Assembly: GCA_000182565.2 (NCBI GenBank)
Contig: KQ257460.1
Reading direction: 5' to 3' (one strand)
Source of the DNA: Spizellomyces punctatus DAOM BR117
Taxonomy: Eukaryota
Length of the DNA: 64,000 bases
The position numbers and the translations under genes are program-made. The notes beneath the pieces were generated by a model. The model was not told the DNA's origin. It saw only the letters and a program-made list of their open reading frames with translations, and searched no databases. This document shows, in pieces, positions 1-64,000 of the stretch (within the stretch, counting starts at the first letter, position 1; the number at the start of each line of letters is the position of its first letter).

Positions 1-3000
1 AGCCAGAAGTTGTGGTATAAATGTAATCCAATACCAGATCGGAACATCACCCTTGTACTCGTCGAACGCGTTGGCAATTGTATTCTCATTATCATCCAAG
101 CTCAATAGCCATAATATCCGTGCCAAGAACTTTCGTGAGCGGGCATTCTGATAGATACCGGCAGCCTGCAAGTAGCAGTTCATAGCCCCAGCACCATATT
201 TGATCTCCGTAGGTCGTTCTTTGAACATACGATCGTTATACTGGGCAAAAGCTGCCCAACCTTTCGCTAATGTCGTCTCAAGTTGAATAGAGGAAGAGAA
301 CGCTTTTTCTGCATCGTCATGAAGGTTCAATTTTGCAAAGAAGATGCCCTTTAAGGCAAAGAATTCTGCCTTTTGCTGGGGATTGAAGTAGAGCAGATTC
401 GTATTGTTGATCACATCAAGACCGGTAGCGTAATCAGTGGCATTCACGAAATAGCTTTTAGCTTGCTCGCGCAATTTGAAGAACGCCTCATGAATCTCAA
501 TGTTTGGCAGTGTGTAAATTTTGCTCAGCGAGTCGTTGCAGACATCGATCAACTGATGTTTCCGCGCGACGTGAGCGAATCGGTTGATGGTCCATGCCGT
601 TTCATGGTATCCGCGAAACGCCACAGAGCTCGGATTATCTCTCACACCGTTCCCATTGTGTTGCACATTAAGCTGAGGAATCAGTGGAAGGTATGCCTTG
701 TTCACTATCTGAAACACGTGCTGACGCCAAGCAACAATATCACTCCACAAGGTAATGTCATCCCACATGTTCGGAAGTCGATCTCGCCAAGTGGTGAAGA
801 TTCCTTTTAGTTCCTGTTGCTTATCTTGTATGTTCACCACTGTAGTCGTATTGAGGATCTGTTGTATCTGAGCTCCCTCATGTAATTCCACAAACTGCTG
901 GAAGGTATGCAACAGAGGTATATGGGCATTGAGTCCTTGTTTTGGTAGGATGAACCAGCGCTTTAAGCTGCTTTGCACCCCTTCGTCGCAAAGCTTATGG
1001 AATTCCGCTTGGCGTTCGGGTCCTTCTTGGTATCTTAACAGTAAACTGAACGACTGAAAGACCTTCCGTCGAGGGCTATCTTGCATCGATTCTAACGCAG
1101 TCTGCAGCGACTCGCGTTCACTGGTCCAGTCAGAGAGTCGCCACGCGCATTCCAAAAATAATTCTGCATTGGCCTCCTGTTTCGACAAGTCGGTCAAGAG
1201 ATCCCACTGCTGTAACCGCTCTGCTGAATAGACCCAATGATCCTCCCAAAGTCGGTATTCGGATTCAGTAAATGGCAAAACGCCTGTTCGCGCCTTCGCT
1301 TGGGCGGCTTCATACAGCCGTTGAGCTTGAGCCCACATACCCCCTTGCTCATAGGATATCGCCGCATTCGTCTCAGCAAAAAGGCTGCGTCGTCGCCACA
1401 GTCCGTAGAAGTAATCAGCTTCAGAGAGGCTCCAGAAAATCTCACAGAGGGCATCAATCGTGCTCTCTCTAATTTTCTCATCCTCTTTCGCTGCCAATAC
1501 TCCGGCGAACCGCGTGTCCACAATGGACTGTTGTAGCAACTCCACTGCAATGTACCAGGCGTCGTATGTCTTCCCTAAATATCGTACTAGCTGAGGGGGT
1601 AACCGAGGTTGGATTGCTGCCTCGCACTGGCAAATGCCCTCAAGTAACGCTTGAATGACGTTGGGTCGCATATCAACCTGTTTGATATGGTAGTCCTTCG
1701 CCAGCAGAGGTATTATAACCTTATGTACGTCATGCCGCTCTCGAGGGTTGAGCAAACCCCAACAGAGCGGGAATATATCAACCCACATTGCGTAGGTGAC
1801 GTTATCGTCAGAGTACAACAGCTGACGAAGTGAATCCACAAGGGTTTCCAATGTGAGCGACTGGAGATCACGCAAAAACTCGCGGTGATGTTCCATGACA
1901 GCCGGAAAGCGTTCGTCACTTGTTGTTGTGCTTTCGATTGCCATATTATCTTCCGAGGCATCCAGCGCAGTTATAGAGGCAGTTCGGTAACCCGGCGCGC
2001 ACGTATGCAGGTGGTCTGTGGTCAATACACTTCCAAGTAGTAGATCGAGCGCTTGCCGGAGCCAGAAGTATGATGCGAGGTGATCCCAGTTTTGCACGCC
2101 CAGAATATAGTTGAGACGGATATACACCGATTTGCCGATGCTCTGGTGGAATATATCGGCAAATCTTCGTCGTATCGACGGATTCTCGTTCTTGGTTCCC
2201 ATCAAAAATGCTTGTTCCAGACGAACGGTAAGCTCTGACCGAGCAAAAGACGAGGTGCTGTAGATGATAGCCACCAGATCTAGATACTCCTCCAACAGTT
2301 TTTGATCACCGCGAATGTCAAACGACATCATCATTTTGACCAGAAGATTGGATTTTTCTTTAATCGTCGGGAAGGATTCGGCACTCCCGAGAACCCAGTG
2401 ACGCACCATGTTCAATATAGTACGTAGCAACTCAGTGTCTGCTGAAAAGTCCATCAGCTGTACTAACGATTGCAGGAATATTCTTCTGTGTTCACCCATC
2501 TGCGACACGCGAGGATTCAACAAACCAAGAAGCATGACCAGGAGGCGCGAGGGTGAATCCGGAGGCGGTGTCGCTTGTCCTAGTGGTTGGTCTTGATGAT
2601 CTTTGACCAATTTCGCTAGCAATTTCATCAAATCAGTCAGATAGACATGCTCAGATCTCGCTTGTACACTGCTGATTAAGGATAGCACACAATAAATGTG
2701 AGACGGAGAATTGTTCGCAGTTGGGGGGTTGCTTGCTGCGGCCGAAGCCGAAGTAACTTCTTTCAGCCCTGTCTGGATTTTGGATTCAATCATTTTGGTG
2801 AAGGTCGACAAGGCTTCCGACGGTTCCTCGTCTCTCATTACGTCGATTGCGTCGAATAGGCGACTGATCACTGGCGTGAGCATCTTTGAAATGCGAACAT
2901 TGTCTGTCTTGACCCATCTATCCACGCATTTATGAATATAGGCAATGTTCGATATGATCCACTCTTCCGACTTAAACTCCGTGACGATAGCCAGGATCTG

Positions 3001-6000
3001 GACGGCGTTCGAGATTTGATTCATGTGATTTTCAGCAACCTCCAGCGTTACAGCCCTTTCAAAGTTTACCAGGTTGACCTCGACGTCAGGCCACACCTTC
3101 AAGCACTCGCGTACGAGGCTCACGACACGGAAGGACGTTCCCTTCTTCTGGATAGAATCCGTCAAGCTGCTGGCAATGCGGATCAAATAGGAGAGTACAG
3201 TAGCATGATCTTCGCTGCTAATGATGCTTTCTTTCGGTTCAGCTTCTTCTTTGACAGGAGCGGAAACAACGGGTTTGTCTACATCCATGGCGTCGGGTTC
3301 GGCGCTCGCGTGTCTCTTGGGAGTCACCGGACCGCTACTTGCGACTGATTTACGCTTCTCCCCAACTAGTGCATTTCAAGGCACGATATTGAGTATAATG
3401 GTTAGATGATAGATCCTTTTCTACAGGAGACGGGAGATGTCATTCTTACCATTACCGTCCCCGTACGGCTCCCAGTCCATTGGATCTTCCCCCGTTTCCA
3501 TGCCCAAATGACGTCTATCCCACTGCAACAACAGATCACAAAGATCGACCGTTAAAAGTCGTGATTCTGGGGTGGCATGTGTAGAAAAAGCCAATTTCAT
3601 CAGCGATTTGACGACTCCTGGCACGAAAAGGTGTTTCCAATCGTAAAAGAGATCCGGGTATCGGGCTAACAGCTGGTAAATCGTTACCAACTGCGGGAAG
3701 CTATGACCGTCCTCGATAATAATCTTTCGCGCCCATCGCACATACAAAGGCAAGGATGATTGCGCCTCTCCCGACACATTGATACCTATCCGCTTCGGAA
3801 GCACTGGGAATAGGATATCAAGCGCTTGACGGACGAGCACGCGCCCTTGGGGTGTATCCGATTGATGAGCTCGCAGGAGCGCAATATATATCTGAACGAC
3901 AATTCTCGCCGGAGTTTCGTACTCTTCAATCCACCGCGCCAGTAAAACATATGCAGCTTGCTTGCAAATGACGTCTTCAAGCTTGATATTATTCCACGCA
4001 AATTTGATCACGTCCTTTCGCGTTTCGCGAGGGACATATTGGACGAGAAGAGATGTGAACTGTAGCAATTCTACCTTGAAGCTGTCGTGGAGATTCAGAG
4101 CTATCCCAGTTTCCGAATGTAAAGGAAGCCAAATCTTTTTGTGAATCGTGTTAATGATATTGGTGTCCAGTACCTCTGCCGCTTCGCCCTTCTCGAGGGA
4201 GGCTCTTAACATCGGTGTCACCAACAGCCGCAAAATACGGGCTTTGCGGCTCTGACTTTTCGAGACATCGTCAAATATTTCGAGATATCTCTCAAGGATG
4301 GACCGTTTATGTTGCGGACCGTAGCGCATTATAACATCATCGAATAGATACTGTCTAATGAGCCCCGTGTCGATGACGTCCTCTTGCTCAAACACCTCCA
4401 TGATCTCGAACAATGCGCCAATGTCATCGGGCTCCGCCTTGAGGTAAGATATGTAAATTTCTACAATATATTGAGTGAACTGTCCCGGGGGGTGCGTCGT
4501 ATCGCTCCAGTTGATCGGCTGTGCCCGGTGTACCTTCCACAACTGCGCAACATTCTCCAAAATCACTTTATTCTGAGCCAACCAGTCTGGCTGCCAGCGA
4601 CATAATTCACCGACAATCAAAACACCCCGAACGTGCCGAGCAGTAGCATCCGTTCCCTCTTCCGGGTATCCAATCGACTTTGCCACCAGTGCATCCACGC
4701 TCTTCATGACCTCCAAACGAAAGACGGATGCTTCTGTCGAGGCCAGTAGATCAATCAGAAGTTCTCCATATGGTGCTTGATGTAAGTTGTCAAAGAAGAG
4801 AGTTACGGCTTCCGCGGGATATCTATTCAAAAACTTGATCAGAGGAGGGCGGAAAGGACTTGATATCGTACGTCGCAGATGACCCTCCAATGACAGAATC
4901 TCTTTGATCATATCGTCCATGAACACATTCGCAGTTGCGGGCAACAAAGGGAAGATATCCAAGATGGCCACCATCACCTTGATGTCCTCGATCTCGGTCA
5001 GGGGTTTCCCTGACACCTCGGCTAACATGGTTGGAGTTCCCCACTGGCGGAGGTGGTCCAAAAGCTTCTTACCAATCTCGACCTTGAAGTAATTTGTCAG
5101 TAGCTCTAATAGCCGAGCCAACCCTTCCAATCCAGCTACGTTCAGCCGTTTGTGATCTGACAGATTAACCAAGATTGGGCGCAGGCCGGCCTGAAGTTGC
5201 TCCTTCGGAAGCTTCCCTTGCTGATTAAGAATCTGTTGCAAACCTAAAGTGTGATTGATTTTGTGAGCATTAACCGGCATCCTCGATGTGATAACTTCAC
5301 CCACCTTTAAATGCGGTATCCACGACCTCGGGAGATTTCGAATATAGAGATTTGAAGAACACTGAGACAATACGAGACCTCGTATTTGCTTGTCTGGGAG
5401 CCTGAAAATCCGCACACGCCATGGCTGCGGACAAAAGCTTAAGGCAAACCACACGAAGGCTGATCAATGAGTTGGCATTCTTGACGTGAGAGGTCTTGCT
5501 CACTAATGCTTGATCCTCAGCGTCCGCCAAAGCCAACGCCTCCTGGATCAATCGCATCAATTCGTCTCCAAACACAAGGAGCGGCGGTCGTAATGACAAA
5601 CAATAGGTGATGGCGTCAATGTGGCCAATCTGCATAGCAAACGGCAACGCTCGGAGCGGCTTGGCAAAAATCCGTTGCAGCAGTGTTTGCTTCACAGGCG
5701 ATAGCAGCTCAGTAACCTCACTACCAGTTAAATCAGCCAACAACTGTAATGCCGATTGAATCGTTTCCCGAACCGCACCGCTGGAATCCGACAACTCTGA
5801 GATCAGCAAAGAAATTAGGCTGTGAAACTTTGCCTGACGTAGGGATGTGCCTTCTTCTCCTTCTGGTCGATTACAGACTTTAAGTACATGTGATAGAGTC
5901 TGGGTTGCATCTTCCACACTACCCATTGCCATATCGGGTGACCTGTCCTTGAGAACGTACAAAAGCGCCTTGACAAACTCTAATTGATGACTGAGCATCC

Positions 6001-9000
6001 ACTTGGTTCCCATATGTAATTGCGAACTGAAAATGGCAATACCGAGACAGCCTCCTGTCCTATGGAACCACTCCTGTTGATAACAGCAGGAACAGAAGCG
6101 AGAGGCAATGGTATGCATGACAGGCAGCTCATCTGCTGCTTCTTTGCCGCCAAGAACTACCACGCAGGTATCGTAGAAGAGTTGAATGGCCTTTTCGGCC
6201 AGATGTCGTCGGTCTTGGCTTTCCGATGTGATGACCTCGACCACCGCTTCAAGAAAACCGTTCACGGAGGACGACCTGCCTGTAGCCAGCAGACCTTTCG
6301 CATTGTCAGGCTTTGTAGCCTTCTGTGCTTCAACCGTCTCCGCTATGCTTAACATGGCAAAGTGACGGCATAGGTGTTCAACTAGTGGCCACGCCTGTTC
6401 GCGTAGCGCGCCCTCTGTTGAGGCTATGAAAATGGCGGCGATGGCTCGCGTCACCGCCTTCTCATGCGATTCTCTCTTATCACCTGTGATCAGAGGGGGA
6501 TCGATGAAAGGGTGCACATCTTCATTGGCGGCTTCTGCTTTCTCCACTTCGCTCTGTTTCACACCTTCCATATCGACGGATCCAGGCTTCTCCTCCTGCT
6601 TGACCCTCCCCAAAAATTGTTGAGCAAGCCCGTGGAGCCGCTGAGCGTAATCATCCGTACCGTCATCAACATCAAGCAGCAATGGCAGACATGCTTTGGC
6701 AAAGATGAATGCTTGCTCCTTAAAATGCAGCGAGCTTCCAGAGTCGTCCAATATGCGACCTGACAAGTCCAGGATGTTGTCCAGTGCTATCGTACTCGGT
6801 TCAGCCCCATGAAAAGGTAGTGAAACCTCCAGTTGCTTCTCCCTGTTAATAATGTGAAGGAGGTCTACCGGATCCTTGACATACCGCCTGTTGCGACCAC
6901 CCAGTTTTCCAAGGATTCGCACCGCTGCATGGCTATGAGTCTGGTTGTACGGTAGCGGCTTCAGATGTTTGCGGAGAGCAGCCATCAAATCTTTCAACAC
7001 CGGACGCATAATGGGTTCGAGAAAGTCTTGTGTCAGGTTATCAACGCAGAGTTCCAGTGTACGCAAGCCCTGGCTGACAAGCTCTGGCCCAGCCTCCAAA
7101 GCAAGCACCAGAGGCTTCATCAAGTATGACAGATACGGTAGAAGCACACTGAGCCGGACTGGCACCGTTAGGCAAAGTTCGACAAATAACTCTCGTAGAT
7201 GCGGTTGGTGAGCAGTTGCTAGCAAACCATTCAGCCCCTCCAGAAGCACTTGAAGGAGGGGTAACACTTCCTGATAGAGCATTTCGAACCGGCCGCCTCC
7301 AATACTTCTAAACAGTGCACGGAGGAGAAGAAAATAGTTCAAGGATTCCTTTGCTTTAGTCGACAATTTCATTGAAGTCATAATTATGTTTCCGATCTGA
7401 GGTCGAAGGACGGCTTCATTCTTCTCCGGGAAAAGTGTCACTGACATGAACAGTAGCTTGAACAGCCGCAGCATGACGGATGCATAAAGCGGATCTGAAT
7501 CGCCTAATTTTTCGAGCCGATCCACCAGAAAGCGAAGCATCAATCCCGCAAATGTTGGTGATACAATCGTGCTAGCGAGAAAGTACTGCGGTAGAGCGAG
7601 GACAGAAATGTTCTTCAAAATCTGTTCGAAAATGAAATCAATTTGTGACGAGAATACATCTTGGAAGACTGGCGGCTCAATCAAGGTAAAAGTGGATGCA
7701 AAGGCCTCAAAAACTTCCTTTTCTTCTTTCGAGCCAATGATGTTCGGCGAAATCTTTTCATTTACATTCGTCGTTCCCCCTTCTTGATTCATCGAGTCTA
7801 TGATCCAGTAGTCGAAGCATCCCAGACCGTCTCTGAGTGTACATATTAAAACATCAACATCCTCTCGTGAAAAGCCACGAGCTACGGTGTTCCAGGCTTC
7901 TGGGCTTTTTCCTTGAGGGGGAGGGGGATTACAAAGGCGCAACGCATTCAGTATGGCTTTAAGCCCCTGGACCATGTTTTTGAATAGGAATCGGATATCT
8001 GTGCCAAAGTCAGTGAAGCAGTCTGGTAGATGTATCAGCAATCACCGACTTACGCACCTTTAACGACATCAGGTGACCCCTCAAATGCTCGAATGTATGT
8101 TCGAATTGGTTGCGCATATCCAAGGTCGAGGTAACCATCCGTATCAGACAGCAACGGCGTTCCTTCGGACGCTTTTTGGGATTGGGGTGGCTGAGTCTTT
8201 TTCCGTCGATGATGCTCGAGGACAACCGGAAATGCCATGCGTAGGGAAGTAAACTTTGATGCAAATGTGCGTAGTATTCTCAATAGCAAGCCACGTGCTT
8301 CGCGCTTGTCGTCCAATCCAGCAAGGCAGTCGACAATGTTTAACAGCAACTTTGCGCACATTGTCTGGATATTTGGGGCAAAGTTCGGATCATGCAGATT
8401 TCGCGAGTACATATGAATGGCACGGGAAAGTTGTGCAATTGAAAGATCGGCACGGACGTGATGTATCAAGTCCACAAGGACACTGTGTGCAATGGGTCTG
8501 CAAACAAGGCATAAGGTAAGGCTCTCCTCCCGGCAATCAGAAATAGAAATGATAACTTACCGCAGGGTCTCCTTGGCGGTCACTCCACTCCCTACCAACA
8601 CATCCTCATTTAAAAGAATATCGACGTGTTTGACAAACGCATGGCGGAAGTCCGTGTACCAAATATGCCGTGTAGCTACCAACAGCTCCTGATATATGGC
8701 AACTCGTCACATCAGCTTTCCTCATGTCACAAATATCTGATAAGGCATAACACAGAGCAAACCTTGCGGGTAGCAGCGGCATCAGGCGGGCACGATCTCA
8801 TCAAGACCACGACAGCATCTGCAATTTGCTGCTGATACGGCTTCAAAATTGGTACAAAACTCCTCAAAATGTACGCAATGAATGAGACAGTCTGTAAGAT
8901 TGTGACGGTAAGGTACTGGATGAAAGACTCGCGCGAACGACACAAACTCACCTTCACTTGCAGCATGATAAAATCTGTGAGCGCGGCCCGATTTCTCACG

Positions 9001-10146
9001 TTTGCGCTTATTCCAACGTATACAACACCAGCCGCGTCAGCGTCAGCCAGCTCCTGTCGTTGCTGGGCAGGGAGTAGAGTCAAACACTGAAATACGGTTC
9101 AAAGCGTTCAGTAATGAGGACGTAAAATGTCAGTGAATCCGGGTCTTACGTGAATGATCAGGGGAACAAACACCGGTACATTTGCATTAACGTATTTTCG
9201 ATAGAGTTGAAAAAGAAGAGCAATAATTATCGGACACTCTGTCAGTACTTTGAAACTGTACAGACTTTTCTGCAAGACTCGAGTAGAAGGCTCTCCACTA
9301 TCGCTTTGCGCCGGCGACCCTGGCGGTGGGAGGGTAGGTTGCGGCATTACAGGCTGAAAACAAGCGCCAATTTGTCAGTCCCATCGTCAAAAACGCAACA
9401 TTGACATGATGCAACATACAGTGCTGGCAGCCGACTCATCAAAGACGTCCTTCACAGCCTGCTCCATGTTCCGGTACATCTCCTGTACGATATCAAAAAA
9501 CGGCTGAACCCAATCTTCCAAGGCTGCCTTATAAGCCTTATGTAGATCCACCATAATCTTGAGGGCCAAACATCCATTGTCTTCGTTATCTTCCCGCAGG
9601 ACATGCATGAGTGCCTTCATAAGGTCCGGCATCAACCCTTTCAGTGTGTCATTCTGTGGCAATCGTTGTATTATCTCCAGAACAGTGTTTCGCAGTTTCT
9701 GTGGTATACATGTGTCAATGAACTGCAAAAGCTAGTGTAAACGGCGCCACAGCATACTTGGATTGGAGAATTGCTGATGAAAGCAGGTTGCTCCTCAGTG
9801 AGGATAGCAAAGAATCTAGGGGCAAGAGTGGTAATGAGCCGCTGCTGATCATCGTCTTGAAATGATTCGATCGATTCACGGAGGTCGTTGACGAGGCGGA
9901 GACGTGATTGATTATCTGCAGGGAACAATCCATCGATATCCTCGCACTGCATTGAACAAACGCGCAGAAACCAACCTAAAGATGTGTCTGACAAGCGCTC
10001 AGCATACGCTAAGAAGAAAGAAATTAGATGTTAGGGATCGTCTGCCCTCGCGAGAAATGTCCGACCCATCACTTGGCACGACAGAGTAAAACGTACAATC
10101 GCAGTTCACGAGGCTCAACTGCTGCTGAGTGTTCAGTGGCTGTCAT
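1..10146 (-). CDS. TRA1: Tra1/TRRAP, PIKK pseudokinase scaffold of SAGA/NuA4 (multi-exon; 3' end runs off the window start)
   Basis: Minus-strand ORFs carry Tra1 motifs: SFKVLTECPIIIALLFQ, RALFRSIGGGRFEMLYQEVLPLL, ELCLTVPVRLSVLLPYLSYLMKPL, GLEGLARLLELLTNYFKVEIG. FAT-region text continues to position 1. ATG at 10146; short GT-AG introns. Confidence 0.96.
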
Positions 10147-11451
10147 AAGTTCGTAATGAGTATCAAGCTATAAGTTCACCTTGCAGCCCCAACTCCGAAG
10201 AACACTTACTTGTGACATGTTGGCACCCACCCCTACTCGGGCGGAGGTTGCAACCCAACACAGGCAGCAAACGAACCTATGGCAGTAACTGCGTGACGAG
10301 TACTAGTTGTAATTAGTGAAACGTCATGCAGGATGTTGTAGAGTGGTCCTACAAAGTGTGCGATCTAGGCCTGCGATCTAGGGAACCGAGGGAGTAGCAA
10401 GTTGCTCACTCGAACGAGTGCTGGCCGGCTTGGTTGGGTGCTTCTCACGTGATGAATTCACATTGGAGTGTGATTGTAGTGCACTGTCATCAGGCTTTGA
10501 GGCCAGGAGCAACTAAGTTGACGGCAGTTGACCGACTTTTTCTTAATGGATACCGCTTGCGATTAGAGAGTTTCAAAAGCGGGGTCCTTCCATCGACGTT
10601 ACAGGACGTTGGCATTGGCTGCAAAAAGGCCAATTGCATGCAGCTTGTGTGGTTATATTGACTGGATATTCCACATGGGTCGCTAATCGAATGAAGCTAC
10701 AGACTCAACAGTCAGGGATAGCAGTTCGAGCAACAAGCTGATAGATGCGAGTCAGGTTTAACGATTGATAATCCGCAAAGGGCATGCATCATGCGACAAA
10801 TTGACCACGCTATCTATGTGATGGTAGTAGTACAACCATGGTTATGAAGGACAGGGCTCTTTGTAATATCTTGGGGGTGTGTGATGTCCATGAGCAACCG
10901 AGACCATGGACCTAATACGGGATGTAAGTAGGGGCGATCCTGGGCTAGATGTGAAGATAGATTGGGAAATGTGTTTTTGTCCGAGGACGAATGAGTTCGG
11001 AGCTCACAAAGCTCATAGATCCGCCGCTCTATCACCAATGTCAAGTGCTCCATCAACTTTCCTTTGAGGACCTTCTGACTAGTACATCTTCCCTGCAAAG
11101 TGCATATATATGTGTACGCACCAGCATCCAATCCTTAGGGTAATGGGAGCAAAGCACCTCTGTTCATGCCACCTGCCAGTACTGATTCTATCAGCCATTA
11201 ACCGTTCACATCCAGCCAGGTCGACCATTGTCTCGAATGAAAAGCAACAAGCACCCCCTCAACCACATCAGCCTCGTCACACGGAAGCCAAGCCCGAGCC
11301 AAGGGTGAGGGCAGTAAACGAACCAAAAAAAACGCCGAGCATAGCCGCAGAGCCCATGTTCTTAACCGCAGGTTGAGGACGCGTCCCACGTCCGCTGTTG
11401 GGCGACGACCTGTCCAGCTGGTTCCATTCCAACATTCCATTACATACTGTC

Positions 11452-13313
11452 ATGTCCTCTCTCAATGTTCCTGAAGACACATTGAGCACATTAGGACCCC
11501 CCCGCTCTCCTAGTCGAGCTTCCCGACGAGCCTCCGCAGATGGTGAGCTATGAATTTCCTAACCCGGGCATTGTCAAAAAAAACCCACCAGAGTCCCCCA
11601 TAAAACCGCACAACCCTAATAACCAACAAACAGCCGGCATCAAAGAGACCCTCAACGCCGTCTTTCGAGAAGAAAGTGACGGCCAGCGGACACTCAACCA
11701 ATATATTATCAAAGACGTCCTCGGCAAAGGCGCCTACGGAACTGTTTACTACGGCGTTGACACCTCGGCAGAAGGCCAAAATGAAGGTGTCGCCATAAAG
11801 GAATTCAGTAAATCCAAGCTCCGCAGGCAAAAACTCCAGCGGGAAGGTGGTCCGTTTGGTGCAAGAGGGCTTCGAGGACGCGGACGAGGGGCCGGTGTCG
11901 CACCTAGTGCATTGTCTCATGCGAATATGCTGGCCAAATCGGATAACCCTATTGATCTGGTTAGAGGGGAAATAGCCATTTTGAAAAAACTAGACCATGA
12001 AAATGTTGTGCGATTGTATGAGGTGTTGGATGATCCACAGCAGGTTGGGAGAAACCTCTCTTTTTCAAGGCATGATCCTGAGTCCTCCTTTCTAATACCA
12101 GCTTTCACTCACCAGGACTCCCTTTACATGGTCTTTGAACTCTGCAGCAAAGGACCCATCATGGACATCTCCCTCGATAAGCCCACTGCTCCCCTCCCAG
12201 AAGACCTAGCCCGGGACTACTTTCGACAAATGATTCTAGGAATAGAATACCGTGTGTATTTACGTTAGTTTTGCACACCCTGTCCATTTACTCATTTCCA
12301 GCTATTCAGTCCATGAACACGATATTGCACATCGTGATATCAAGGTATTGCTCTCTTTGGCTGTCTTGCGTTGCAATAGAAGCTGTATCTCTAACCCCTC
12401 CCTCAGCCGGACAATATGCTTGTCGCAGCGGACGGAACACTCAAGATTGTCGACTTTGGCGTCTCTGAGATATTCAGTCCTGCTAGCGACCGTCTCAAAA
12501 CTTCGGCGGGGTCACCGGCCTTTTCCGCACCGGAGGTCTGCGTTGGTAATGGAAAGGTGCTTTGTCTTTGGACATTTTGAGATCCTAATGACAAGTGTCT
12601 TTTTAGCACACCATGGTGATTTCTCGGCTCGCGCGTGCGATATTTGGGCAATGGGCGTGACGCTCTATTGCATGCTATTTGGTTCATTACCGTTCAATGG
12701 AACATCTATTATAGATCTGTATGAAAGCATTCGGTCTGCACCGTAAGTTATTGCTTTGGCGGCGGTCTTGTGCCGGTTGGAGAGCATGATTTAACGTTTA
12801 CGGATTACTTTTTCAGGACTCCTTATCCCGACAGCGCGAGTGCGCTCCAGAGAAATGTTTTGGAGCGATTGTAGGTTTTTCTTTTTTTGTGATTCGGTTC
12901 ATGATGGGTCGTGGTAGACACGACAGTGTGCTGATGCTTCTGGACTTAGATTAGAAAAGAACCCCACACAGCGTATCTCGATGGACGAACTGCGGGCACG
13001 TAAGATGGTTTATTATGGTGCGTTGACCTAACACTCATGTCTTGTTGACATTGTAGGTTCATCCGTGGGTGACAAAAAATGGCACAGCTCCGTTACGAAG
13101 CAGATCCGAAAACTGTGTACCCGTCTCTGATATTACTGAAGAGGATATCAAAACAGCTGTCAAGGGCATCATTCCACTCTTTACGGTGGTGAGTTTGCCG
13201 CTGCTGTTTACACTTTGCGATATGTTCGCTCATGCTCGCTACATCCGCAGTTGAAGGCAGTCAATAAACTCAAGAAGCTCCGCCAAAGCGCGGAAGTAGA
13301 CAGCAAAGGATAG
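11452..13313 (+). CDS. Ca2+/calmodulin-dependent protein kinase kinase (CaMKK/Ssp1/Sak1-like Ser/Thr kinase), multi-exon
   Basis: [29 protein letters not shown] with Arg/Gly-rich insert, [51 protein letters not shown]. Start inferred at 11452 with a first intron at about 11543-11633; stop TAG at 13311-13313. Confidence 0.9.
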
Positions 13314-13422
13314 TATCATACCCGCCCTTTTTTGTACGTGCCTTACAAAATACACATATATAGATTGAAAATGCCCAAAAAGTCCAAAAAAAATATGATA
13401 CAAAAATGGTAGGAGCCGAGTA

Positions 13423-15477
13423 TTATGGTATCTTTGTCTCCTTGGGTGGTGTCCCAGTGATATCCTCCTCCCGAGCATGCTGGTGCCTAAACGTCGAGTT
13501 CCATCTCTGAAACACGCCGGTATCAGTCGCTTGGGCATCCATAGACATGCAGCGTCGTTGCGGGAACCATTTCTTACTTCCAAACAGCCCGAGTGTGCTC
13601 AGATGATCTCGGGCGAGTTCTTCTGCAACATTGGAATCGCTTTCAGATGACGCGGGGACTTCGCCTTCGACGCTCCAGACTGAGCTGTGGTGGCTGCCGC
13701 TGCCGGTAAGCGGAAGGATTCCGCGTGAGCGGCCGCTAGAGAGGCTTCGGCTAGTCTTGTAACGGTGTTTGATACCCCTTCGTGCCGCAATATAATTGTC
13801 AAAGGCCTGCGGGATTTCAATAGTTCCTGCAGCAAGACTCAATCTCCGCCCTCTGGACACCGCTATTTCGTCGGATTTGTTGGGAGGGGGTTGGGCCGGT
13901 CGAACAGAGGCACCCATGCTTTCCCATTTTGCTCGATTCCCAATGAGGTTTTCGACAAAGGGTCGCATGGACGGCAGCAATTCGCCAAGAACTTCGAAAT
14001 AGGGTCTGGCAACGTATTCATTGAAGTCAAAGCCTATCTGAACCGGATTCGTGGTTTCGCGGTCCATATTGGGGGAGACGGGGAGGTTCATCTTCTTTTC
14101 TTGTTCTCCTTGGAGGAAAAACTCTTCGACGACCATGTCGGACCAGCGCTTGCATATTGCGTAAGGTCTTGCGGCATTGCTAATGTCTGACGACGTGCAA
14201 AGAGAATGAGTACAAAAATGACAAGTTGAAGTGCATTGCACATACACACCTGCAGCATGGAGTAGGACATTGATCATCTGCTGTCTCTGATCTTTGCTCA
14301 AAAGTAGACTTGTCCTTCTCGCGACACTCGGACGTTGACTACCGACACTATCGCTCGATACCGACGATATCCGTGGAATGGTATTCACGCTCTCTGCCGA
14401 CGCATTTATATGCGATGGCGTTCTTGCCCCATTGTCCCCTGTGCTCTCCCTCTGTTCTGGTTTTGTTAGAACCACCCCACGGTCCTCGTCATCGCTATAT
14501 AAGTCTTCCTCGCTTGGTGATGGCGAGCCAATAACGGCCTCGGTCGTGCAGCTCAACTTGTCCAAAAGCCCGAAATGATGGCACATGTCCGTGTTTAATA
14601 TTGCCTCCAAGGTGATCTTTTGAACAAGCGCAGCAGGATCCTTGATATTTTCTCCAAATTCGCCGTAGGAAAGCGTGCGCAGAAAGGTGTGCTTTTGCAA
14701 GAGGTATTGTACGTGGTCGCATGATTGCATCTCGAGGACAGATTTGAAGTTGAATCGCTGAGCAAGCTCGGTTCGCGCGTTTATCTGCGGGGCCCAAGAA
14801 TGAAGTGAGTGTGATTGTCACGATACCAGTCTTTAACGGAATACGCACATGGTACAAGTTGTTCAAACCGGGATGCAACACATCATGCGTCAAAGCGGCA
14901 ATGAGCAGCGCAACAAACTCTACCGACGTAAATCCCAACTCCTCCGCCAACGCCAGGTCGGCCAAAATCCAATACACCATGTATGTTACATCCGCAGCGT
15001 GGAGGAAGGAGTGGTACGGATTGTCCTGGTAGCCATTTGCAACGTCCACGACAAAGTCCAATAAGCTTGCAAAAGTCTGTGAGTCTGGTACCAAGCCATG
15101 CTTGACAAACATGCCCAAAATAAGTCCATAGAGTTCTTCAGACAAAAAAGTTAGACCCTGTGTCGCGATGCCCTTTAACGGAATGGCTCCGACATACCTG
15201 GCTTTGACCATTCCCAGACTTGAAAGTCCATTCCCAGACCGTCAATATTCCCGCGGACGAACTCCTCCACCACCTGTAATGGGAATGTGTCAAATCATGA
15301 ACCGCGGGAGTGAATTGCAGTCACCGTCGTTAATACCCTGTACACTGTTTCCAAGTCATCTGCATCCAGTAATGTGGATTGAGAGAGGTTTAGAGTCTCA
15401 ATGGGAACATGAGGACCATCGAACGTAAGTGGAGAGGAAATCAGTGACGGCGGAGGCGGCGGAGGCAAAGAAGCCAT
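13423..15477 (-). CDS. Class I 3',5'-cyclic nucleotide phosphodiesterase (HD/PDEase_I domain)
   Basis: NPYHSFLHAADV, HDVLHPGLNN, ILNTDMCHH, HAA|DISN, EEFFLQGEQEK, QIGF motifs across exons. Confidence 0.92.
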
Positions 15478-15707
15478 GGAAGAGCGGAGTGGAATGAGAG
15501 GCGCCAGGGTAGCAAACGTCCAACTAGAAAAAGAGCTAGTGTAGTATGCAGAGACAAGCAATTGCCAGAAGCAGCTGGGAATGGCCAAAGGACCCAAAAA
15601 CTCTTGGATGGAGAGTATGTGTGCAAAAAGAAAAATGGGTATGAAATGCGTTCTGGACGAGAGAGTTGGGAGGGAGCGCCAAAAATTCAATGGGGAAATG
15701 AATGGGC

Positions 15708-15728
15708 GTGTGTGTGTGTGTGTGTGTG
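15708..15728. repeat. (GT)n microsatellite
   Basis: About 10 GT units visible. Confidence 0.9.
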
Positions 15729-17009
15729 TTGTGTTTTCATTGCGCGCGCCCGTCTCCCAACGTTTCTTTTTTTGTTTTCCAAAACACTCTTTATCATGCA
15801 GTGTTCACCTACTTTTCATTCGTATGCAGACTCTTGTCCAGTTGGAGGAGGAACCAGAGCACATACATTCCTGCAAAGGAGAGAGATGTGGAGGGATATA
15901 ATGTCTAATTGCATAGGACTAGAAGATGCTACCACATGACTGTTTATGGGAGATGGTCAACTTTGGAAATGATTGCTTTAAGACTGATTGAGCTTTTGCC
16001 GGCGCAAAAGCAGCGATAAGTAACATGGTCATCTCCTCTAATTCAACGTATCAAAAAGCCTTCATCTTTCCAACTCCCTCCTTGTCGACCTGGAAGATTC
16101 AAAAAGGCGACGCTGCGCAGTTGCATGAGCAGTTGTAATCACTGGATGGAATGCACTGGATTCATCCACTATCTCCACTAACGCCCATCCTCCCCAGCAC
16201 GCATCGTACAGAAAGGAAGATGTCGCCCACGGAGAGCAACGTCCTTGAATAGTCTTGTCGCCTTGTCACTGCGTATAGCCTCACAGATTTCATTGACATT
16301 CCACTAATGGCAGAAAGACATCGCTGGGTATGCTAGGGTGCTGTAGCAAGCGGAGATGCAGTCTCTTGTACCGATCCCAAACAAGTAGATGGAGATTGTA
16401 AACTTTCATTGCTACCTCCTACTTGCTCAAAACGTTCACGCCCTTTTCTGAACTGTATATTCTGGCGTTTGCATGCGCAACATTCAAAGAGTCCGTGTGC
16501 AAGTCACGTGTTATTATCTCCTTCACGTGTTCGTCTGAATGGATAGCAACATTTTTATCCTTGGAGTGTGATTGGATTGCATTCCACTCAACTCTCGCTT
16601 TTTTTTTTCTCCTGGTTTTTTTCGTCTCGTCCCCGTCGCGGATATAAAAAGGGAGTGGACGAGTCGCCCCCCCGCTTTTTTTTTCTTCTTTTTTTGCGTT
16701 AGCCAGCGGGTTTCCCTTCCTTCCGTCCCATTGTCCCCACACCCCCGTCTGCTGTCCGGTCTTATTTTTATCGAGGAATTTTGGGTATCTGTTCGGTAAG
16801 TAGTCAACGAGCGACGACGACGAAGAACTGCAGTCAATGGCGGTGTCCCCACCGTTTTGGCGCAGTTTTTTTTTTGCAGTCTGCTACAGGTATATAAAGA
16901 GTTTCCTTTCACTCACTTTTTCCTCTTGTTCCTGTTTGTTATTTTAGACTTAGAACATTTATAGAAGAGTCCTTGTTTTCTTCGTTTTATTCTTATTATC
17001 ATACCACAA

Positions 17010-20000
17010 ATGGCTGCAAAGGCTGACCCAAAGACCGCGACTCTTGTCGGCGACCTCCTCAACACCCTCACCACCGCTGCGACCTCGGATGAGCGACGGA
17101 CCGCTGCCAAAGACTTGGCTGGTATCGTCAAGACGGCCGGCGCGCGCGTCGGTCTCACCCAGTACGGTATCTTGGACGCTTTGAAAACCGCATCCGAGCA
17201 CAAGAAAAGCGCTGGAGCACGTGAAGGCTCGGTGCTCGCAATTACCGCCTTTGTAGAGGCCCTCGGTCACACTGCGGAACCTTACCTCGTTTCCCAACTT
17301 CCCCTCGTCATTGAGCTATTTGGTGACAAGGACAAGGATGTCCGTGCCGCTGCCGAAGAAGCTGGTGATGCGCTCTTCAAGCTTCCTGGACGGTTCTCTG
17401 TCCGTCTCCTGGTTCCTCTCCTCCTCTCCCAGCTCACAAACGAGAAAAAGTGGCAAACAAAGGTCGCTGCCCTAAAATACCTCGGCCGGATGTCTGAGCA
17501 CTCGGCAAGCCAAGTATGCGCTTGCTTGCCTGAGATCCTTCCCGTCGTCTCAACATGCATGTGGGACACAAAGCCTGAAGTCCAGGTTGCCGCCAAGGAG
17601 GCCATGACACAGGTTACTGGAACCATTGACAACATTGATATTATTCCTTTCTTGCCCTCATTGATTGGATGTATCGCCGACCCCGACGAAGTGCCAGAAT
17701 GCGTGTTCAAGCTCGCTGCTACCACTTTCGTGACTGAAGTTCAAGCTCCCACCCTTGCCATCATGGGTCCTCTTCTCACTCGTGGTCTTTCCGAGCGCAA
17801 GCCCGCTGTGCTCCGTCAAACTTGTGTCATTATTGACAACATGTGTAAGCTCGTTGAGAACCCCGCCGAGGCACATCAGTTCTTGCCTCCTCTTCTGCCC
17901 GGTATCGAACGTATCATTGACGTGCAGGCCGATCCTGAACTTCGTGCTGTGGCTGCCCGTGCGAAGGCCACCCTCATTCGTGTCGGTGGTGGTGCCGACG
18001 TTGAGACTGAGGACCCAGAGACTGTAGCCAAACGCAAGGCCGACGCGCACCAGGAGGTCCTTGACACCTTGAAAAAGACCATCAAGGACGTTACTGGTGG
18101 TGAAGTTGATACTCAGACGCTCGAGTACGTGGCTGCCCACATTGAGGCCATGTATGACACACGCATCTTCAACACCCCCGACTGGCACGGTGCCACTGTC
18201 GCGTTCATTGCCCCTTTCGTCGGTGAAGAAAAGGCCAAGGCTCTTGCCAAGCCCTTGCTTGTTCACTACCAGGCCTTGGACAAACTTCGTCAAAAGGATG
18301 CCAAGCAAGAAGATCTGGAGGAAGGCGAAGAACTTTGCAACTGCGAATTCTCTCTTGCGTACGGTGGTATGATTCTGCTCAACAACACCAAGCTTCGATT
18401 GGTCCGTGGTCAACGTTACGGTCTCTGCGGTCCCAACGGTGTCGGAAAGTCCACGCTTATGCGTGCCATCGCAAACGGCCAGTTGGAAGGTTTCCCTCCA
18501 GCCGATGAGTTGAAGACGGTCTTTGTCGAGCACACCCTCCAAGCTGAGGATGCTGACTTGTCCGTGCTCGACTTTGTCCTTGCTGACCCCAAGATGATGG
18601 AGAAGAAGGACGAAGTTGTCAGCACTTTGAAGAGCGTCGGCTTTAACGACGAGCGTCTCGCTCAGGCCGTCGGTTCCCTTTCTGGTGGTTGGAAGATGAA
18701 GCTCGAGCTTGCTCGTGCCATGTTGGAGAATGCCGATATTCTTCTTCTTGACGAACCTACAAACCATCTTGATGTGACCAACGTACAGTGGTTGGTGGAC
18801 TACCTGACCAACCTCCCCAACGTGACCTCGATGATTGTCTCTCACGACTCCAAATTCTTGGACAATGTTTGCACCAACATTATCCATTATGAGAACCGCA
18901 AACTCAAGACCTACCGTGGTAACTTGTCCAAATTTGTTGAGCAGCGTCCCGAGGCAAAGTCCTACTACGAACTCTCTGCCGCTACCGTAAAGTTCAAGTT
19001 CCCCGAGCCTGGATTCCTTGAAGGTATCAAGTCCAAGGACAAGGCGATCTTGAAGATGATTGGCGTCAACTTCACCTACCCCGGTGGCTCCAAGCCTACA
19101 CTTACTGGCATCTCATTGCAATGCTCTCTCAACTCTCGTGTTGCCGTCATTGGTCCCAACGGTGCTGGTAAATCTACCATGATCAAGCTCCTGACTGGTG
19201 AGCTCGTCGCCGACTCTGGTGACGTCTGGAAGCACCCCAACCTTCGTGTCGCCTACGTGGCCCAGCACGCCTTCCATCACGTTGAGCAGCATCTCGACAA
19301 GACTCCCAACGAGTACATTCGTTGGCGTTACCAGTACGGAGAGGACAAGGAATCCCTCATCAAGGCTGCCCGTCAGTTGACTCCCGAGGAGGAGGCTGCG
19401 CTCAAGAAGCCCATTACCATTGAAGGCGAGAAGCGTCTCTTTGAGGAAATCATGGGTCGTCGTAAGGCCAAGCGCTCATACGAGTACGAAGTCAAGTGGA
19501 TGAACCGTTCCCACGATGACAACACATGGCACTCTCGCGACCGTCTCGAGGACTGGGGTTTCGAAAAGATGGTCCAATGGTTTGATGAAAAGGAGGCAGC
19601 CAAGGAGGGTATGTACGCCCGTCCCTTGACTCAAAAGGGAGTCGAGCAGCACCTCAACGATGTCGGTTTGCAACCCGAGTTTGCTACCCACAGCCGTATC
19701 CGTGGTTTGTCTGGAGGACAAAAGGTCAAGGTTGTCCTTGGAGCGGCCATGTGGAACAACCCCCACATGTTGGTTCTTGATGAGCCTACCAACTATCTGG
19801 ACCGTGATTCCCTTGGTGCTCTTGCTGGTGCCATTCAAGACTTTGGCGGAGGTGTCGTTATCATTTCTCACAACCGCGAGTTCACTGGTGCGATTTGCCC
19901 CGAAGTGTGGAACGTTGATGCTGGAAAGCTTTCCATCACTGGTGCTAAGCGTGACATGCCCATTGAGAAGATTGAGTTGAAGGAAGCCGAGACTGTTACT

Positions 20001-20138
20001 GACGCTTTTGGCAACGTGAGCAAGGTGAAGTCCAAGAGAAAGCTTACCCGCAAGGAATTGAAGGCAAAGGAGAAGCGTCGTGCCCTCAAAATCAAGAACG
20101 GAGAGCCCCTTTCCGAATCAGACGAAGATGACTTTTAG
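17010..20138 (+). CDS. YEF3: Translation elongation factor 3 (eEF3), ABCF-type ATPase
   Basis: Intronless 1042-aa ORF: HEAT N-terminus, LCNCEFSLAYGG, two ABC cassettes (GPNGVGKST/LSGGWKMKL; GPNGAGKST/LSGGQKVK), chromodomain-like insert (YEYEVKW), basic C-tail; strong codon bias. Confidence 0.97.
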   Translation: MAAKADPKTATLVGDLLNTLTTAATSDERRTAAKDLAGIVKTAGARVGLTQYGILDALKTASEHKKSAGAREGSVLAITAFVEALGHTAEPYLVSQLPLVIELFGDKDKDVRAAAEEAGDALFKLPGRFSVRLLVPLLLSQLTNEKKWQTKVAALKYLGRMSEHSASQVCACLPEILPVVSTCMWDTKPEVQVAAKEAMTQVTGTIDNIDIIPFLPSLIGCIADPDEVPECVFKLAATTFVTEVQAPTLAIMGPLLTRGLSERKPAVLRQTCVIIDNMCKLVENPAEAHQFLPPLLPGIERIIDVQADPELRAVAARAKATLIRVGGGADVETEDPETVAKRKADAHQEVLDTLKKTIKDVTGGEVDTQTLEYVAAHIEAMYDTRIFNTPDWHGATVAFIAPFVGEEKAKALAKPLLVHYQALDKLRQKDAKQEDLEEGEELCNCEFSLAYGGMILLNNTKLRLVRGQRYGLCGPNGVGKSTLMRAIANGQLEGFPPADELKTVFVEHTLQAEDADLSVLDFVLADPKMMEKKDEVVSTLKSVGFNDERLAQAVGSLSGGWKMKLELARAMLENADILLLDEPTNHLDVTNVQWLVDYLTNLPNVTSMIVSHDSKFLDNVCTNIIHYENRKLKTYRGNLSKFVEQRPEAKSYYELSAATVKFKFPEPGFLEGIKSKDKAILKMIGVNFTYPGGSKPTLTGISLQCSLNSRVAVIGPNGAGKSTMIKLLTGELVADSGDVWKHPNLRVAYVAQHAFHHVEQHLDKTPNEYIRWRYQYGEDKESLIKAARQLTPEEEAALKKPITIEGEKRLFEEIMGRRKAKRSYEYEVKWMNRSHDDNTWHSRDRLEDWGFEKMVQWFDEKEAAKEGMYARPLTQKGVEQHLNDVGLQPEFATHSRIRGLSGGQKVKVVLGAAMWNNPHMLVLDEPTNYLDRDSLGALAGAIQDFGGGVVIISHNREFTGAICPEVWNVDAGKLSITGAKRDMPIEKIELKEAETVTDAFGNVSKVKSKRKLTRKELKAKEKRRALKIKNGEPLSESDEDDF

Positions 20139-20667
20139 ATTTTAGTTGATATATTTTGATTTTGTTTTTTTTTTTCTTGTTTTATTTAAATATTTTGTCA
20201 GAATAAATCATTTTGTTTGACGTATGCAAAGGTCATCTGTGTTATTAAAGAGATAAAGGGGAGAATCTATAAAGTTTTGCGGGTCTGTTTTCTATAAGAA
20301 ATTCCACCAGAGCAAGACTTCCATCATGTTGGCAATGGACCAACTCTTGGTGTTGGGGCTGTGGATGCAGAGAGATGGCTGGCACTAGGAAGGATAAATC
20401 GTATGAGTCGCTGTTCTGATAGATCAAAGTATTATGTTCTCGTTCACAGATTACAGATTGTGTTTCTTCTCCTTGACTTTTGGTTGTTGTTCATCTTGCC
20501 CTCGTCGTTGAGGTTGATAAACTGTCGTTTAAGAAAAGGATCAACGGGAGAAAGGGGCTTTTTGATTACATGTATTGGGACGATCGGGTGGCCGGACAGG
20601 CACGCGTCACTTCCAGCGACTTTAAACCCCATCAAATGCCGGCTGTTGGCTGCAGGAGAAGCGGAAC

Positions 20668-22714
20668 ATGATGCTCCTGAGATCCAGACAAGCCCTCCTA
20701 TTTTATTCCCCAACATTGCTGTGCGTACGAACATCCGTATCATGGACTGCAGGACGCTTTCTCTCGACACGCATTGTGCCGTCTTTCATCCCACGCACGA
20801 CACTTTCGAGTCGCATGGTGTCGACGGTACGTTCTTCCGCCGTATCGATATCCACTTTAAAAAAGGGATTCCATCGGTATCGGCTCTCAATATGGGGTCT
20901 CAGTGGAGTGGGGTGCCTCTGTTTTCTTCCTGTAATATACACCGCAGAGCAGGATAATGTCTCTTCCTCCATACCCGCTGTCATTGAAGAAGCTCCCCGA
21001 CCCGTAACAACAACACCGCTTTGGAAATCACCATTAACACTCCTCCGACTCTGCTGGCGCATTGTAGTGCTCGCATTCTTTTTTGCCCCTGTTGTTATCA
21101 CGTTTCCTGTTTGGTGGTATATGAACCGGCAGAGGATTGCGAGAGGGGGGAGGGGCGAGGATGGGGGGGTGAGACTTTGGTGGGTGAGATTATGCGCATG
21201 GGCTTTGGAGAGGTGTGGACCCTTTTTTATAAAGGTTTGTACTTATTTCATGTGAAGGACAGTGTTGGATGAAGTGTGTGAACTCATCAGACTCACCCTT
21301 GACTTTGGCATTGTGCTAGCTGGGACAATGGACTAGCTCCCGGACCGACCTGATTCCTCCCGAAATCTGCGCCGTCTTTGCTCGTCTCCAGAACCGTGTG
21401 ACACCCCACCCGTTTTCCGCAACCCGATCGGCTGTCCAAGCCCTCTACAACAACGTACCGCTCGATGATATTTTTATTGAATTTGATGTAGATCCTATTG
21501 GTGTTGGTGCGGTCGCCCAAGTTCACCGCGCGGTTCTCAACCCCACAGATACGTCTCCACCCATTGAATGCGCCATCAAAGTCCTTCACCCTAACGTAGA
21601 AGAACAAGTATCGATCGACCTGGCCCTTCTCGCCGCCTTTGGTGCCTTTCTGAACCTCTTTCCTGCCGCCAAGTACCTCTCCATCCCAGAGGAAATCGCC
21701 ACCTTTGATCACATGATGCGGGATCAAATGGACATGACCATTGAAGCTCGAAATCTGGACATCTTTCGGGAGAACTTTGAGGGGCAAGATGAGAAGGGGC
21801 GGAGAAGGGGAGTGGCGAATGTCACTTTTCCAAAGCCACTCAAGGCATCTCGACGAGTTTTGGTCGAAACATTTCATCATGGGTTGTTGCTGAGGAGTTT
21901 GTTGGATAATGGGCCGACACCGTACGATGCCCAACTCGCTCTTATTGGAGTTTCGGCATTCATGGTAGGCTTGATAAACATTCACTTTCTTTTCCTGTTG
22001 ACCTACTAACCGACCATAACAACAAACAACTATTAGCAAATGATCCTCAAAGACAACTTTTACCACTGCGACCTCCACCCTGGCAACATCCTCATCACTT
22101 TTTCGCGCACCCCCTCCTCACCCAGCATGGCTCAAAAAGCCGGGGCATGGCTCACAACCAAAATAGACCCCACCAAAGACGCCAAAACCCAATCACTCTT
22201 CCATCCTCAAACTCTTGCGCGCGACGCATTGGACAACCTTGCTCGTGCACCATCGGATGCGTGGAAATCGATTCTCCAGCGGATGGTGAATGAAGGATAT
22301 GAGCCTCAGGTTGTGCTCCTGGACGCGGGGATCGTGTCCAGCCTGAGTCCAAAGAACATGGATAATGTTAAGGAATCATTTCGAGCTGGTTTGGAATACG
22401 ATGGGGCTCGCATTGCAGAATTGCTCTTGACGCGATGTAAAGATCCTGACAATGTGCGGGACCCTGAAGGAGCAAAGGAAACACTGCGTGTCATTATGGA
22501 TGACTTGAAAATGGACGCGGGCGGCCGGCTCCCACTGTCCAGGATTCATACCGCAAAGGTCATTGCGCGGGTTGCCACATTGTTGAGGGATCATCGGATT
22601 GGATTGGATGGAGAGTTTGTTGGGCTTTTTGTTTGTTCTGTAATTATTGAGGGGGTTGGGAGAAAGTTAGATGCCGATATGGACTTATTGGAGCCTTTGG
22701 CCGAGTATCTATGA
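20668..22714 (+). CDS. ABC1/UbiB-family atypical kinase (ADCK2/Cqd1-like), probably mitochondrial, 3 exons
   Basis: GPFFIK|LGQW..SRTDL, PIGVGAVAQVHRA, AIKVLHP, EARNL, HCDLHPGNIL, LDAGIV, EGVGRKLD; Arg/Leu/Ser-rich N-terminus. Confidence 0.9.
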
Positions 22715-22894
22715 ACGTGAAATGGGGTGGTCACAAATAAGTGGATGGCCAATAGACAACGCCAACCTATTTACTATCATCAACAAATTACGATGAACTT
22801 TGGAAAAACAATATAATTGGATCCTAGTAACACGGTCAACCTATATCCCTTTCTCATGCAATGTACGCAACCTGCCATGTGCGTGCGCGTACAA

Positions 22895-25800
22895 CTAGAC
22901 AAAAACACCATCCACAAACTGCGCGTAATCATATCCTTCGCCGCGGGCTGGCATGGCTTGCTTGAGGTACTCGACGAGGGCAGGCGCAAGACCGCCACGG
23001 TAGAGATCGGCCTCGGTAATGTACGGCTATAGGAAAAGATTACCGTGTGTAGTTAGATCTTTGTCGGATTTCCAATCGACAGTCGGCATGTTTCTCACCT
23101 TGTCACCCGCAAGGGTCTGGAACGAGACCTTGAGTTGCTCAGGATTGGCGCGATCTTCTTGTTGAGCTTTCATGAAATCGATAAACTGCTCAAAAGAAAC
23201 TTCCTCGCCACCGCGTACGGCGGTCTGGAAGAGATTCTCAAACGTCGTGTCCTGTTTTACGTAGAAATGATTACCATGATAGAAAGGACGGCTAAGATAT
23301 ACACATGGCATACTCGAGGTACTCACGTCGAAATCTGTACCCTCTGCTTGCAGTGCAGACTTGAATTCTTCACGTTTCAAGGAATTGGAGTTATCCACAT
23401 CACACAAGCGGAAGGTCTGCAACATGAAAGCATCAATATACTCGTCACAGTTATAATATCAAAGCAGCGTCAAGAACCCCCACCTCTGTAAATTCTTCCA
23501 GCTGCTCAGGGGTGATGTTTGTTTTGGTTCTCGCGACCATTTGGTTTTCGATGAATGCAGACTTTTTGACCACAGATTGAGTGAGAAGGCCGAAATCAAA
23601 GGACAGGTCTTCAACCGAGTAGATCGTGAACCTGAATTAAAAGATTGTCAACCGAAAAAACGGTTATATACTCTTGTCATTTTTCGTAGCAACTCACTCA
23701 TTGTCTGCATGGGCAAAGTATGCATAAGTTTGTAAGCGTCATGACCGGATAAGAAGCGGCTATAACTCACCTTCAATGTGCGCCTCCATGCATTCCGCGT
23801 TCAAACGTTCAAGATCCTACAGGATGCTGAGATTAGCAAAGCACTTGCGCAAATGTGCTGCTGGGGTCCGAACCTGCAGGTCGTTCTTCAACGGCTCCAG
23901 TCTGAGAATTAATTCATGTACAGTGTCCAATTGGTTCTGCAGGGGCGCAGGCACGCGTCGTTAGAGAACATCCTTGTTGGAGCCCTTGGAATATGCTTAC
24001 GCTGAGATCACCCTCCAAATCCGTCAGCGATCCGGAAATGTTGTTCAGATTGTTTTGGAATTGGTTGGCAGCATTGGCGAACTTCTTTTTGAGGGCATCC
24101 TTTGTGCTGGGTGCAAACATGATTACTTTACAGGACTTCGGGTTGAGGGGCAGCAGCTCTTACTCTCGAATGTAGACAGTGATCGCTCGCTTTCGCCCCG
24201 CTTCGACCTCAACGAGGGAGTCCCAGCAGGTAGCTAGATCCTATATGCGACTAAATGATGAGCTAGATCATGTAAAACACAGAGCAGCCCTTTGCATACA
24301 TACCTGCAAGGTGTGTCCTTGGGGTGGCGAGTACGGTCGTAAGTTATATGTTTTCAACTTAGTTTGAATGTTTCCGAGAAGCTGAAATTACACACACGTT
24401 TCATCAAGATCAATCTTGCAATTGGATCCAAATGACATATCATACTTACACTGTCCAATTCACGCCTCTCCGCCACCCAGCCTCTCTTGGTAGTACTTTT
24501 GTACGTTTCAAACTCATGCAGCTGTCGCCTTGCGTCGCTGTATCCAGCAAAGCCAGTGCTTCCCCAAATGGATTGAATGCCGTTGATGGCGTCCATCAAA
24601 GCGCGGACGCGACGTTCATACTCGTTTTGCATTTCCCAGGCTTGTTGCATAACCTGGGACACAATGTCAATGAGATACAAGAGTATTAGTTGAAAAGACA
24701 GGGCGCCGTCTTACCACTCCCATCTGTCCAACACGTCGGCCAGCAACGCCCATTTTATCTTGAGCCGAAAAAGCGTGGAAGTACTGAGCAACATATGTCA
24801 TCACAGAGCGCTCATCGGGCTACATATTTGATGAAAATCAGATTATGCATGGTCAGGAGGTTGAAGAAAGTGGTGTACCTTGGCTACATCTACGATATCC
24901 TCGACCTCGAAGAGCTTGGGAATGCCAAGTTGCTGTTCGGCGACATCGAATGCCAATTGCGTGTTTTCGTGCCTTCGGCTCTATTACATGCGGTTGCAAT
25001 GGTTATGTTCAAGTCAGGTATACTGCTTATTACACAACAGATACGCATGCGCATACTTTGTCAAGCGCCCAATAGTCAAGCAGATCTGGACGGTGGCGGT
25101 GGATCAAACCGCACCTAAGGTTGGATGATTAGTGAAACTGGCTGGGTTCGCCACGAAATCGCATCCAAAGCTTACAATGCAAGACCGTCCTGCCAGCTGA
25201 TGAAGAACCCTGAATCAATGAAAGCCATCTAACAAATATCATGTATAGTCACAAGGTACCTGAAGGTGAAATCTTTGATATGGAAATCGGATGCATAGGG
25301 TGCGGTCCTTCGTTGACACCATAAAAGAAGACCTTGTTCGAGTCCAGTGAATAACTAGCTCGCTTGGTTCCGGTTCGTCGAAGCATATGGAATAATTCAT
25401 ACCTTCTTTCGCGGAAAGCCCCTCTTCACTGATTTCCGAAATGGTAAATCGAAGAATGATAGTCCAAATAAGACCGAGAATGAGCTTTACGTTGGCATCA
25501 ACAATGTCCTAATACATTGAATAGCGTAAGCCGGTTAGATGGCAGTGCCAATTCAAGCATCAGCCAGCTACGATACCTCAGCTCCAATATTAGTGAGATT
25601 GACTCCACGCCTCCGGATAAACTCCAGTGCCTTGTTCATGTTCTCAACCTTCTGGATGCGGAGCTTCGGATTCTTGTTGTATCTTCCCAGCGATTCATCG
25701 CCAATGATTTCTGTGTGCGCATAAGGATGAGTCCACATATATGTATGGAAACCGAACGCGGTGCGAATCGGTTAGTATTAGTGCACACCTAAGAGCTGAA

Positions 25801-26011
25801 TGAGTTTCTCGCCGGTGCACAAGTCTGTGTCAAGGTTCTCGAGTGGTGCAACGTCCTTTTGCTTCAGCTGATTGTTTATCCAATTTGTGAAAGCTGCAAA
25901 GATACAGTAAAATCCCATTAATGAGGACGTCCAATAACGGCTTTATGCGATATTTCGCTGGGCGTTAGACAACTTACTTTTCTTTTGGATATTCTCCCAC
26001 GTCTTATCCAT
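22895..26011 (-). CDS. ain1: Alpha-actinin (2 CH domains, spectrin repeats, EF-hand region), many exons
   Basis: [60 protein letters not shown]; stop TAG ending at 22895. Confidence 0.92.
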
Positions 26012-26477
26012 AACGCTAAGAAGATAACGGGTTGGAGACGGCCACCTATGTCAAGTCTGGCTTCAAGCAATAATTTATCGTTTTTCATACCGAACATTGT
26101 CCTCTACCACTTGCTGCGACGCTTTGCTTGGCGCAAAGCCATCGGTAGGTGAACGCCATGACATTTTGGGTGATTTTGGTTGCTTTTTAGTAAGAAAAGC
26201 GCGAGGAAATGGTGTTCAGATCGGTTGAGATGACGGGCAAACAGCTAGCGTCAAGTTCAAACACCGCCGCTGATGATGCAGTCGCTGGGTGGCCCAGATA
26301 TCACAATGTTCACGTGTCGCACATCAAACTGGGCAGAGTGCAAGCAGCATTCCAAGCAACCCCATCGACATTCACTGTTCCTCCACAGGAGATCTGAGTA
26401 CTTTACGGTGGTAACACGACGTGTGGTAGCTGACTGCGGCGAACGACTTTTCGGGGCTATTCCATGAAGGACCGACC

Positions 26478-29322
26478 ATGGCAAACAGGAAACTGTTAGG
26501 TATGCAGAATCTCTTTTTTTGCACAGTCAGTGGGACGAAAGCGAGAGATGGCATATTGCGAGCTTGCTGTCATGTATTTTTGAAAAGCTCTTGGCTCACA
26601 TTGTTTCTTTTACAGGAGAGATTGATAAGGTTCTCAAAAGGGTTGCGGAAGGCGTCGAGATCTTCAGGGAGACATTTGACAAACTCGATGCTGCCACAAC
26701 ACCAGCTCAAAAAGAGAAGTATGAGGGAGACCTCAAGAAGGAAATCAAGAAGCTACAACGGTTGCGAGATCAGATAAGAACATGGCTCTCATCAAGCGAC
26801 ATTAAAGACAAGAGAAATCTTGAAGAGAATCGGCGACTCATTGAGGAGGTACGCATGGCGATCGCCTAGCCATACGGAACCGTTGCTGTAAACGAGCCCT
26901 TATCGCTAATGCTCTTCGTCTACTGTAGCAAATGGAGCGATTTAAAGCTGCAGAAAAGGCCCTCAAGCTGAAAGCATTCTCAAAAGAAGGTCTCTTGCAG
27001 CCGCAAAAGTATGATCCAGAAGTGAAAGAAAGAGAAGACCTGGAGGACTGGATATCGGACACTGTAAAAGAATTGAATCGACAGGTTGAAGTTTTTGAGG
27101 CCGAGCAAGAAAGTCTACAATTGCAAGCACGAAGAGGACGCAAAGGGGGCGATGCGGCAAAGGCAGAGCGTTTAGCAGCAATTGACCATCAGCTCGAGCG
27201 ACATAAATGGCACATGACACAACTAGAAATCATTCAACGAATGGTTGCGAACGAAGAGCTGAAGGTCGAACAGGTAGGAGAAGACTTGATTTGGAAAATA
27301 CTTGATAAAGACACTTACTAATTCCACGCCACAATACCGTGTTAGGTTAAAGCCATAAAAGAAGATGTAGATTACTACGTCAAAAACAACCAGGATCCAG
27401 ATTTCGATGAAAATGAATACCTTTATGAGGATCTGGATCTTGAGAATCTGGAAGCATATGGTCTCAAGCCGGACGATGGTCATGAGGAGGGAGGATATGG
27501 TACGTGATTCAGATCATATCTCAGAGTAACGGCCCGGCTCATACTTACAACTGTATTCAGAACCCCAAACACCGCCCAAGGAGAAGGATGTATGTACCTC
27601 TTATGTACCTCTGCCTGACAATGGATCTGTCGCATTGAGCTTTTATATTTTTCAGACTGCCGAACTTAATCTCACAACTCCAGCCCGAGATGCGAAGCAT
27701 CATGACGACTCGGCCAAGCGAAAGTCATCAAAGGATAAAACTGACCTTGAGGATGTAAGTCCTGATCGGCCTCGGCTGTGGCGGAATTTAACAAGCAGTA
27801 TGTACGCTGACTACTACCTGAACTGGTAGATTACGACCCCAACCAAGACAGCGATCGTAAAGGCTGCCGCGAGAGTAGCAGGTAGAATCTATGCTTGTAA
27901 GCATGCCTCTGAACCTCTGTTTGCTGAACACTGGCAATTTATCAGCAGTTCCGAAAGCACCAGCTCCGGTACCAGTGCCGGTGCCAGTCCCAGCGCCTGT
28001 TCCAGTTAAAACGCCTGTGAAAGCTGTGCCAATCACAACACGTCCCGTTGTTGCGACTCCGCGGGCTCCGGAGCCAGCCCCTGTGCCAAATATCACGCAA
28101 CGATATTCGGCGGCAGCAGCTGCTTCAACACCGGACAGCGCAACTCGAGCTGGCGCATCGCAACCCGTTGCTGCAGATAAGCGAGCAGTTCCAAAAGGTG
28201 GGATATGCAGGATCGTATGAAGTTCGATGGCCGTGCCTACAAGTATTTATTTCGTCAAATTTAGCACGCGTCGTCGAAGAATCACAACCTGCTGCGATCC
28301 CTTCACCCTCTTCGCTACCAACTCCTCCGGCTCAACCCCCGTCAGGGACACATCCACCTCTACCTGTTGCGGCTTCATCGTCTGGAGTCGTGGAATCCTC
28401 TCCATCTGCTGTTCCTTCCGGTAGCATAGTAAAAGTAGGGGTCATTTGCTTGGGCAAACTATGGAGCGATAGCATCTCACATTGGTTGTATTTTTATAAT
28501 AGCAAGCAGCTCCGACAGCACCGACAGATCCAGCCAAGGACGATGCCGCGGCAGAGCCCATCGACAACCGATTACCCCCAACACTTGCTGACTTGGTACA
28601 GTCATTTGAAGCGACTCGTGACCGATGTAAGAGCACCATGCTCGTGCTATTTGTCGAATCTATCTAATGAGGATTGTCATTAGCCACAAGAGCGAAGGAT
28701 GACTCAAGTTTCCTTCAAGAAATGTTGCAGACGAGTTTCCAATTCTTACCGGATCCGCTTGATTCTGAAAGGTAAACAGATTGACTGATCCTTCTTGAGG
28801 AAAGCATGCTCACAGAGGCTGACCTCTCGTAGACCGAAGCACTATATTCCTAAAAACCCCTACCCAGTGCCCACGTACTACCCCCAATTACCACTCCCTC
28901 TTTTTGAGAATCCCAGTGTATTTGAGAAATTCGACACCGATGTACTGTTTTTCATCTTCTACTACCAGCAGGGAACATATCAGCAGTACGTGTTCGGTCA
29001 GCTTCGTCTTGTGAGCGGAGATATGTTAATTCAGCAGCGTTTGTGGCAGATACCTAGCAGCACGGGAATTGAAACGGCAATCGTGGAGATTTCACAAAAA
29101 GTACCTAACGTGGTTTCAACGGCATGAAGAGCCAAAGCAGATAACAGACGAATACGAGCTTGGGACATATATTTACTTTGACTACGAAGGAGCTTGGTGT
29201 CAAAGAAAGAAAGCAGATTTCCGGTATGTTTCAGCCTCCCATTGGTCAGAACAGACCCTCAGTTTGTAAATGTTTGCATGTGCAGATTCGAGTATCGATA
29301 CCTGGAGGATGCAGAAATGTAA
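26478..29322 (+). CDS. NOT3: CCR4-NOT complex subunit Not3/Not5 (CNOT3)
   Basis: [55 protein letters not shown], and NOT-box [43 protein letters not shown]. Confidence 0.95.
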
Positions 29323-30174
29323 AGATTGTATTTAAGATGTTCTCTGGTCAATAACACGAAATACCACCAGCGTTGTCAGAGTGTGGATGCAAAGGCTGTT
29401 GTGTTGTGTTAAGATGATCATCGCCACGCATGCTTTGAGTCTTCATCCAAGACTATATGTGGCTATGAGCTGTCCCCAATGGTTGAGAAGAGGTTACTAA
29501 ATTCATCAAGCAATGACCGCTGGTTTCAATTCAATGGACTAAAAACAGAGTGCATCATATTCATCAACCCGGGCAACATAATTGGCAGATGCAAGTAGCA
29601 AGAAACATAAAATTGGGAATGGGAATGAGAGGAAGCATCTTCCAACTCTAATTGAAGCATTCATGCTTATGACCAACCGCCCGGAACGAGCAAGCCCGAC
29701 TCTGTTAGGTAGGTTCTGCATGATCTTGATCTACGACAGAGAACGCAGTGGCTCCTAAAGGCTGGTGCTTCTGCTGTGTGGCGCGCCATTAGGTTAAGTT
29801 TATAAGTACCGTTTGCTGTAGCATTTCAGTCGTGCTTGTAAGCGCCAAATGTTCCCCAAAACGTGGGTCATGGTAATCATGGCAGCGTATATGAAAGGTA
29901 TCCACATATTTGTAGATTGGAGAGACTGGAGACATTTAGAACGGGAAGATCGGCAAGCCACGCGAGTAAATGGTGATCTGAAGCAGATACCGACTCAATG
30001 GAGAGTTCTGTCTGGGAATGCGGAAAAGTGTCCTTTGACTAGAACCTCAAAATGCTGAACGACATTGATGGAATAGATGTATCATGTTTATGTATCTACA
30101 AAACTGTACAATGAAAAAAATAATAAAATGCCCTCATGTCCAGTCCAACATCCCATACCGACCCCATTCACACG

Positions 30175-31376
30175 TTACTCATTTTCCACTTTTTGAATGG
30201 CTTCCATCTTCCTTCTCCTCCTCGCAGCACCCACTCCCTCCTTTTTCAATGCGTATGGATCATCTTCTTCCCCATCAATGTCCACAAACTCATCATCAAA
30301 CGTATCCAGCGATGGGGTTGAGCCATATTTACGAGGATTTGATGAAACAAATGGCGAGGACCGACCATATCCCGCTCCAAGACATTGTGAACAGTACCAT
30401 TTGCCTTTTGGAGGTTGGATGAGGCCCACACAGGCGAGGTGGAACCACTCTATTGGACACTGTTGATGTTCGTGGTGCATTAGCATAGGAAGCTCAACGT
30501 TATAATACAGGTATATCAACTCACGTTTTCATTGTCACAAGCGACCATCTCCCCATACGAAACTTGCTGACAAATGCAGTATGGTGTTTGATCCTCGTCG
30601 TCAGATCCTCCACCATTCCGCTTGAAGCTGGTCCCGCCATCTGCACCAGTCCGTTGCCGAGTCCGCCGTCTAGCAGGAGTTTGATCATCGGTATATGTTC
30701 GCCTTCGTTTGCGTGATCCAGGCTTGTCCTCGTCTTCCCACTTTTCCAGAGCCTTCTCTAGTCGTGCATAGTGTGCATTAAACTGTGACAAATCATGGTC
30801 GCATTAGCGTCCAACGGCTGCAAGATCATTCAGTCGCTTCTTGCTAAGTTACATACCTGATCTAAGACCGTCTGACTAGTTTCCACCTTCCGTTCCGCTT
30901 GTTCCATCGCAGCTTGATAATCCCTCCTATACCCAATCAAAGCCCCGCGCGCGTCCTTGTCAGCACCAATGACGACAGGACCACCGTTCGTCGCAGAAGA
31001 CCGCCTCTGCTTCATAATAGCCGCATACGAACGCGAATTGTGACGCATTGATTCAACAATATTATGGAATCTTTCGTCGAGGTCGCGGAGAACGGTCATG
31101 TTGAAGGAAATTTCGGCAGGGAGATTGGAGATGGCTGTATATATGAAACGGCAAAACAAGATGACCATTAATTAGTTGGTTGCCCCATCGATTAAAAGGC
31201 TTTCATTCACTGGCCGTCACACCCTGCCAAGATCACACTCTGCGGCCTGACATGATACCCAGTCGAATTATCCGCCATCACCCTGATCCCCACCCAGATG
31301 AATAGACAAGAACTGGAAGCGTACATTCTAAATAATCCGACAGAAATTCATCAACGTTCGCGGTAGCTGCTGCCAT
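30175..31376 (-). CDS. ING-family PHD finger protein (Yng2/Pho23/ING-like)
   Basis: DYLE|..NLPAEISFNMTVLRDLD ING domain; PHD YCICQQVSYGEMVACDNEN|CPIEWFHLACVGLIQPPKGKWYCSQC. Confidence 0.92.
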
Positions 31377-32096
31377 GTTTCGCCGATTGAGCGACTCAAA
31401 AGTCCACTTTTAACAACGTCAACGCAGAGAAGCCAGCCAGATCGTCAATGTTCCGGATTTTCCCGCCTTTGAAACCTCGGTTGTCCCACCAAAAAATGCG
31501 GAAAATGAAATCCAATAGCTAGGATACGTGTATGTGATTTTCAGGCAGCAATCCCTAGCAAAACTGTCCAGAGAAAGTCGCCCATGCACTGTCGATCAAG
31601 CTGTAATCAAAAGTAAGAAATCGAAAAGCCAAAAAGAAAGTCGACACAAAGCCCAAAGCCCAAAAACGTTAAAAGCAATGATTCAATTGTGGCACCGACA
31701 AACTGCGGATTTCAACTATTTTTAATGCAGTCACGTGCATGATCGATATTGATTACTTTGATGACGAGTGTGCGATCGCACATTAAACATATGGAGGAAA
31801 AATGTTGAGCTGTAGCGAGTGTTATCTTAAGGAAGGCACTTGGATATACACTATGTAAAAGCCTTTTTCACTACAGTAAACTATGCTTATATACAAGCAC
31901 TTCGCTCAGCAGTGAGGCAGGTCATGTGTTTTTCAGATCACACGGGGAATCCCTATTTGTATTGCAAGATAAACAATATAACAACGTCCGACTACAAACA
32001 AACTATCCTACAATAACGCACTGACATTACAATTATATGTAGCTATAGACTAAGGAACAATAATAATCTACACGAAATTCAAATACTTTAGCATAG

Positions 32097-33837
32097 TCAT
32101 ACTTTGATCTCTTCATGGATGGATTCTTCTTCATGCGTTCCTTCCAACCCTTCACAAAGGGCATCGACAATCTCCGCCCAATCCGATGACGGCCGATCCG
32201 CAGTCTCGCTCTCCAACGCAATCGTAGCGCGCCGGCTGACATGATTGTGGTTTACCGATGGGGAACGCTCAGTTGATCGTGGACGATATTTGTTCATAAG
32301 CGCCGATGGCAATGGCGGCGTTGCAGGAGCATGCTTGAACAGAACCTTTTCATCGCGGGGCTTCATTTTGCTCCCTGGTTTTGATGTAGAGGAGTCGTCT
32401 GTTTTCATGGTAACTGTTGAGCTCGCACTCTCACTATCCTGTGTCAATGTCTTTGCGACAGGGAGGGATTTAACCCAAGCTTCGGTATGATTTACTTTAT
32501 CAGGCTGGGCGGGGTCGTAAATTTGTCCAGTCAGAGCTGTCGCCATTGTCAAGACGTTCACGCTTCGTGGAGTACGGTCCTGGCGACGCGGTTTGTTTAG
32601 GCGGCCAGAACGCCTGCAGAAGCGTAGGAATCGAGGTGTTGCCCAAAAGTACACAACCGAGTTCAGAAAGCCTTGCAGCGGTGCGGAAACCTATGATGGA
32701 TGTGGTGTGAGATCCAGTCACAAGTTTTGAAGTGACCAAGGTGGTGCGTACCGCATGGAGAATGAAAAGCCCATAGATTGGATACGTTGGATCCGCCATG
32801 TTTTGAATGCGGTTTACGGTTGGTATAAGCCAGTTGATAAAAAAGGCTAACAGGTAGAAGGACGTTTTCAGGATGTATCTCTTTATCGCGGCAGAGGTGC
32901 GCTGCGAGGGAATCGAAATGCCACGCCTGTTGAACGGCACTTCGAGCGAACTTGTTAGGCTGCAGAATGCACGAAAATGTTTAGCAGAAAGCTTCAATTA
33001 TCGCTTTGCTGTACAAACGTACCGTCGGTTACCCCTCCATACAATCCATCCAATCGTCATATACCCAAGTACATTGATAATGAATACAGTCCACAATGGA
33101 CCATAAAAGAAAATCATTCTACGTACAGTTAGAAGGATACCACTCACAAACAGCCTCAAAAAACTCCAAGACTCACCTATACGATGTATACTTTCCACCG
33201 ATCCAGCACCAAAACACACTCGGGGCAAATACTGGTCCTTTATCATCTTCCCGTAGCAATTGTAGCACGATTGACGAAATCAACGGTAATCCCCACGCAG
33301 CTGCGTGAAAGTACTTTTCGTAACGCATAAAATCCCGTAGGGGACGGTGCTTGCACACGGCAAAAACAATACTCATCGACATGACTAGAGTCCACACCTA
33401 GAATAGATGTATGAACTCTGTGAGCGAAACAGACCTTGGAAGCAGAGATGTAGCTGAAGTATACCATGGAAGCCTGGATGTATGTCTGGATGATAAATCC
33501 CTGCGCTGAACAGAATGCTTCCGATCCATGTTCAATAGGGAAGCTGTGATGATAAAGTTGATGAATGGATAGGCGATAAGCTCATCAGTTTGCTCCTTCA
33601 GACAGCTTACCTTCCCAGCGATAGCATTATACTGGCAACGAGATCCGCAACCGACATGTAGAACACCAGCCGATTTGTGATACTCTTGAAGCGGGATGCA
33701 AGGAGGTAGGTGCCTAGAATGGAGCACGAACCCAGGATGGACAGACATGATGCTACACGGACAGCGACTTGAATTGATTGAAGCTCTGCGGATGCAAAGG
33801 GGGGCGGAGAAACTGGTGGGGGAGTTGTGGTGCTCAT
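32097..33837 (-). CDS. cAMP-receptor-like / Git3-type 7TM GPCR
   Basis: SCLSILGSCSILGTY, NRLVFYMSVADL, CSAQGFIIQ, YEKYFHAAAWGLP, WCWI, FFYGPLW, FYLLAFFINWLIPTVNRI, PLQGFLNSVVYF; 7 hydrophobic segments. Confidence 0.85.
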
Positions 33838-35154
33838 GATGGCAGGCTTTTGTTTCCTTTATCGTCGGGAGAGACGGCTAGCAACGGCAACGTGCAACGT
33901 CGAGAGCTGTGCCCGCCGAGTGAATCAAGCAATACAAAAACAGCGGGAGAGAACGCATGCAGGATATTTATGATCCTTCGATCGCTGAACTAATGTCTGT
34001 TTATCACACTACACTTATTTTTCCCATGTTCCTATTAATGCCAACAAGATCGGAGTCCAATATGTGATACTCTCCTTAAAGTCCATCCGTCGAATAGTGT
34101 CCACGTCCACGTCTAAATCTACCGCTCTTTAAAGGTCCTCAGCCCCGAGTCTCGCCGCGGAGGCTCAGCCGAGGCATCGTCGTCGGCGATCAGCTGACTC
34201 ATCCGCTTCTTTAGACCAAGTCCAGACTTGAACAGGAGAAGAACTTGACCCTGCAAAGAACTGGTTGGTCTCCTTGGGACCGGTAATTCCCGTCAGTTGC
34301 AGAACATATAAAGTCCTTTTGAGCGCTGCGAGGGTCACCGTTCATCACCTCCTGCTTGTCCCCTCTTCTCTGTCCGTCTACTTTTGGACGTACCAGAAGG
34401 TGGGGTGCGGGTTTGAACTCCCGAAAAGTGTTCCGAAATTTTCGTACAGAGTCCAACGCGTGCAATTAAATGCAACCCCCCCTTGCTTCTAAAGTGTGAT
34501 TTTGTGGACTTCGTGGGACGTTTGGCCCTCAAAACCAAAACAAGTGGATTTGGAGCGTCACTATGCAAGAGAGAGAGGGAGAGCTCCAAAAGGATGATAT
34601 AACGACCCGAGTTTTTAACTTTTTAAAAAGATGCCAGAAACGACTGATATGACGACGTGATACAGCGGAATGTACTGTCAATACTCATAACAAGCAATGC
34701 TGGATGTGGGACTCAACTAAACACTTGTGTGGTCCTTTTCCAGTCATGACAATCGGCGACAGATAGTACACTCAAGGAATCTTTCTGGGACATTGATCAC
34801 TGTCCACAACCAATTAACTGACTTTGGAGACGCCGGAGCAGGTCAATTTGGATCTGCACACAATCCGAACATTACCGCTCAAAAGCTACCTGACGACATT
34901 CGGCGGGGCATATTTTTCATTTTGCGCAATTACTGTGGAATCTGAGAATGGCATGGCCTAGTTTCATCATAAACTTTGGATAGCAAGAGAAGTATTTTAT
35001 GACTGGTGGAAAAGGACAGATAGACTCCACCCATGAGAGCACACCCTGCAGCACGGCGCACGCGAGACACATCACAATCGTACTTTTTCCACTAGAATGC
35101 ATACATATTGCGATAAACCCGCTGTCATCATGCGAAAACGTGCAAACAAGCACA

Positions 35155-36871
35155 TTACAATGTAGCATCTCCATCCTCCTTCAAGACCAATCGCATCTCT
35201 GACCCATCACGCTTGCCAACATGTAAAACATCATGGCGTAACCCTTCACTGTGGTCAGAACTAGCCCAACTATGTGGCCATAGTTCGAAATGTCGCCAGT
35301 TGGCAGGTATAGGTTCTCGATGATGAAAACTCGACGGTCGACTTGAGATCGTGCCCGTAAAACCTGGAACGAGGACGCCGTGATAATCCGACAGTCCGCC
35401 ATCAGAACTTCTCCTTTGCATTGGTTCCACATGAATTTGATCATGCTCTTGGACAAAGGTTGGGCCAGTGGATCGTGCAAGAACAGGCCTGGCACTATCC
35501 CGCCGCCTCTGTGATCCCACCCAAGGCAAATTCCCAGTCCACCCTCCTTCGGCATCAGTGTCAAGATTCATCCCCCTTCGTCGTGCGCGACGCCTACGGA
35601 CTTCCCTCGCAACGGCAGAGACGACGAGGACCACAGTGATGATAAAAATGATGGATGCAAGGCTGATACCGATAATGAGAGCCGGGTTTGAGTTGTTGGA
35701 TCGCGATTGAAAGGCACCAGATGCGCTGGGGTTATTGGATGGTCGAGCAGTAGGATCAGCCCCTGAGGGTGGATCAATGGCTGTCACAAATGTTGTTGAT
35801 GCGCCAGTCTGAAAGACAATGGCGATGAATAGAAGTTTTAATCCTATCAATCAAAAAATCTAAACATACTGTAGCAGGAACGCGATTTATAATCGTGCTT
35901 GTAATCACGACATTTGATGTTCGTTCATTAGGCAGAGCGATAAAGGATGTGATTACTCTGATCGATGTGACGGGAGGAGGAGGGGCGGGCGAAATTGCTG
36001 GGGCGGGTGCGGGTGGTGGCTGCGGGTCAGGCGATGGTGAGGGAGGGACCGGCCTCGGAGCCTGCGCGGTCGAAACAGCAGGTTGGGGTCGAGGCTGCGG
36101 GTCAGGCGATGGTGAAGGAGGGACTGGCTCCGGAGCCGCCGCAGTCGAAACGAAAGGTTGGGGCCGAGGTTGCGGGATAGGTGCTGACGACGGACGCGAT
36201 GACGGTTCGGGTGGCGACGGCGGTTGCGTTGCCGACTGACCGGCCAGCGAACGTCAGATTGGGCCACAAATATCGTCAGGAAATGATATGCTACCTACCG
36301 GAGAAGCAGAAGGGCGTTGACTGGTCTCTGGCCTTGGAGATTCTGGCTGCACCGTGCTAGTTGGTTTAGGGACAATCGCTGTTGACGTGGGGAGAGGAGC
36401 TGATGGACGAGGCTCGGAGGTGGGTTGGGACGGGGATGCAGGTGAGTTGGACTGTGGAGGAGGCGATCGAGACGTTTGGGCGGGTGGTTCGTTTGCTGGG
36501 GCCTGGTCTGGCTGATATTTTCAATCCAAATGTTAGCAATATGCTAGACTCTATCCAACTTGAGCAGTGACAACAGCATAGTAATTCGCCCGACGGTTGA
36601 GCATATATCGCTGCTTTCGTGCGAATTACTTGCAAGATTTGACACTTACCGAGCGCGTTGCTGCTGGAGGAGGTGACCTCGGGCCGTCATCAGCGGCCGT
36701 AGTCGCGGCGTTTCCGACATTACCACTTTCTGTCTCCTGAGGAGCCCGAGGGCCTACTCTGTTATCGCCTTTTCGGTTCTTTACCCCTTCATCTGAAATA
36801 GATCGACGTATTGGGATGAAATCACCTAGGCGTGACTCTAGTAGGAACCTCATGGTGCGGAGGAATGACAT
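35155..36871 (-). CDS. Hypothetical Pro/Ser/Thr-rich single-pass membrane protein (mucin/Mid2-like architecture)
   Basis: Four exons splice in frame by eye. Long P/S/T stalk, TM segment LIIGISLASIIFIITVVLVVSAV, then basic RRRRARRR. Start codon uncertain. Confidence 0.6.
36019..36176 (-). repeat. 75-bp coding tandem repeat (about 2 copies; PQPRPQP.VSTA.AP.PVPPSPSPD)
   Basis: tgcgggtcaggcgatggtga recurs at 36021 and 36096. Confidence 0.85.
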
Positions 36872-37881
36872 GCTTTCCGGAACATGAGAATTGGGCACCT
36901 TCGTCCTTAAATCCGATTTTCTTTTACCCAAATGCCAAGTAAAAAAACAAGAAAGAAAAAGGGCCGCCAGGATATTGTTCAGGGGGGAAGGTGAGCGGGG
37001 AGAACATGATGGATCCAACTGCCATAGCGAACAGATAGCATGACTGTGCCCCTCGATCATTGGCTTTATTGGTTTAAATGGGAGGCAAGTGTCCGAGAGG
37101 ATCGGATGGGGTGACATCACAACAAAAAGTGTGAAAAATGCGCTGAGTTTCTTTATCAATTATCTGTCTGCCCATCAAAAAGTTTTTGAGCGCACACGCA
37201 CTTGCGGTTTAAGCCCTTTTGCCCTGGCTTTGAATGGCGTTGTCACTGTCTTCAGGGTCGATAACACCCACAAGCGGCTCTTGTCGATGCAGAGTTGCAT
37301 GACATGTGTGTGTGTGTGTGTGTGGGTGTGTTTTGATGGTGCGGGGATGACATGGTGCAGTGAATCCTTGCTGCTTTTCGCCGTACGTCCTGCAAACAAG
37401 TGTGTGTGCTCTGCAAACGGAAATTCAAAACGCGTTTTTCTGAAACCCAAAATTGGGTATTTGGGCGGAAGGCGCGTAACCGGAGGAGGGGGCTGGGGGG
37501 ATTGACTTAAGCGACAAAATAACCCAAATCTCTCAAACTGTATTTTCGTCTTGTTTATTCTCTCGATTCGTTGGACTGTTGGGAAAACGACAGCAAGCGG
37601 AAAGGAATTGCCAACTGCCCAAGCAGTGACTGTCATAGAGTCGCACATACGACCGTTGTTGGCGTGACTAACTTCTTACTCATACACCTGCTTTGCGCTC
37701 ACGGATCCCTTTCGGCATCGGCTGTGCCCTCCGCACTTGTTACTGGAGCCGTTTGAGACAAACCACTGCGGACACTAAAGACACCTACACTTTCTCTTGG
37801 TCGTTGGACGGACAACGATAATTGCGGCAGGCTCGCCTCACCGCCACTCCTTGTCTGACTTGATCTTGATTTGTAACCAAC

Positions 37882-39821
37882 ATGGCGTCGGAACAATCAT
37901 CGAACGCAGTCGCCATTCCCACTCCGTCTAAACCTCTCCCGCTAACGCCAAACAGCAACGCATCTTTGAACCTTGCAAAGTCAGCGCCGTCACGATTCCA
38001 TCCCGACACATTGTCATTTTCGGAACAACACCAAGAACAACCGCAACAACTCGTTCCTCCCCTAACCGTCCGCTTGCAGCTTTTTCCGCACTCTGACCGA
38101 CCAGCTCACCACTCGCATCAGCATGACCGCCATCATCACCACTACACAGCCTTTTCATTCACCCCGGTTGAAAAAGACTTGTATCCGGGGGGAATTATTC
38201 GTATTGGTCGAAAGGTGGACAGGCATCATGTTGGACGGGAGAAGACTCGCCGAGGAGACAAGAGCAACAATGTTGCTGATGGCGAAGAGGAAATGGAATT
38301 TGTGATAGGGTCGCCGCCCGTTGCGGAATTGATGGATGAAATGGAAGTGGATCGTGAGACGAGCGAGAATTCATCACAAGAACCCGGGGAAACGATAAAG
38401 AGAAGAGCAGAGTTTATAGCATTCCGAAGCAAGGTTGTCAGCCGAACACATGCCGAGCTTTGGGTCGGAAAGGATGGACAGGTGAGAATATTGTGCATCC
38501 TGACGGCTTCTGGCGAGTGTAAACTGACTGCCGTTACTTGCGCACTCCACAGGTCTTTTTTAGGGACGTGGGAAGTTCTTCCGGAACCTTTCTAAATCGT
38601 CTTCGGTTATCTCCAAGTGGGAAGGAAAGCATTCCTTACAACCTTAAAAACGGCGATGTGGTCCAGTTGGGAGTTGATTATCAGGGAAGACAAGAAGAGA
38701 TTTACAAATGTGTCATGATCAAAATCTTTATAACTGTCAAAGTTGGGTACAAACCCAAGCTGAATCCGCACAGGTAAGGTGAACCGTATGTTAGCTTGAC
38801 GGTACCGACCTGTTTATTAAATGATCCTTGTAGACTCCGCCTTGCAGTCAAGAACCTGGTTATAGCAATGAACCCGAACGCTGACTCGTCAGATCCATCG
38901 ACACATGCCGAAGCGTCAACCGATTGTTGCATTTGTCTGTGCTCAATATCTCCCTTCCAGGCCTTGTTCCTTGCTCCATGCTCTCATTGCTTCCACTACA
39001 AATGTGTCACACCTCTTTTGGGATCCGGCGTCATGTTTTTGTGTCCCATGTGCAGACAGGTGGCAAACCTTGAGGCGAGCGTTGCAGAGGCGGAAAACGA
39101 CGACGAGTGGGAGAACCCTGAAGAGGAGATTGGCACCAACGGGTCGGGTATGGAGCTAACGGTAAACGGACAAGCAAGCGGATCTGCGTCGGGAAGACCG
39201 CGCTCCGTGCGATCCGTGTCTGGTAAACCGAGTCAGGCAGACATGGACTCCCGCATAAAACAAATATTATCAGAAGCTGATACTCCTGTACCTCGCGTCA
39301 CTGCTAACGACCTGGATGCGTTGCTGTCAGATGGAGAAGGGACGTCCGATCCGGCATCTACTACAAACGGTCCTGTGGCGGACGTTGTTGGAAGTCCACC
39401 AGACTCTTGGGGCATCACGCTTGCACGACCAGGAAAGAGTTCCCGAGGAGTTGGTGCCCCGGTCCCAATACAACGAAGTGGAACCAAGGTCAATCATCGT
39501 TTCCGTACCAGTCCAGACTCACCACTTCCTGTCCTCCCCTCTGGGCTAAGCCGCGAAGGTGACCGCAAAGGGGGGCTTGTTGGGGATGTGCCAGAGAACA
39601 TTGCTGCATCCTTGATCGGGCAGTATGCCGCAGTCATGGATGCAATTATTGCCAGTATACCCAAGGGACCAGAACGAGACGAAGTGAAACGCAAAGTGGC
39701 TGAATTAGAAGCACGAAGTACGGATGTTTTAAACGGCGTAAAAGCCAGTGCAAGTACAGGAAAAGGAAAGCAGAAGGCTGGCATGGGGGAAGGGAGTAGT
39801 GACGGTGATGAGGAGGCATAG
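37882..39821 (+). CDS. dma1: FHA-RING E3 ubiquitin ligase (Dma1/Dma2-like)
   Basis: IRIGR, IAFRSKVVSRTHAE, DVGSSSGTFLNRLRLS, LKNGDVVQLGVDYQG, RING CCICL..QALFLAPCSHCFHYKC..CPMCRQVANLE. Confidence 0.9.
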
Positions 39822-41081
39822 AAGGATAACTGTAATGTAGATATTCGGGCTTTGTCGGAATTGATTAGATTTTTTTCATGAATATATGTTTGGTTTTCAA
39901 TATATTGCTATTTGATAAATGCCACCTACTAACAAATACGGATAGGTTTTTAATTTTTCAATCTCCAGCAGGTAGCTGTTCCCGCCCGCTTTTCAACGCT
40001 TGCGGGAATCTTTTATTGACATTATGATTCCACCGATCTGAATTTCGTGTCATCATACTTTTGCTCAAAAGGGTGGCACTATATCGCTTACAAAACTGCC
40101 CGTTGCCCTTTTGCTCACTATGGCTAACATAACCACATTCATCTTGAACGTTGAATATGCGAAACGTGGAGATTTGTTTGCATAGGATATTCTTTAGTAG
40201 TAAAGAAAAATCTATGAACTGATACACGGTGTTGATAGCTTGATTAACGAAAATCGCCAAAGCCGGAAGACCAACATACTACATCAATTACCCAATGCAA
40301 ATTGCCGATGCAACCTATCTGATAGTTCCAAGGAGCATGCTCTGGTCGTATTTGACTATGTTCAAGCCCCATTAAGACTTCATTAACAGCTCCTCCGATG
40401 TATTGAAAAGCTCCAAATAATGTAGTCATCTTTGACCATTTCTGATCGCAGATGTGAGTACAGTAAGAAGCGTGAAATCTAAAGGACTACATCAATCCTG
40501 TAACTACTACTAGGCAATTATACACGCAATACGTAACGGCTCTTCTAAACCGGATAATTTGCCCACCACACGAGAGAAATCCTACTCGCCCTTTGATTCC
40601 GAAATTCTTAGTCGGAGGATGTTTCAGATACTAGGTAGATCAGAATTAGACTGGGAATATGCATGGGAAAATACAAAGATAATGCATACCTGCGATCGTA
40701 GCAATATAGTAGTAGCAGCATTTGCAAGGCGTTATGTTGTTTTTGTCGGGTGGGCGAGGTCCTCGGCACCACCACATCAGCGTTCTCATGATTGATGAGC
40801 GTTGTGCAGATGCTTGTGAGTCGAGGATGGGTAAAGAGGAAAGAGGGGAGAGACAGCAAAAGGCCCCCCTTTTATAGACCTTCGGCATGCGCCTCACCGC
40901 AGTTTAAAAAGTTACATTAGCATGCAATCTGTCAATGTGACCGCGTTCGCGTCAGGGCATCGGTGCACAGTAGTTCCTTAGAAAACGGAGGGAACTTGTG
41001 TTGCCGTTTGCCTTTTTCTCTTTTCCACCGCCGAACGTATTTACGAGTCTTTTGAAGGATACGCAAAGTATCAGAAACAGA

Positions 41082-42098
41082 ATGCCCGACACATCCAATA
41101 AGGATTTGCCTGGCCAACCTCTGGAGCGCCGGGACACTATTGTCCATGAACACCCCGAAGAAGCCACTGATCGACCCATCACGAGGGTGGTGGTCATCGC
41201 ATTGGATAGTTCCAGTATGTCTTATTCGCTCATAAATTGTCGCTCCCAGCTCAAAAAGTCATCATTCATCAAAATATGTAGAAAGCAGTGATTATGCCTT
41301 TAACTGGGCTCTAGAGAATTTTTTGTCTCCTGAGAAGGATTTGTGCGTTTTGGTCAATGTAAGGCCCATTGCAGCCGTGCCGGGGCCGTTTGGAACAGCG
41401 TACATGGATTTTACTGGTTGGTTCTCCAGTCAGTGCTTAGCTTGTAATGGTTCGCAACTCAGATGATACAAACGCTGTTGCGTGCTTCGTTCCCGTGTGG
41501 ATATTGTTGCTCGATCGGTGGATGATGATGATGATCTAGATTATGTGGTTCAAGTTGAGGAGCGGGTAAGTTGTTCCATGTCTTGATTTCAGATGTTGCG
41601 AGCAAAAGGGTTTGATGTGGTCTCCTCCTGGGTGATGATAATAGTACCGAACGGAATCTCATGCCCTCCTCCAACGATACGCCTCGCTTGTAAAAAAGCG
41701 CAAGGTATTCCTTTCCCCTTCTCTCTTACAAAGTTTCTCAGAGGCTCAGGTTCGGATGTCCCTAGATTGCGGTCAAAGCCATTGCAATGCGTGGTGACCC
41801 CCGTGAAGAGCTTTGTCGCAAAGTGGAAGAACTGGATGCAGATGCATTTATTCTGGGGTCAAGGGGGCTGGGCACACTTAAACGTGTCATTTTGGGTTCT
41901 ATCTCTGGTTAGCTTCTTTCACACACATCCGTTGTTACCACATTCTTCTAATGATTGACTTGACCAGATTACTGCGTTCATCATGTCAAGTGCCCTGTCT
42001 TGATCATAAAGAACAAGGATGCGGGGAACGGGAAGGAAGAACGACCCGTGGAAGGCATTGTCGCTGCTGAGGTCCCCCCTGCCTCGAACCCTCGTTAA
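41082..42098 (+). CDS. Universal stress protein A (USP) domain protein, about 6 exons
   Basis: RVVVIALDSS|KQSDYAFNWALEN, AMRGDPREELC, ILGSRGLGTLKRVILGSIS|DYCVHHVKCPVLIIK. Confidence 0.9.
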
Positions 42099-42408
42099 GG
42101 GTTAGACGGCTGGTATTGAGATTTGTGGATGTGTTTGAAAAGCACGATCAGAGGTCGGTTGATGCCATCTTTATATGTAACCAATTGCCAGTATATGTTG
42201 AAATGTAGAAAAAAGTTCAAACCGCTGCTGGTATGATCATCTGAATCAAAGATCAGACATAGAGATGGCCTGTGTACGGTAGTAGGAGGCGTCGCCGATG
42301 TGGGTGATTCTATAGAGTGTGCAGTGTCCCGAGACTGCAGTCATTGGGACGAAAAGCGAGGAGAAAATAACTTTGAATATATTATATAGCATCCTTTTGC
42401 ATACCATA

Positions 42409-42481
42409 GCTCGCGTAGTCTAGTGGTTATGACGTCTGCTTTACACGCAGAAGGTCCTCGGTTCAACCCCGAGCGTGAGCA
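42409..42481 (+). tRNA. tRNA-Val, anticodon TAC
   Basis: Acceptor GCTCGCG/CGTGAGC, D arm TAGTCTAGTGGTTATGAC, anticodon arm TCTGC-TT-TAC-AC-GCAGA, T arm CTCGG-TTCAACC-CCGAG; T-run Pol III terminator at about 42503. Confidence 0.96.
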
Positions 42482-42957
42482 TCAATAGGACGGGCCATTA
42501 AGTTTTTTTTGTCTTCAAACTTAAGCGGTACATCATCGTGCAGATTTGAATGCTGTTTCTGATATCCACCAACCCAGACATTTTCCGCTGGCGTTTCTCG
42601 AATGGGAGATCCATCCCACCGGCGTTATTGTCTTTGCCCCTGATTACTCTATAATACAATGCTCAAGAATGAGTGTTTGCGCAGGTTTTAAGATGCGCAG
42701 CACGGACTAGTCGATAGGTTAGAATCGACATCTTTTGTGCTTGAACACTTTGACACTTTCCACTAGCTGCGCACTGGAACTCAAAAAAGCCGCGCTTATG
42801 CGAGTCTCTCGCACACGTGACTCGCAGGACTTACGCGCTTAGTTCAACTGCTTCTGCCTTTTCTTACTTTTAGAGTTTTTCTTTCCTGTGGACCAGCACA
42901 TGGTTAAGAGTATATACGGAATCTGGACGCTGGACCAAAGGTTACCCTCTTTGTAAC

Positions 42958-44653
42958 ATGTCTGAACGAATAAAAGCTTCACGACTGCGTCCCCCACCTC
43001 CCCCACGTGCACGGACCCTGCGGTCAGCGAGAACCCATGCACCCAGACCCTTTGAGCAGAATGTCTCGTACCGCCCCACAGGTCTGTCCCTCCTCTCCCT
43101 TCCCACCGAGATATTGCACATGATAGCAAACTACACTTTTCCCGCCTCGCATCCAACGACAAACCTAGTGGACCGACAAGCACGCGAGAACCTTCTCGCC
43201 CTGTTACGAACATGTCGAACATGTTTTGGGATCTGTGTTCCGATACTTTGGAAGTCTCCAATGCATTTTACAAATCAAAAGGCTTTGGCGGGGTTATGTA
43301 ACGTTCTTGCATCGAGTCCCCGAGCGGAAACCTATGCGAATAGTATTGTTAGCTTGGGAATGTTTTGCGCGGACGTTTATGGACTTTCGGCTGTTGAGGC
43401 GAGAAAGTTGGGGAGGGGGATTATAGGTGACGACGGGCCAAAGTATCCAAAATTGAAAGAGTTGGCGTTGGGGTAAGTTTGATGCTCTTGTTTCTGCACG
43501 CGGACGGGAGCGTGGATCTGACAGTTTTGGGGCCGTTTGGTATTTCGTCCTGTTCTTTTTACGATAGACCATCACCAAATGGACGTCCGTATCTGAGCGA
43601 CTCGTCGGTTTCATCCATCGTAAAGCAATGTCCTTCTCTCATCGCTCTCCACCTCGAACATCTACCGGAAATCAAGGGTTATGTTCTCCTCAGATATACT
43701 CCTCCCCTTCAACGCCTCATCATCCGATACTGCCCAGAAACAGCGGGTCAACTCTTCCGAATACTTACCTACCATGCACCGACTCTCGAAGAGCTCGAAT
43801 TAACAGACCTATATGCCCGTCATCTTGAAGCCCTTGGATCCTGCTCAAAGCTAAAGAGTCTATATGTTGATCATATCCGTCTAGGAGAAATGGAAGTTGA
43901 AGCGTTGTCGCACATAACCGCGTCGGGACGATTGACTCAATTGGAAAGTTTGTCGTTGGTGGATGCATCGATGTTGGGAACGGAGCATGTGCGAAGACTG
44001 GTAACGAATTGTGGCGAGAACTTGCGAGTACTGTGTTTGGGAGCTGTAGGGTGGGTAGGCGACGCGGCAATGTTTGCTGTTGCAAAGTCTTGTCCCAACT
44101 TGGAGTACTTGGACATTGGCGATCTGATCATTAGTGATCTTCCTTTAATGGTAAGCATTGCTGGTGTTCCATGGTAGCAATGGAACTTGGCGCTTTGGTA
44201 ACGCTGCATTATGTTTACCTCCTGTGGTTTTAGGAAATCGCCATAAACTGCTCAAAACTTCGTCATCTAGATGTAACGTACAATGACCTCTGTACGGACC
44301 GTCTTCTAGAGGCCCTCCAGCGCCACGCCAAAAATCTGCGTGTTCTCTATGCGGCAGAAGCCGCGCAACTCACTGTAGCGGGATGGTTCATGTTCCTTCA
44401 AGCTGCCGTTCCCCGCGGCCTAGCATCCTTCTCCGCGGGGGCATTGTGGCACCCGCGATGGGAAGGATGGGTCTTTTATGAAATGGTCAAGAAGCATTAT
44501 TCTCAATTTGCCGTATACGACGGCCGGGAAAGGGAGTTTAGTTTGGAGGAATACGTAAGGGAAATGGCACCTGCGGCGAGGTTTGATCCGATACCATTAC
44601 CAAGTCGACCGCAGGGGTGGATGAATCATGACCCCGTATTTTGGAGCTCTTGA
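42958..44653 (+). CDS. F-box / leucine-rich-repeat protein
   Basis: LLSLPTEILHMIANY F-box; RNI-like repeats (CPSLIALHL, CPNLEYLDIGD, CSKLRHLDVTYNDLCTD). Confidence 0.85.
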
Positions 44654-45409
44654 TGGGTGGATTGATTATTTTAAACTTTTGTGTATATATTTGATCAAAC
44701 TCCGAACGGGGGTTATCAATGCCATGGTTATTTCCACAGAAACGTGTACGTCGCGTGACAAGTTGTGGATTGGGGCGATAAACCACAAAAGTATGATAAC
44801 CCTGTGATTCGTTAAGAACACCAGTTGGCCACAGGCAAGTCGGGCGCCGTGAAAAAAGCTGGCCGCTACGGCGGAGGGTAGGGCACTGTGACTGCGACGG
44901 GTGACGTCAGCTCCGATGGCTTGCATGACGCGCCATTGCTGCCTTTTATGGATATGCTTGTTAACCACGTGCCCAAGTCGTGTGAGATACAAGTTGTAGA
45001 CTTTTTGGACTTCCCGCCCTTGTCCCAAGAAGATGGGAATATGGAAAATTACACAAAGTAGATAAGTTTAAAAAGGTAGTAATTGGTCCAGTAAGCAAAA
45101 AAAAAGGAAATTAAGAAATATGGAAAATAGTGAAATAGGCCATTTGATCCGGCCGTGGACGGTCAATTTGTGGCTAAAGGAAAAAAGATGAACGTTTTGG
45201 GAGAGTTCAGGGAAGTTTCGTCACAACTATCCTTGATGGTATAAAAAACATAGCCTGAATGCTCCGCCTTCACGCCGAACTCGTTGAATTTCCAACACAC
45301 GCGAGCTGCCCCCCGCGCATCTCTTCTTCCCCACAACGGTAGATAGAGAGACAAAAAGGCTTCCTTTCCCAATCCAACAACGGGTTTTTCCATCTGATTT
45401 GTGGCAGCC

Positions 45410-47865
45410 ATGGGCCATCACGTCATGTCGCGTATCGGCCTGGTGTTGATGGTGATGGCGGCGTGGGTCATGGTATCGGCTCAGAATCTTGGATGTGATT
45501 CACCGATTTACTGTCCTGGACCATTGTTGGATGCTGTTCAACGGGCCAAAATCTACAAGGATTCCAAAACGTAAGTAGATTGAAAACATGTAATGAAAAT
45601 GTGCTGGAATGTGTTTTTTTTGATTGTTGGTTTTTCGTGATTCCCTTTTAGGTTTGTCGATAAACCCACCACCAAGCCGCTTTCGCAGGTTCTCTCAGCT
45701 TTTAATGCCTTGGGTCCTAACCCGTCCGCCGCAGCCATCAAAACCTTTGTCGACCAAAACTTTGGACCTGAAGGAACGGAAACGGAACCTGTTGTTCCGC
45801 GCGACTGGAAGCCTTCGCCTGCCTTTCTTTCGTCTATCAAGGATGGCAATCTACGTGAATGGGGGCAGATTGTTCATTCCATTTGGAAAAACTTGACTAG
45901 AGATTTTAAGACGGAGACAGCAAACTGTACAGAATGTGTTTCGAGTCTGCTGCCGGCCAAGCATACGTTTGTGGTACCCGGCGGCCGGTTTAGAGAGTTT
46001 TATTATTGGTGAGTTTAAAGTCCAAATTTCGGTTCAAAAAGATGTGGGGGGTAGTTTGCCCAAAAAAAAAATAACACGAGGTCATTAAATCGTGTGTTTG
46101 AATCTAGGGATTCGTACTTTGTAATGGAAGGCCTCATTCTCAGCGAAATGTTTGAAACAAGCCAAGATATTATTGAAAACCAGATGGACTTTATCGACAA
46201 GTACGGATTTGTTCGTATGTAGAGTGACAATTTTTTTGTGTGTGTGAATAGCCAGTATGAGGTTGGCACATGCTGAATATTTTTTGTCTTTAGCAAATGG
46301 TGCGCGGATATACTACCTCAACCGATCGCAACCACCCATGCTAACTCAAATGGTCGATTTGTACATTACTGCAACAAAAAATACCTCTTCCCTGGCTCGG
46401 TGGTTACCATTACTTGATAAGGAATATCAAGTATGAAGTTCTAGTCGTTTCATATTTGCATTGGGGTGGTACTGATCGGCTAATGGTGCACTACATGCAG
46501 TTTTGGCAGAAAAACCGAACTGTCACAGTCAAAGGCCAGGATGGAAAAGACTACCTCTTGAATCGCTTTGATGTTACCAACCAACAGCCGCGCCCAGAAT
46601 CTTGGAATGAAGACTTGATTACAGTAGAGGGAGGTAATATTACTGGAGATGCCGCCAAAGCTCTGTACGCAGACCTCGCTACGGCTGCAGAGTCGGGGTG
46701 GGACTTTTCGTCTAGATGGTATTGTTGATTTCGTCTTTATTTATACGCGTTCTGTTTCATAACGCATTTCAATGCAGGGAGAACAACCCGACAAACAACA
46801 GCGATGCACAAGGCAACCTTCGTCGTCTCGTCACCCGCCAGATCATTCCAGTTGATCTCAACAGTCTCCTTTACGCTAATGAGCAATCCTTGCAGAAACT
46901 GCATACCATGGCAGGGAACCGTGACCAAGCCATGTTGTACAAGCGAGAGTCTACGAAAAGACGCTTGGGAATGTGGGAGGTATTTTGGGATGATAGAGAA
47001 GGGAATTTTATGGATTTTAATTTGACGAGTGGGAAGAGAAGTATTGTTCAGACTCCTGCTGGATACTGGCCACTGTGGTACGTTCCTATTTAGTTTTGGG
47101 GAGAACGTTGATGTAAAGTGTACGGAACGTCTCACCATTCTGGTATGGGTATTGGATTGTAGGTCAGGAGTAGCCTTGGAAGATCCTCGTGGAAAACCCA
47201 CGGACAGGTGTACCGATCTCATGAGACCTTTTTCGGACCTTGACTCCGTTCTTAAACGGTTCCCAGGCGGTATTCCAACCACGTTTTTTAACACTGGGCT
47301 TCAATGGGATCTTCCCAACTCTTGTAAGCAAAGAGTCCCTTTTTTGTTTTCGAATTGTGTGTTTAACAATGGGTCATTATTAGGGCCTCCGCTCGCTTTT
47401 ATAACCATGCGCGCCCTCCAACGCACCATTACAGCCCTTCCCAGTCAAAACTGCACAACAAACTCTGTCAACAGTCTCAAGACAACTCTTCAATCCGCTG
47501 CCCAACAGTATATTACCTCCGCATTCTGCTCCTGGCGCGAGACGGGTGGAAGACTCGCGAACCTCCCTCCAACAAACACAACAGCAAAGGACGATGGAAA
47601 CATGTTTGAAAAGTTTGATGCTACCAAGGTGGGCGGTGCTGGCTCAGGTGGAGAGTATGAGGTTCAAGATGGGTTTGGGTGGACGAATGGAGTGGCTATT
47701 TGGACCCTAAAGGAATTTGGAGACGTTTTGAAAGCGGAATCGTGTACGGTTGGGCAGAAGCAGGGGCAAACGGACAATAAACAGACGTCTGCTGGAAGGC
47801 GGAGGGTGGGTGTCCCGAGATGGGCTGTGGTACTAAAGGGTCTGATGCAAACAGTTGGGCTGTGA
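45410..47865 (+). CDS. Secreted alpha,alpha-trehalase (GH37)
   Basis: Signal peptide, then CDSPIYCPG, PGGRFREFYYW|DSY, NGARIYYLNRSQPP, RPES, AAESGWDFSSRW, PVDLNS, QWDLPNS, GGEYEVQDGFGWTNG. Confidence 0.95.
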
Positions 47866-47971
47866 GTACGTTTGTCGAAACTATAGTTAGTCGTAGTATT
47901 TGTCCCGTTGTCATCCTTGGGACGCTGGAACGTTCGAGGGTTGAACCTCGTAGTTTGTTATGTAATTCTTG

Positions 47972-48045
47972 GTGGACAGAATTGTATCCTCATCGTTCGC
48001 AAACATTAGTGGACAGAATAGTATCCTCATCGTTCGCAAACATTA
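47972..48045. repeat. 37-bp direct tandem duplication
   Basis: gtggacagaat(t/a)gtatcctcatcgttcgcaaacatta occurs twice, with one mismatch. Confidence 0.9.
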
Positions 48046-48291
48046 TTGATAAGATTTGCATTTGGCAAGCATGGGTCAACACACAAATATCCAAAAAAAC
48101 TACGGGTATAATTAATAGACATGAAAAGGTTCGAGTCTCATCGTTCAACAATGAGCCAAGGCTAACCAAAAAAAACGTTTGTCCTCCAGTCACAAACTCC
48201 CACCAGCCCCCCACTAACGTAACAGAAAACATAAACAAAAGAAAATACAAAGAAAAGTCCTAACCCATTAAAAGTACTGTCGCTCCCACAT

Positions 48292-49694
48292 TTAGACAGG
48301 TACAGTCTTACTGCCCGCTCCCGATAGATTTTCATTTATTTCGTCGTCGGGTGAGTGGAATTCTCCCCATATGAGGCCACCCTATAAACCAAATCATGAG
48401 TACGTGATATTCACCACAAACAAGCCAGAGCACGTACATATCCAATCAAGACTAGTATCACAGTCATGACGTTGGTCCCTATGCTTTGAATGCGGGACCA
48501 CCAAGTTGTGGCAAAAAGCTGGGTAAAAAAAAGTGGAACGTGATTAGGAGAACCACCCTATGTTAGTAGTTCTGGGATGGTAACTTACTGTGTCGGCCCG
48601 GAAGGAAAAGACCATGAGGACAGCAGCGAACCAGAGGAATATGCAAGTAAATGTCCAGTTGAAGAGTTTCATCTACCCATAAAACGTTAGGGGGAGACGA
48701 TCAGCGTAAACGCACAACTGTCGTTACTCACTTTGCCAATCGCTTTTCGCATCCTTGAATCCCCACTTTTGGTTGTTCCCGCGGACGTCGTTTCACCCCC
48801 TTTGCATCCCATACTCCCAGCCGTCGAAGTTTGTATTCGACTCCGGCTGTTGGCTTTGAGGTCCGCCGCAGAGGCCTCCGCAACACGGACCATCTGCCGT
48901 CCAAAAAAGGCAAAGCCAGCGCTCAAAACACCGCAAAAGAACGAGTAGAGGAGGTAGAGGATGCAGGTTAGGAGGGATTCACGGTCAAGGTCTCCTGCAT
49001 CTCGTGCGCGACCAGAAAAGATTCCGACGGGGATGATGGTGATTGCGCTCGTTAGGAGGTAGGCATGGCGGATGATTTTTAGTAGTGATGGACTGGGAAG
49101 CCAAATTGTATCGGTTGTATAGGCTGGCGTCATCCGCACTCTGAGAAAAGAGTGGTTAGATATCTGATGAATAATGTGGGTGGGGCAACGTTCGTGGTAA
49201 ACTTACAGGGAGCAGAGGTAGATCCATACAGAAATCAAACCGCATACGTATGGGATATCGGAGGACAGTTGGGCCCACGTTGCATTCGAGAACCACACTA
49301 ACGCCAGAGCTGTCGAATCCAGCGCTCTCCCTACACGCCAAAAAATTGTTCAATATACAACTATAGCATCAGCGACCAAACACGCATGAGGGGAACTCAC
49401 CCAATCCAAATCCAATGGAATTTATAACAATGTACGAATCAATCGTTGATAGTCCAATTACTCGGTTCTTCTTTATACCCCATCGCCAGCAAAGTAGACA
49501 GAGACCGAGGAAGAAAATGAGGTATCCGACTGCTGCCGTGACCCACATTACGGCAGTAAAAAAGGATGAGGATTCGCAGTCGTGGACGAATATGTGCCAT
49601 CTATATAAAGCGACGAAAATTGGTTATATGGCGTTGGAAGTGCAGCAGCAACATGTATGTACCGGCAAGGTCGTAGAGGATATGTTTCGCTCAT
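48292..49694 (-). CDS. Hypothetical multi-pass (about 7 TM) receptor-like membrane protein
   Basis: Spliced reading MSETYPLRPC|RWHIFVHDCESSSFFTAVMWVTAAVG...; successive hydrophobic helices; a Ser/Thr/Gly loop before the last two helices; stop TAA at 48292-48294. Confidence 0.65.
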
Positions 49695-51749
49695 AGTAGA
49701 CCAAAAAAAAAAAAAAAAAACGATTTTATATCATAACCAGATATGCCCGAGTTCAGGGTACGTGGAGTGGTGGTGGAGGAGAAAAAAAAGATGGGGACGG
49801 TATGGGAGGTGTGTGAAGAGCTCAACAGACTTTTAACGAGCGATTCGTCCGTCTTCCTCGTCACAAAGCGTGAAAGGTCAACCTTAACTTGTCCCTAAAT
49901 CGCCGTTGTTCGAGTTACTTGTGTCCATTGAGGCGATTACAAAATACGCTCGCTTGCAATAAAAAAATAAAGCAAGAAAAGGCAAACGAACGATTTGCGC
50001 AAGGTGCTCCCAAAAGGAAGGACAAAAAAGCTTGGCCCCAACGGAAGGGAAATTTCTTTTTGCTGGTATGACAGCTCTTACAGTCTTACTCTCCAAATGT
50101 GTTTTATATAGCGCACATAAAGTATTTTGGGTTTTAAAAAAAAATGAACACTTTCACACCTTTTTTCCAAACCGCGCGCCGTCGTCGCACTTGAGACTTG
50201 CTCGTTCAAAGCCTCATCATTTGGACGGGCCATCAAGTAGAGGTTGGAAAGGGATTCTCTAATTAGTTTATGTTTGTTTTCATTCTTTTGGATAATGTCA
50301 TTTAAATGAGCATCCAAGGGTCAGTATGGTGCCACGTACATTCAAGAAGTAGTTCACTGCATAGTATGAATGGCCTCTGCTCTTTTAATAACATTCCCGT
50401 TTTGGGGGACATCTCATGATCAAACTGTTGACATCTACACGCAACTACATTCATTCAACGATGCAAGCGAACATGCGAATCCCTTTTTGTCAACACACAA
50501 GTGTGTCCTTGAACCCAGAATGTTTTTTGTTATGTTCCAAATGCATTGTATGTCCCACATTGGCGGAAGCTGAGCTGAGCCATCGGACCCCCAATTTCGA
50601 GAAGAGTCTCTTGGGTCCGGCATTCCCTATAATCAGCTTACAGCTATTCTGGGACTAAACTCCCTTTGCTTTTGTTGATAACTAGGTTGTCAACAAAACA
50701 CAAGATCTCCTTCCCCACATGCTGCCGTTCAGCCGTTTTACACTGGCCACTGCTGTCCCAAAGCGGCAAATGTCCCATCGACTGTTGGAAATCGTACCAT
50801 CCAGAAGCCGCAAGGCGCTCCAGCGTGTCAAACAGTGTCCCTGAGGAAAATGTCCTTGATTGAATAAAATAGTCCTCAGGCAGCTCCTTGATCTGTGGAT
50901 TGTGTGCCTGACGAAACTACATGCAGGTGGCCACAAAGGGCAGTCCCACAGAGTTGCCATAGGACAAAGCGAGCGTCCTGACCAACCATTTTTACAGTTC
51001 TGCCAGTTTGAGATCGATTGCTGATCGGATTGTCAGAGATTTCTTTCATTCGACGATTCGGGACGTGGTTGACATTACAGCTAATGGCAGCAGGTGAGAT
51101 CATTGCACAGTTTAGGGCAATACCGAACCACCCGTTACAAGAGATGATCATCTGTGCCCCGCGACTCACTCAACTTTCCACTTTTCTGCGATCCATGGTC
51201 ACGCAAAACCCAGCATTTCGAACTCGGAGGGACTATATACAAGAGAGCTGTTGGCATCGCACAGGTAGCCTTCTACAACTCGAGTCGACGTATTTAACGG
51301 TCAGACAGAGCAGAAACATAGCAGAACCACACCAGAACCACACCAGCGTTGGCGTTAACCAGGTTTAATCCCGCCAGAGCAACAGCTATAAAATGGCGAG
51401 TTAAAGAATGCAACCACAACAACCCACAATGCAAGAAACTACTTGTAACACTCGAATTTTGTCAGGGGCACGCAGCAAATGCGTGGGATACCACATATTC
51501 GTCATTTAAATACATCAAATTCAAACCACTGCCATGTTTCTGCCCTGTCTAAATAATTCGATTCGAGTTGTAGTCTACCTCCAATGGATCAGTGCAGGGA
51601 CCAGTGTCGGATTCGTCCGTGGTACTTTAAGGTGGCAGGGAGTTGCTGATGTAATACTCATCACGCGTCTTTCACGTGTTTCTGCTCAACCTTGGACGTT
51701 CGTTCAGCACTGCCCCCTTTAAATAAGGCGGCGGACCGGAACGTTTTTT

Positions 51750-52220
51750 TCACCACCGTCCCGTAACTAACCCCGTCCCACCAAACACTCGAGGATAAAC
51801 ACTCGTTTTGACAACCCTTCCAAAAACAATCTTTGAAATCCGTCCATTGCAAAACTCAAACTCTATTGGGCCTTGCACGCAATGGGGTCCGACGCAACAA
51901 CATCTTGTGTGATAAATGTATTTCCAAGTTGTTTTGGGAGCAATTGATTCTGGGATCAGGTCATGGAGAGATTGATGGCGAGAGACGAGAGCAAAGAGGT
52001 GGGTCAGGTGGAGTCGGTACTTTGTCTGGCAGTAGAGATGTATGATGGTCCATAAATTAAAAGAAAAAGCCCAAAATTCTTTGTTTGTTTTTACCTTTCC
52101 GTCAATCCGAGCCAGCTGATATATAACCGTAACATCATCTGTTAATAGATCCAAAAGAGGCTCCAATTGGAGATCAGATGTGGTTTGAAAGAAAGATTCA
52201 ATGAGCGCTTGTTCATTCAT
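51750..52220 (-). CDS. Small hypothetical protein, possibly NTF2/SnoaL-like fold
   Basis: MNEQALIESFFQ..DLQLEPLLDLLTDDVTV...GK and FEFCNGRISKI resemble SnoaL-like termini; likely 69-nt intron at 52026-52094. Confidence 0.5.
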   Translation of the reverse strand: MNEQALIESFFQTTSDLQLEPLLDLLTDDVTVIYQLARIDGKVKTNKEFWAFSFNLWTIIHLYCQTKYRLHLTHLFALVSRHQSLHDLIPESIAPKTTWKYIYHTRCCCVGPHCVQGPIEFEFCNGRISKIVFGRVVKTSVYPRVFGGTGLVTGRW

Positions 52221-53233
52221 GATAACGACCGAGTGGTATCTACGGCCGGACCTTGTTGTGCATGCATTGCAAAAGACCTTTTGTGAAAAGGTCCGACCTA
52301 TCGACGTCATGACTCGTCCCGTGCCCTTGTCTGGCAAACAATCTTTTCTCCAACTCTTTGTCATGATTGTACCACAGAGGGACTGACCATTTCGCACCTG
52401 CATTGCCCTTTGGATGCGACTGGTTCGGCCCCAAATTACCTAATGGAAAGGGCCCTCATTCATTTTCCGCATGTTTTTTTTTGGGAGGTCGGAATTTTTG
52501 GACACCCGGTGGTTGGGTTGCATGTTTGAGGCTTCAGGTGCAATTGTAGTTTCTGATCTTTTTCTTGATGGAAATTCCTGACTGCTTGATCAACAATAGC
52601 AATGCACTCAACCATTGAAAAATGTTAATGTCCCTTCCTACGTCCCTGCTGACAAAAACCCAAAATGGGTTCCGGGATTCCCTTAATATCTGCATTTTTG
52701 TTTCCCGTTTCCCACCAAGAAAAGCCTCCCCATATCTCTCTATTAAAAACTCTTGATACGTGGCAGGAATGGATTGGGGATTTTCGGACAAGATCGGAAG
52801 CGGGTAAAATAACTAAAGAAAATAGTTTTTCCACAAATGTCCGGTTGACAAATCCCGCTTTTTAGCGTGAAATTTTATTTTCCAATGCTTTTGATGTGTG
52901 TGACGATCAACGTGGCAGAATCTTATAGACGGATATTTCCCTTGTTGTTGTTTGGGCTTTTTGTTCAACGGGGGGAACCTCCGTATTGGCGAAATCTCCG
53001 AACGGCAGACAGGCGGGTTGCTTGGTCAAAGGTTTTTTTTTCTAATCACCGCCGTGTGTGTGTGCAAAAGCATTTGGGTTGCTGTGTATGTTCTTTTTGG
53101 TCGGGGGCTCCGTTCCCATCTGGCACTATTTAATGGCTGCTCCTCCACTTGTCACCCCTCACATACACATTATCATTTCGACATCATCTTGATTTCTTCC
53201 ACTCTCCCTCCGCAACTGCTTTACTAATACGTT

Positions 53234-53245
53234 ATGTCCGCGTAA
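53234..53245 (+). promoter_or_regulatory. uORF1 (Met-Ser-Ala-stop) in the leader of the GCN4-like gene
   Basis: ATG TCC GCG TAA followed by an A-rich stretch. Confidence 0.6.
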
Positions 53246-53331
53246 AGCAAAATCAAACGGAGCCTTGGCCCTTGTCTCTTTGGAGCTGTTTTGTAATCCT
53301 TTTTATTTTTCTTAAAATCTCTCGGCCAATT

Positions 53332-53478
53332 ATGGCTTCCTCTTCCAACCTGTTTGCGAATGGTTTTATCTACCACAACCACCAATTGAATAACAACAAC
53401 ACACCCGTCAACAACTGTATTATCTTTGACGTTCCTCGCATCGAGTTGCTCTCTCCTCGCTTTTTCAAGAAACGCTGA
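53332..53478 (+). promoter_or_regulatory. uORF2 (48 codons, MASSSNLF...) ending 11 nt before the main ATG
   Basis: ATG in ATGG context at 53332, TGA ending at 53478; out of frame with the ATG at 53490. Confidence 0.6.
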
Positions 53479-53489
53479 AACAAGTCAAC

Positions 53490-54811
53490 ATGGCATCAAG
53501 TGATGCGCTTTGCTTTTTCGATCTCGATTCCTATATGGGTAGGTGTCTGCTTTTCATGCCTGACGTTTGTGTGTTGCTTTGCCCTTTTTGTGTTTGTCGC
53601 TCGTCAAAAGGTCAGGCCTGCCGAAAGGGCAGCTGTTGCTGTGTGCTTTCTCGCAGGCTGCTGGGAACTGTGACTGCGCCTCAGTCGCGTTCCATGGAAG
53701 GGCGGGCAGGCTTTTTGACCACTATTCTATAAAACCTTTTGGTTTTCCTTGGCCTTTCCTGCTGTTCGCAGTTGGCCTGCCTCTTTCACAAACTCTTTTT
53801 TTTTTGGCTCTCATGTCTTATCCATATTATGCTTTTCGTCCTTCAGATTCACCCTACACCACTACCATGACGGATACGTCATCCCCCGGCAGTGTATATC
53901 CGAGCTACCCAATATCGCCCGAGGTGTCCGATCCGCTGGCCACATTCTTCAACGATATGAACGCCATGCCAATGTTTGACGACACAAAGGGCCAGCAAAC
54001 CGGAGACAAGCTGTTTGAACAGCTTCTTTTGGACAGCGTGAGTCCTACAACGTCTACAAATGACATTCGGTACGGAGCGCCGCCGGTCGCCACCAGCCAT
54101 CCTGGATTCTATAACGCAAGTCCTGCTACTACGACAATGACTGCTACGAGTCCCGACGGATCCCCTCAAACAGATGGGCTCCTCTCACCAGCCTTTAGTC
54201 CAGCCCCATCAGACTTTCACACGTCACCTGAAGCGGGATCTCCGCTACCGTCGTTTGATTCCTTTGATGTCAACTTTCAACCCATGTACGATTTGGATGT
54301 TTCCTGTGGCGCTGTACCTCCGGCAACCACCGAAAAGAAACCACCGATTGATCTCAAGAAACTGGACATGCTCAAGGCTGGTGCTCAACATCAGCAAGTC
54401 CGCGCATTGTTCCCTGAGCTATTGCCAACCATAGAACGGCTACGAGAGGTAGTACTGAAAAAGGATGGTGCTCAAGAGCCCCAGACTACAACACCGTCGG
54501 CACCCTCCTCGTCTGTAAACGTCCCTTGGGCCGCCACGTCAACACATTTAATGCAGTCAACAGAATCGACACAACCAATAAAAGGTCGAGTCGGCCGCAA
54601 GCGAAAGCCACGACCAACAGATCCCCTTCTCATTGCCGCGGAGCAGCACGCCAAGCGGCAAAAGAACACAGAAGCCGCCCGCCGGTCCCGTTTGCGCAAG
54701 ATGCTCAAAATGGAAACATTAGAAGAGGAACTCAAGGCAGTGACAGATGAGCGGGATGAGCTAAGGGAAAGAGTTCGGCTTTTGGAACAACAGCTTGAAA
54801 GAAAGGCTTAG
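53490..54811 (+). CDS. GCN4: Gcn4/CpcA-type bZIP transcription factor (exons 53490-53538 and 53847-54811 inferred)
   Basis: C-terminal KRQKNTEAARRSRLRK plus leucine zipper matches the Gcn4 basic region. Acidic/aromatic activation patches present. GTAGGT donor at 53539 and pyrimidine-tract CAG acceptor at 53846 join in frame; strong start context caacATGG. Confidence 0.85.
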
Positions 54812-55644
54812 CGCTACTTTTCTGCAAATTTCATTTACAGTATTCTGGATGGAGTAGGAGGGCAACCTGCTGGTTCGGGATTATTCCTTTTTTTTTGTAC
54901 ATCTGTAGTATAATAATGAAAAGCCTATTCCAAAACGTTGCGAAACGTGATCTGATTGTAATCACGTGGAGGTGATTTGTGACAGTGTCTTTTACAGATT
55001 TCGTTAGCGCCAAGCTGTTCCAAAAAGCACTGCTGTGGCATTTTTACGACAAGGAAGGCTCCAGATATGGAGCGGATGTAGGACGGGAAATGTTTCCCTA
55101 GATGCACTTTTAGATAGTTACAGTGGTGCTTTGCCAAAAGAAATCACAAGATGGTGACCATCAGGGCGTAACCTACACTCTTTCGCCCACCTCCATCTAG
55201 AAAGGCATTTTGGGTTAAAGGTTAAAAATAAGCCACAGGGTTTCCTTACAGAAAAAGCACACTCTGAAAGGAACGTCTTTAGCTATTCACGGAGGGTGCA
55301 CGCGGAGGACGTACACAAACGTAATATTCAAAAATACACCAAAAACGGTTCTTGTATCCCATTTTGGAGGGCTATTTATAGCTATTCCGTGCGCGATTAG
55401 TGTAAACACTTGTTGCAACAAAAGAGACATGGCATTGGTACTTTGGTTTACAAAAATTAAAAAAAGAGCCAGCCAGAACAGAAAGTCTTAACTTTTTTAT
55501 TTTTTTTACAAAAATATCTATACCTCCCATCGGATTCCCCCCCTTTTGCCTACCCTTTCGCTTTCGAATTCTGGTCTATTGTCGTTTAGTTTTTCTTTGT
55601 TGTTTGTTTTTTGTTCTCTTTGAGCAGTTGTTTTGAGGTTGATC

Positions 55645-56903
55645 ATGACTGGAGTAACTTCCACTACGAGCGTAAAGTCGAGCACGTCGACTAAAAAACC
55701 CAAAAAGTCCTTATCAGTGCGGGACAGTACGTTGCTGAAAATCTTGCAGGGTAAAACGTGTTATCCGCTGTCATTGGGCGAGTTTAAAAAGTTTTTGGGT
55801 ATGTTGTGATTAGAGTTTTGTTGCGAACGTGACGAGTTTTTTCTAATGTATTCATGCGGGGCTGGTTGGTAAACTTATAGAGACGAGAGAATTCTCTGCA
55901 GAGAACCTTGCTGTCGTCGAATGGTTCATTAGTTATCGAACCCGATTCAATGCGCTCCCAACCTCGGAACGCGAACGCTCTCCCCCACCTGCCTCGTCCG
56001 ACCAACAAGGAACGCTCGGTGCCCTCTCGATAGGAAGCAATGCATCAAGGACATCAACGCCAGATTCGCCAGGTGGGGAAGGACCCACCATCTCACTAGC
56101 GAACCAGGACCTCGAGTTTTTCCAAGTCCTGTTCCAGGGCTTTGATGCCCAAAACACGCCCGACATTAAACTGGATCAAAAACTGGTTGCGGATATCGGA
56201 AGAAAAGACCAACCCTTCCGTTCCGAAGTCAATGCAGCCATCAAACTCTTTTTCACTACCGAAGGAAGTATGGAATTGAATGTCCCCGGAACAATGCGAA
56301 AAGAAATTGTCTCAAATGCGGCCTTGACGACACATCCCGCCGTCTTTGCGCCAGCCGTGAAGCATTGTTTTGATATCATGCAGTCATCGAGTTTACCATC
56401 CTTTATGCGATTTGCGGCTCAGAATATTCAAAAGGATTCCCGGATTGATCGAGGTGTCAAGGGGATTGTGTGCTTCATCCTGGCGTTTATCATGACGTTT
56501 TTACTGGTATGTCTCGTTGTGACTGTCGCAAAGGCGCCTCAGCTCGTGTTTTTTAATCGTTTTGTTTTTACCGACGCAGATTTGGTTCAACAAGTCCCGC
56601 TGGACTCGATTGGGCACCTTCCCCCTCTTCCAACTCTCCGCGTCCTTCCTCTACACTGTCCACACAAGAATGTGCCTTCTCAACCACATGGGCCGCAAAA
56701 AAGAAGTGATTATCGTTGACCAAGATTTAGAAAAAGATGGACGGGATGACGATAATCCCAGAGGCAAACTCCTCATACACACTGTGGAAGAACCTATGGT
56801 GTTTGATATGCAGACACGAATCAAGTTGGAAACATTGGCATTGGCGACCGTGATAGGGGCGTGCTTGACGACGATAGCTGTAGCGATACCCGAGCACTTT
56901 TAG
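55645..56903 (+). CDS. RGS-domain protein with C-terminal TM helices (Rax1-like architecture)
   Basis: ILQGKTCYPLSLGEFKKFL|ETREFSAENL, QPFRSEV, ELNVPGTMRK, THPAVF, SLPSF, then three hydrophobic segments. Confidence 0.82.
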
Positions 56904-57254
56904 ATCTGGGAGGATAGATGAGGAGGGCAAAAACAGTTTTTTTTTGCGTTTATTGTTTTATCATTTTTTTTTTGTTGTTGTTGTTTTTAATGTGTATGAT
57001 TTTTCAAATCGTTTTATAACTTTGGGAAATGCAGGCTCAGCGATAAAGTAATGGACATGCATCTTCAAAAGAAACAAACATCTCAAAACGATATTCACGG
57101 CGTGTTTATATCGAAAAATACATCTCATTTATCCCAGATATTAAGCAACATAATATCCCAGAAATATTACAAAGAGAAATAGAGGAAAACAACAAGTTTC
57201 CCCATCCAAAAGGTATATCTACAGTATATACAAAAAAAAAAAAACATAATCCAT

Positions 57255-57722
57255 CTACAGATTCCTGCCCCGATCCTTTTCCATCTCGCCTCTCACCACC
57301 ATTCTTTCGGCATCATCCAGTATCCGCATCCACTGTTTCATGAATACCTGACGATCAGGTTTATATGTGGAAGATCCAGACGACGAAGTAGAGGTAGACA
57401 ATGTAGAGGCCGACGAAGTAGATGTGGACGTAGAACCAAATGACGATGCCGAGGTCCGTTGTCCTGGTGAAAAGGTTGGGGTACGTGGGGACACGGGAGG
57501 TGAGGGCATCATGATGCGCGTCAGGGGGGAAGGTTGAGGGATCACGACGGGATGAAGACCTCGTTGCGGTTGGGATTTAATGGAGGAGGTCCGTGGGGGT
57601 GCCATGAATGTGGGACTCTTTATTTGGCGATACGAGGGTGGTTGGTCATCGGGGGGTGATAGCGGTTCGTTCATTTTGTGAGTGGGATGTGTGTTGGGTT
57701 GGGTGTTGGGTTGGGTGTCCAT
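57255..57722 (-). CDS. Small Pro/Ser/Thr-rich hypothetical protein
   Basis: Open frame with PPSY, SPRTP motifs and a short helical C-terminus (FMKQWMRILDDAERM); no family recognised. Confidence 0.5.
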   Translation of the reverse strand: MDTQPNTQPNTHPTHKMNEPLSPPDDQPPSYRQIKSPTFMAPPRTSSIKSQPQRGLHPVVIPQPSPLTRIMMPSPPVSPRTPTFSPGQRTSASSFGSTSTSTSSASTLSTSTSSSGSSTYKPDRQVFMKQWMRILDDAERMVVRGEMEKDRGRNL

Positions 57723-59043
57723 TAGCCAGTCGTAGCTCTTGGAAACTTGGATGGGTGGGAGGAAGCAAACAGATTGGTCCATCAAAAAGAATATGTAAAA
57801 GTGACAAACAACTTGTAAGAGTAACTTGGCGGCGAGCGAGTGAACGAGAGAGTGGGGGGTCTGCGCTTTAAACGAACAAAAACTTGTGTGTATGTGTGTG
57901 TTTGGAGAGTTGAGGTATGAACTAGATTTTGAGTACGAAAGAGAGAGAGGGTCGAACGTACTGCAACTCTTTTATATGAGCGTTTCGCTGCCCCCCATCT
58001 TTATCATGCCTCTGGTGGCAAGCGCACAAAAAATCGCTAACCCACATCCACACACACACACACATATACTTGCAAAAAGGTTAAAAAGCGCCGTCTGTCA
58101 GTCGAGTCCAGAAAGTCCACAGATCAAATAACCCACCACTGCCAAACTTTTTTGCACCCACGTCCCCCCGTCACCCCCATCATCGCCACCATTACTAAAT
58201 CCTAGATAGTGGAATACCCCATTAAACAGTATGGTCCAAGTCGTTTTTTGTTCAGAAACGGGACCACCCCCAACTCTATGTGTTTTTTTCCTTATGGGTC
58301 CTTATGGGTCCTCCCATGTGTGTGTGTGTGGGGGGGCCACTGTGTACCAGAAACCCTCTTCTTTTTTGGTTGAGAAAAAGAAAAACACACACGTTCATAG
58401 CGTGCCTCCCAAATGACAAGACAACTACGATCAGCAGATAGTGAGATCTTGTCCCGAAGCTGTGTGTGTTGCTGGCTGGCTGGCTGGTATGAACGGGCTG
58501 TGCTAAAAAGAGTGTGATGTGTTAAATGAGCCTCCCAGCCACCCGTGACGCGTTCCCGAGTGAGCAAGTGTTGAAAGTGTGAAAAAATTCATTTAGTGGA
58601 AAAGGTGCATGAGCCAAAATTGGGGAAAAACGAAATAATCCTAAAATAACAGTTTGCATCTGATCTGATCGGCGAACCCAACTCGCTTTCGGCCGATGAT
58701 CCCTCCGGCGGCGGGGAGGGTGGCGGGGAACCGTTAAAGGGGTCCCCACACTGGGCAGGCCACAGGACAGACCACTGAGCAGGCCACTGGCAAAGGAGCA
58801 TTGTGATGGGCAGGACCACGATCATCGACGGCACTAATTAAAGGAAACGACACTTGTCCAGAAACATTCGGAATCAGCCACATTTCGCTTAAAATTAAAT
58901 TCCCAAACAAAAGAGGATACAAAAAATCCATCCTTTTTTGTCAACTTTTTTCCATTTTTAATTCTAATGTGTACTGGGAACACCACACATTATTCTACCA
59001 ATCCCTTGATCTTATACATCTATCGAGTCCCAAGTCAAAAACT

Positions 59044-60300
59044 CTACCCATTCCCCATCTCATACTCTCCAACCAAATACGTATCCCGTCTCTCATCTAT
59101 AAACCTATAAACACATGTATGAAGCAATCATCCAAAAAAAAAATACACCACATTTTAACTCACGTTAATATCTCTGTAAATCGCCGTTTTGAATAGATCG
59201 AGGGTTTCCTCATCGGCACCCACACGAGCCACCAGGACCGGTAATCGTACTACAAAAAAACACATGAGCGTGTCCCCGAAAAAAGAATAATGTATCATTG
59301 TAGCGTACCAAATAATCGCAACAAATGCTCGGCTCCATAGACATCACAAGGTTCCATTTTTGGGAGCCGCTTGACTAACCCAGCAAACTGCGGTCTCTCT
59401 GATCGGTAGAGTAAGATATTCTTTAACCCAGTATTAAAGTACAATGTAAGACCGTCTACGACTGTTTTGGTTTCGTCTTGTTCGGATTGGGGGGATGTGG
59501 ACATGTGGGATAGGTAGTCGGTTAAGAGGGTTTTCACGGAGGGTGTCCGGGGGAGGGGGACCAGCTGTTTTTTAAATGGTTAGACAAGCTAAAAGTCGGT
59601 TTTTGGTGGGTACGTACCCCTTGGTTATGGACAATGTATCGGTAGTCTTGGGCTAAATAGTCTTTAAGGTGATCGGAAAGTGCGAGTTTGAAGCTAGGCA
59701 ATCCAGAAAGGATATCGGGTTCATCCGGTGACTATCCCATCACAAAATAAGAATCCCAATCCTTTGGACAAGAGTAAAAAACATTGAAAAATATAAACCT
59801 TTAAAACAGAATCCCGTCGTCGTTTCCGCATATCCAGACTGGACCGCTTGCCTCTCTCGGGTACACGCACTGACGACCGTCGACCTGTGGGTGAAACCGT
59901 TTCTTCGAGTTCGGCTTGTTTGCGGAGGTTCTCGGGTGTCCATTTTAGAGTACGGGATTCAGGAACCCAGTCGTCCCATCTGGAAACATACTGAATTAAT
60001 CTTCACACAAGGAAAACCATTGAAAACGGACATCACGAAAAACGTACTTTACATTCCACCCTTTGTAATGAATAAAATAGTGCGGTCCTACATGTTCTGA
60101 TTCCTTTTTTCCGTCGTGTTCCCAATATTCTGCTTTCATCACCTATAAACATTCGTGTCAAAAAAAAAAAATCCCAAATCGTTATGCACCCCATCCATGT
60201 ACGAAACTTCTTAAACTACCTTGGCTTCATACAATAATGGCCCATGATAACATAGTATCGTCTCATTCTCGACGTAGTTGAGGCGCTTATCTTTGGGCAT
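59044..60300 (-). CDS. EAF3: Eaf3/MRG15 chromo-barrel + MRG domain protein (apparent 1-nt frameshift near the 3' end)
   Basis: ILCYHGPLLYEAK, HYFIHYKGWNVKWDDWVPESR, LVPLPRTPSV, GLTLYFN, LLYRSERPQF, VYGAEHLLRLF|VRLP. Confidence 0.9.
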
Positions 60301-60793
60301 GGGAGAGTCGTGTGTGTTGCTTTTGTCGGTTGTGTTTTCGGTGTTGGTTGAAATGGAAGGAGATGCTACTGTAGATGATGGTCATGCACTTGTGAACGTG
60401 GCGTGTGTGTAATGGTAGGAACATACCCTCACCGCTTCACTATCGACCCATGCGTTCCATTAGTGTAGAATGTCAAACGAAAATCTAGTGTGATGCATGT
60501 AGGGAGTCCGAGACAGTTGACACTTTGTGCTTGATTTGGTAATGGGGTTTGCAATTAACGGTGATTGGGTAAGCAGTCCTCAACTGGATGTGTGGTTCAC
60601 AACAGAAGATTTAAAGATGTGAGATCAACAACAAACGGAAACTGTATTCACAAGAATAAACGCAGGGAAATTGCATAAAACCATCACATCCACACAACTC
60701 GCAATCCTACTAACCCTAATCCTACTCTACCACAACAAAAAGCTCTACAATATAAAACACCTTCACCTAAAGCATCTACAAAAAAAAACCTAC

Positions 60794-62088
60794 TCACTCT
60801 TCCAACGCCCCCTTTCCAAACTCCTCAAAAACACAACACACATCACTCATACTAATCACACCCACCGGTTTCGGATTCCCCAAAGCAGTACCCTCAATCA
60901 CGAATACACGTAAAAGGTTCTGGAATAAAAGGTATGCGATGACTTGGCCCAGTGTGAAGCGTTGTGTACAGGTGTGGGGTGGTGGGAGGGTTCCGTGGAC
61001 GTGTCGGAGGAAGACGAGGGGTGGGTTCAAGACTTTTGCGTATGAGTATTTGTTTAATCAAAACCACTAAAAAAAGGTCAAGTTACCTTGATCAAGGCGT
61101 GATTGGTTTAACCCACGTAAATCACTTGCAGAGAGAGTAGCAACCAAAATCCCTTCCTCATCAACAACACCCAAACTCCTCACACCTTCATTCCGCATCT
61201 TTTTAAACCCTTGGATAGTACGTGAGTGCATGGAAATGGTTGTGCAGGATAAACCGTGAATTCCATTTTCGTGGGCAGGATGTTGCGATTGTTGTTTATT
61301 CATGATTTTGTTGGCGTCTATGCAGAGGATTGTGTCGAAATGGTGGTTGTTTGCGAATAGAAAGCGGAGGAGGTCGGTTTGGGTTACGAGGCGGGATGTG
61401 GTGTGAGGGGTGTGTGGGATGAGGACTCGGTGTATACCGTTTGACATGAGAGTAAGAAGACTGGGTTTTTTTACAAGTGTAAGATGTTACTGGGTTCTTT
61501 TTTTGAGATATGGAGTTGTTGCAACTTGCCTTAAAATCGTTTCATCTTCGTCGATGGTCCATACTCGCTCACTTTCACGAGTCAAGCCAATCGCCTCGCG
61601 GACAGGGTGTTGCAAAAAGTCTGCCCGCTGTTGAATGAGGCTGGGGTCCTCAAGTTCTTGATCAAACACAGGCTGCCAAAAAGAAAACCCGTGTCATTAC
61701 ACATGTCGTCTGTGACTTGGACATGAGGGTTATATACTTGGAAGGCTGTATAGGTCAATAAATCCAATCTGCCAAAAAAAAAGAAGGAAAAACAAGAATA
61801 TGTCAAAAGCATGTCAAATAGATATGAGCACAAGAGTTACGTACACATCAACAATCGAAATAAACTGTTTTTCATCCTCGCTCCATACTGGGACGGCTTG
61901 GATGTCGTTTGCCAACAGGACGTCAAAGGTCTTGAATGAAAACATTTTTGTATTATTAAAAACAAATGAAAACAATAGTTTTGGTTTACCTCTTCTACAG
62001 TGGTAGAGTCTTTGACGCTGATGAGTGGCCGAGCGGGGAGAGCTTTCAATAGGGTAGATACGGGTGTCGTCTGTATGAATTCAGACAT
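60794..62088 (-). CDS. CBS-domain protein (Sds23/AMPK-gamma-like tandem CBS)
   Basis: LISVKDSTTVEE, DIQAVPVW, IVDV|LDLL, GIHRVLI, LVTQTDLLRFL, VVDEEGILVATLSASDLRGL, PVGVISMSDV. Confidence 0.85.
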
Positions 62089-62373
62089 GCTGATGGACGT
62101 TCTTTTGGGTAGAAAGACTAGAGTTGCTTAAAACCTTTATTAATCTTGAACAGTGCCAGATAAAAAGGGATGGCGGACAAGGCTTTTCCCTTTTGAAATC
62201 ATCTGGTCTGGTCGCGTCACTCGTTGAGGATTTCACACCTTTTTGTTGAGGGGGTTTGCGTGCGCGTTTGGCGGTGCTTGCGAGATATCTGTTTTTTTTT
62301 ACACATTCCGATAGCAAAAACCTTTTTTGACGGAAAGTATATCGGGAGGGTAAGAGTATATTCCGCAACAAAC

Positions 62374-63337
62374 ATGCACCACAAAGAATACACCCGGCAT
62401 TCCACAACCTCCCACCACACAACACCATCCAATACATCCCTCTCATACTCGCATTCCCATCCCCTCCTATCACTCCAAATTGACCCAACATACATCTCGG
62501 ACGCCTCAATGCCATCCACGATCCTCCCAGAAGATATCATGGTGGGCGTGGATGCTCCCCCGGAGGGTACATACGCGCCATTCTTCTCCCCCGAAAAAAG
62601 TGAACCCACTAGATCATTCCGACAGAGTGTAACGAGTGTCGCGAGTTGTCCCAGTACGATGCACTGGAGTGATACGAGTGACTGTGAGGAGGATTTGGAG
62701 GTGTTGATGAGGAGGGTTGAGGAAGCTTTAGGAGGCCAAGAAGATGCTGAGGCGAGTTTGTTGTTGAAGGTTCAACAGGTGTTGAGTTTTAGTGATGAGA
62801 GTCGACGTGATGGATTGGGGGATGAGGGTTTGGATATACCCAATATGGATCTTTTACCGAATGATACGTACCTATCACCGGCATCCAATACCGTTCATTC
62901 TGAGAGTCAATCCAACGTGAAGACGACTCGCTCAGCACTCGACAGCCAGCACCACAACCGTTGAAGAATACCAATCCCCCCTCAGTCCAAACCGCCCCAA
63001 CAACACATATCAAGTCCCAAAAATCGAATACGAATCCTTTATGGCTGACGACGATACCATTGTCGAGGTACCACCACATCACAACTCTATACCCTTTACT
63101 CATACTAATAATGTTAAAACACAGAGAGCACTTGCACCCCTCTTTGCTAAATACGCCCCCTCTCTCATCCCACTACGCTCAGAAGACACCACAAGCGTAT
63201 CCACGACATCCACCTATGGGGATCTATCGATGGCGAGTTTGGAGTATTTGAGACGGTATGGGTTAGGAGAACAGAGTCGGGTGTTGGATGTTGAGAGGAT
63301 TCGGAGGTTACCGAAATTGGGTATGCCGGGTATGTGA
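62374..63337 (+). CDS. Putative STIL/Ana2/SAS-5-like centriole assembly protein (two reading frames joined by an intron or an indel at about 62868-62961)
   Basis: C-terminal LFAKY..., DLSMASLEYLRRYGL (STAN-like) and VLDVERIRRLPKL (TIM-like); upstream frame has a short acidic amphipathic helix. Confidence 0.7.
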
Positions 63338-63684
63338 ATGGGGTGTTTGGTGGTTTTGTATTGTATATTCTTTTCTTTTTTTTATTGAAAGTGTAATTTG
63401 TGATGGGTTCTGGTGGATGGGTTAGATTTGTAAGGACATTGTTATCGTACATACATCAATAGATGGTATGTATTTCTTCAAGAAACATCCACCTTATGTT
63501 AAGCTCCCTGTCTGCATACTACATACAGGGTCGTGTGCAAGTGTGTGCGTGCAGGAAAATGTGTGGGACTTGTGCTTTGGGCGACATTTGAAATCACATC
63601 TATTGACACTCTTACAGTTTCCTGTTCAATATAGAGTAATTTTACTATCCAATTGGTGCCTAGACGAAACTACGTCTTGACAAA

Positions 63685-64000
63685 AGCGATATCTGGCCTG
63701 GTGCAGACGGCGAGTACACATAAAGCTTCCAACGGTAGATTTGAATCAAGCAGAGTGGCTACCGTCAAGTGGTATGTCAGTTTTGGAGAGATGGATGGAG
63801 ATGTCCATTGGGGTCCGTTTTAAGAATGGATGTGAAAACCGTTCTTGTTGATTTTGAGGCCAATGGAGTAGGCGGCAAGGCCATTATCAGTCATTTTGAA
63901 ATTCTTGGAGTATGGTGATTGTGACGGGTCCGATGGCAGGAGATGGTCCAGCGTTCGGAGGTCATTGACAAACAACAGCAATCAAGATTCCATTGGTTTC
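63685..64000 (-). mobile_element. Degenerate Ty1/copia LTR-retrotransposon reverse transcriptase fragment
   Basis: Broken frames read LLLFVNDL (YVDD-like), FKMTDNGLAAYSIGLKI, TPMD, FKSTVGSFM / LAVCTRPDIAF, with stops and frameshifts. Confidence 0.75.

Follow-up and report, generated by a model that had tools for sequence, protein, structure and literature searches.

The window analysed here is a stretch of 64,000 nucleotides from the chytrid Spizellomyces punctatus (DAOM BR117, KQ257460.1), and the locus of interest is a bZIP gene together with the leader that precedes it. Positions count from the first letter of the window, and negative positions count from the main ATG. The features are as follows.

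53127-53134, plus strand: TATA-like element TATTTAAT at -363, a candidate core promoter, overlapping the ATG of the 19-codon ORF
53133-53192, plus strand: 19-codon ORF, ATG at -357 in a weak context (T at -3)
53234-53245, plus strand: uORF1, 3 codons, at -256, with G at -3 and T at +4; putatively reinitiation-permissive
53246-53331, plus strand: spacer between uORF1 and uORF2, 86 nt, AUG-free, unstructured (fold z +1.34)
53332-53478, plus strand: uORF2, 48 codons, at -158, frame +1, with A at -3 and G at +4; putatively inhibitory
53360-53389, plus strand: nested uORF, 9 codons, at -130, frame +2; a possible back-up trap
53490-53538, plus strand: coding exon 1 with the main ATG, 16 codons plus 1 nt, encoding an acidic-aromatic FDLD-type motif
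53539-53846, plus strand: intron 1, 308 nt, phase 1, GT..AG
Within intron 1, plus strand: hairpin at about 53603-53719, TATAAAA at 53728 and in-frame ATG at 53813
53847-54811, plus strand: exon 2, a Ser/Pro/acidic region followed by a C-terminal GCN4-type bZIP (about 54640-54800)

Joining 53490-53538 to 53847-54811 gives a protein of 337 amino acids that is identical to database protein P0001 (SPPG_06342, Spizellomyces punctatus). Both the main ATG at 53490 and the intron had been inferred in an earlier, sequence-only reading of this DNA, and this identity bears them out. The same reading had held that the ORF track shows a 414-aa model starting inside the intron. The stop-to-stop frame at 53564-54808 (415 codons) does start within the intron, which would explain such a model, and its TTG at 53567 would yield that length.

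The C-terminus of exon 2 matches the Pfam family bZIP_2 over the cut-off (E = 3.1e-08), and all 4 of the PDB matches at E 0.01 are GCN4 chains (E 6e-05 to 1.4e-04), so the gene is GCN4-like, as first proposed. Eleven bZIP_2 matches are found in the S. punctatus genome. Four of these genes (the target, C1, C17 and C14) clearly outscore the other bZIPs of the genome against two Dikarya-type anchors, namely a yeast-like GCN4 (L016) and the mould protein P0022; the target is fourth of the four by score. As the base of the bZIP tree (32 rows, with P0022 removed by a motif filter) was not resolved and its bootstrap did not settle, we term the target, by sequence comparison, a co-homologue of GCN4/cpc-1 and do not claim one-to-one orthology to the GCN4/cpc-1 of Dikarya. 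The FDLD-type motif of exon 1 was present in 13 of 40 proteins compared, near the N-terminus in 12 and further in for 1, and it occurs in both paralogue groups described below. Genome-wide, TGACTCA occurs 2240 times against 1601 for the reversed control, a count over all sites and not over those at amino-acid biosynthesis genes, which a GCN4/cpc-1 protein would activate through TGACTC. A single TGACTC lies within 52000-55000, at 52310 and about 920 nt before uORF1, where it touches on the idea of autoregulation via GCN4 sites.

Upstream of the main ATG, the four ORFs described from the sequence alone were all recovered: the 3-codon uORF1, the 48-codon uORF2, the short nested uORF at 53360 and the 19-codon ORF at 53133-53192. 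The last of these is the tail of a 34-codon ORF starting at 53088. uORF2 is out of frame (+1) and its stop lies 11 nt before the main ATG, with the nested ATG 28 nt past the uORF2 AUG; together, uORF2 and the nested uORF are the likely inhibitory unit. Measured from the uORF1 stop, uORF2 is 86 nt and the main AUG 244 nt away; in that interval the main frame is interrupted by 3 stops, of which the last ends 60 nt short of the main AUG. The A-rich 3' flank claimed for uORF1 is present (A+T 0.75 over 12 nt), but it does not single out uORF1, as the corresponding values are 0.75 after the nested uORF, 0.67 after uORF2 and 0.50 after the uORF1 of the paralogue. uORF1 is also middling in its start context (T at +4), and its last codon is Ala in place of the Cys of yeast uORF1 and 2; both points speak against reinitiation.

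The uORF2 peptide has no Pfam match and is not conserved in the uORF2 of the paralogue, a comparison in which 300 of 1000 shuffles score equally well; on these two results a peptide-dependent uORF2 was rejected. Nor did uORF2 or the upstream main frame appear homologous to the longer N-termini of P0004-P0007, as a frameshift or fusion would predict (0/8 comparisons beat shuffles). A search of the leader and intron for known RNA families gave a lone match to a poxvirus element (52264-52294), far below the gathering score, which we take as chance.

The target's TATTTAAT (-363) is a variant reported as an active TATA element of yeast HIS3 (PMC4457894), and the canonical TATA box of the paralogue sits almost equally far from its main ATG, at -377. 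Because TATTTAAT overlaps the ATG of the 19-codon ORF, that ORF would fall outside the mRNA, and it is thus probably upstream of the transcript start and outside the switch; it has no counterpart downstream of the TATA box of the paralogue. If the start site is after 53135, the very short uORF1 is the 5'-most uORF, as a delayed-reinitiation switch would have it; otherwise the 19-codon ORF precedes it.

RNA data were drawn from four runs of the 20 listed. In run X18 (60-nt reads, 2009 reads placed, about 6% of the data read), depth peaks at 329 at the 3' end and a poly(A) loose end at 54935 appears in 68 reads. Over the leader (52968-53572), sense depth is 1.8-4.8 and antisense depth 0.6-9.1, about 1% of the 3' peak, and these thin reads cover the uORFs on both strands. 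Sense depth is still 1.8-2.8 at 52968-53209, so that longer transcripts are possible, and such sparse coverage ahead of 53133 speaks against one sharply defined start. Contig X1 (53189-53412) covers uORF1 and the start of uORF2, though that its run is RNA is a guess. No start site was called in the four runs, the 53538/53847 spliced joint was listed for none of them, and no read or contig in them joined the leader to exon 2. Contig X16 (53801-54331), which begins in a T run, spans the acceptor unspliced with 46 intronic letters, even though splicing of the neighbouring minus-strand gene is seen in that run. For the target, the splice is predicted from the database model, from the exon-1 motif in both paralogue groups and from the matching intron of the paralogue.

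The nearest bZIP in the genome is on G000:C1, with 55% identity over the bZIP region, and its 370-aa model is identical to database protein P0023. Since the pattern had been set on the target alone, this paralogue provides an out-of-sample test. The AUGs of its leader compare with those of the target as follows.

Paralogue leader: AUGs at -288, -161, -136 and -129
Target leader: AUGs at -256, -158 and -130

The uORF1 of the paralogue, at -288, has 5 codons, and its last two residues and TAA match those of the target uORF1. After a spacer of 109 nt comes a uORF2 of 25 codons at -161, which matches the target in frame (+1) and in its strong start context (A at -3, G at +4). The nested AUG at -136 is 25 nt past the uORF2 AUG and in frame +2, and an extra AUG follows at -129. 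From the uORF1 stop to the main AUG there are 270 nt, and in this interval the main frame has 4 stops, the last ending 9 nt before the AUG. An intron of 62 nt, again in phase 1, follows the same acidic-aromatic motif.

The paralogue spacer folds well (z -3.44) and is the only segment of 6 tested to beat shuffles, so a conserved leader structure was rejected; with one spacer folded and the other unstructured, lack of structure is not a common feature either. Nucleotide likeness between the two leaders is weak (9/500 shuffles), and low-complexity CAA runs contribute to it. This weak similarity, together with the unrelated uORF peptides, fits selection on positions, frames and contexts.

The layout is thus kept in the one closest paralogue (1/1). 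It was found in none of three more distantly related bZIP genes (C17, C14 and C3), the starts of which were chosen by eye: C17, with a TATA box, carries 8 AUGs in the 316 nt that follow it, without a short first uORF; C14 has a single AUG past its TATA-like run; and the 330 nt before the chosen start of C3 are free of AUGs. A metagenome scan for the leaders of chytrid orthologues gave 594 pattern matches and 2 confirmed loci, neither of them chytrid, and a genome-contig set (0 of 195) and a viral-contig set (0 of 99) yielded none. The metagenomic loci L016 and L017 are the same AT-rich, yeast-like GCN4 with a four-uORF leader. Both gene types are present in Borealophlyctis (order Rhizophlyctidales), which makes the duplication old; we infer from hit lists and a rough tree that it predates the split between Rhizophlyctidales and Spizellomycetales.

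The genome also carries the genes that a starvation-responsive switch would need. These include GCN2 (with kinase, HisRS-like and C-terminal domains and a weak RWD domain below the cut-off), GCN1, and eIF2alpha with the Ser51 motif. UPF1 and Mago are present as well. Pathway genes of this kind are widespread and so add little weight, though they are necessary for the switch model.

In the established model, ribosomes translate uORF1 and rescan, and eIF2alpha phosphorylation lets some of them bypass the later uORF (PMC5972666, PMC5487733). In cpc-1, loss of the uORF1 AUG lowers translation of the main ORF to 15% activity and abolishes induction, and under 3-AT the ratio of main-ORF to uORF2 ribosome footprints goes up from 0.57 to 1.66 (PMC5487733). 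We think it probable that the leader of this chytrid GCN4/cpc-1 homologue works by delayed reinitiation, as in cpc-1. The GCN4/cpc-1-type mechanism first suggested for the locus is still the best reading, with comparative support from the uORF sizes, the eIF2alpha kinase pathway genes and the layout of the paralogue. Taking the anatomy, gene identity, gene model, paralogue conservation and pathway genes as observed, the functional steps from start site to decay can be inferred as follows. Transcription would start at about 53155-53190, and scanning ribosomes would translate the 3-codon uORF1 and then rescan. With eIF2 ternary complex plentiful, the 86-nt spacer would be long enough for them to reload, so that they would initiate at the strong AUG of uORF2 or at the nested one and then be released; the end of uORF2, 11 nt before the main AUG, would be too near for efficient restart. 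When GCN2 phosphorylates eIF2alpha, reloading would be slower, and some subunits would scan through both of these and initiate at 53490, which lies 158 nt beyond the AUG of uORF2. The distances from uORF1 to uORF2 and to the main AUG appear to suit such a delay. Translation of uORF2 may also mark the mRNA for nonsense-mediated decay: this uORF ends 60 nt before the exon junction, a position that could add decay. The cpc-1 mRNA is a target of NMD (UPF) in Neurospora, where decay triggered by uORFs is said not to depend on the exon junction complex (PMC10578600).

How readily such a layout arises by chance was assessed with two definitions. The loose layout has a first AUG opening an ORF of at most 6 codons and a next AUG at least 50 nt after its stop, opening one of at least 15 codons; the context version further requires that each AUG carry a purine at -3 and that the later one have G at +4. 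The 320-nt leader length and the context and frame criteria were picked after inspecting the leaders. For comparison we used candidate gene starts sampled across 59 spaced 10-kb stretches, 10 further loci and most of the window. Each is a long frame with a Met early on and not a mapped leader, and many may be internal exons. When the target leader was shuffled, 828/20000 shuffles had the loose layout, as did 2/150 candidate gene starts and 0/41 filtered starts; the context version was seen in 16/20000 shuffles and 1/150 candidate starts. For the paralogue leader the shuffle counts were 693/20000 (loose) and 12/20000 (context). With the start site left free (-200 to -440), they were 244/2000 and 4/2000 for the target, and 224/2000 and 11/2000 for the paralogue. 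At leader lengths of 290, 320 and 350 nt the target passes; it fails at 400 nt, where the 19-codon ORF comes first, and at 440 nt. Taken alone, its layout is suggestive, no more. A chance origin of these AUGs in non-coding DNA, without any regulatory role, would agree with the number of AUGs in the 320-nt leader (3, against a shuffle mean of 3.16, i.e. chance level), with a loose layout reached by 4% of shuffles, or 11-12% with the start site free, and with uORF peptides that are not conserved. Yet the paralogue repeats the layout, the frames and the contexts; the full pattern common to both paralogues was seen in 0/150 candidate starts and 0/20000 shuffles (by post hoc criteria); and the family to which the gene belongs (GCN4/cpc-1) has this layout as its known regulator. 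We therefore regard a chance origin as very improbable.

Two further explanations were weighed. The uORFs might be functional without reinitiation, with uORF2 and the nested uORF capturing ribosomes and induction coming from leaky scanning under stress, or with decay keeping protein and mRNA levels low. The best conserved elements are indeed the positions and frames of uORF2 and the nested AUG, uORF1 of the target is the weaker start by context and lacks a conserved A/U-rich flank, UPF1 is present, and there is a precedent in Candida albicans, where GCN4 has three uORFs and is regulated without reinitiation (PMC5972666). But pure repression has no need of a short uORF1, and both paralogues keep a uORF of 3-5 codons 86-109 nt before uORF2, with the same two end residues and stop. 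We consider control without reinitiation unlikely. It is also conceivable that much of the protein comes from a uORF-free transcript, made from an intronic promoter or by intron retention, with translation from the in-frame ATG at 53813 or 53867. The TATAAAA at 53728 gives this some substance, since just 23 of 5000 intron shuffles contain a TATAWAW match, although 259 of 3776 genomic windows of 308 nt do. X16 crosses the acceptor with its intronic letters intact in a run that has the neighbour's splice and no real leader coverage, and the exon-1 motif is missing from the annotated P0002 and P0003; contigs cannot reveal starts, however, pre-mRNA or DNA would explain X16, and this contig begins in a T run. 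X18 depth is near zero at 53694-53814, the exon-1 motif is conserved in both paralogue groups, and the paralogue intron is just 62 nt. Open frames as long as the 94-codon one in the intron turn up in 498/5000 shuffles, and a coding or non-AUG use of that frame was rejected. As for the intron hairpin, its z of -2.92 is for a window chosen after looking, and the whole intron has z -1.79. A uORF-free source of much of the protein seems quite doubtful to us.

A combined scenario, to which we give similarly little credence, would have both paralogues keep an ancestral fungal switch (a short uORF1, uORF2 and a nested AUG in fixed frames, a closed main frame, and an intron just past the main start by which uORF2 translation is coupled to decay), with the target having added an intronic promoter that yields a uORF-free mRNA and an N-terminally shortened activator. 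If true, the intronic promoter would let transcription bypass the switch, a role that falls to non-AUG starts in the cpc-1 of Dikarya.

Delayed reinitiation, the reading we favour, can be set against the systems already described. The closest likeness is to cpc-1 (cpcA) of Neurospora and other Pezizomycotina: a GCN4-type bZIP with a 3-codon uORF1 and a longer, out-of-frame uORF2 in a strong context before the main AUG. In Pezizomycotina, uORF1 has 3-6 and uORF2 35-70 codons, stops included (PMC5487733). Counted in this way the target uORFs have 4 and 49 codons, inside both ranges, and those of the paralogue 6 and 26, the latter below the range. The target differs in its leader of about 300-330 nt (if the TATA-like element is right) compared with 703 nt in cpc-1, in having uORF2 in frame +1 where all Pezizomycotina examined have -1 (PMC5487733), and in the AUG nested in uORF2. 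With 3 main-frame stops in the target and 4 in the paralogue, neither chytrid gene has the non-AUG N-terminal extension that bypasses uORF2 in cpc-1. The cpc-1 homologues of Basidiomycota resemble the chytrid genes in having 3-4 upstream AUGs, some within another uORF, a short uORF1 followed by a longer uORF in a good context, and paralogues in one genome; unlike in the two chytrid genes, the main frame stays open between uORF1 and the main AUG in all 32 examined (PMC5487733).

Saccharomyces cerevisiae GCN4 shares with the target a homologous bZIP, a 3-codon uORF1, the lack of an N-terminal extension and more than one downstream AUG as a fail-safe (PMC5972666). Its four uORFs are short and separate, whereas the target uORF2 is long; the yeast uORFs have Cys or Pro last codons, and a specific AU-rich element follows uORF1 (PMC5972666). 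Neither the Cys codon nor that element is seen in the chytrid genes, where both uORF1s end in Ala and the flank is not distinctive. The inferred logic is also that of mammalian ATF4, which is under eIF2alpha-phosphorylation control via uORFs (PMC5972666), and of fission yeast Fil1, itself described as an analogue (PMC7049704). The sequence-only reading had placed the locus beside GCN4, cpc-1 and ATF4 alike. Homology holds for GCN4 and cpc-1, but ATF4 is an analogy and not a matter of family membership, as no ATF4 chain is among the PDB matches at E 0.01; the ATF4 uORF2 also overlaps its main ORF (PMC5972666), while that of the target stops 11 nt short.

The mechanism itself is well established, but the literature searched does not document how far back in the fungi it reaches. 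In a search of largely open-access papers, judged in part by title and abstract, we found no published account of GCN4 uORF control in chytrids, early-diverging fungi or Mucoromycota. According to the main comparative study, little sequence was available outside Ascomycota and Basidiomycota (PMC5487733). The available text of one further source lists Gcn4 in mycorrhizal fungi without mention of uORFs (PMC8401276), and that of another notes a two-uORF bZIP in Cryptococcus without mention of chytrids (PMC7049704).

Both chytrid genes can serve as an outgroup for the non-AUG N-terminal extension of cpc-1. Their closed main frames suggest that the extension arose later, though a chytrid outgroup does not decide between one and two origins of it within Dikarya. 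The paralogue pair is also a natural experiment, in which positions, frames and contexts would appear to matter and the peptide, the A-rich flank and the structure of the spacer would not. As the paralogue retains the layout of the target, the uORF switch was probably present already in early fungi, and a chytrid case kept in two old paralogues would put uORF control of GCN4 near the base of the fungi.

The closest paralogue of the target gene and a third GCN4-type bZIP gene lie elsewhere in the same genome:

L006 3320-3780 (G000:C1 about 1406320-1406780), minus strand: leader region of the paralogous GCN4-like gene
L007 (G000:C17), 430 nt 5' of the presumed start codon, minus strand: third GCN4-type bZIP gene

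The G000:C1 paralogue shares the target's uORF layout and has a canonical TATA box. Its phase-1 intron matches that of the target, and the spacer between its uORF1 and uORF2 folds better than shuffled sequences (z -3.44). The uORF arrangement of the G000:C17 gene is denser and differs from that shared by the other two. Taking its start codon as presumed, the leader carries a TATA box and eight upstream AUGs in 316 nt; it possibly contains an intron.

A yeast-like, intronless GCN4 was present on AT-rich metagenome contigs (L016 10-1045 and L017), where four short uORFs (3, 6, 5 and 5 codons) lie ahead of it. Three Rhizophlyctidales homologues (P0005, P0006 and P0007) have a similar annotated N-terminus that extends 20-30 residues further ahead of the acidic-aromatic exon-1 motif. 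Aligning uORF2 of the target with these longer N-termini revealed no relationship.

The window also contains the following units:

51750-52440, minus strand: divergent transcribed unit
16965-20135: eEF3 gene, with TATA boxes upstream
55645-56903: RGS-domain gene, lying 3' of the GCN4 homologue

The divergent unit has a spliced 69-nt intron (52026-52094) and a TGACTC site at 52310; a Pfam search with its long frame returned no match. TATAWAWR is enriched across the window (22 observed, 9.05 expected).

Two features involve the target intron:

53603-53719: intronic stem-loop, long and GC-rich
53728-53869: TATAAAA within the intron, and in-frame ATGs at 53813 and 53867

The stem-loop, which had no Rfam match, scores z -2.92 on a segment selected after inspection and -1.79 over the whole intron. 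An X16 contig from an RNA run (53801-54331) is unspliced across the intron acceptor. Together with the TATAAAA and in-frame ATGs, this contig may reflect a second promoter or intron retention.

Follow-up and report, generated by a model that had tools for sequence, protein, structure and literature searches.

A conserved chytrid protein family in Spizellomyces punctatus with STAN-like and TIM-like C-terminal blocks as a candidate Ana2-like cartwheel factor

Gene and features at the locus

The window analysed here is a stretch of 64,000 nucleotides from contig KQ257460.1 of Spizellomyces punctatus DAOM BR117. On its plus strand lies a gene with an ATG at 62374, which is a member of a conserved chytrid family (Table 1). 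Its nearest relative is a 303-aa protein of Spizellomyces sp. 'palustris' (P0019, hereafter the sister protein), to which exon 1 shows 91% identity in alignment A3. The coding potential of the exon 1 frame is +23.4, compared with -73.6 and -93.5 in the remaining two frames. The C-terminal part is read in a different frame, and all four peptide strings quoted in the original prediction were found there, in a single frame at 62951-63337 and in the order given. The same prediction had put the protein at about 300 aa; at this locus the exon 1 and C-terminal frames differ, and a clean gene of that size is not confirmed.

Translated in frame, 62951-63334 reads TTTVEEYQSPLSPNRPNNTYQVPKIEYESFMADDDTIVE[VPPHHNSIPFTHTNNVKTQ]RALAPLFAKYAPSLIPLRSEDTTSVSTTSTYGDLSMASLEYLRRYGLGEQSRVLDVERIRRLPKLGMPGM, in which the bracketed 19 residues correspond to an intron. 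These residues are missing in the sister protein and in other relatives, where VE is joined directly to RALAP, and the intron is confirmed by this comparison with relatives. The RNA depth on the plus strand is 0 in the bin 63069-63119, with a low depth overall, and no splice joints were reported in RNA run X2 at that depth. Further downstream, the depth in run X2 rises from 2.5 (63120-63170) to about 25 (63222-63476) before dropping to 1.7 and then to 0. With its gradual change at the left and abrupt change at the right, this profile fits a 3' end on the plus strand. The gene is real, and its 3' end is transcribed.

Table 1. Features of the gene, with positions in the window
Feature	Position	Strand	Evidence or remark
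Exon 1 reading frame	62374..62892	+	ATG at 62374, 173 codons; contains N-terminal motifs and central helices
N-terminal motif HPLLSLQIDP	62458..62487	+	14 of the 17 entries with N-terminal coverage have HPLL
Proline-rich motif PPEGTYAPFFSPEKS	62557..62601	+	P.G.Y.P conserved in Spizellomycetales and Rhizophlyctidales members
Central amphipathic helix pair EDLEVLMRRVEEALG ... EASLLLKVQQVLSF	62683..62790	+	Invariant columns of A3; AlphaFold2
Linker with frame discontinuity	62893..63013	+	Stop of exon 1 frame at 62962-62964; C-terminal frame open from 62921
STAN-like block A, first half VPKIEYESFMADDDTIVE	63014..63067	+	Conserved Ser in IEYES
Intron	63068..63124	+	57 nt, in frame: GTACCA ... TACTAAT ... 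CAG
STAN-like block A, second half RALAPLFAKY	63125..63154	+	ALAPLLAKYL in relatives; predicted helix 231-243 of P0019
STAN-like core DLSMASLEYLRRYGL	63221..63265	+	Two serines three residues apart; predicted helix 269-277
TIM-like block VLDVERIRRLPKL	63281..63319	+	Five residues upstream of the stop codon
Stop codon TGA	63335..63337	+	Sequence
3' untranslated region	63338..63490	+	RNA run X2; transcript end near 63480-63500

Conserved blocks and distribution of the family

In an exhaustive HMMER search (phmmer against 1.84 billion representatives), eight of the nine matches belong to the family. One match of this search, P0002 (E = 1.1e-5), is a repeat protein of 950 aa; its sequence marked it as a spurious repeat match, and it was excluded from all alignments. 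In word-indexed profile searches, ten of 8000 scored candidates matched at E ≤ 0.01 and six of 4152 at E ≤ 1. Exon 3 (63125-63334), which comprises the second half of STAN-like block A, the STAN-like core and the TIM-like block, matches the metagenomic relative P0008 with 25 of 38 residues identical (BLASTP E = 3e-12); among metagenome contigs, 88 pattern matches to related loci were obtained and none was confirmed. The named relatives are 14 proteins under 10 chytrid species labels plus one from Endogone; the genera among the named chytrid members are Spizellomyces, Gaertneriomyces, Fimicolochytrium, Geranomyces, Thoreauomyces, Phlyctochytrium, Rhizophlyctis and Borealophlyctis. Every relative with a source name is annotated as hypothetical or uncharacterized, just as had been anticipated, and the conservation across flagellated chytrids agrees with the proposal of a flagellated-fungus gene. 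As to non-flagellated fungi, no matches from Dikarya appeared in the family searches, whose sensitivity is limited by the word index. Endogone, a non-flagellated member of Mucoromycota, has a full-length relative on a 5.9-kb contig, in which the STAN core is the one block missing. When exon 1 was compared with this protein (P0018) by pairwise BLASTP, the result was not significant, with HPLL as the best colinear match (E = 0.082), and an HMM test was used in its place.

The family is laid out like Ana2: short motifs at the N-terminus are followed by a pair of central helices, a STAN-like region in two blocks and a terminal TIM-like block. Conservation is highest exactly at the helix pair, in both STAN-like blocks and in the terminal block. 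At the N-terminus, HPLL is missing in P0008, in P0005 and in P0013, which is an N-terminally truncated model. The proline-rich motif may correspond to the one that binds SAS-4/CPAP, though it is not PRxxPxP, the metazoan consensus for binding the TCP domain of CPAP/SAS-4 (PMC3776556). PRxxPxP occurs in the N-terminal region of none of the 17 entries covering that part and is found only in variable linkers of three members (P0019 at 188, P0015 at 440 and P0017 at 437). A TQT (LC8) site is present in one of 22 family entries and is not conserved.

The AlphaFold2 model of the sister protein has a mean pLDDT of 56.8 and a pTM of 0.18, and its only confident elements are the helices 102-117, 121-139, 231-243, 269-277 and 289-293; the Atlas's own model has a pLDDT of 0.41. 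The first two of these helices form the central pair, with block pLDDT of 72-81, and harbor the sole invariant columns of alignment A3, L111, V115 and L130. A complex prediction for four copies of residues 96-148 scored 0.01 against a mark of 0.32, in a run where the alignment was unused and the fold uncertain, and it weighs neither for nor against self-association.

In the first half of block A, the P, Y and S residues are at least 90% conserved in A3, and an IEYES-like pattern is seen in 17 of the 18 entries covering the region, with VEYES in P0005. Alignment A2 has S, A, Y, R and L invariant in the STAN-like core, and L, D, E, I and LPKL invariant in the TIM-like block. Using search patterns derived from the family's own sequences, we found S.A[ST]..Y..[KR][YH].L in 20 and L[DN][VI]..[IL]..LPKL in all of the 21 C-terminus-bearing entries, the latter 1-13 residues from the end each time. 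The two blocks are not due to chance. We take the core and terminal blocks to resemble the animal STAN and TIM strings on which the original prediction was built.

STAN lies near the C-terminus and spans some 70-90 conserved residues in two sub-blocks. According to PMC4220463, human STAN requires 1061-1083 and 1106-1147, in which S1061, S1116 and T1119 are critical, and in the fly protein the two best-conserved parts each adjoin Plk4-phosphorylated serines (PMC7729032). The phosphosites given are S1061 and S1116/T1119 in human and S318 and S365/S370/S373 in fly. The S-x-x-[ST] spacing of the core in the chytrid family is the same as that of human S1116/T1119 and fly S370/S373 (PMC4220463, PMC4359743 and PMC7729032). 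The serines of the two blocks are separated by 45 residues here, by 55 in human (1061 to 1116) and by 52 in fly (318 to 370). The family has the two-block layout with adjoining serines; a likeness to animal STAN at the residue level is putative.

Relationship to STIL and the interrupted reading frame

Searches for a statistical link to animal proteins gave no match of significance. No Pfam family matched the three window pieces at E ≤ 10, and the best match for 18 family members had E = 0.045; in particular, STIL_N (PF15253) was absent from the three pieces (Pfam, E ≤ 10) and from all 18 members (E ≤ 1). Pfam has no model for STAN. No relevant match to the family was found among PDB sequences, the ESM Atlas gave no usable match, and phmmer against the 1.84 billion representatives found no animal protein at E ≤ 0.001. 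A word-indexed search with the 44-residue STAN-core region of P0014 yielded four candidates and recovered the query alone, and the word-indexed profile searches brought in no animal protein either. In the literature, a search with the core string of the original prediction gave no match, the short motif strings occur nowhere in the supplements of PMC6570480, and STIL is not mentioned in PMC3144413.

A fungal STIL has already been described. Ito et al. [quoted passage not shown] In the available part of PMC13358043, the fungal STIL orthogroup comprises eight proteins, all eight with STIL_N, and the members listed include EGF76849 (B. dendrobatidis), KND04479, ORY37005, TPX30364 and KAI9142360. 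TPX57756, the S. 'palustris' member of our family, is not among these listed members, and S. 'palustris' belonged to the species set of that study (PMC13358043). A listed STIL orthogroup without TPX57756 places simple orthology of the family in doubt. Profile and HMMER searches with the family C-terminus did not find EGF76849, KND04479, ORY37005, TPX30364 or KAI9142360; the accession series of KND04479 is presumably that of S. punctatus. The fungal STIL_N proteins, like the family, occur in flagellated fungi, but they are defined by STIL_N, which the family lacks. As to the predicted STIL/Ana2 orthologue, the layout fits published Ana2; the searches gave no significant animal match, and published tables assign fungal STIL to STIL_N proteins rather than to this family.

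On balance, we lean slightly toward the reading that the locus encodes an Ana2-like cartwheel factor, from a family built like Ana2 or the C-terminal half of STIL, a reading that draws on analogy in layout. Against it stand the lack of a statistical animal link, of PRxxPxP and of STIL_N, the Endogone relative and the broken frame. In a rival reading, the family would be a fungus-specific disordered protein that shares no descent with STIL/Ana2 and has motifs resembling STAN and TIM in appearance only. The true chytrid STIL would then be the STIL_N protein of the orthology pipelines, and the family would do something else. We consider this doubtful, though it deserves serious weight: none of the searches found a significant animal match, PRxxPxP is missing N-terminally and STIL_N altogether, the relative is kept in non-flagellated Endogone, and the orthogroup has EGF76849 and KND04479 but not TPX57756 among its listed, uniformly STIL_N-bearing members. 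Four colinear features nevertheless fit published Ana2/STIL, namely the central helices, the two STAN sub-blocks with their serines and the terminal block. Moreover, what the Endogone member has lost is precisely the STAN core, as a centriole function of that block would predict. Nor do Ana2 and SAS-5 have the large N-terminal part seen in vertebrate STIL, and neither is known to have STIL_N.

A variant in which the chytrid STIL function is split over two genes, a STIL_N protein and an Ana2-like protein that lacks this N-terminal domain and has the central helices, STAN and TIM, seems to us rather unlikely. If true, it would imply gene fission in fungi or fusion on the lineage to animals, and the Endogone relative would suggest that the protein has a second role, independent of centrioles, at an acentriolar microtubule-organising centre.

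The reading frame is interrupted between the N- and C-terminal parts. The sister protein spans the linker without a break, matching the exon 1 frame, a second frame (about 62934-63013) and then the C-terminal frame. Compared with the unbroken reading that this protein implies, the interruption comes down to two differences of a single base each. A search of 62850-63030 gave no GT..AG pair accompanied by a [CT]T[AG]A[CT] branch motif; the branch motifs of other introns in the window are CTAAT, CTAAC or TTAAT. Candidate junction introns at 62868-62949, 62868-62985, 62893-62935, 62906-62966 and 62960-63014 were dropped for lack of a branch motif, and the first of them would also delete a Tyr kept in relatives (DGTY/NDTY). 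The coding potential of 62941-63013, scored in three frames, is indecisive (2.3 versus 1.0), and a heuristic intron-donor survey of the whole window returned 721 candidates, a noise level too high for use. DNA contig X1 ends at 62773, and the RNA depth over the junction is about 0-0.65. Either the assembly is in error at this point or the lesion is real.

In the latter case, the S. punctatus gene could be a true frameshifted pseudogene, whatever the family does elsewhere, with a product of at most 196 residues that covers the N-terminal part only and lacks STAN and TIM. The stop in the exon 1 frame, the conserved C-terminus in another frame, the two frame changes needed to follow the sister protein and the missing canonical intron with a branch motif are what such a lesion would look like. 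We nonetheless hold it to be improbable, since 128 C-terminal codons are still open, the 3' end of the gene is transcribed, and exon 3 differs from the sister protein at 2 of 70 positions, which is unexpected for a decaying gene. In addition, both frame differences, as deduced from the protein alignment, resemble one base lost from a two-base run and could be an assembly error. Reading the N-terminal ORF (62374-62961) and the C-terminal ORF (62921-63337) as a gene each, as their different frames and the intervening stop codon might suggest, is very improbable given that at least 14 relatives have both parts in a single protein in identical order and that the distance between the ORFs is nil.

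Proposed role and comparison with animal STIL proteins

If the protein is an Ana2-like cartwheel factor, its conserved blocks may act as follows. The central helix pair would hold copies of the protein together and/or dock a Plk4-type kinase, which would phosphorylate the conserved serines beside both STAN-like blocks (IEYES and S-M-A-S). Once phosphorylated, the STAN-like region would bind the SAS-6 coiled coil jointly with the C-terminal TIM-like block and thereby seed the cartwheel in the new centrioles (kinetosomes) that arise in sporangial divisions and as zoospores form. In the contact with SAS-4, the HPLL and PPxGxYxPFFSP motifs may substitute for the metazoan PRxxPxP.

Published surveys score chytrid STIL via STIL_N, and the family is not among the entries listed. 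If it truly carries the chytrid STAN and TIM, presence/absence tables of fungal centriole genes would need correction, it would become testable whether STIL's domains have a history of fusion or of fission, and a 300-aa protein would offer a compact model of how SAS-6 is recruited, in a transformable chytrid, a chytrid having reportedly been made transformable. Should the likeness be convergent, the family would still be a conserved unknown protein of zoosporic fungi.

Among animal proteins, Drosophila Ana2 (420 aa; UniProt Q9XZ31, PMC12094185 supplement) offers close parallels in layout. Ana2 is described as intrinsically disordered, with the coiled coil alone protected from exchange, the Sas4 site at the N-terminus and STAN at the C-terminus (PMC7729032). 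Ana2 and the chytrid family are alike in being small and nearly all disordered, in lacking a large N-terminal domain, and in having a short N-terminal partner-binding region (putative in the family), a single helical region as the structured centre and, at the C-terminus, a STAN (STAN-like in the family) of about 70 residues with two conserved sub-blocks beside serines. They differ in that the family has HPLL and PPxGxYxP[FL][FY]SP in place of PRxxPxP, two short central helices with an acidic loop between them where Ana2 has a single coiled coil of roughly 35 residues, no conserved TQT (LC8) sites and no significant sequence match to Ana2.

Vertebrate STIL (human Q15468) shares with the family the order of a central helical region, STAN (STAN-like in the family) and a motif at the extreme C-terminus, as well as the serines, critical in STIL, that open STAN block 1 and that form S-x-x-T/S in block 2. 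It is about four times longer, in line with the larger size given for vertebrate members (PMC2819680), and contains STIL_N (PF15253) and the CR2 PRxxPxP, both of which are missing in the family. C. elegans SAS-5 is small and divergent, and it binds the coiled coil of SAS-6 through its C-terminal TIM region (PMC4113102). In the same source, SAS-5, Ana2 and STIL are taken as homologues because C-terminal STAN and TIM are common to them. The STAN of SAS-5 is 12% identical to that of zebrafish STIL (PMC2819680), and the same role is therefore compatible with very low sequence identity.

Reading frames and surroundings of the gene

The gene under study lies on the + strand, with its ATG at 62374. 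The frame read from 62951 gives, in order, VPKIEYESFMADDDTIVE, VPPHHNSIPFTHTNNVKTQ and RALAPLFAKY...GDLSMASLEYLRRYGLGEQSRVLDVERIRRLPKLGMPGM, followed by a stop codon at 63335–63337, and all of the strings quoted in the original prediction were recovered by translation in the order claimed. The middle 19 residues of that frame, VPPHHNSIPFTHTNNVKTQ, correspond to an in-frame intron (63068–63124, GTACCA ... TACTAAT ... CAG), which we read as such because those residues are missing from P0019 and other relatives, where ...VE and RALAP... adjoin. P0019 (TPX57756.1, 303 aa, Spizellomyces sp. 'palustris', named 'hypothetical protein') is the closest relative. Three other introns in the window, of 60–85 nt, are backed by Pfam profile continuity and can serve as a local splice model, with donors GTACGC, GTGGGT and GTAAGA, a branch site CTAAT, CTAAC or TTAAT, and acceptor TAG. 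One of these branch-site motifs lies 15–35 nt upstream of the acceptor in the Not3 and Tra1 introns and in the gene's own intron.

The N-terminal and C-terminal parts are in different frames. Exon 1, which shares the MHHKEY start with P0019 and is 91% identical to it, has its frame ended by a stop at 62962–62964. The linker is uninterrupted in P0019, and its counterpart in the window runs from the frame of exon 1 through a second frame (about 62934–63013) into the C-terminal frame; the protein alignment suggests two single-base differences together with in-frame indels. Between 62850 and 63030 there is no GT..AG pair accompanied by a branch-site motif, and coding potential gives no choice between the linker frames. 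Reads from one RNA run labelled as the same species cover 63120–63480 with the profile of a + strand 3' end, but next to none lie at the frame junction, where no joint is supported, and the only DNA contig over the gene ends at 62773. The frame break could thus reflect a mistake in the assembly or a genuine lesion. That the gene is truly broken in the S. punctatus genome appears improbable, and this question is separate from the homology readings.

In the same RNA run, 4 of 13 reads have G for T at 63282, which would put Gly in place of the Val preceding LDVERIRRLPKL; strain variation or an error in the reads could account for it. At the 5' end of the gene (62304–62507), a few reads (depth ≤3) have the first mate on the - strand, opposite to the 3'-end orientation; their source could be antisense RNA, or else the upstream CBS-domain gene, transcribed divergently. 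Elsewhere in the window lie ordinary eukaryotic genes, and a scan of 52 of its 155 ORFs ≥95 aa showed no SAS-6, Plk4 or STIL_N domain.

Neighboring genes and Pfam-backed introns in the window
Feature	Position	Strand
Tra1/TRRAP	4–9098	-
Intron	3366–3449	-
Intron	5249–5309	-
Protein kinase	11495–12743	+
Cyclic-nucleotide phosphodiesterase	13426–15241	-
Elongation factor 3, one 1057-codon ORF	16965–20135	+
ABC1 kinase	21320–22711	+
Not3/5	26468–29124	+
Intron	26849–26928	
RING finger	38778–39818	+
Trehalase	46345–47862	+
bZIP factor	53564–54811	+
RGS-domain protein	55847–56719	+
CBS-domain protein	61067–62088	-

A family of chytrid proteins

With the 128-residue frame as the query, HMMER was run exhaustively against 1.84 billion representatives and returned nine proteins at E ≤ 0.001, eight of them relatives and none from animals. 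Profile searches extended the set: of 8000 candidates of 325–2000 aa that were scored, 10 matched at E ≤ 0.01, and of 4152 candidates of 42–324 aa, six matched at E ≤ 1. We judged the ninth HMMER protein, a 950-aa protein of about six tandem repeats of ~150 residues, to be spurious; it scored E = 1.1e-5 against the HMMER query via four short stretches, and an E near 1e-5 in this search can therefore be spurious for repeat proteins. The named members belong to Spizellomyces, Gaertneriomyces, Fimicolochytrium, Geranomyces, Thoreauomyces, Phlyctochytrium, Rhizophlyctis and Borealophlyctis, and several more come from metagenomes. All named chytrid relatives are annotated as hypothetical or uncharacterized. 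Members range from 285 to 699 aa, besides a 763-aa model from Fimicolochytrium jonesii with a dihydrofolate reductase domain (PF00186) at its N-terminus, probably two adjacent genes merged by the annotator.

From the N-terminus, the family alignment contains HPLLS[LM]Q; PPxGxYxP[FL][FY]SP; two short amphipathic helices with an acidic loop between them, outside which the full alignment has no invariant column; a DGTY patch; [VFL]P[KR]IEYESF ... ALAPLLAKYL; a serine/threonine-rich run followed by (D)QLS.AS.EY..R..L; and ILDVERIRRLPKL, 1–13 residues from the C-terminal end. AlphaFold2 on P0019 (18 sequences) gave a mean pLDDT of 56.8 and a pTM of 0.18, with confident helices only at 102–117, 121–139, 231–243, 269–277 and 289–293; the protein is thus predicted to be disordered, with a structured center and short conserved elements.

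A further member, RUS15470.1 (467 aa), comes from Endogone sp. FLAS-F59071, a non-flagellated member of Mucoromycota, and was hit by the C-terminal profile with E = 4.4e-5. When an HMM was made from the N-terminal and central blocks with this protein left out, it scored the protein at 14.7 bits, a value reached by 0 of 2000 shuffled controls (best, 10.4), and pairwise BLASTP against exon 1 of the window gene gave no significance. The protein retains HPLL, the helices, IEYES...LAPIMQKY and a terminal LPKL block and lacks the STAN core S.A[ST]..Y. Its contig is only 5.9 kb and may be contamination.

Relation to animal and published fungal STIL

Pfam searches with three pieces of the window gene and 18 family members matched no model, STIL_N included; a PDB sequence search gave nothing relevant, the ESM Atlas no usable match, and word-indexed protein searches do not reach far enough for animal STIL/Ana2/SAS-5. 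The metazoan PRxxPxP motif (PMC3776556) is missing from the N-terminal region of every family member. That the family is a fungal one unrelated to STIL/Ana2, whose motifs only look similar, is a possible but less favored explanation.

We take the KND accession series to be that of S. punctatus. Fungi lack centriole-biogenesis proteins, chytrids excepted (Ito et al. 2019), and the source table of that study lists SAS-6, CEP135, CPAP, PLK4 (EGF81909) and STIL (EGF76849, by hmmsearch) for B. dendrobatidis. For 184 fungal proteomes surveyed in a 2026 study, the STIL orthogroup comprises eight fungal proteins, all with STIL_N (PMC13358043). Its STIL column, assigned by column position in rows 1–9 of the accession sheet, holds at least Q15468, F6VXM5, Q8JGS1, XP_004999052, EGF76849, KAI9142360, KND04479, ORY37005 and TPX30364. 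TPX57756 appears nowhere in the accession file, though S. 'palustris' is in the species set, and four other family accessions are likewise absent. STIL in chytrids is therefore known but is a different protein, and the family of the window gene is, as far as this file extends, unrecognised in the survey. None of the STIL_N proteins of the published orthogroup is among the HMMER and profile matches to the family C-terminus. A STIL function spread over two genes, split in chytrids or fused in animals, seems rather unlikely.

Proposed likeness to the STAN and TIM regions

The chytrid blocks presumably resemble the animal STAN and TIM strings at the residue level. The proposed STIL/Ana2 identity stands in part: the block layout fits published Ana2/STIL, whereas no animal match emerged from the searches above and an N-terminal PRxxPxP and STIL_N are missing. 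On balance, we lean toward common descent and a role in recruiting SAS-6 like that of Ana2. A Plk4-type kinase would dock at or close to the central helices and phosphorylate the serines flanking both STAN-like blocks; the phosphorylated region and the terminal block would then bind the SAS-6 coiled coil to start the cartwheel, and the N-terminal proline-rich motifs may contact SAS-4.

Homology among SAS-5, Ana2 and STIL is argued from their common C-terminal STAN and TIM (PMC4113102; PMC2819680). Ana2 is highly flexible, with exchange protection limited to the coiled coil, and has an N-terminal Sas4 site and a C-terminal STAN whose best-conserved stretches, 325–336 and about 374–389, each adjoin Plk4 sites (S318; S365, S370, S373) (PMC7729032). 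Human STAN requires residues 1061–1083 and 1106–1147, with S1061, S1116 and T1119 critical (PMC4220463), and fly S370 equals human S1116 (PMC4359743). The layout of the chytrid family agrees point by point with these descriptions: a Ser heads block 1, S-x-x-S heads block 2, and the last block lies at the very end. The Ser-Ser distance from block 1 to block 2 is 45 residues in chytrids, compared with 55 for the human protein and 52 for the fly protein.
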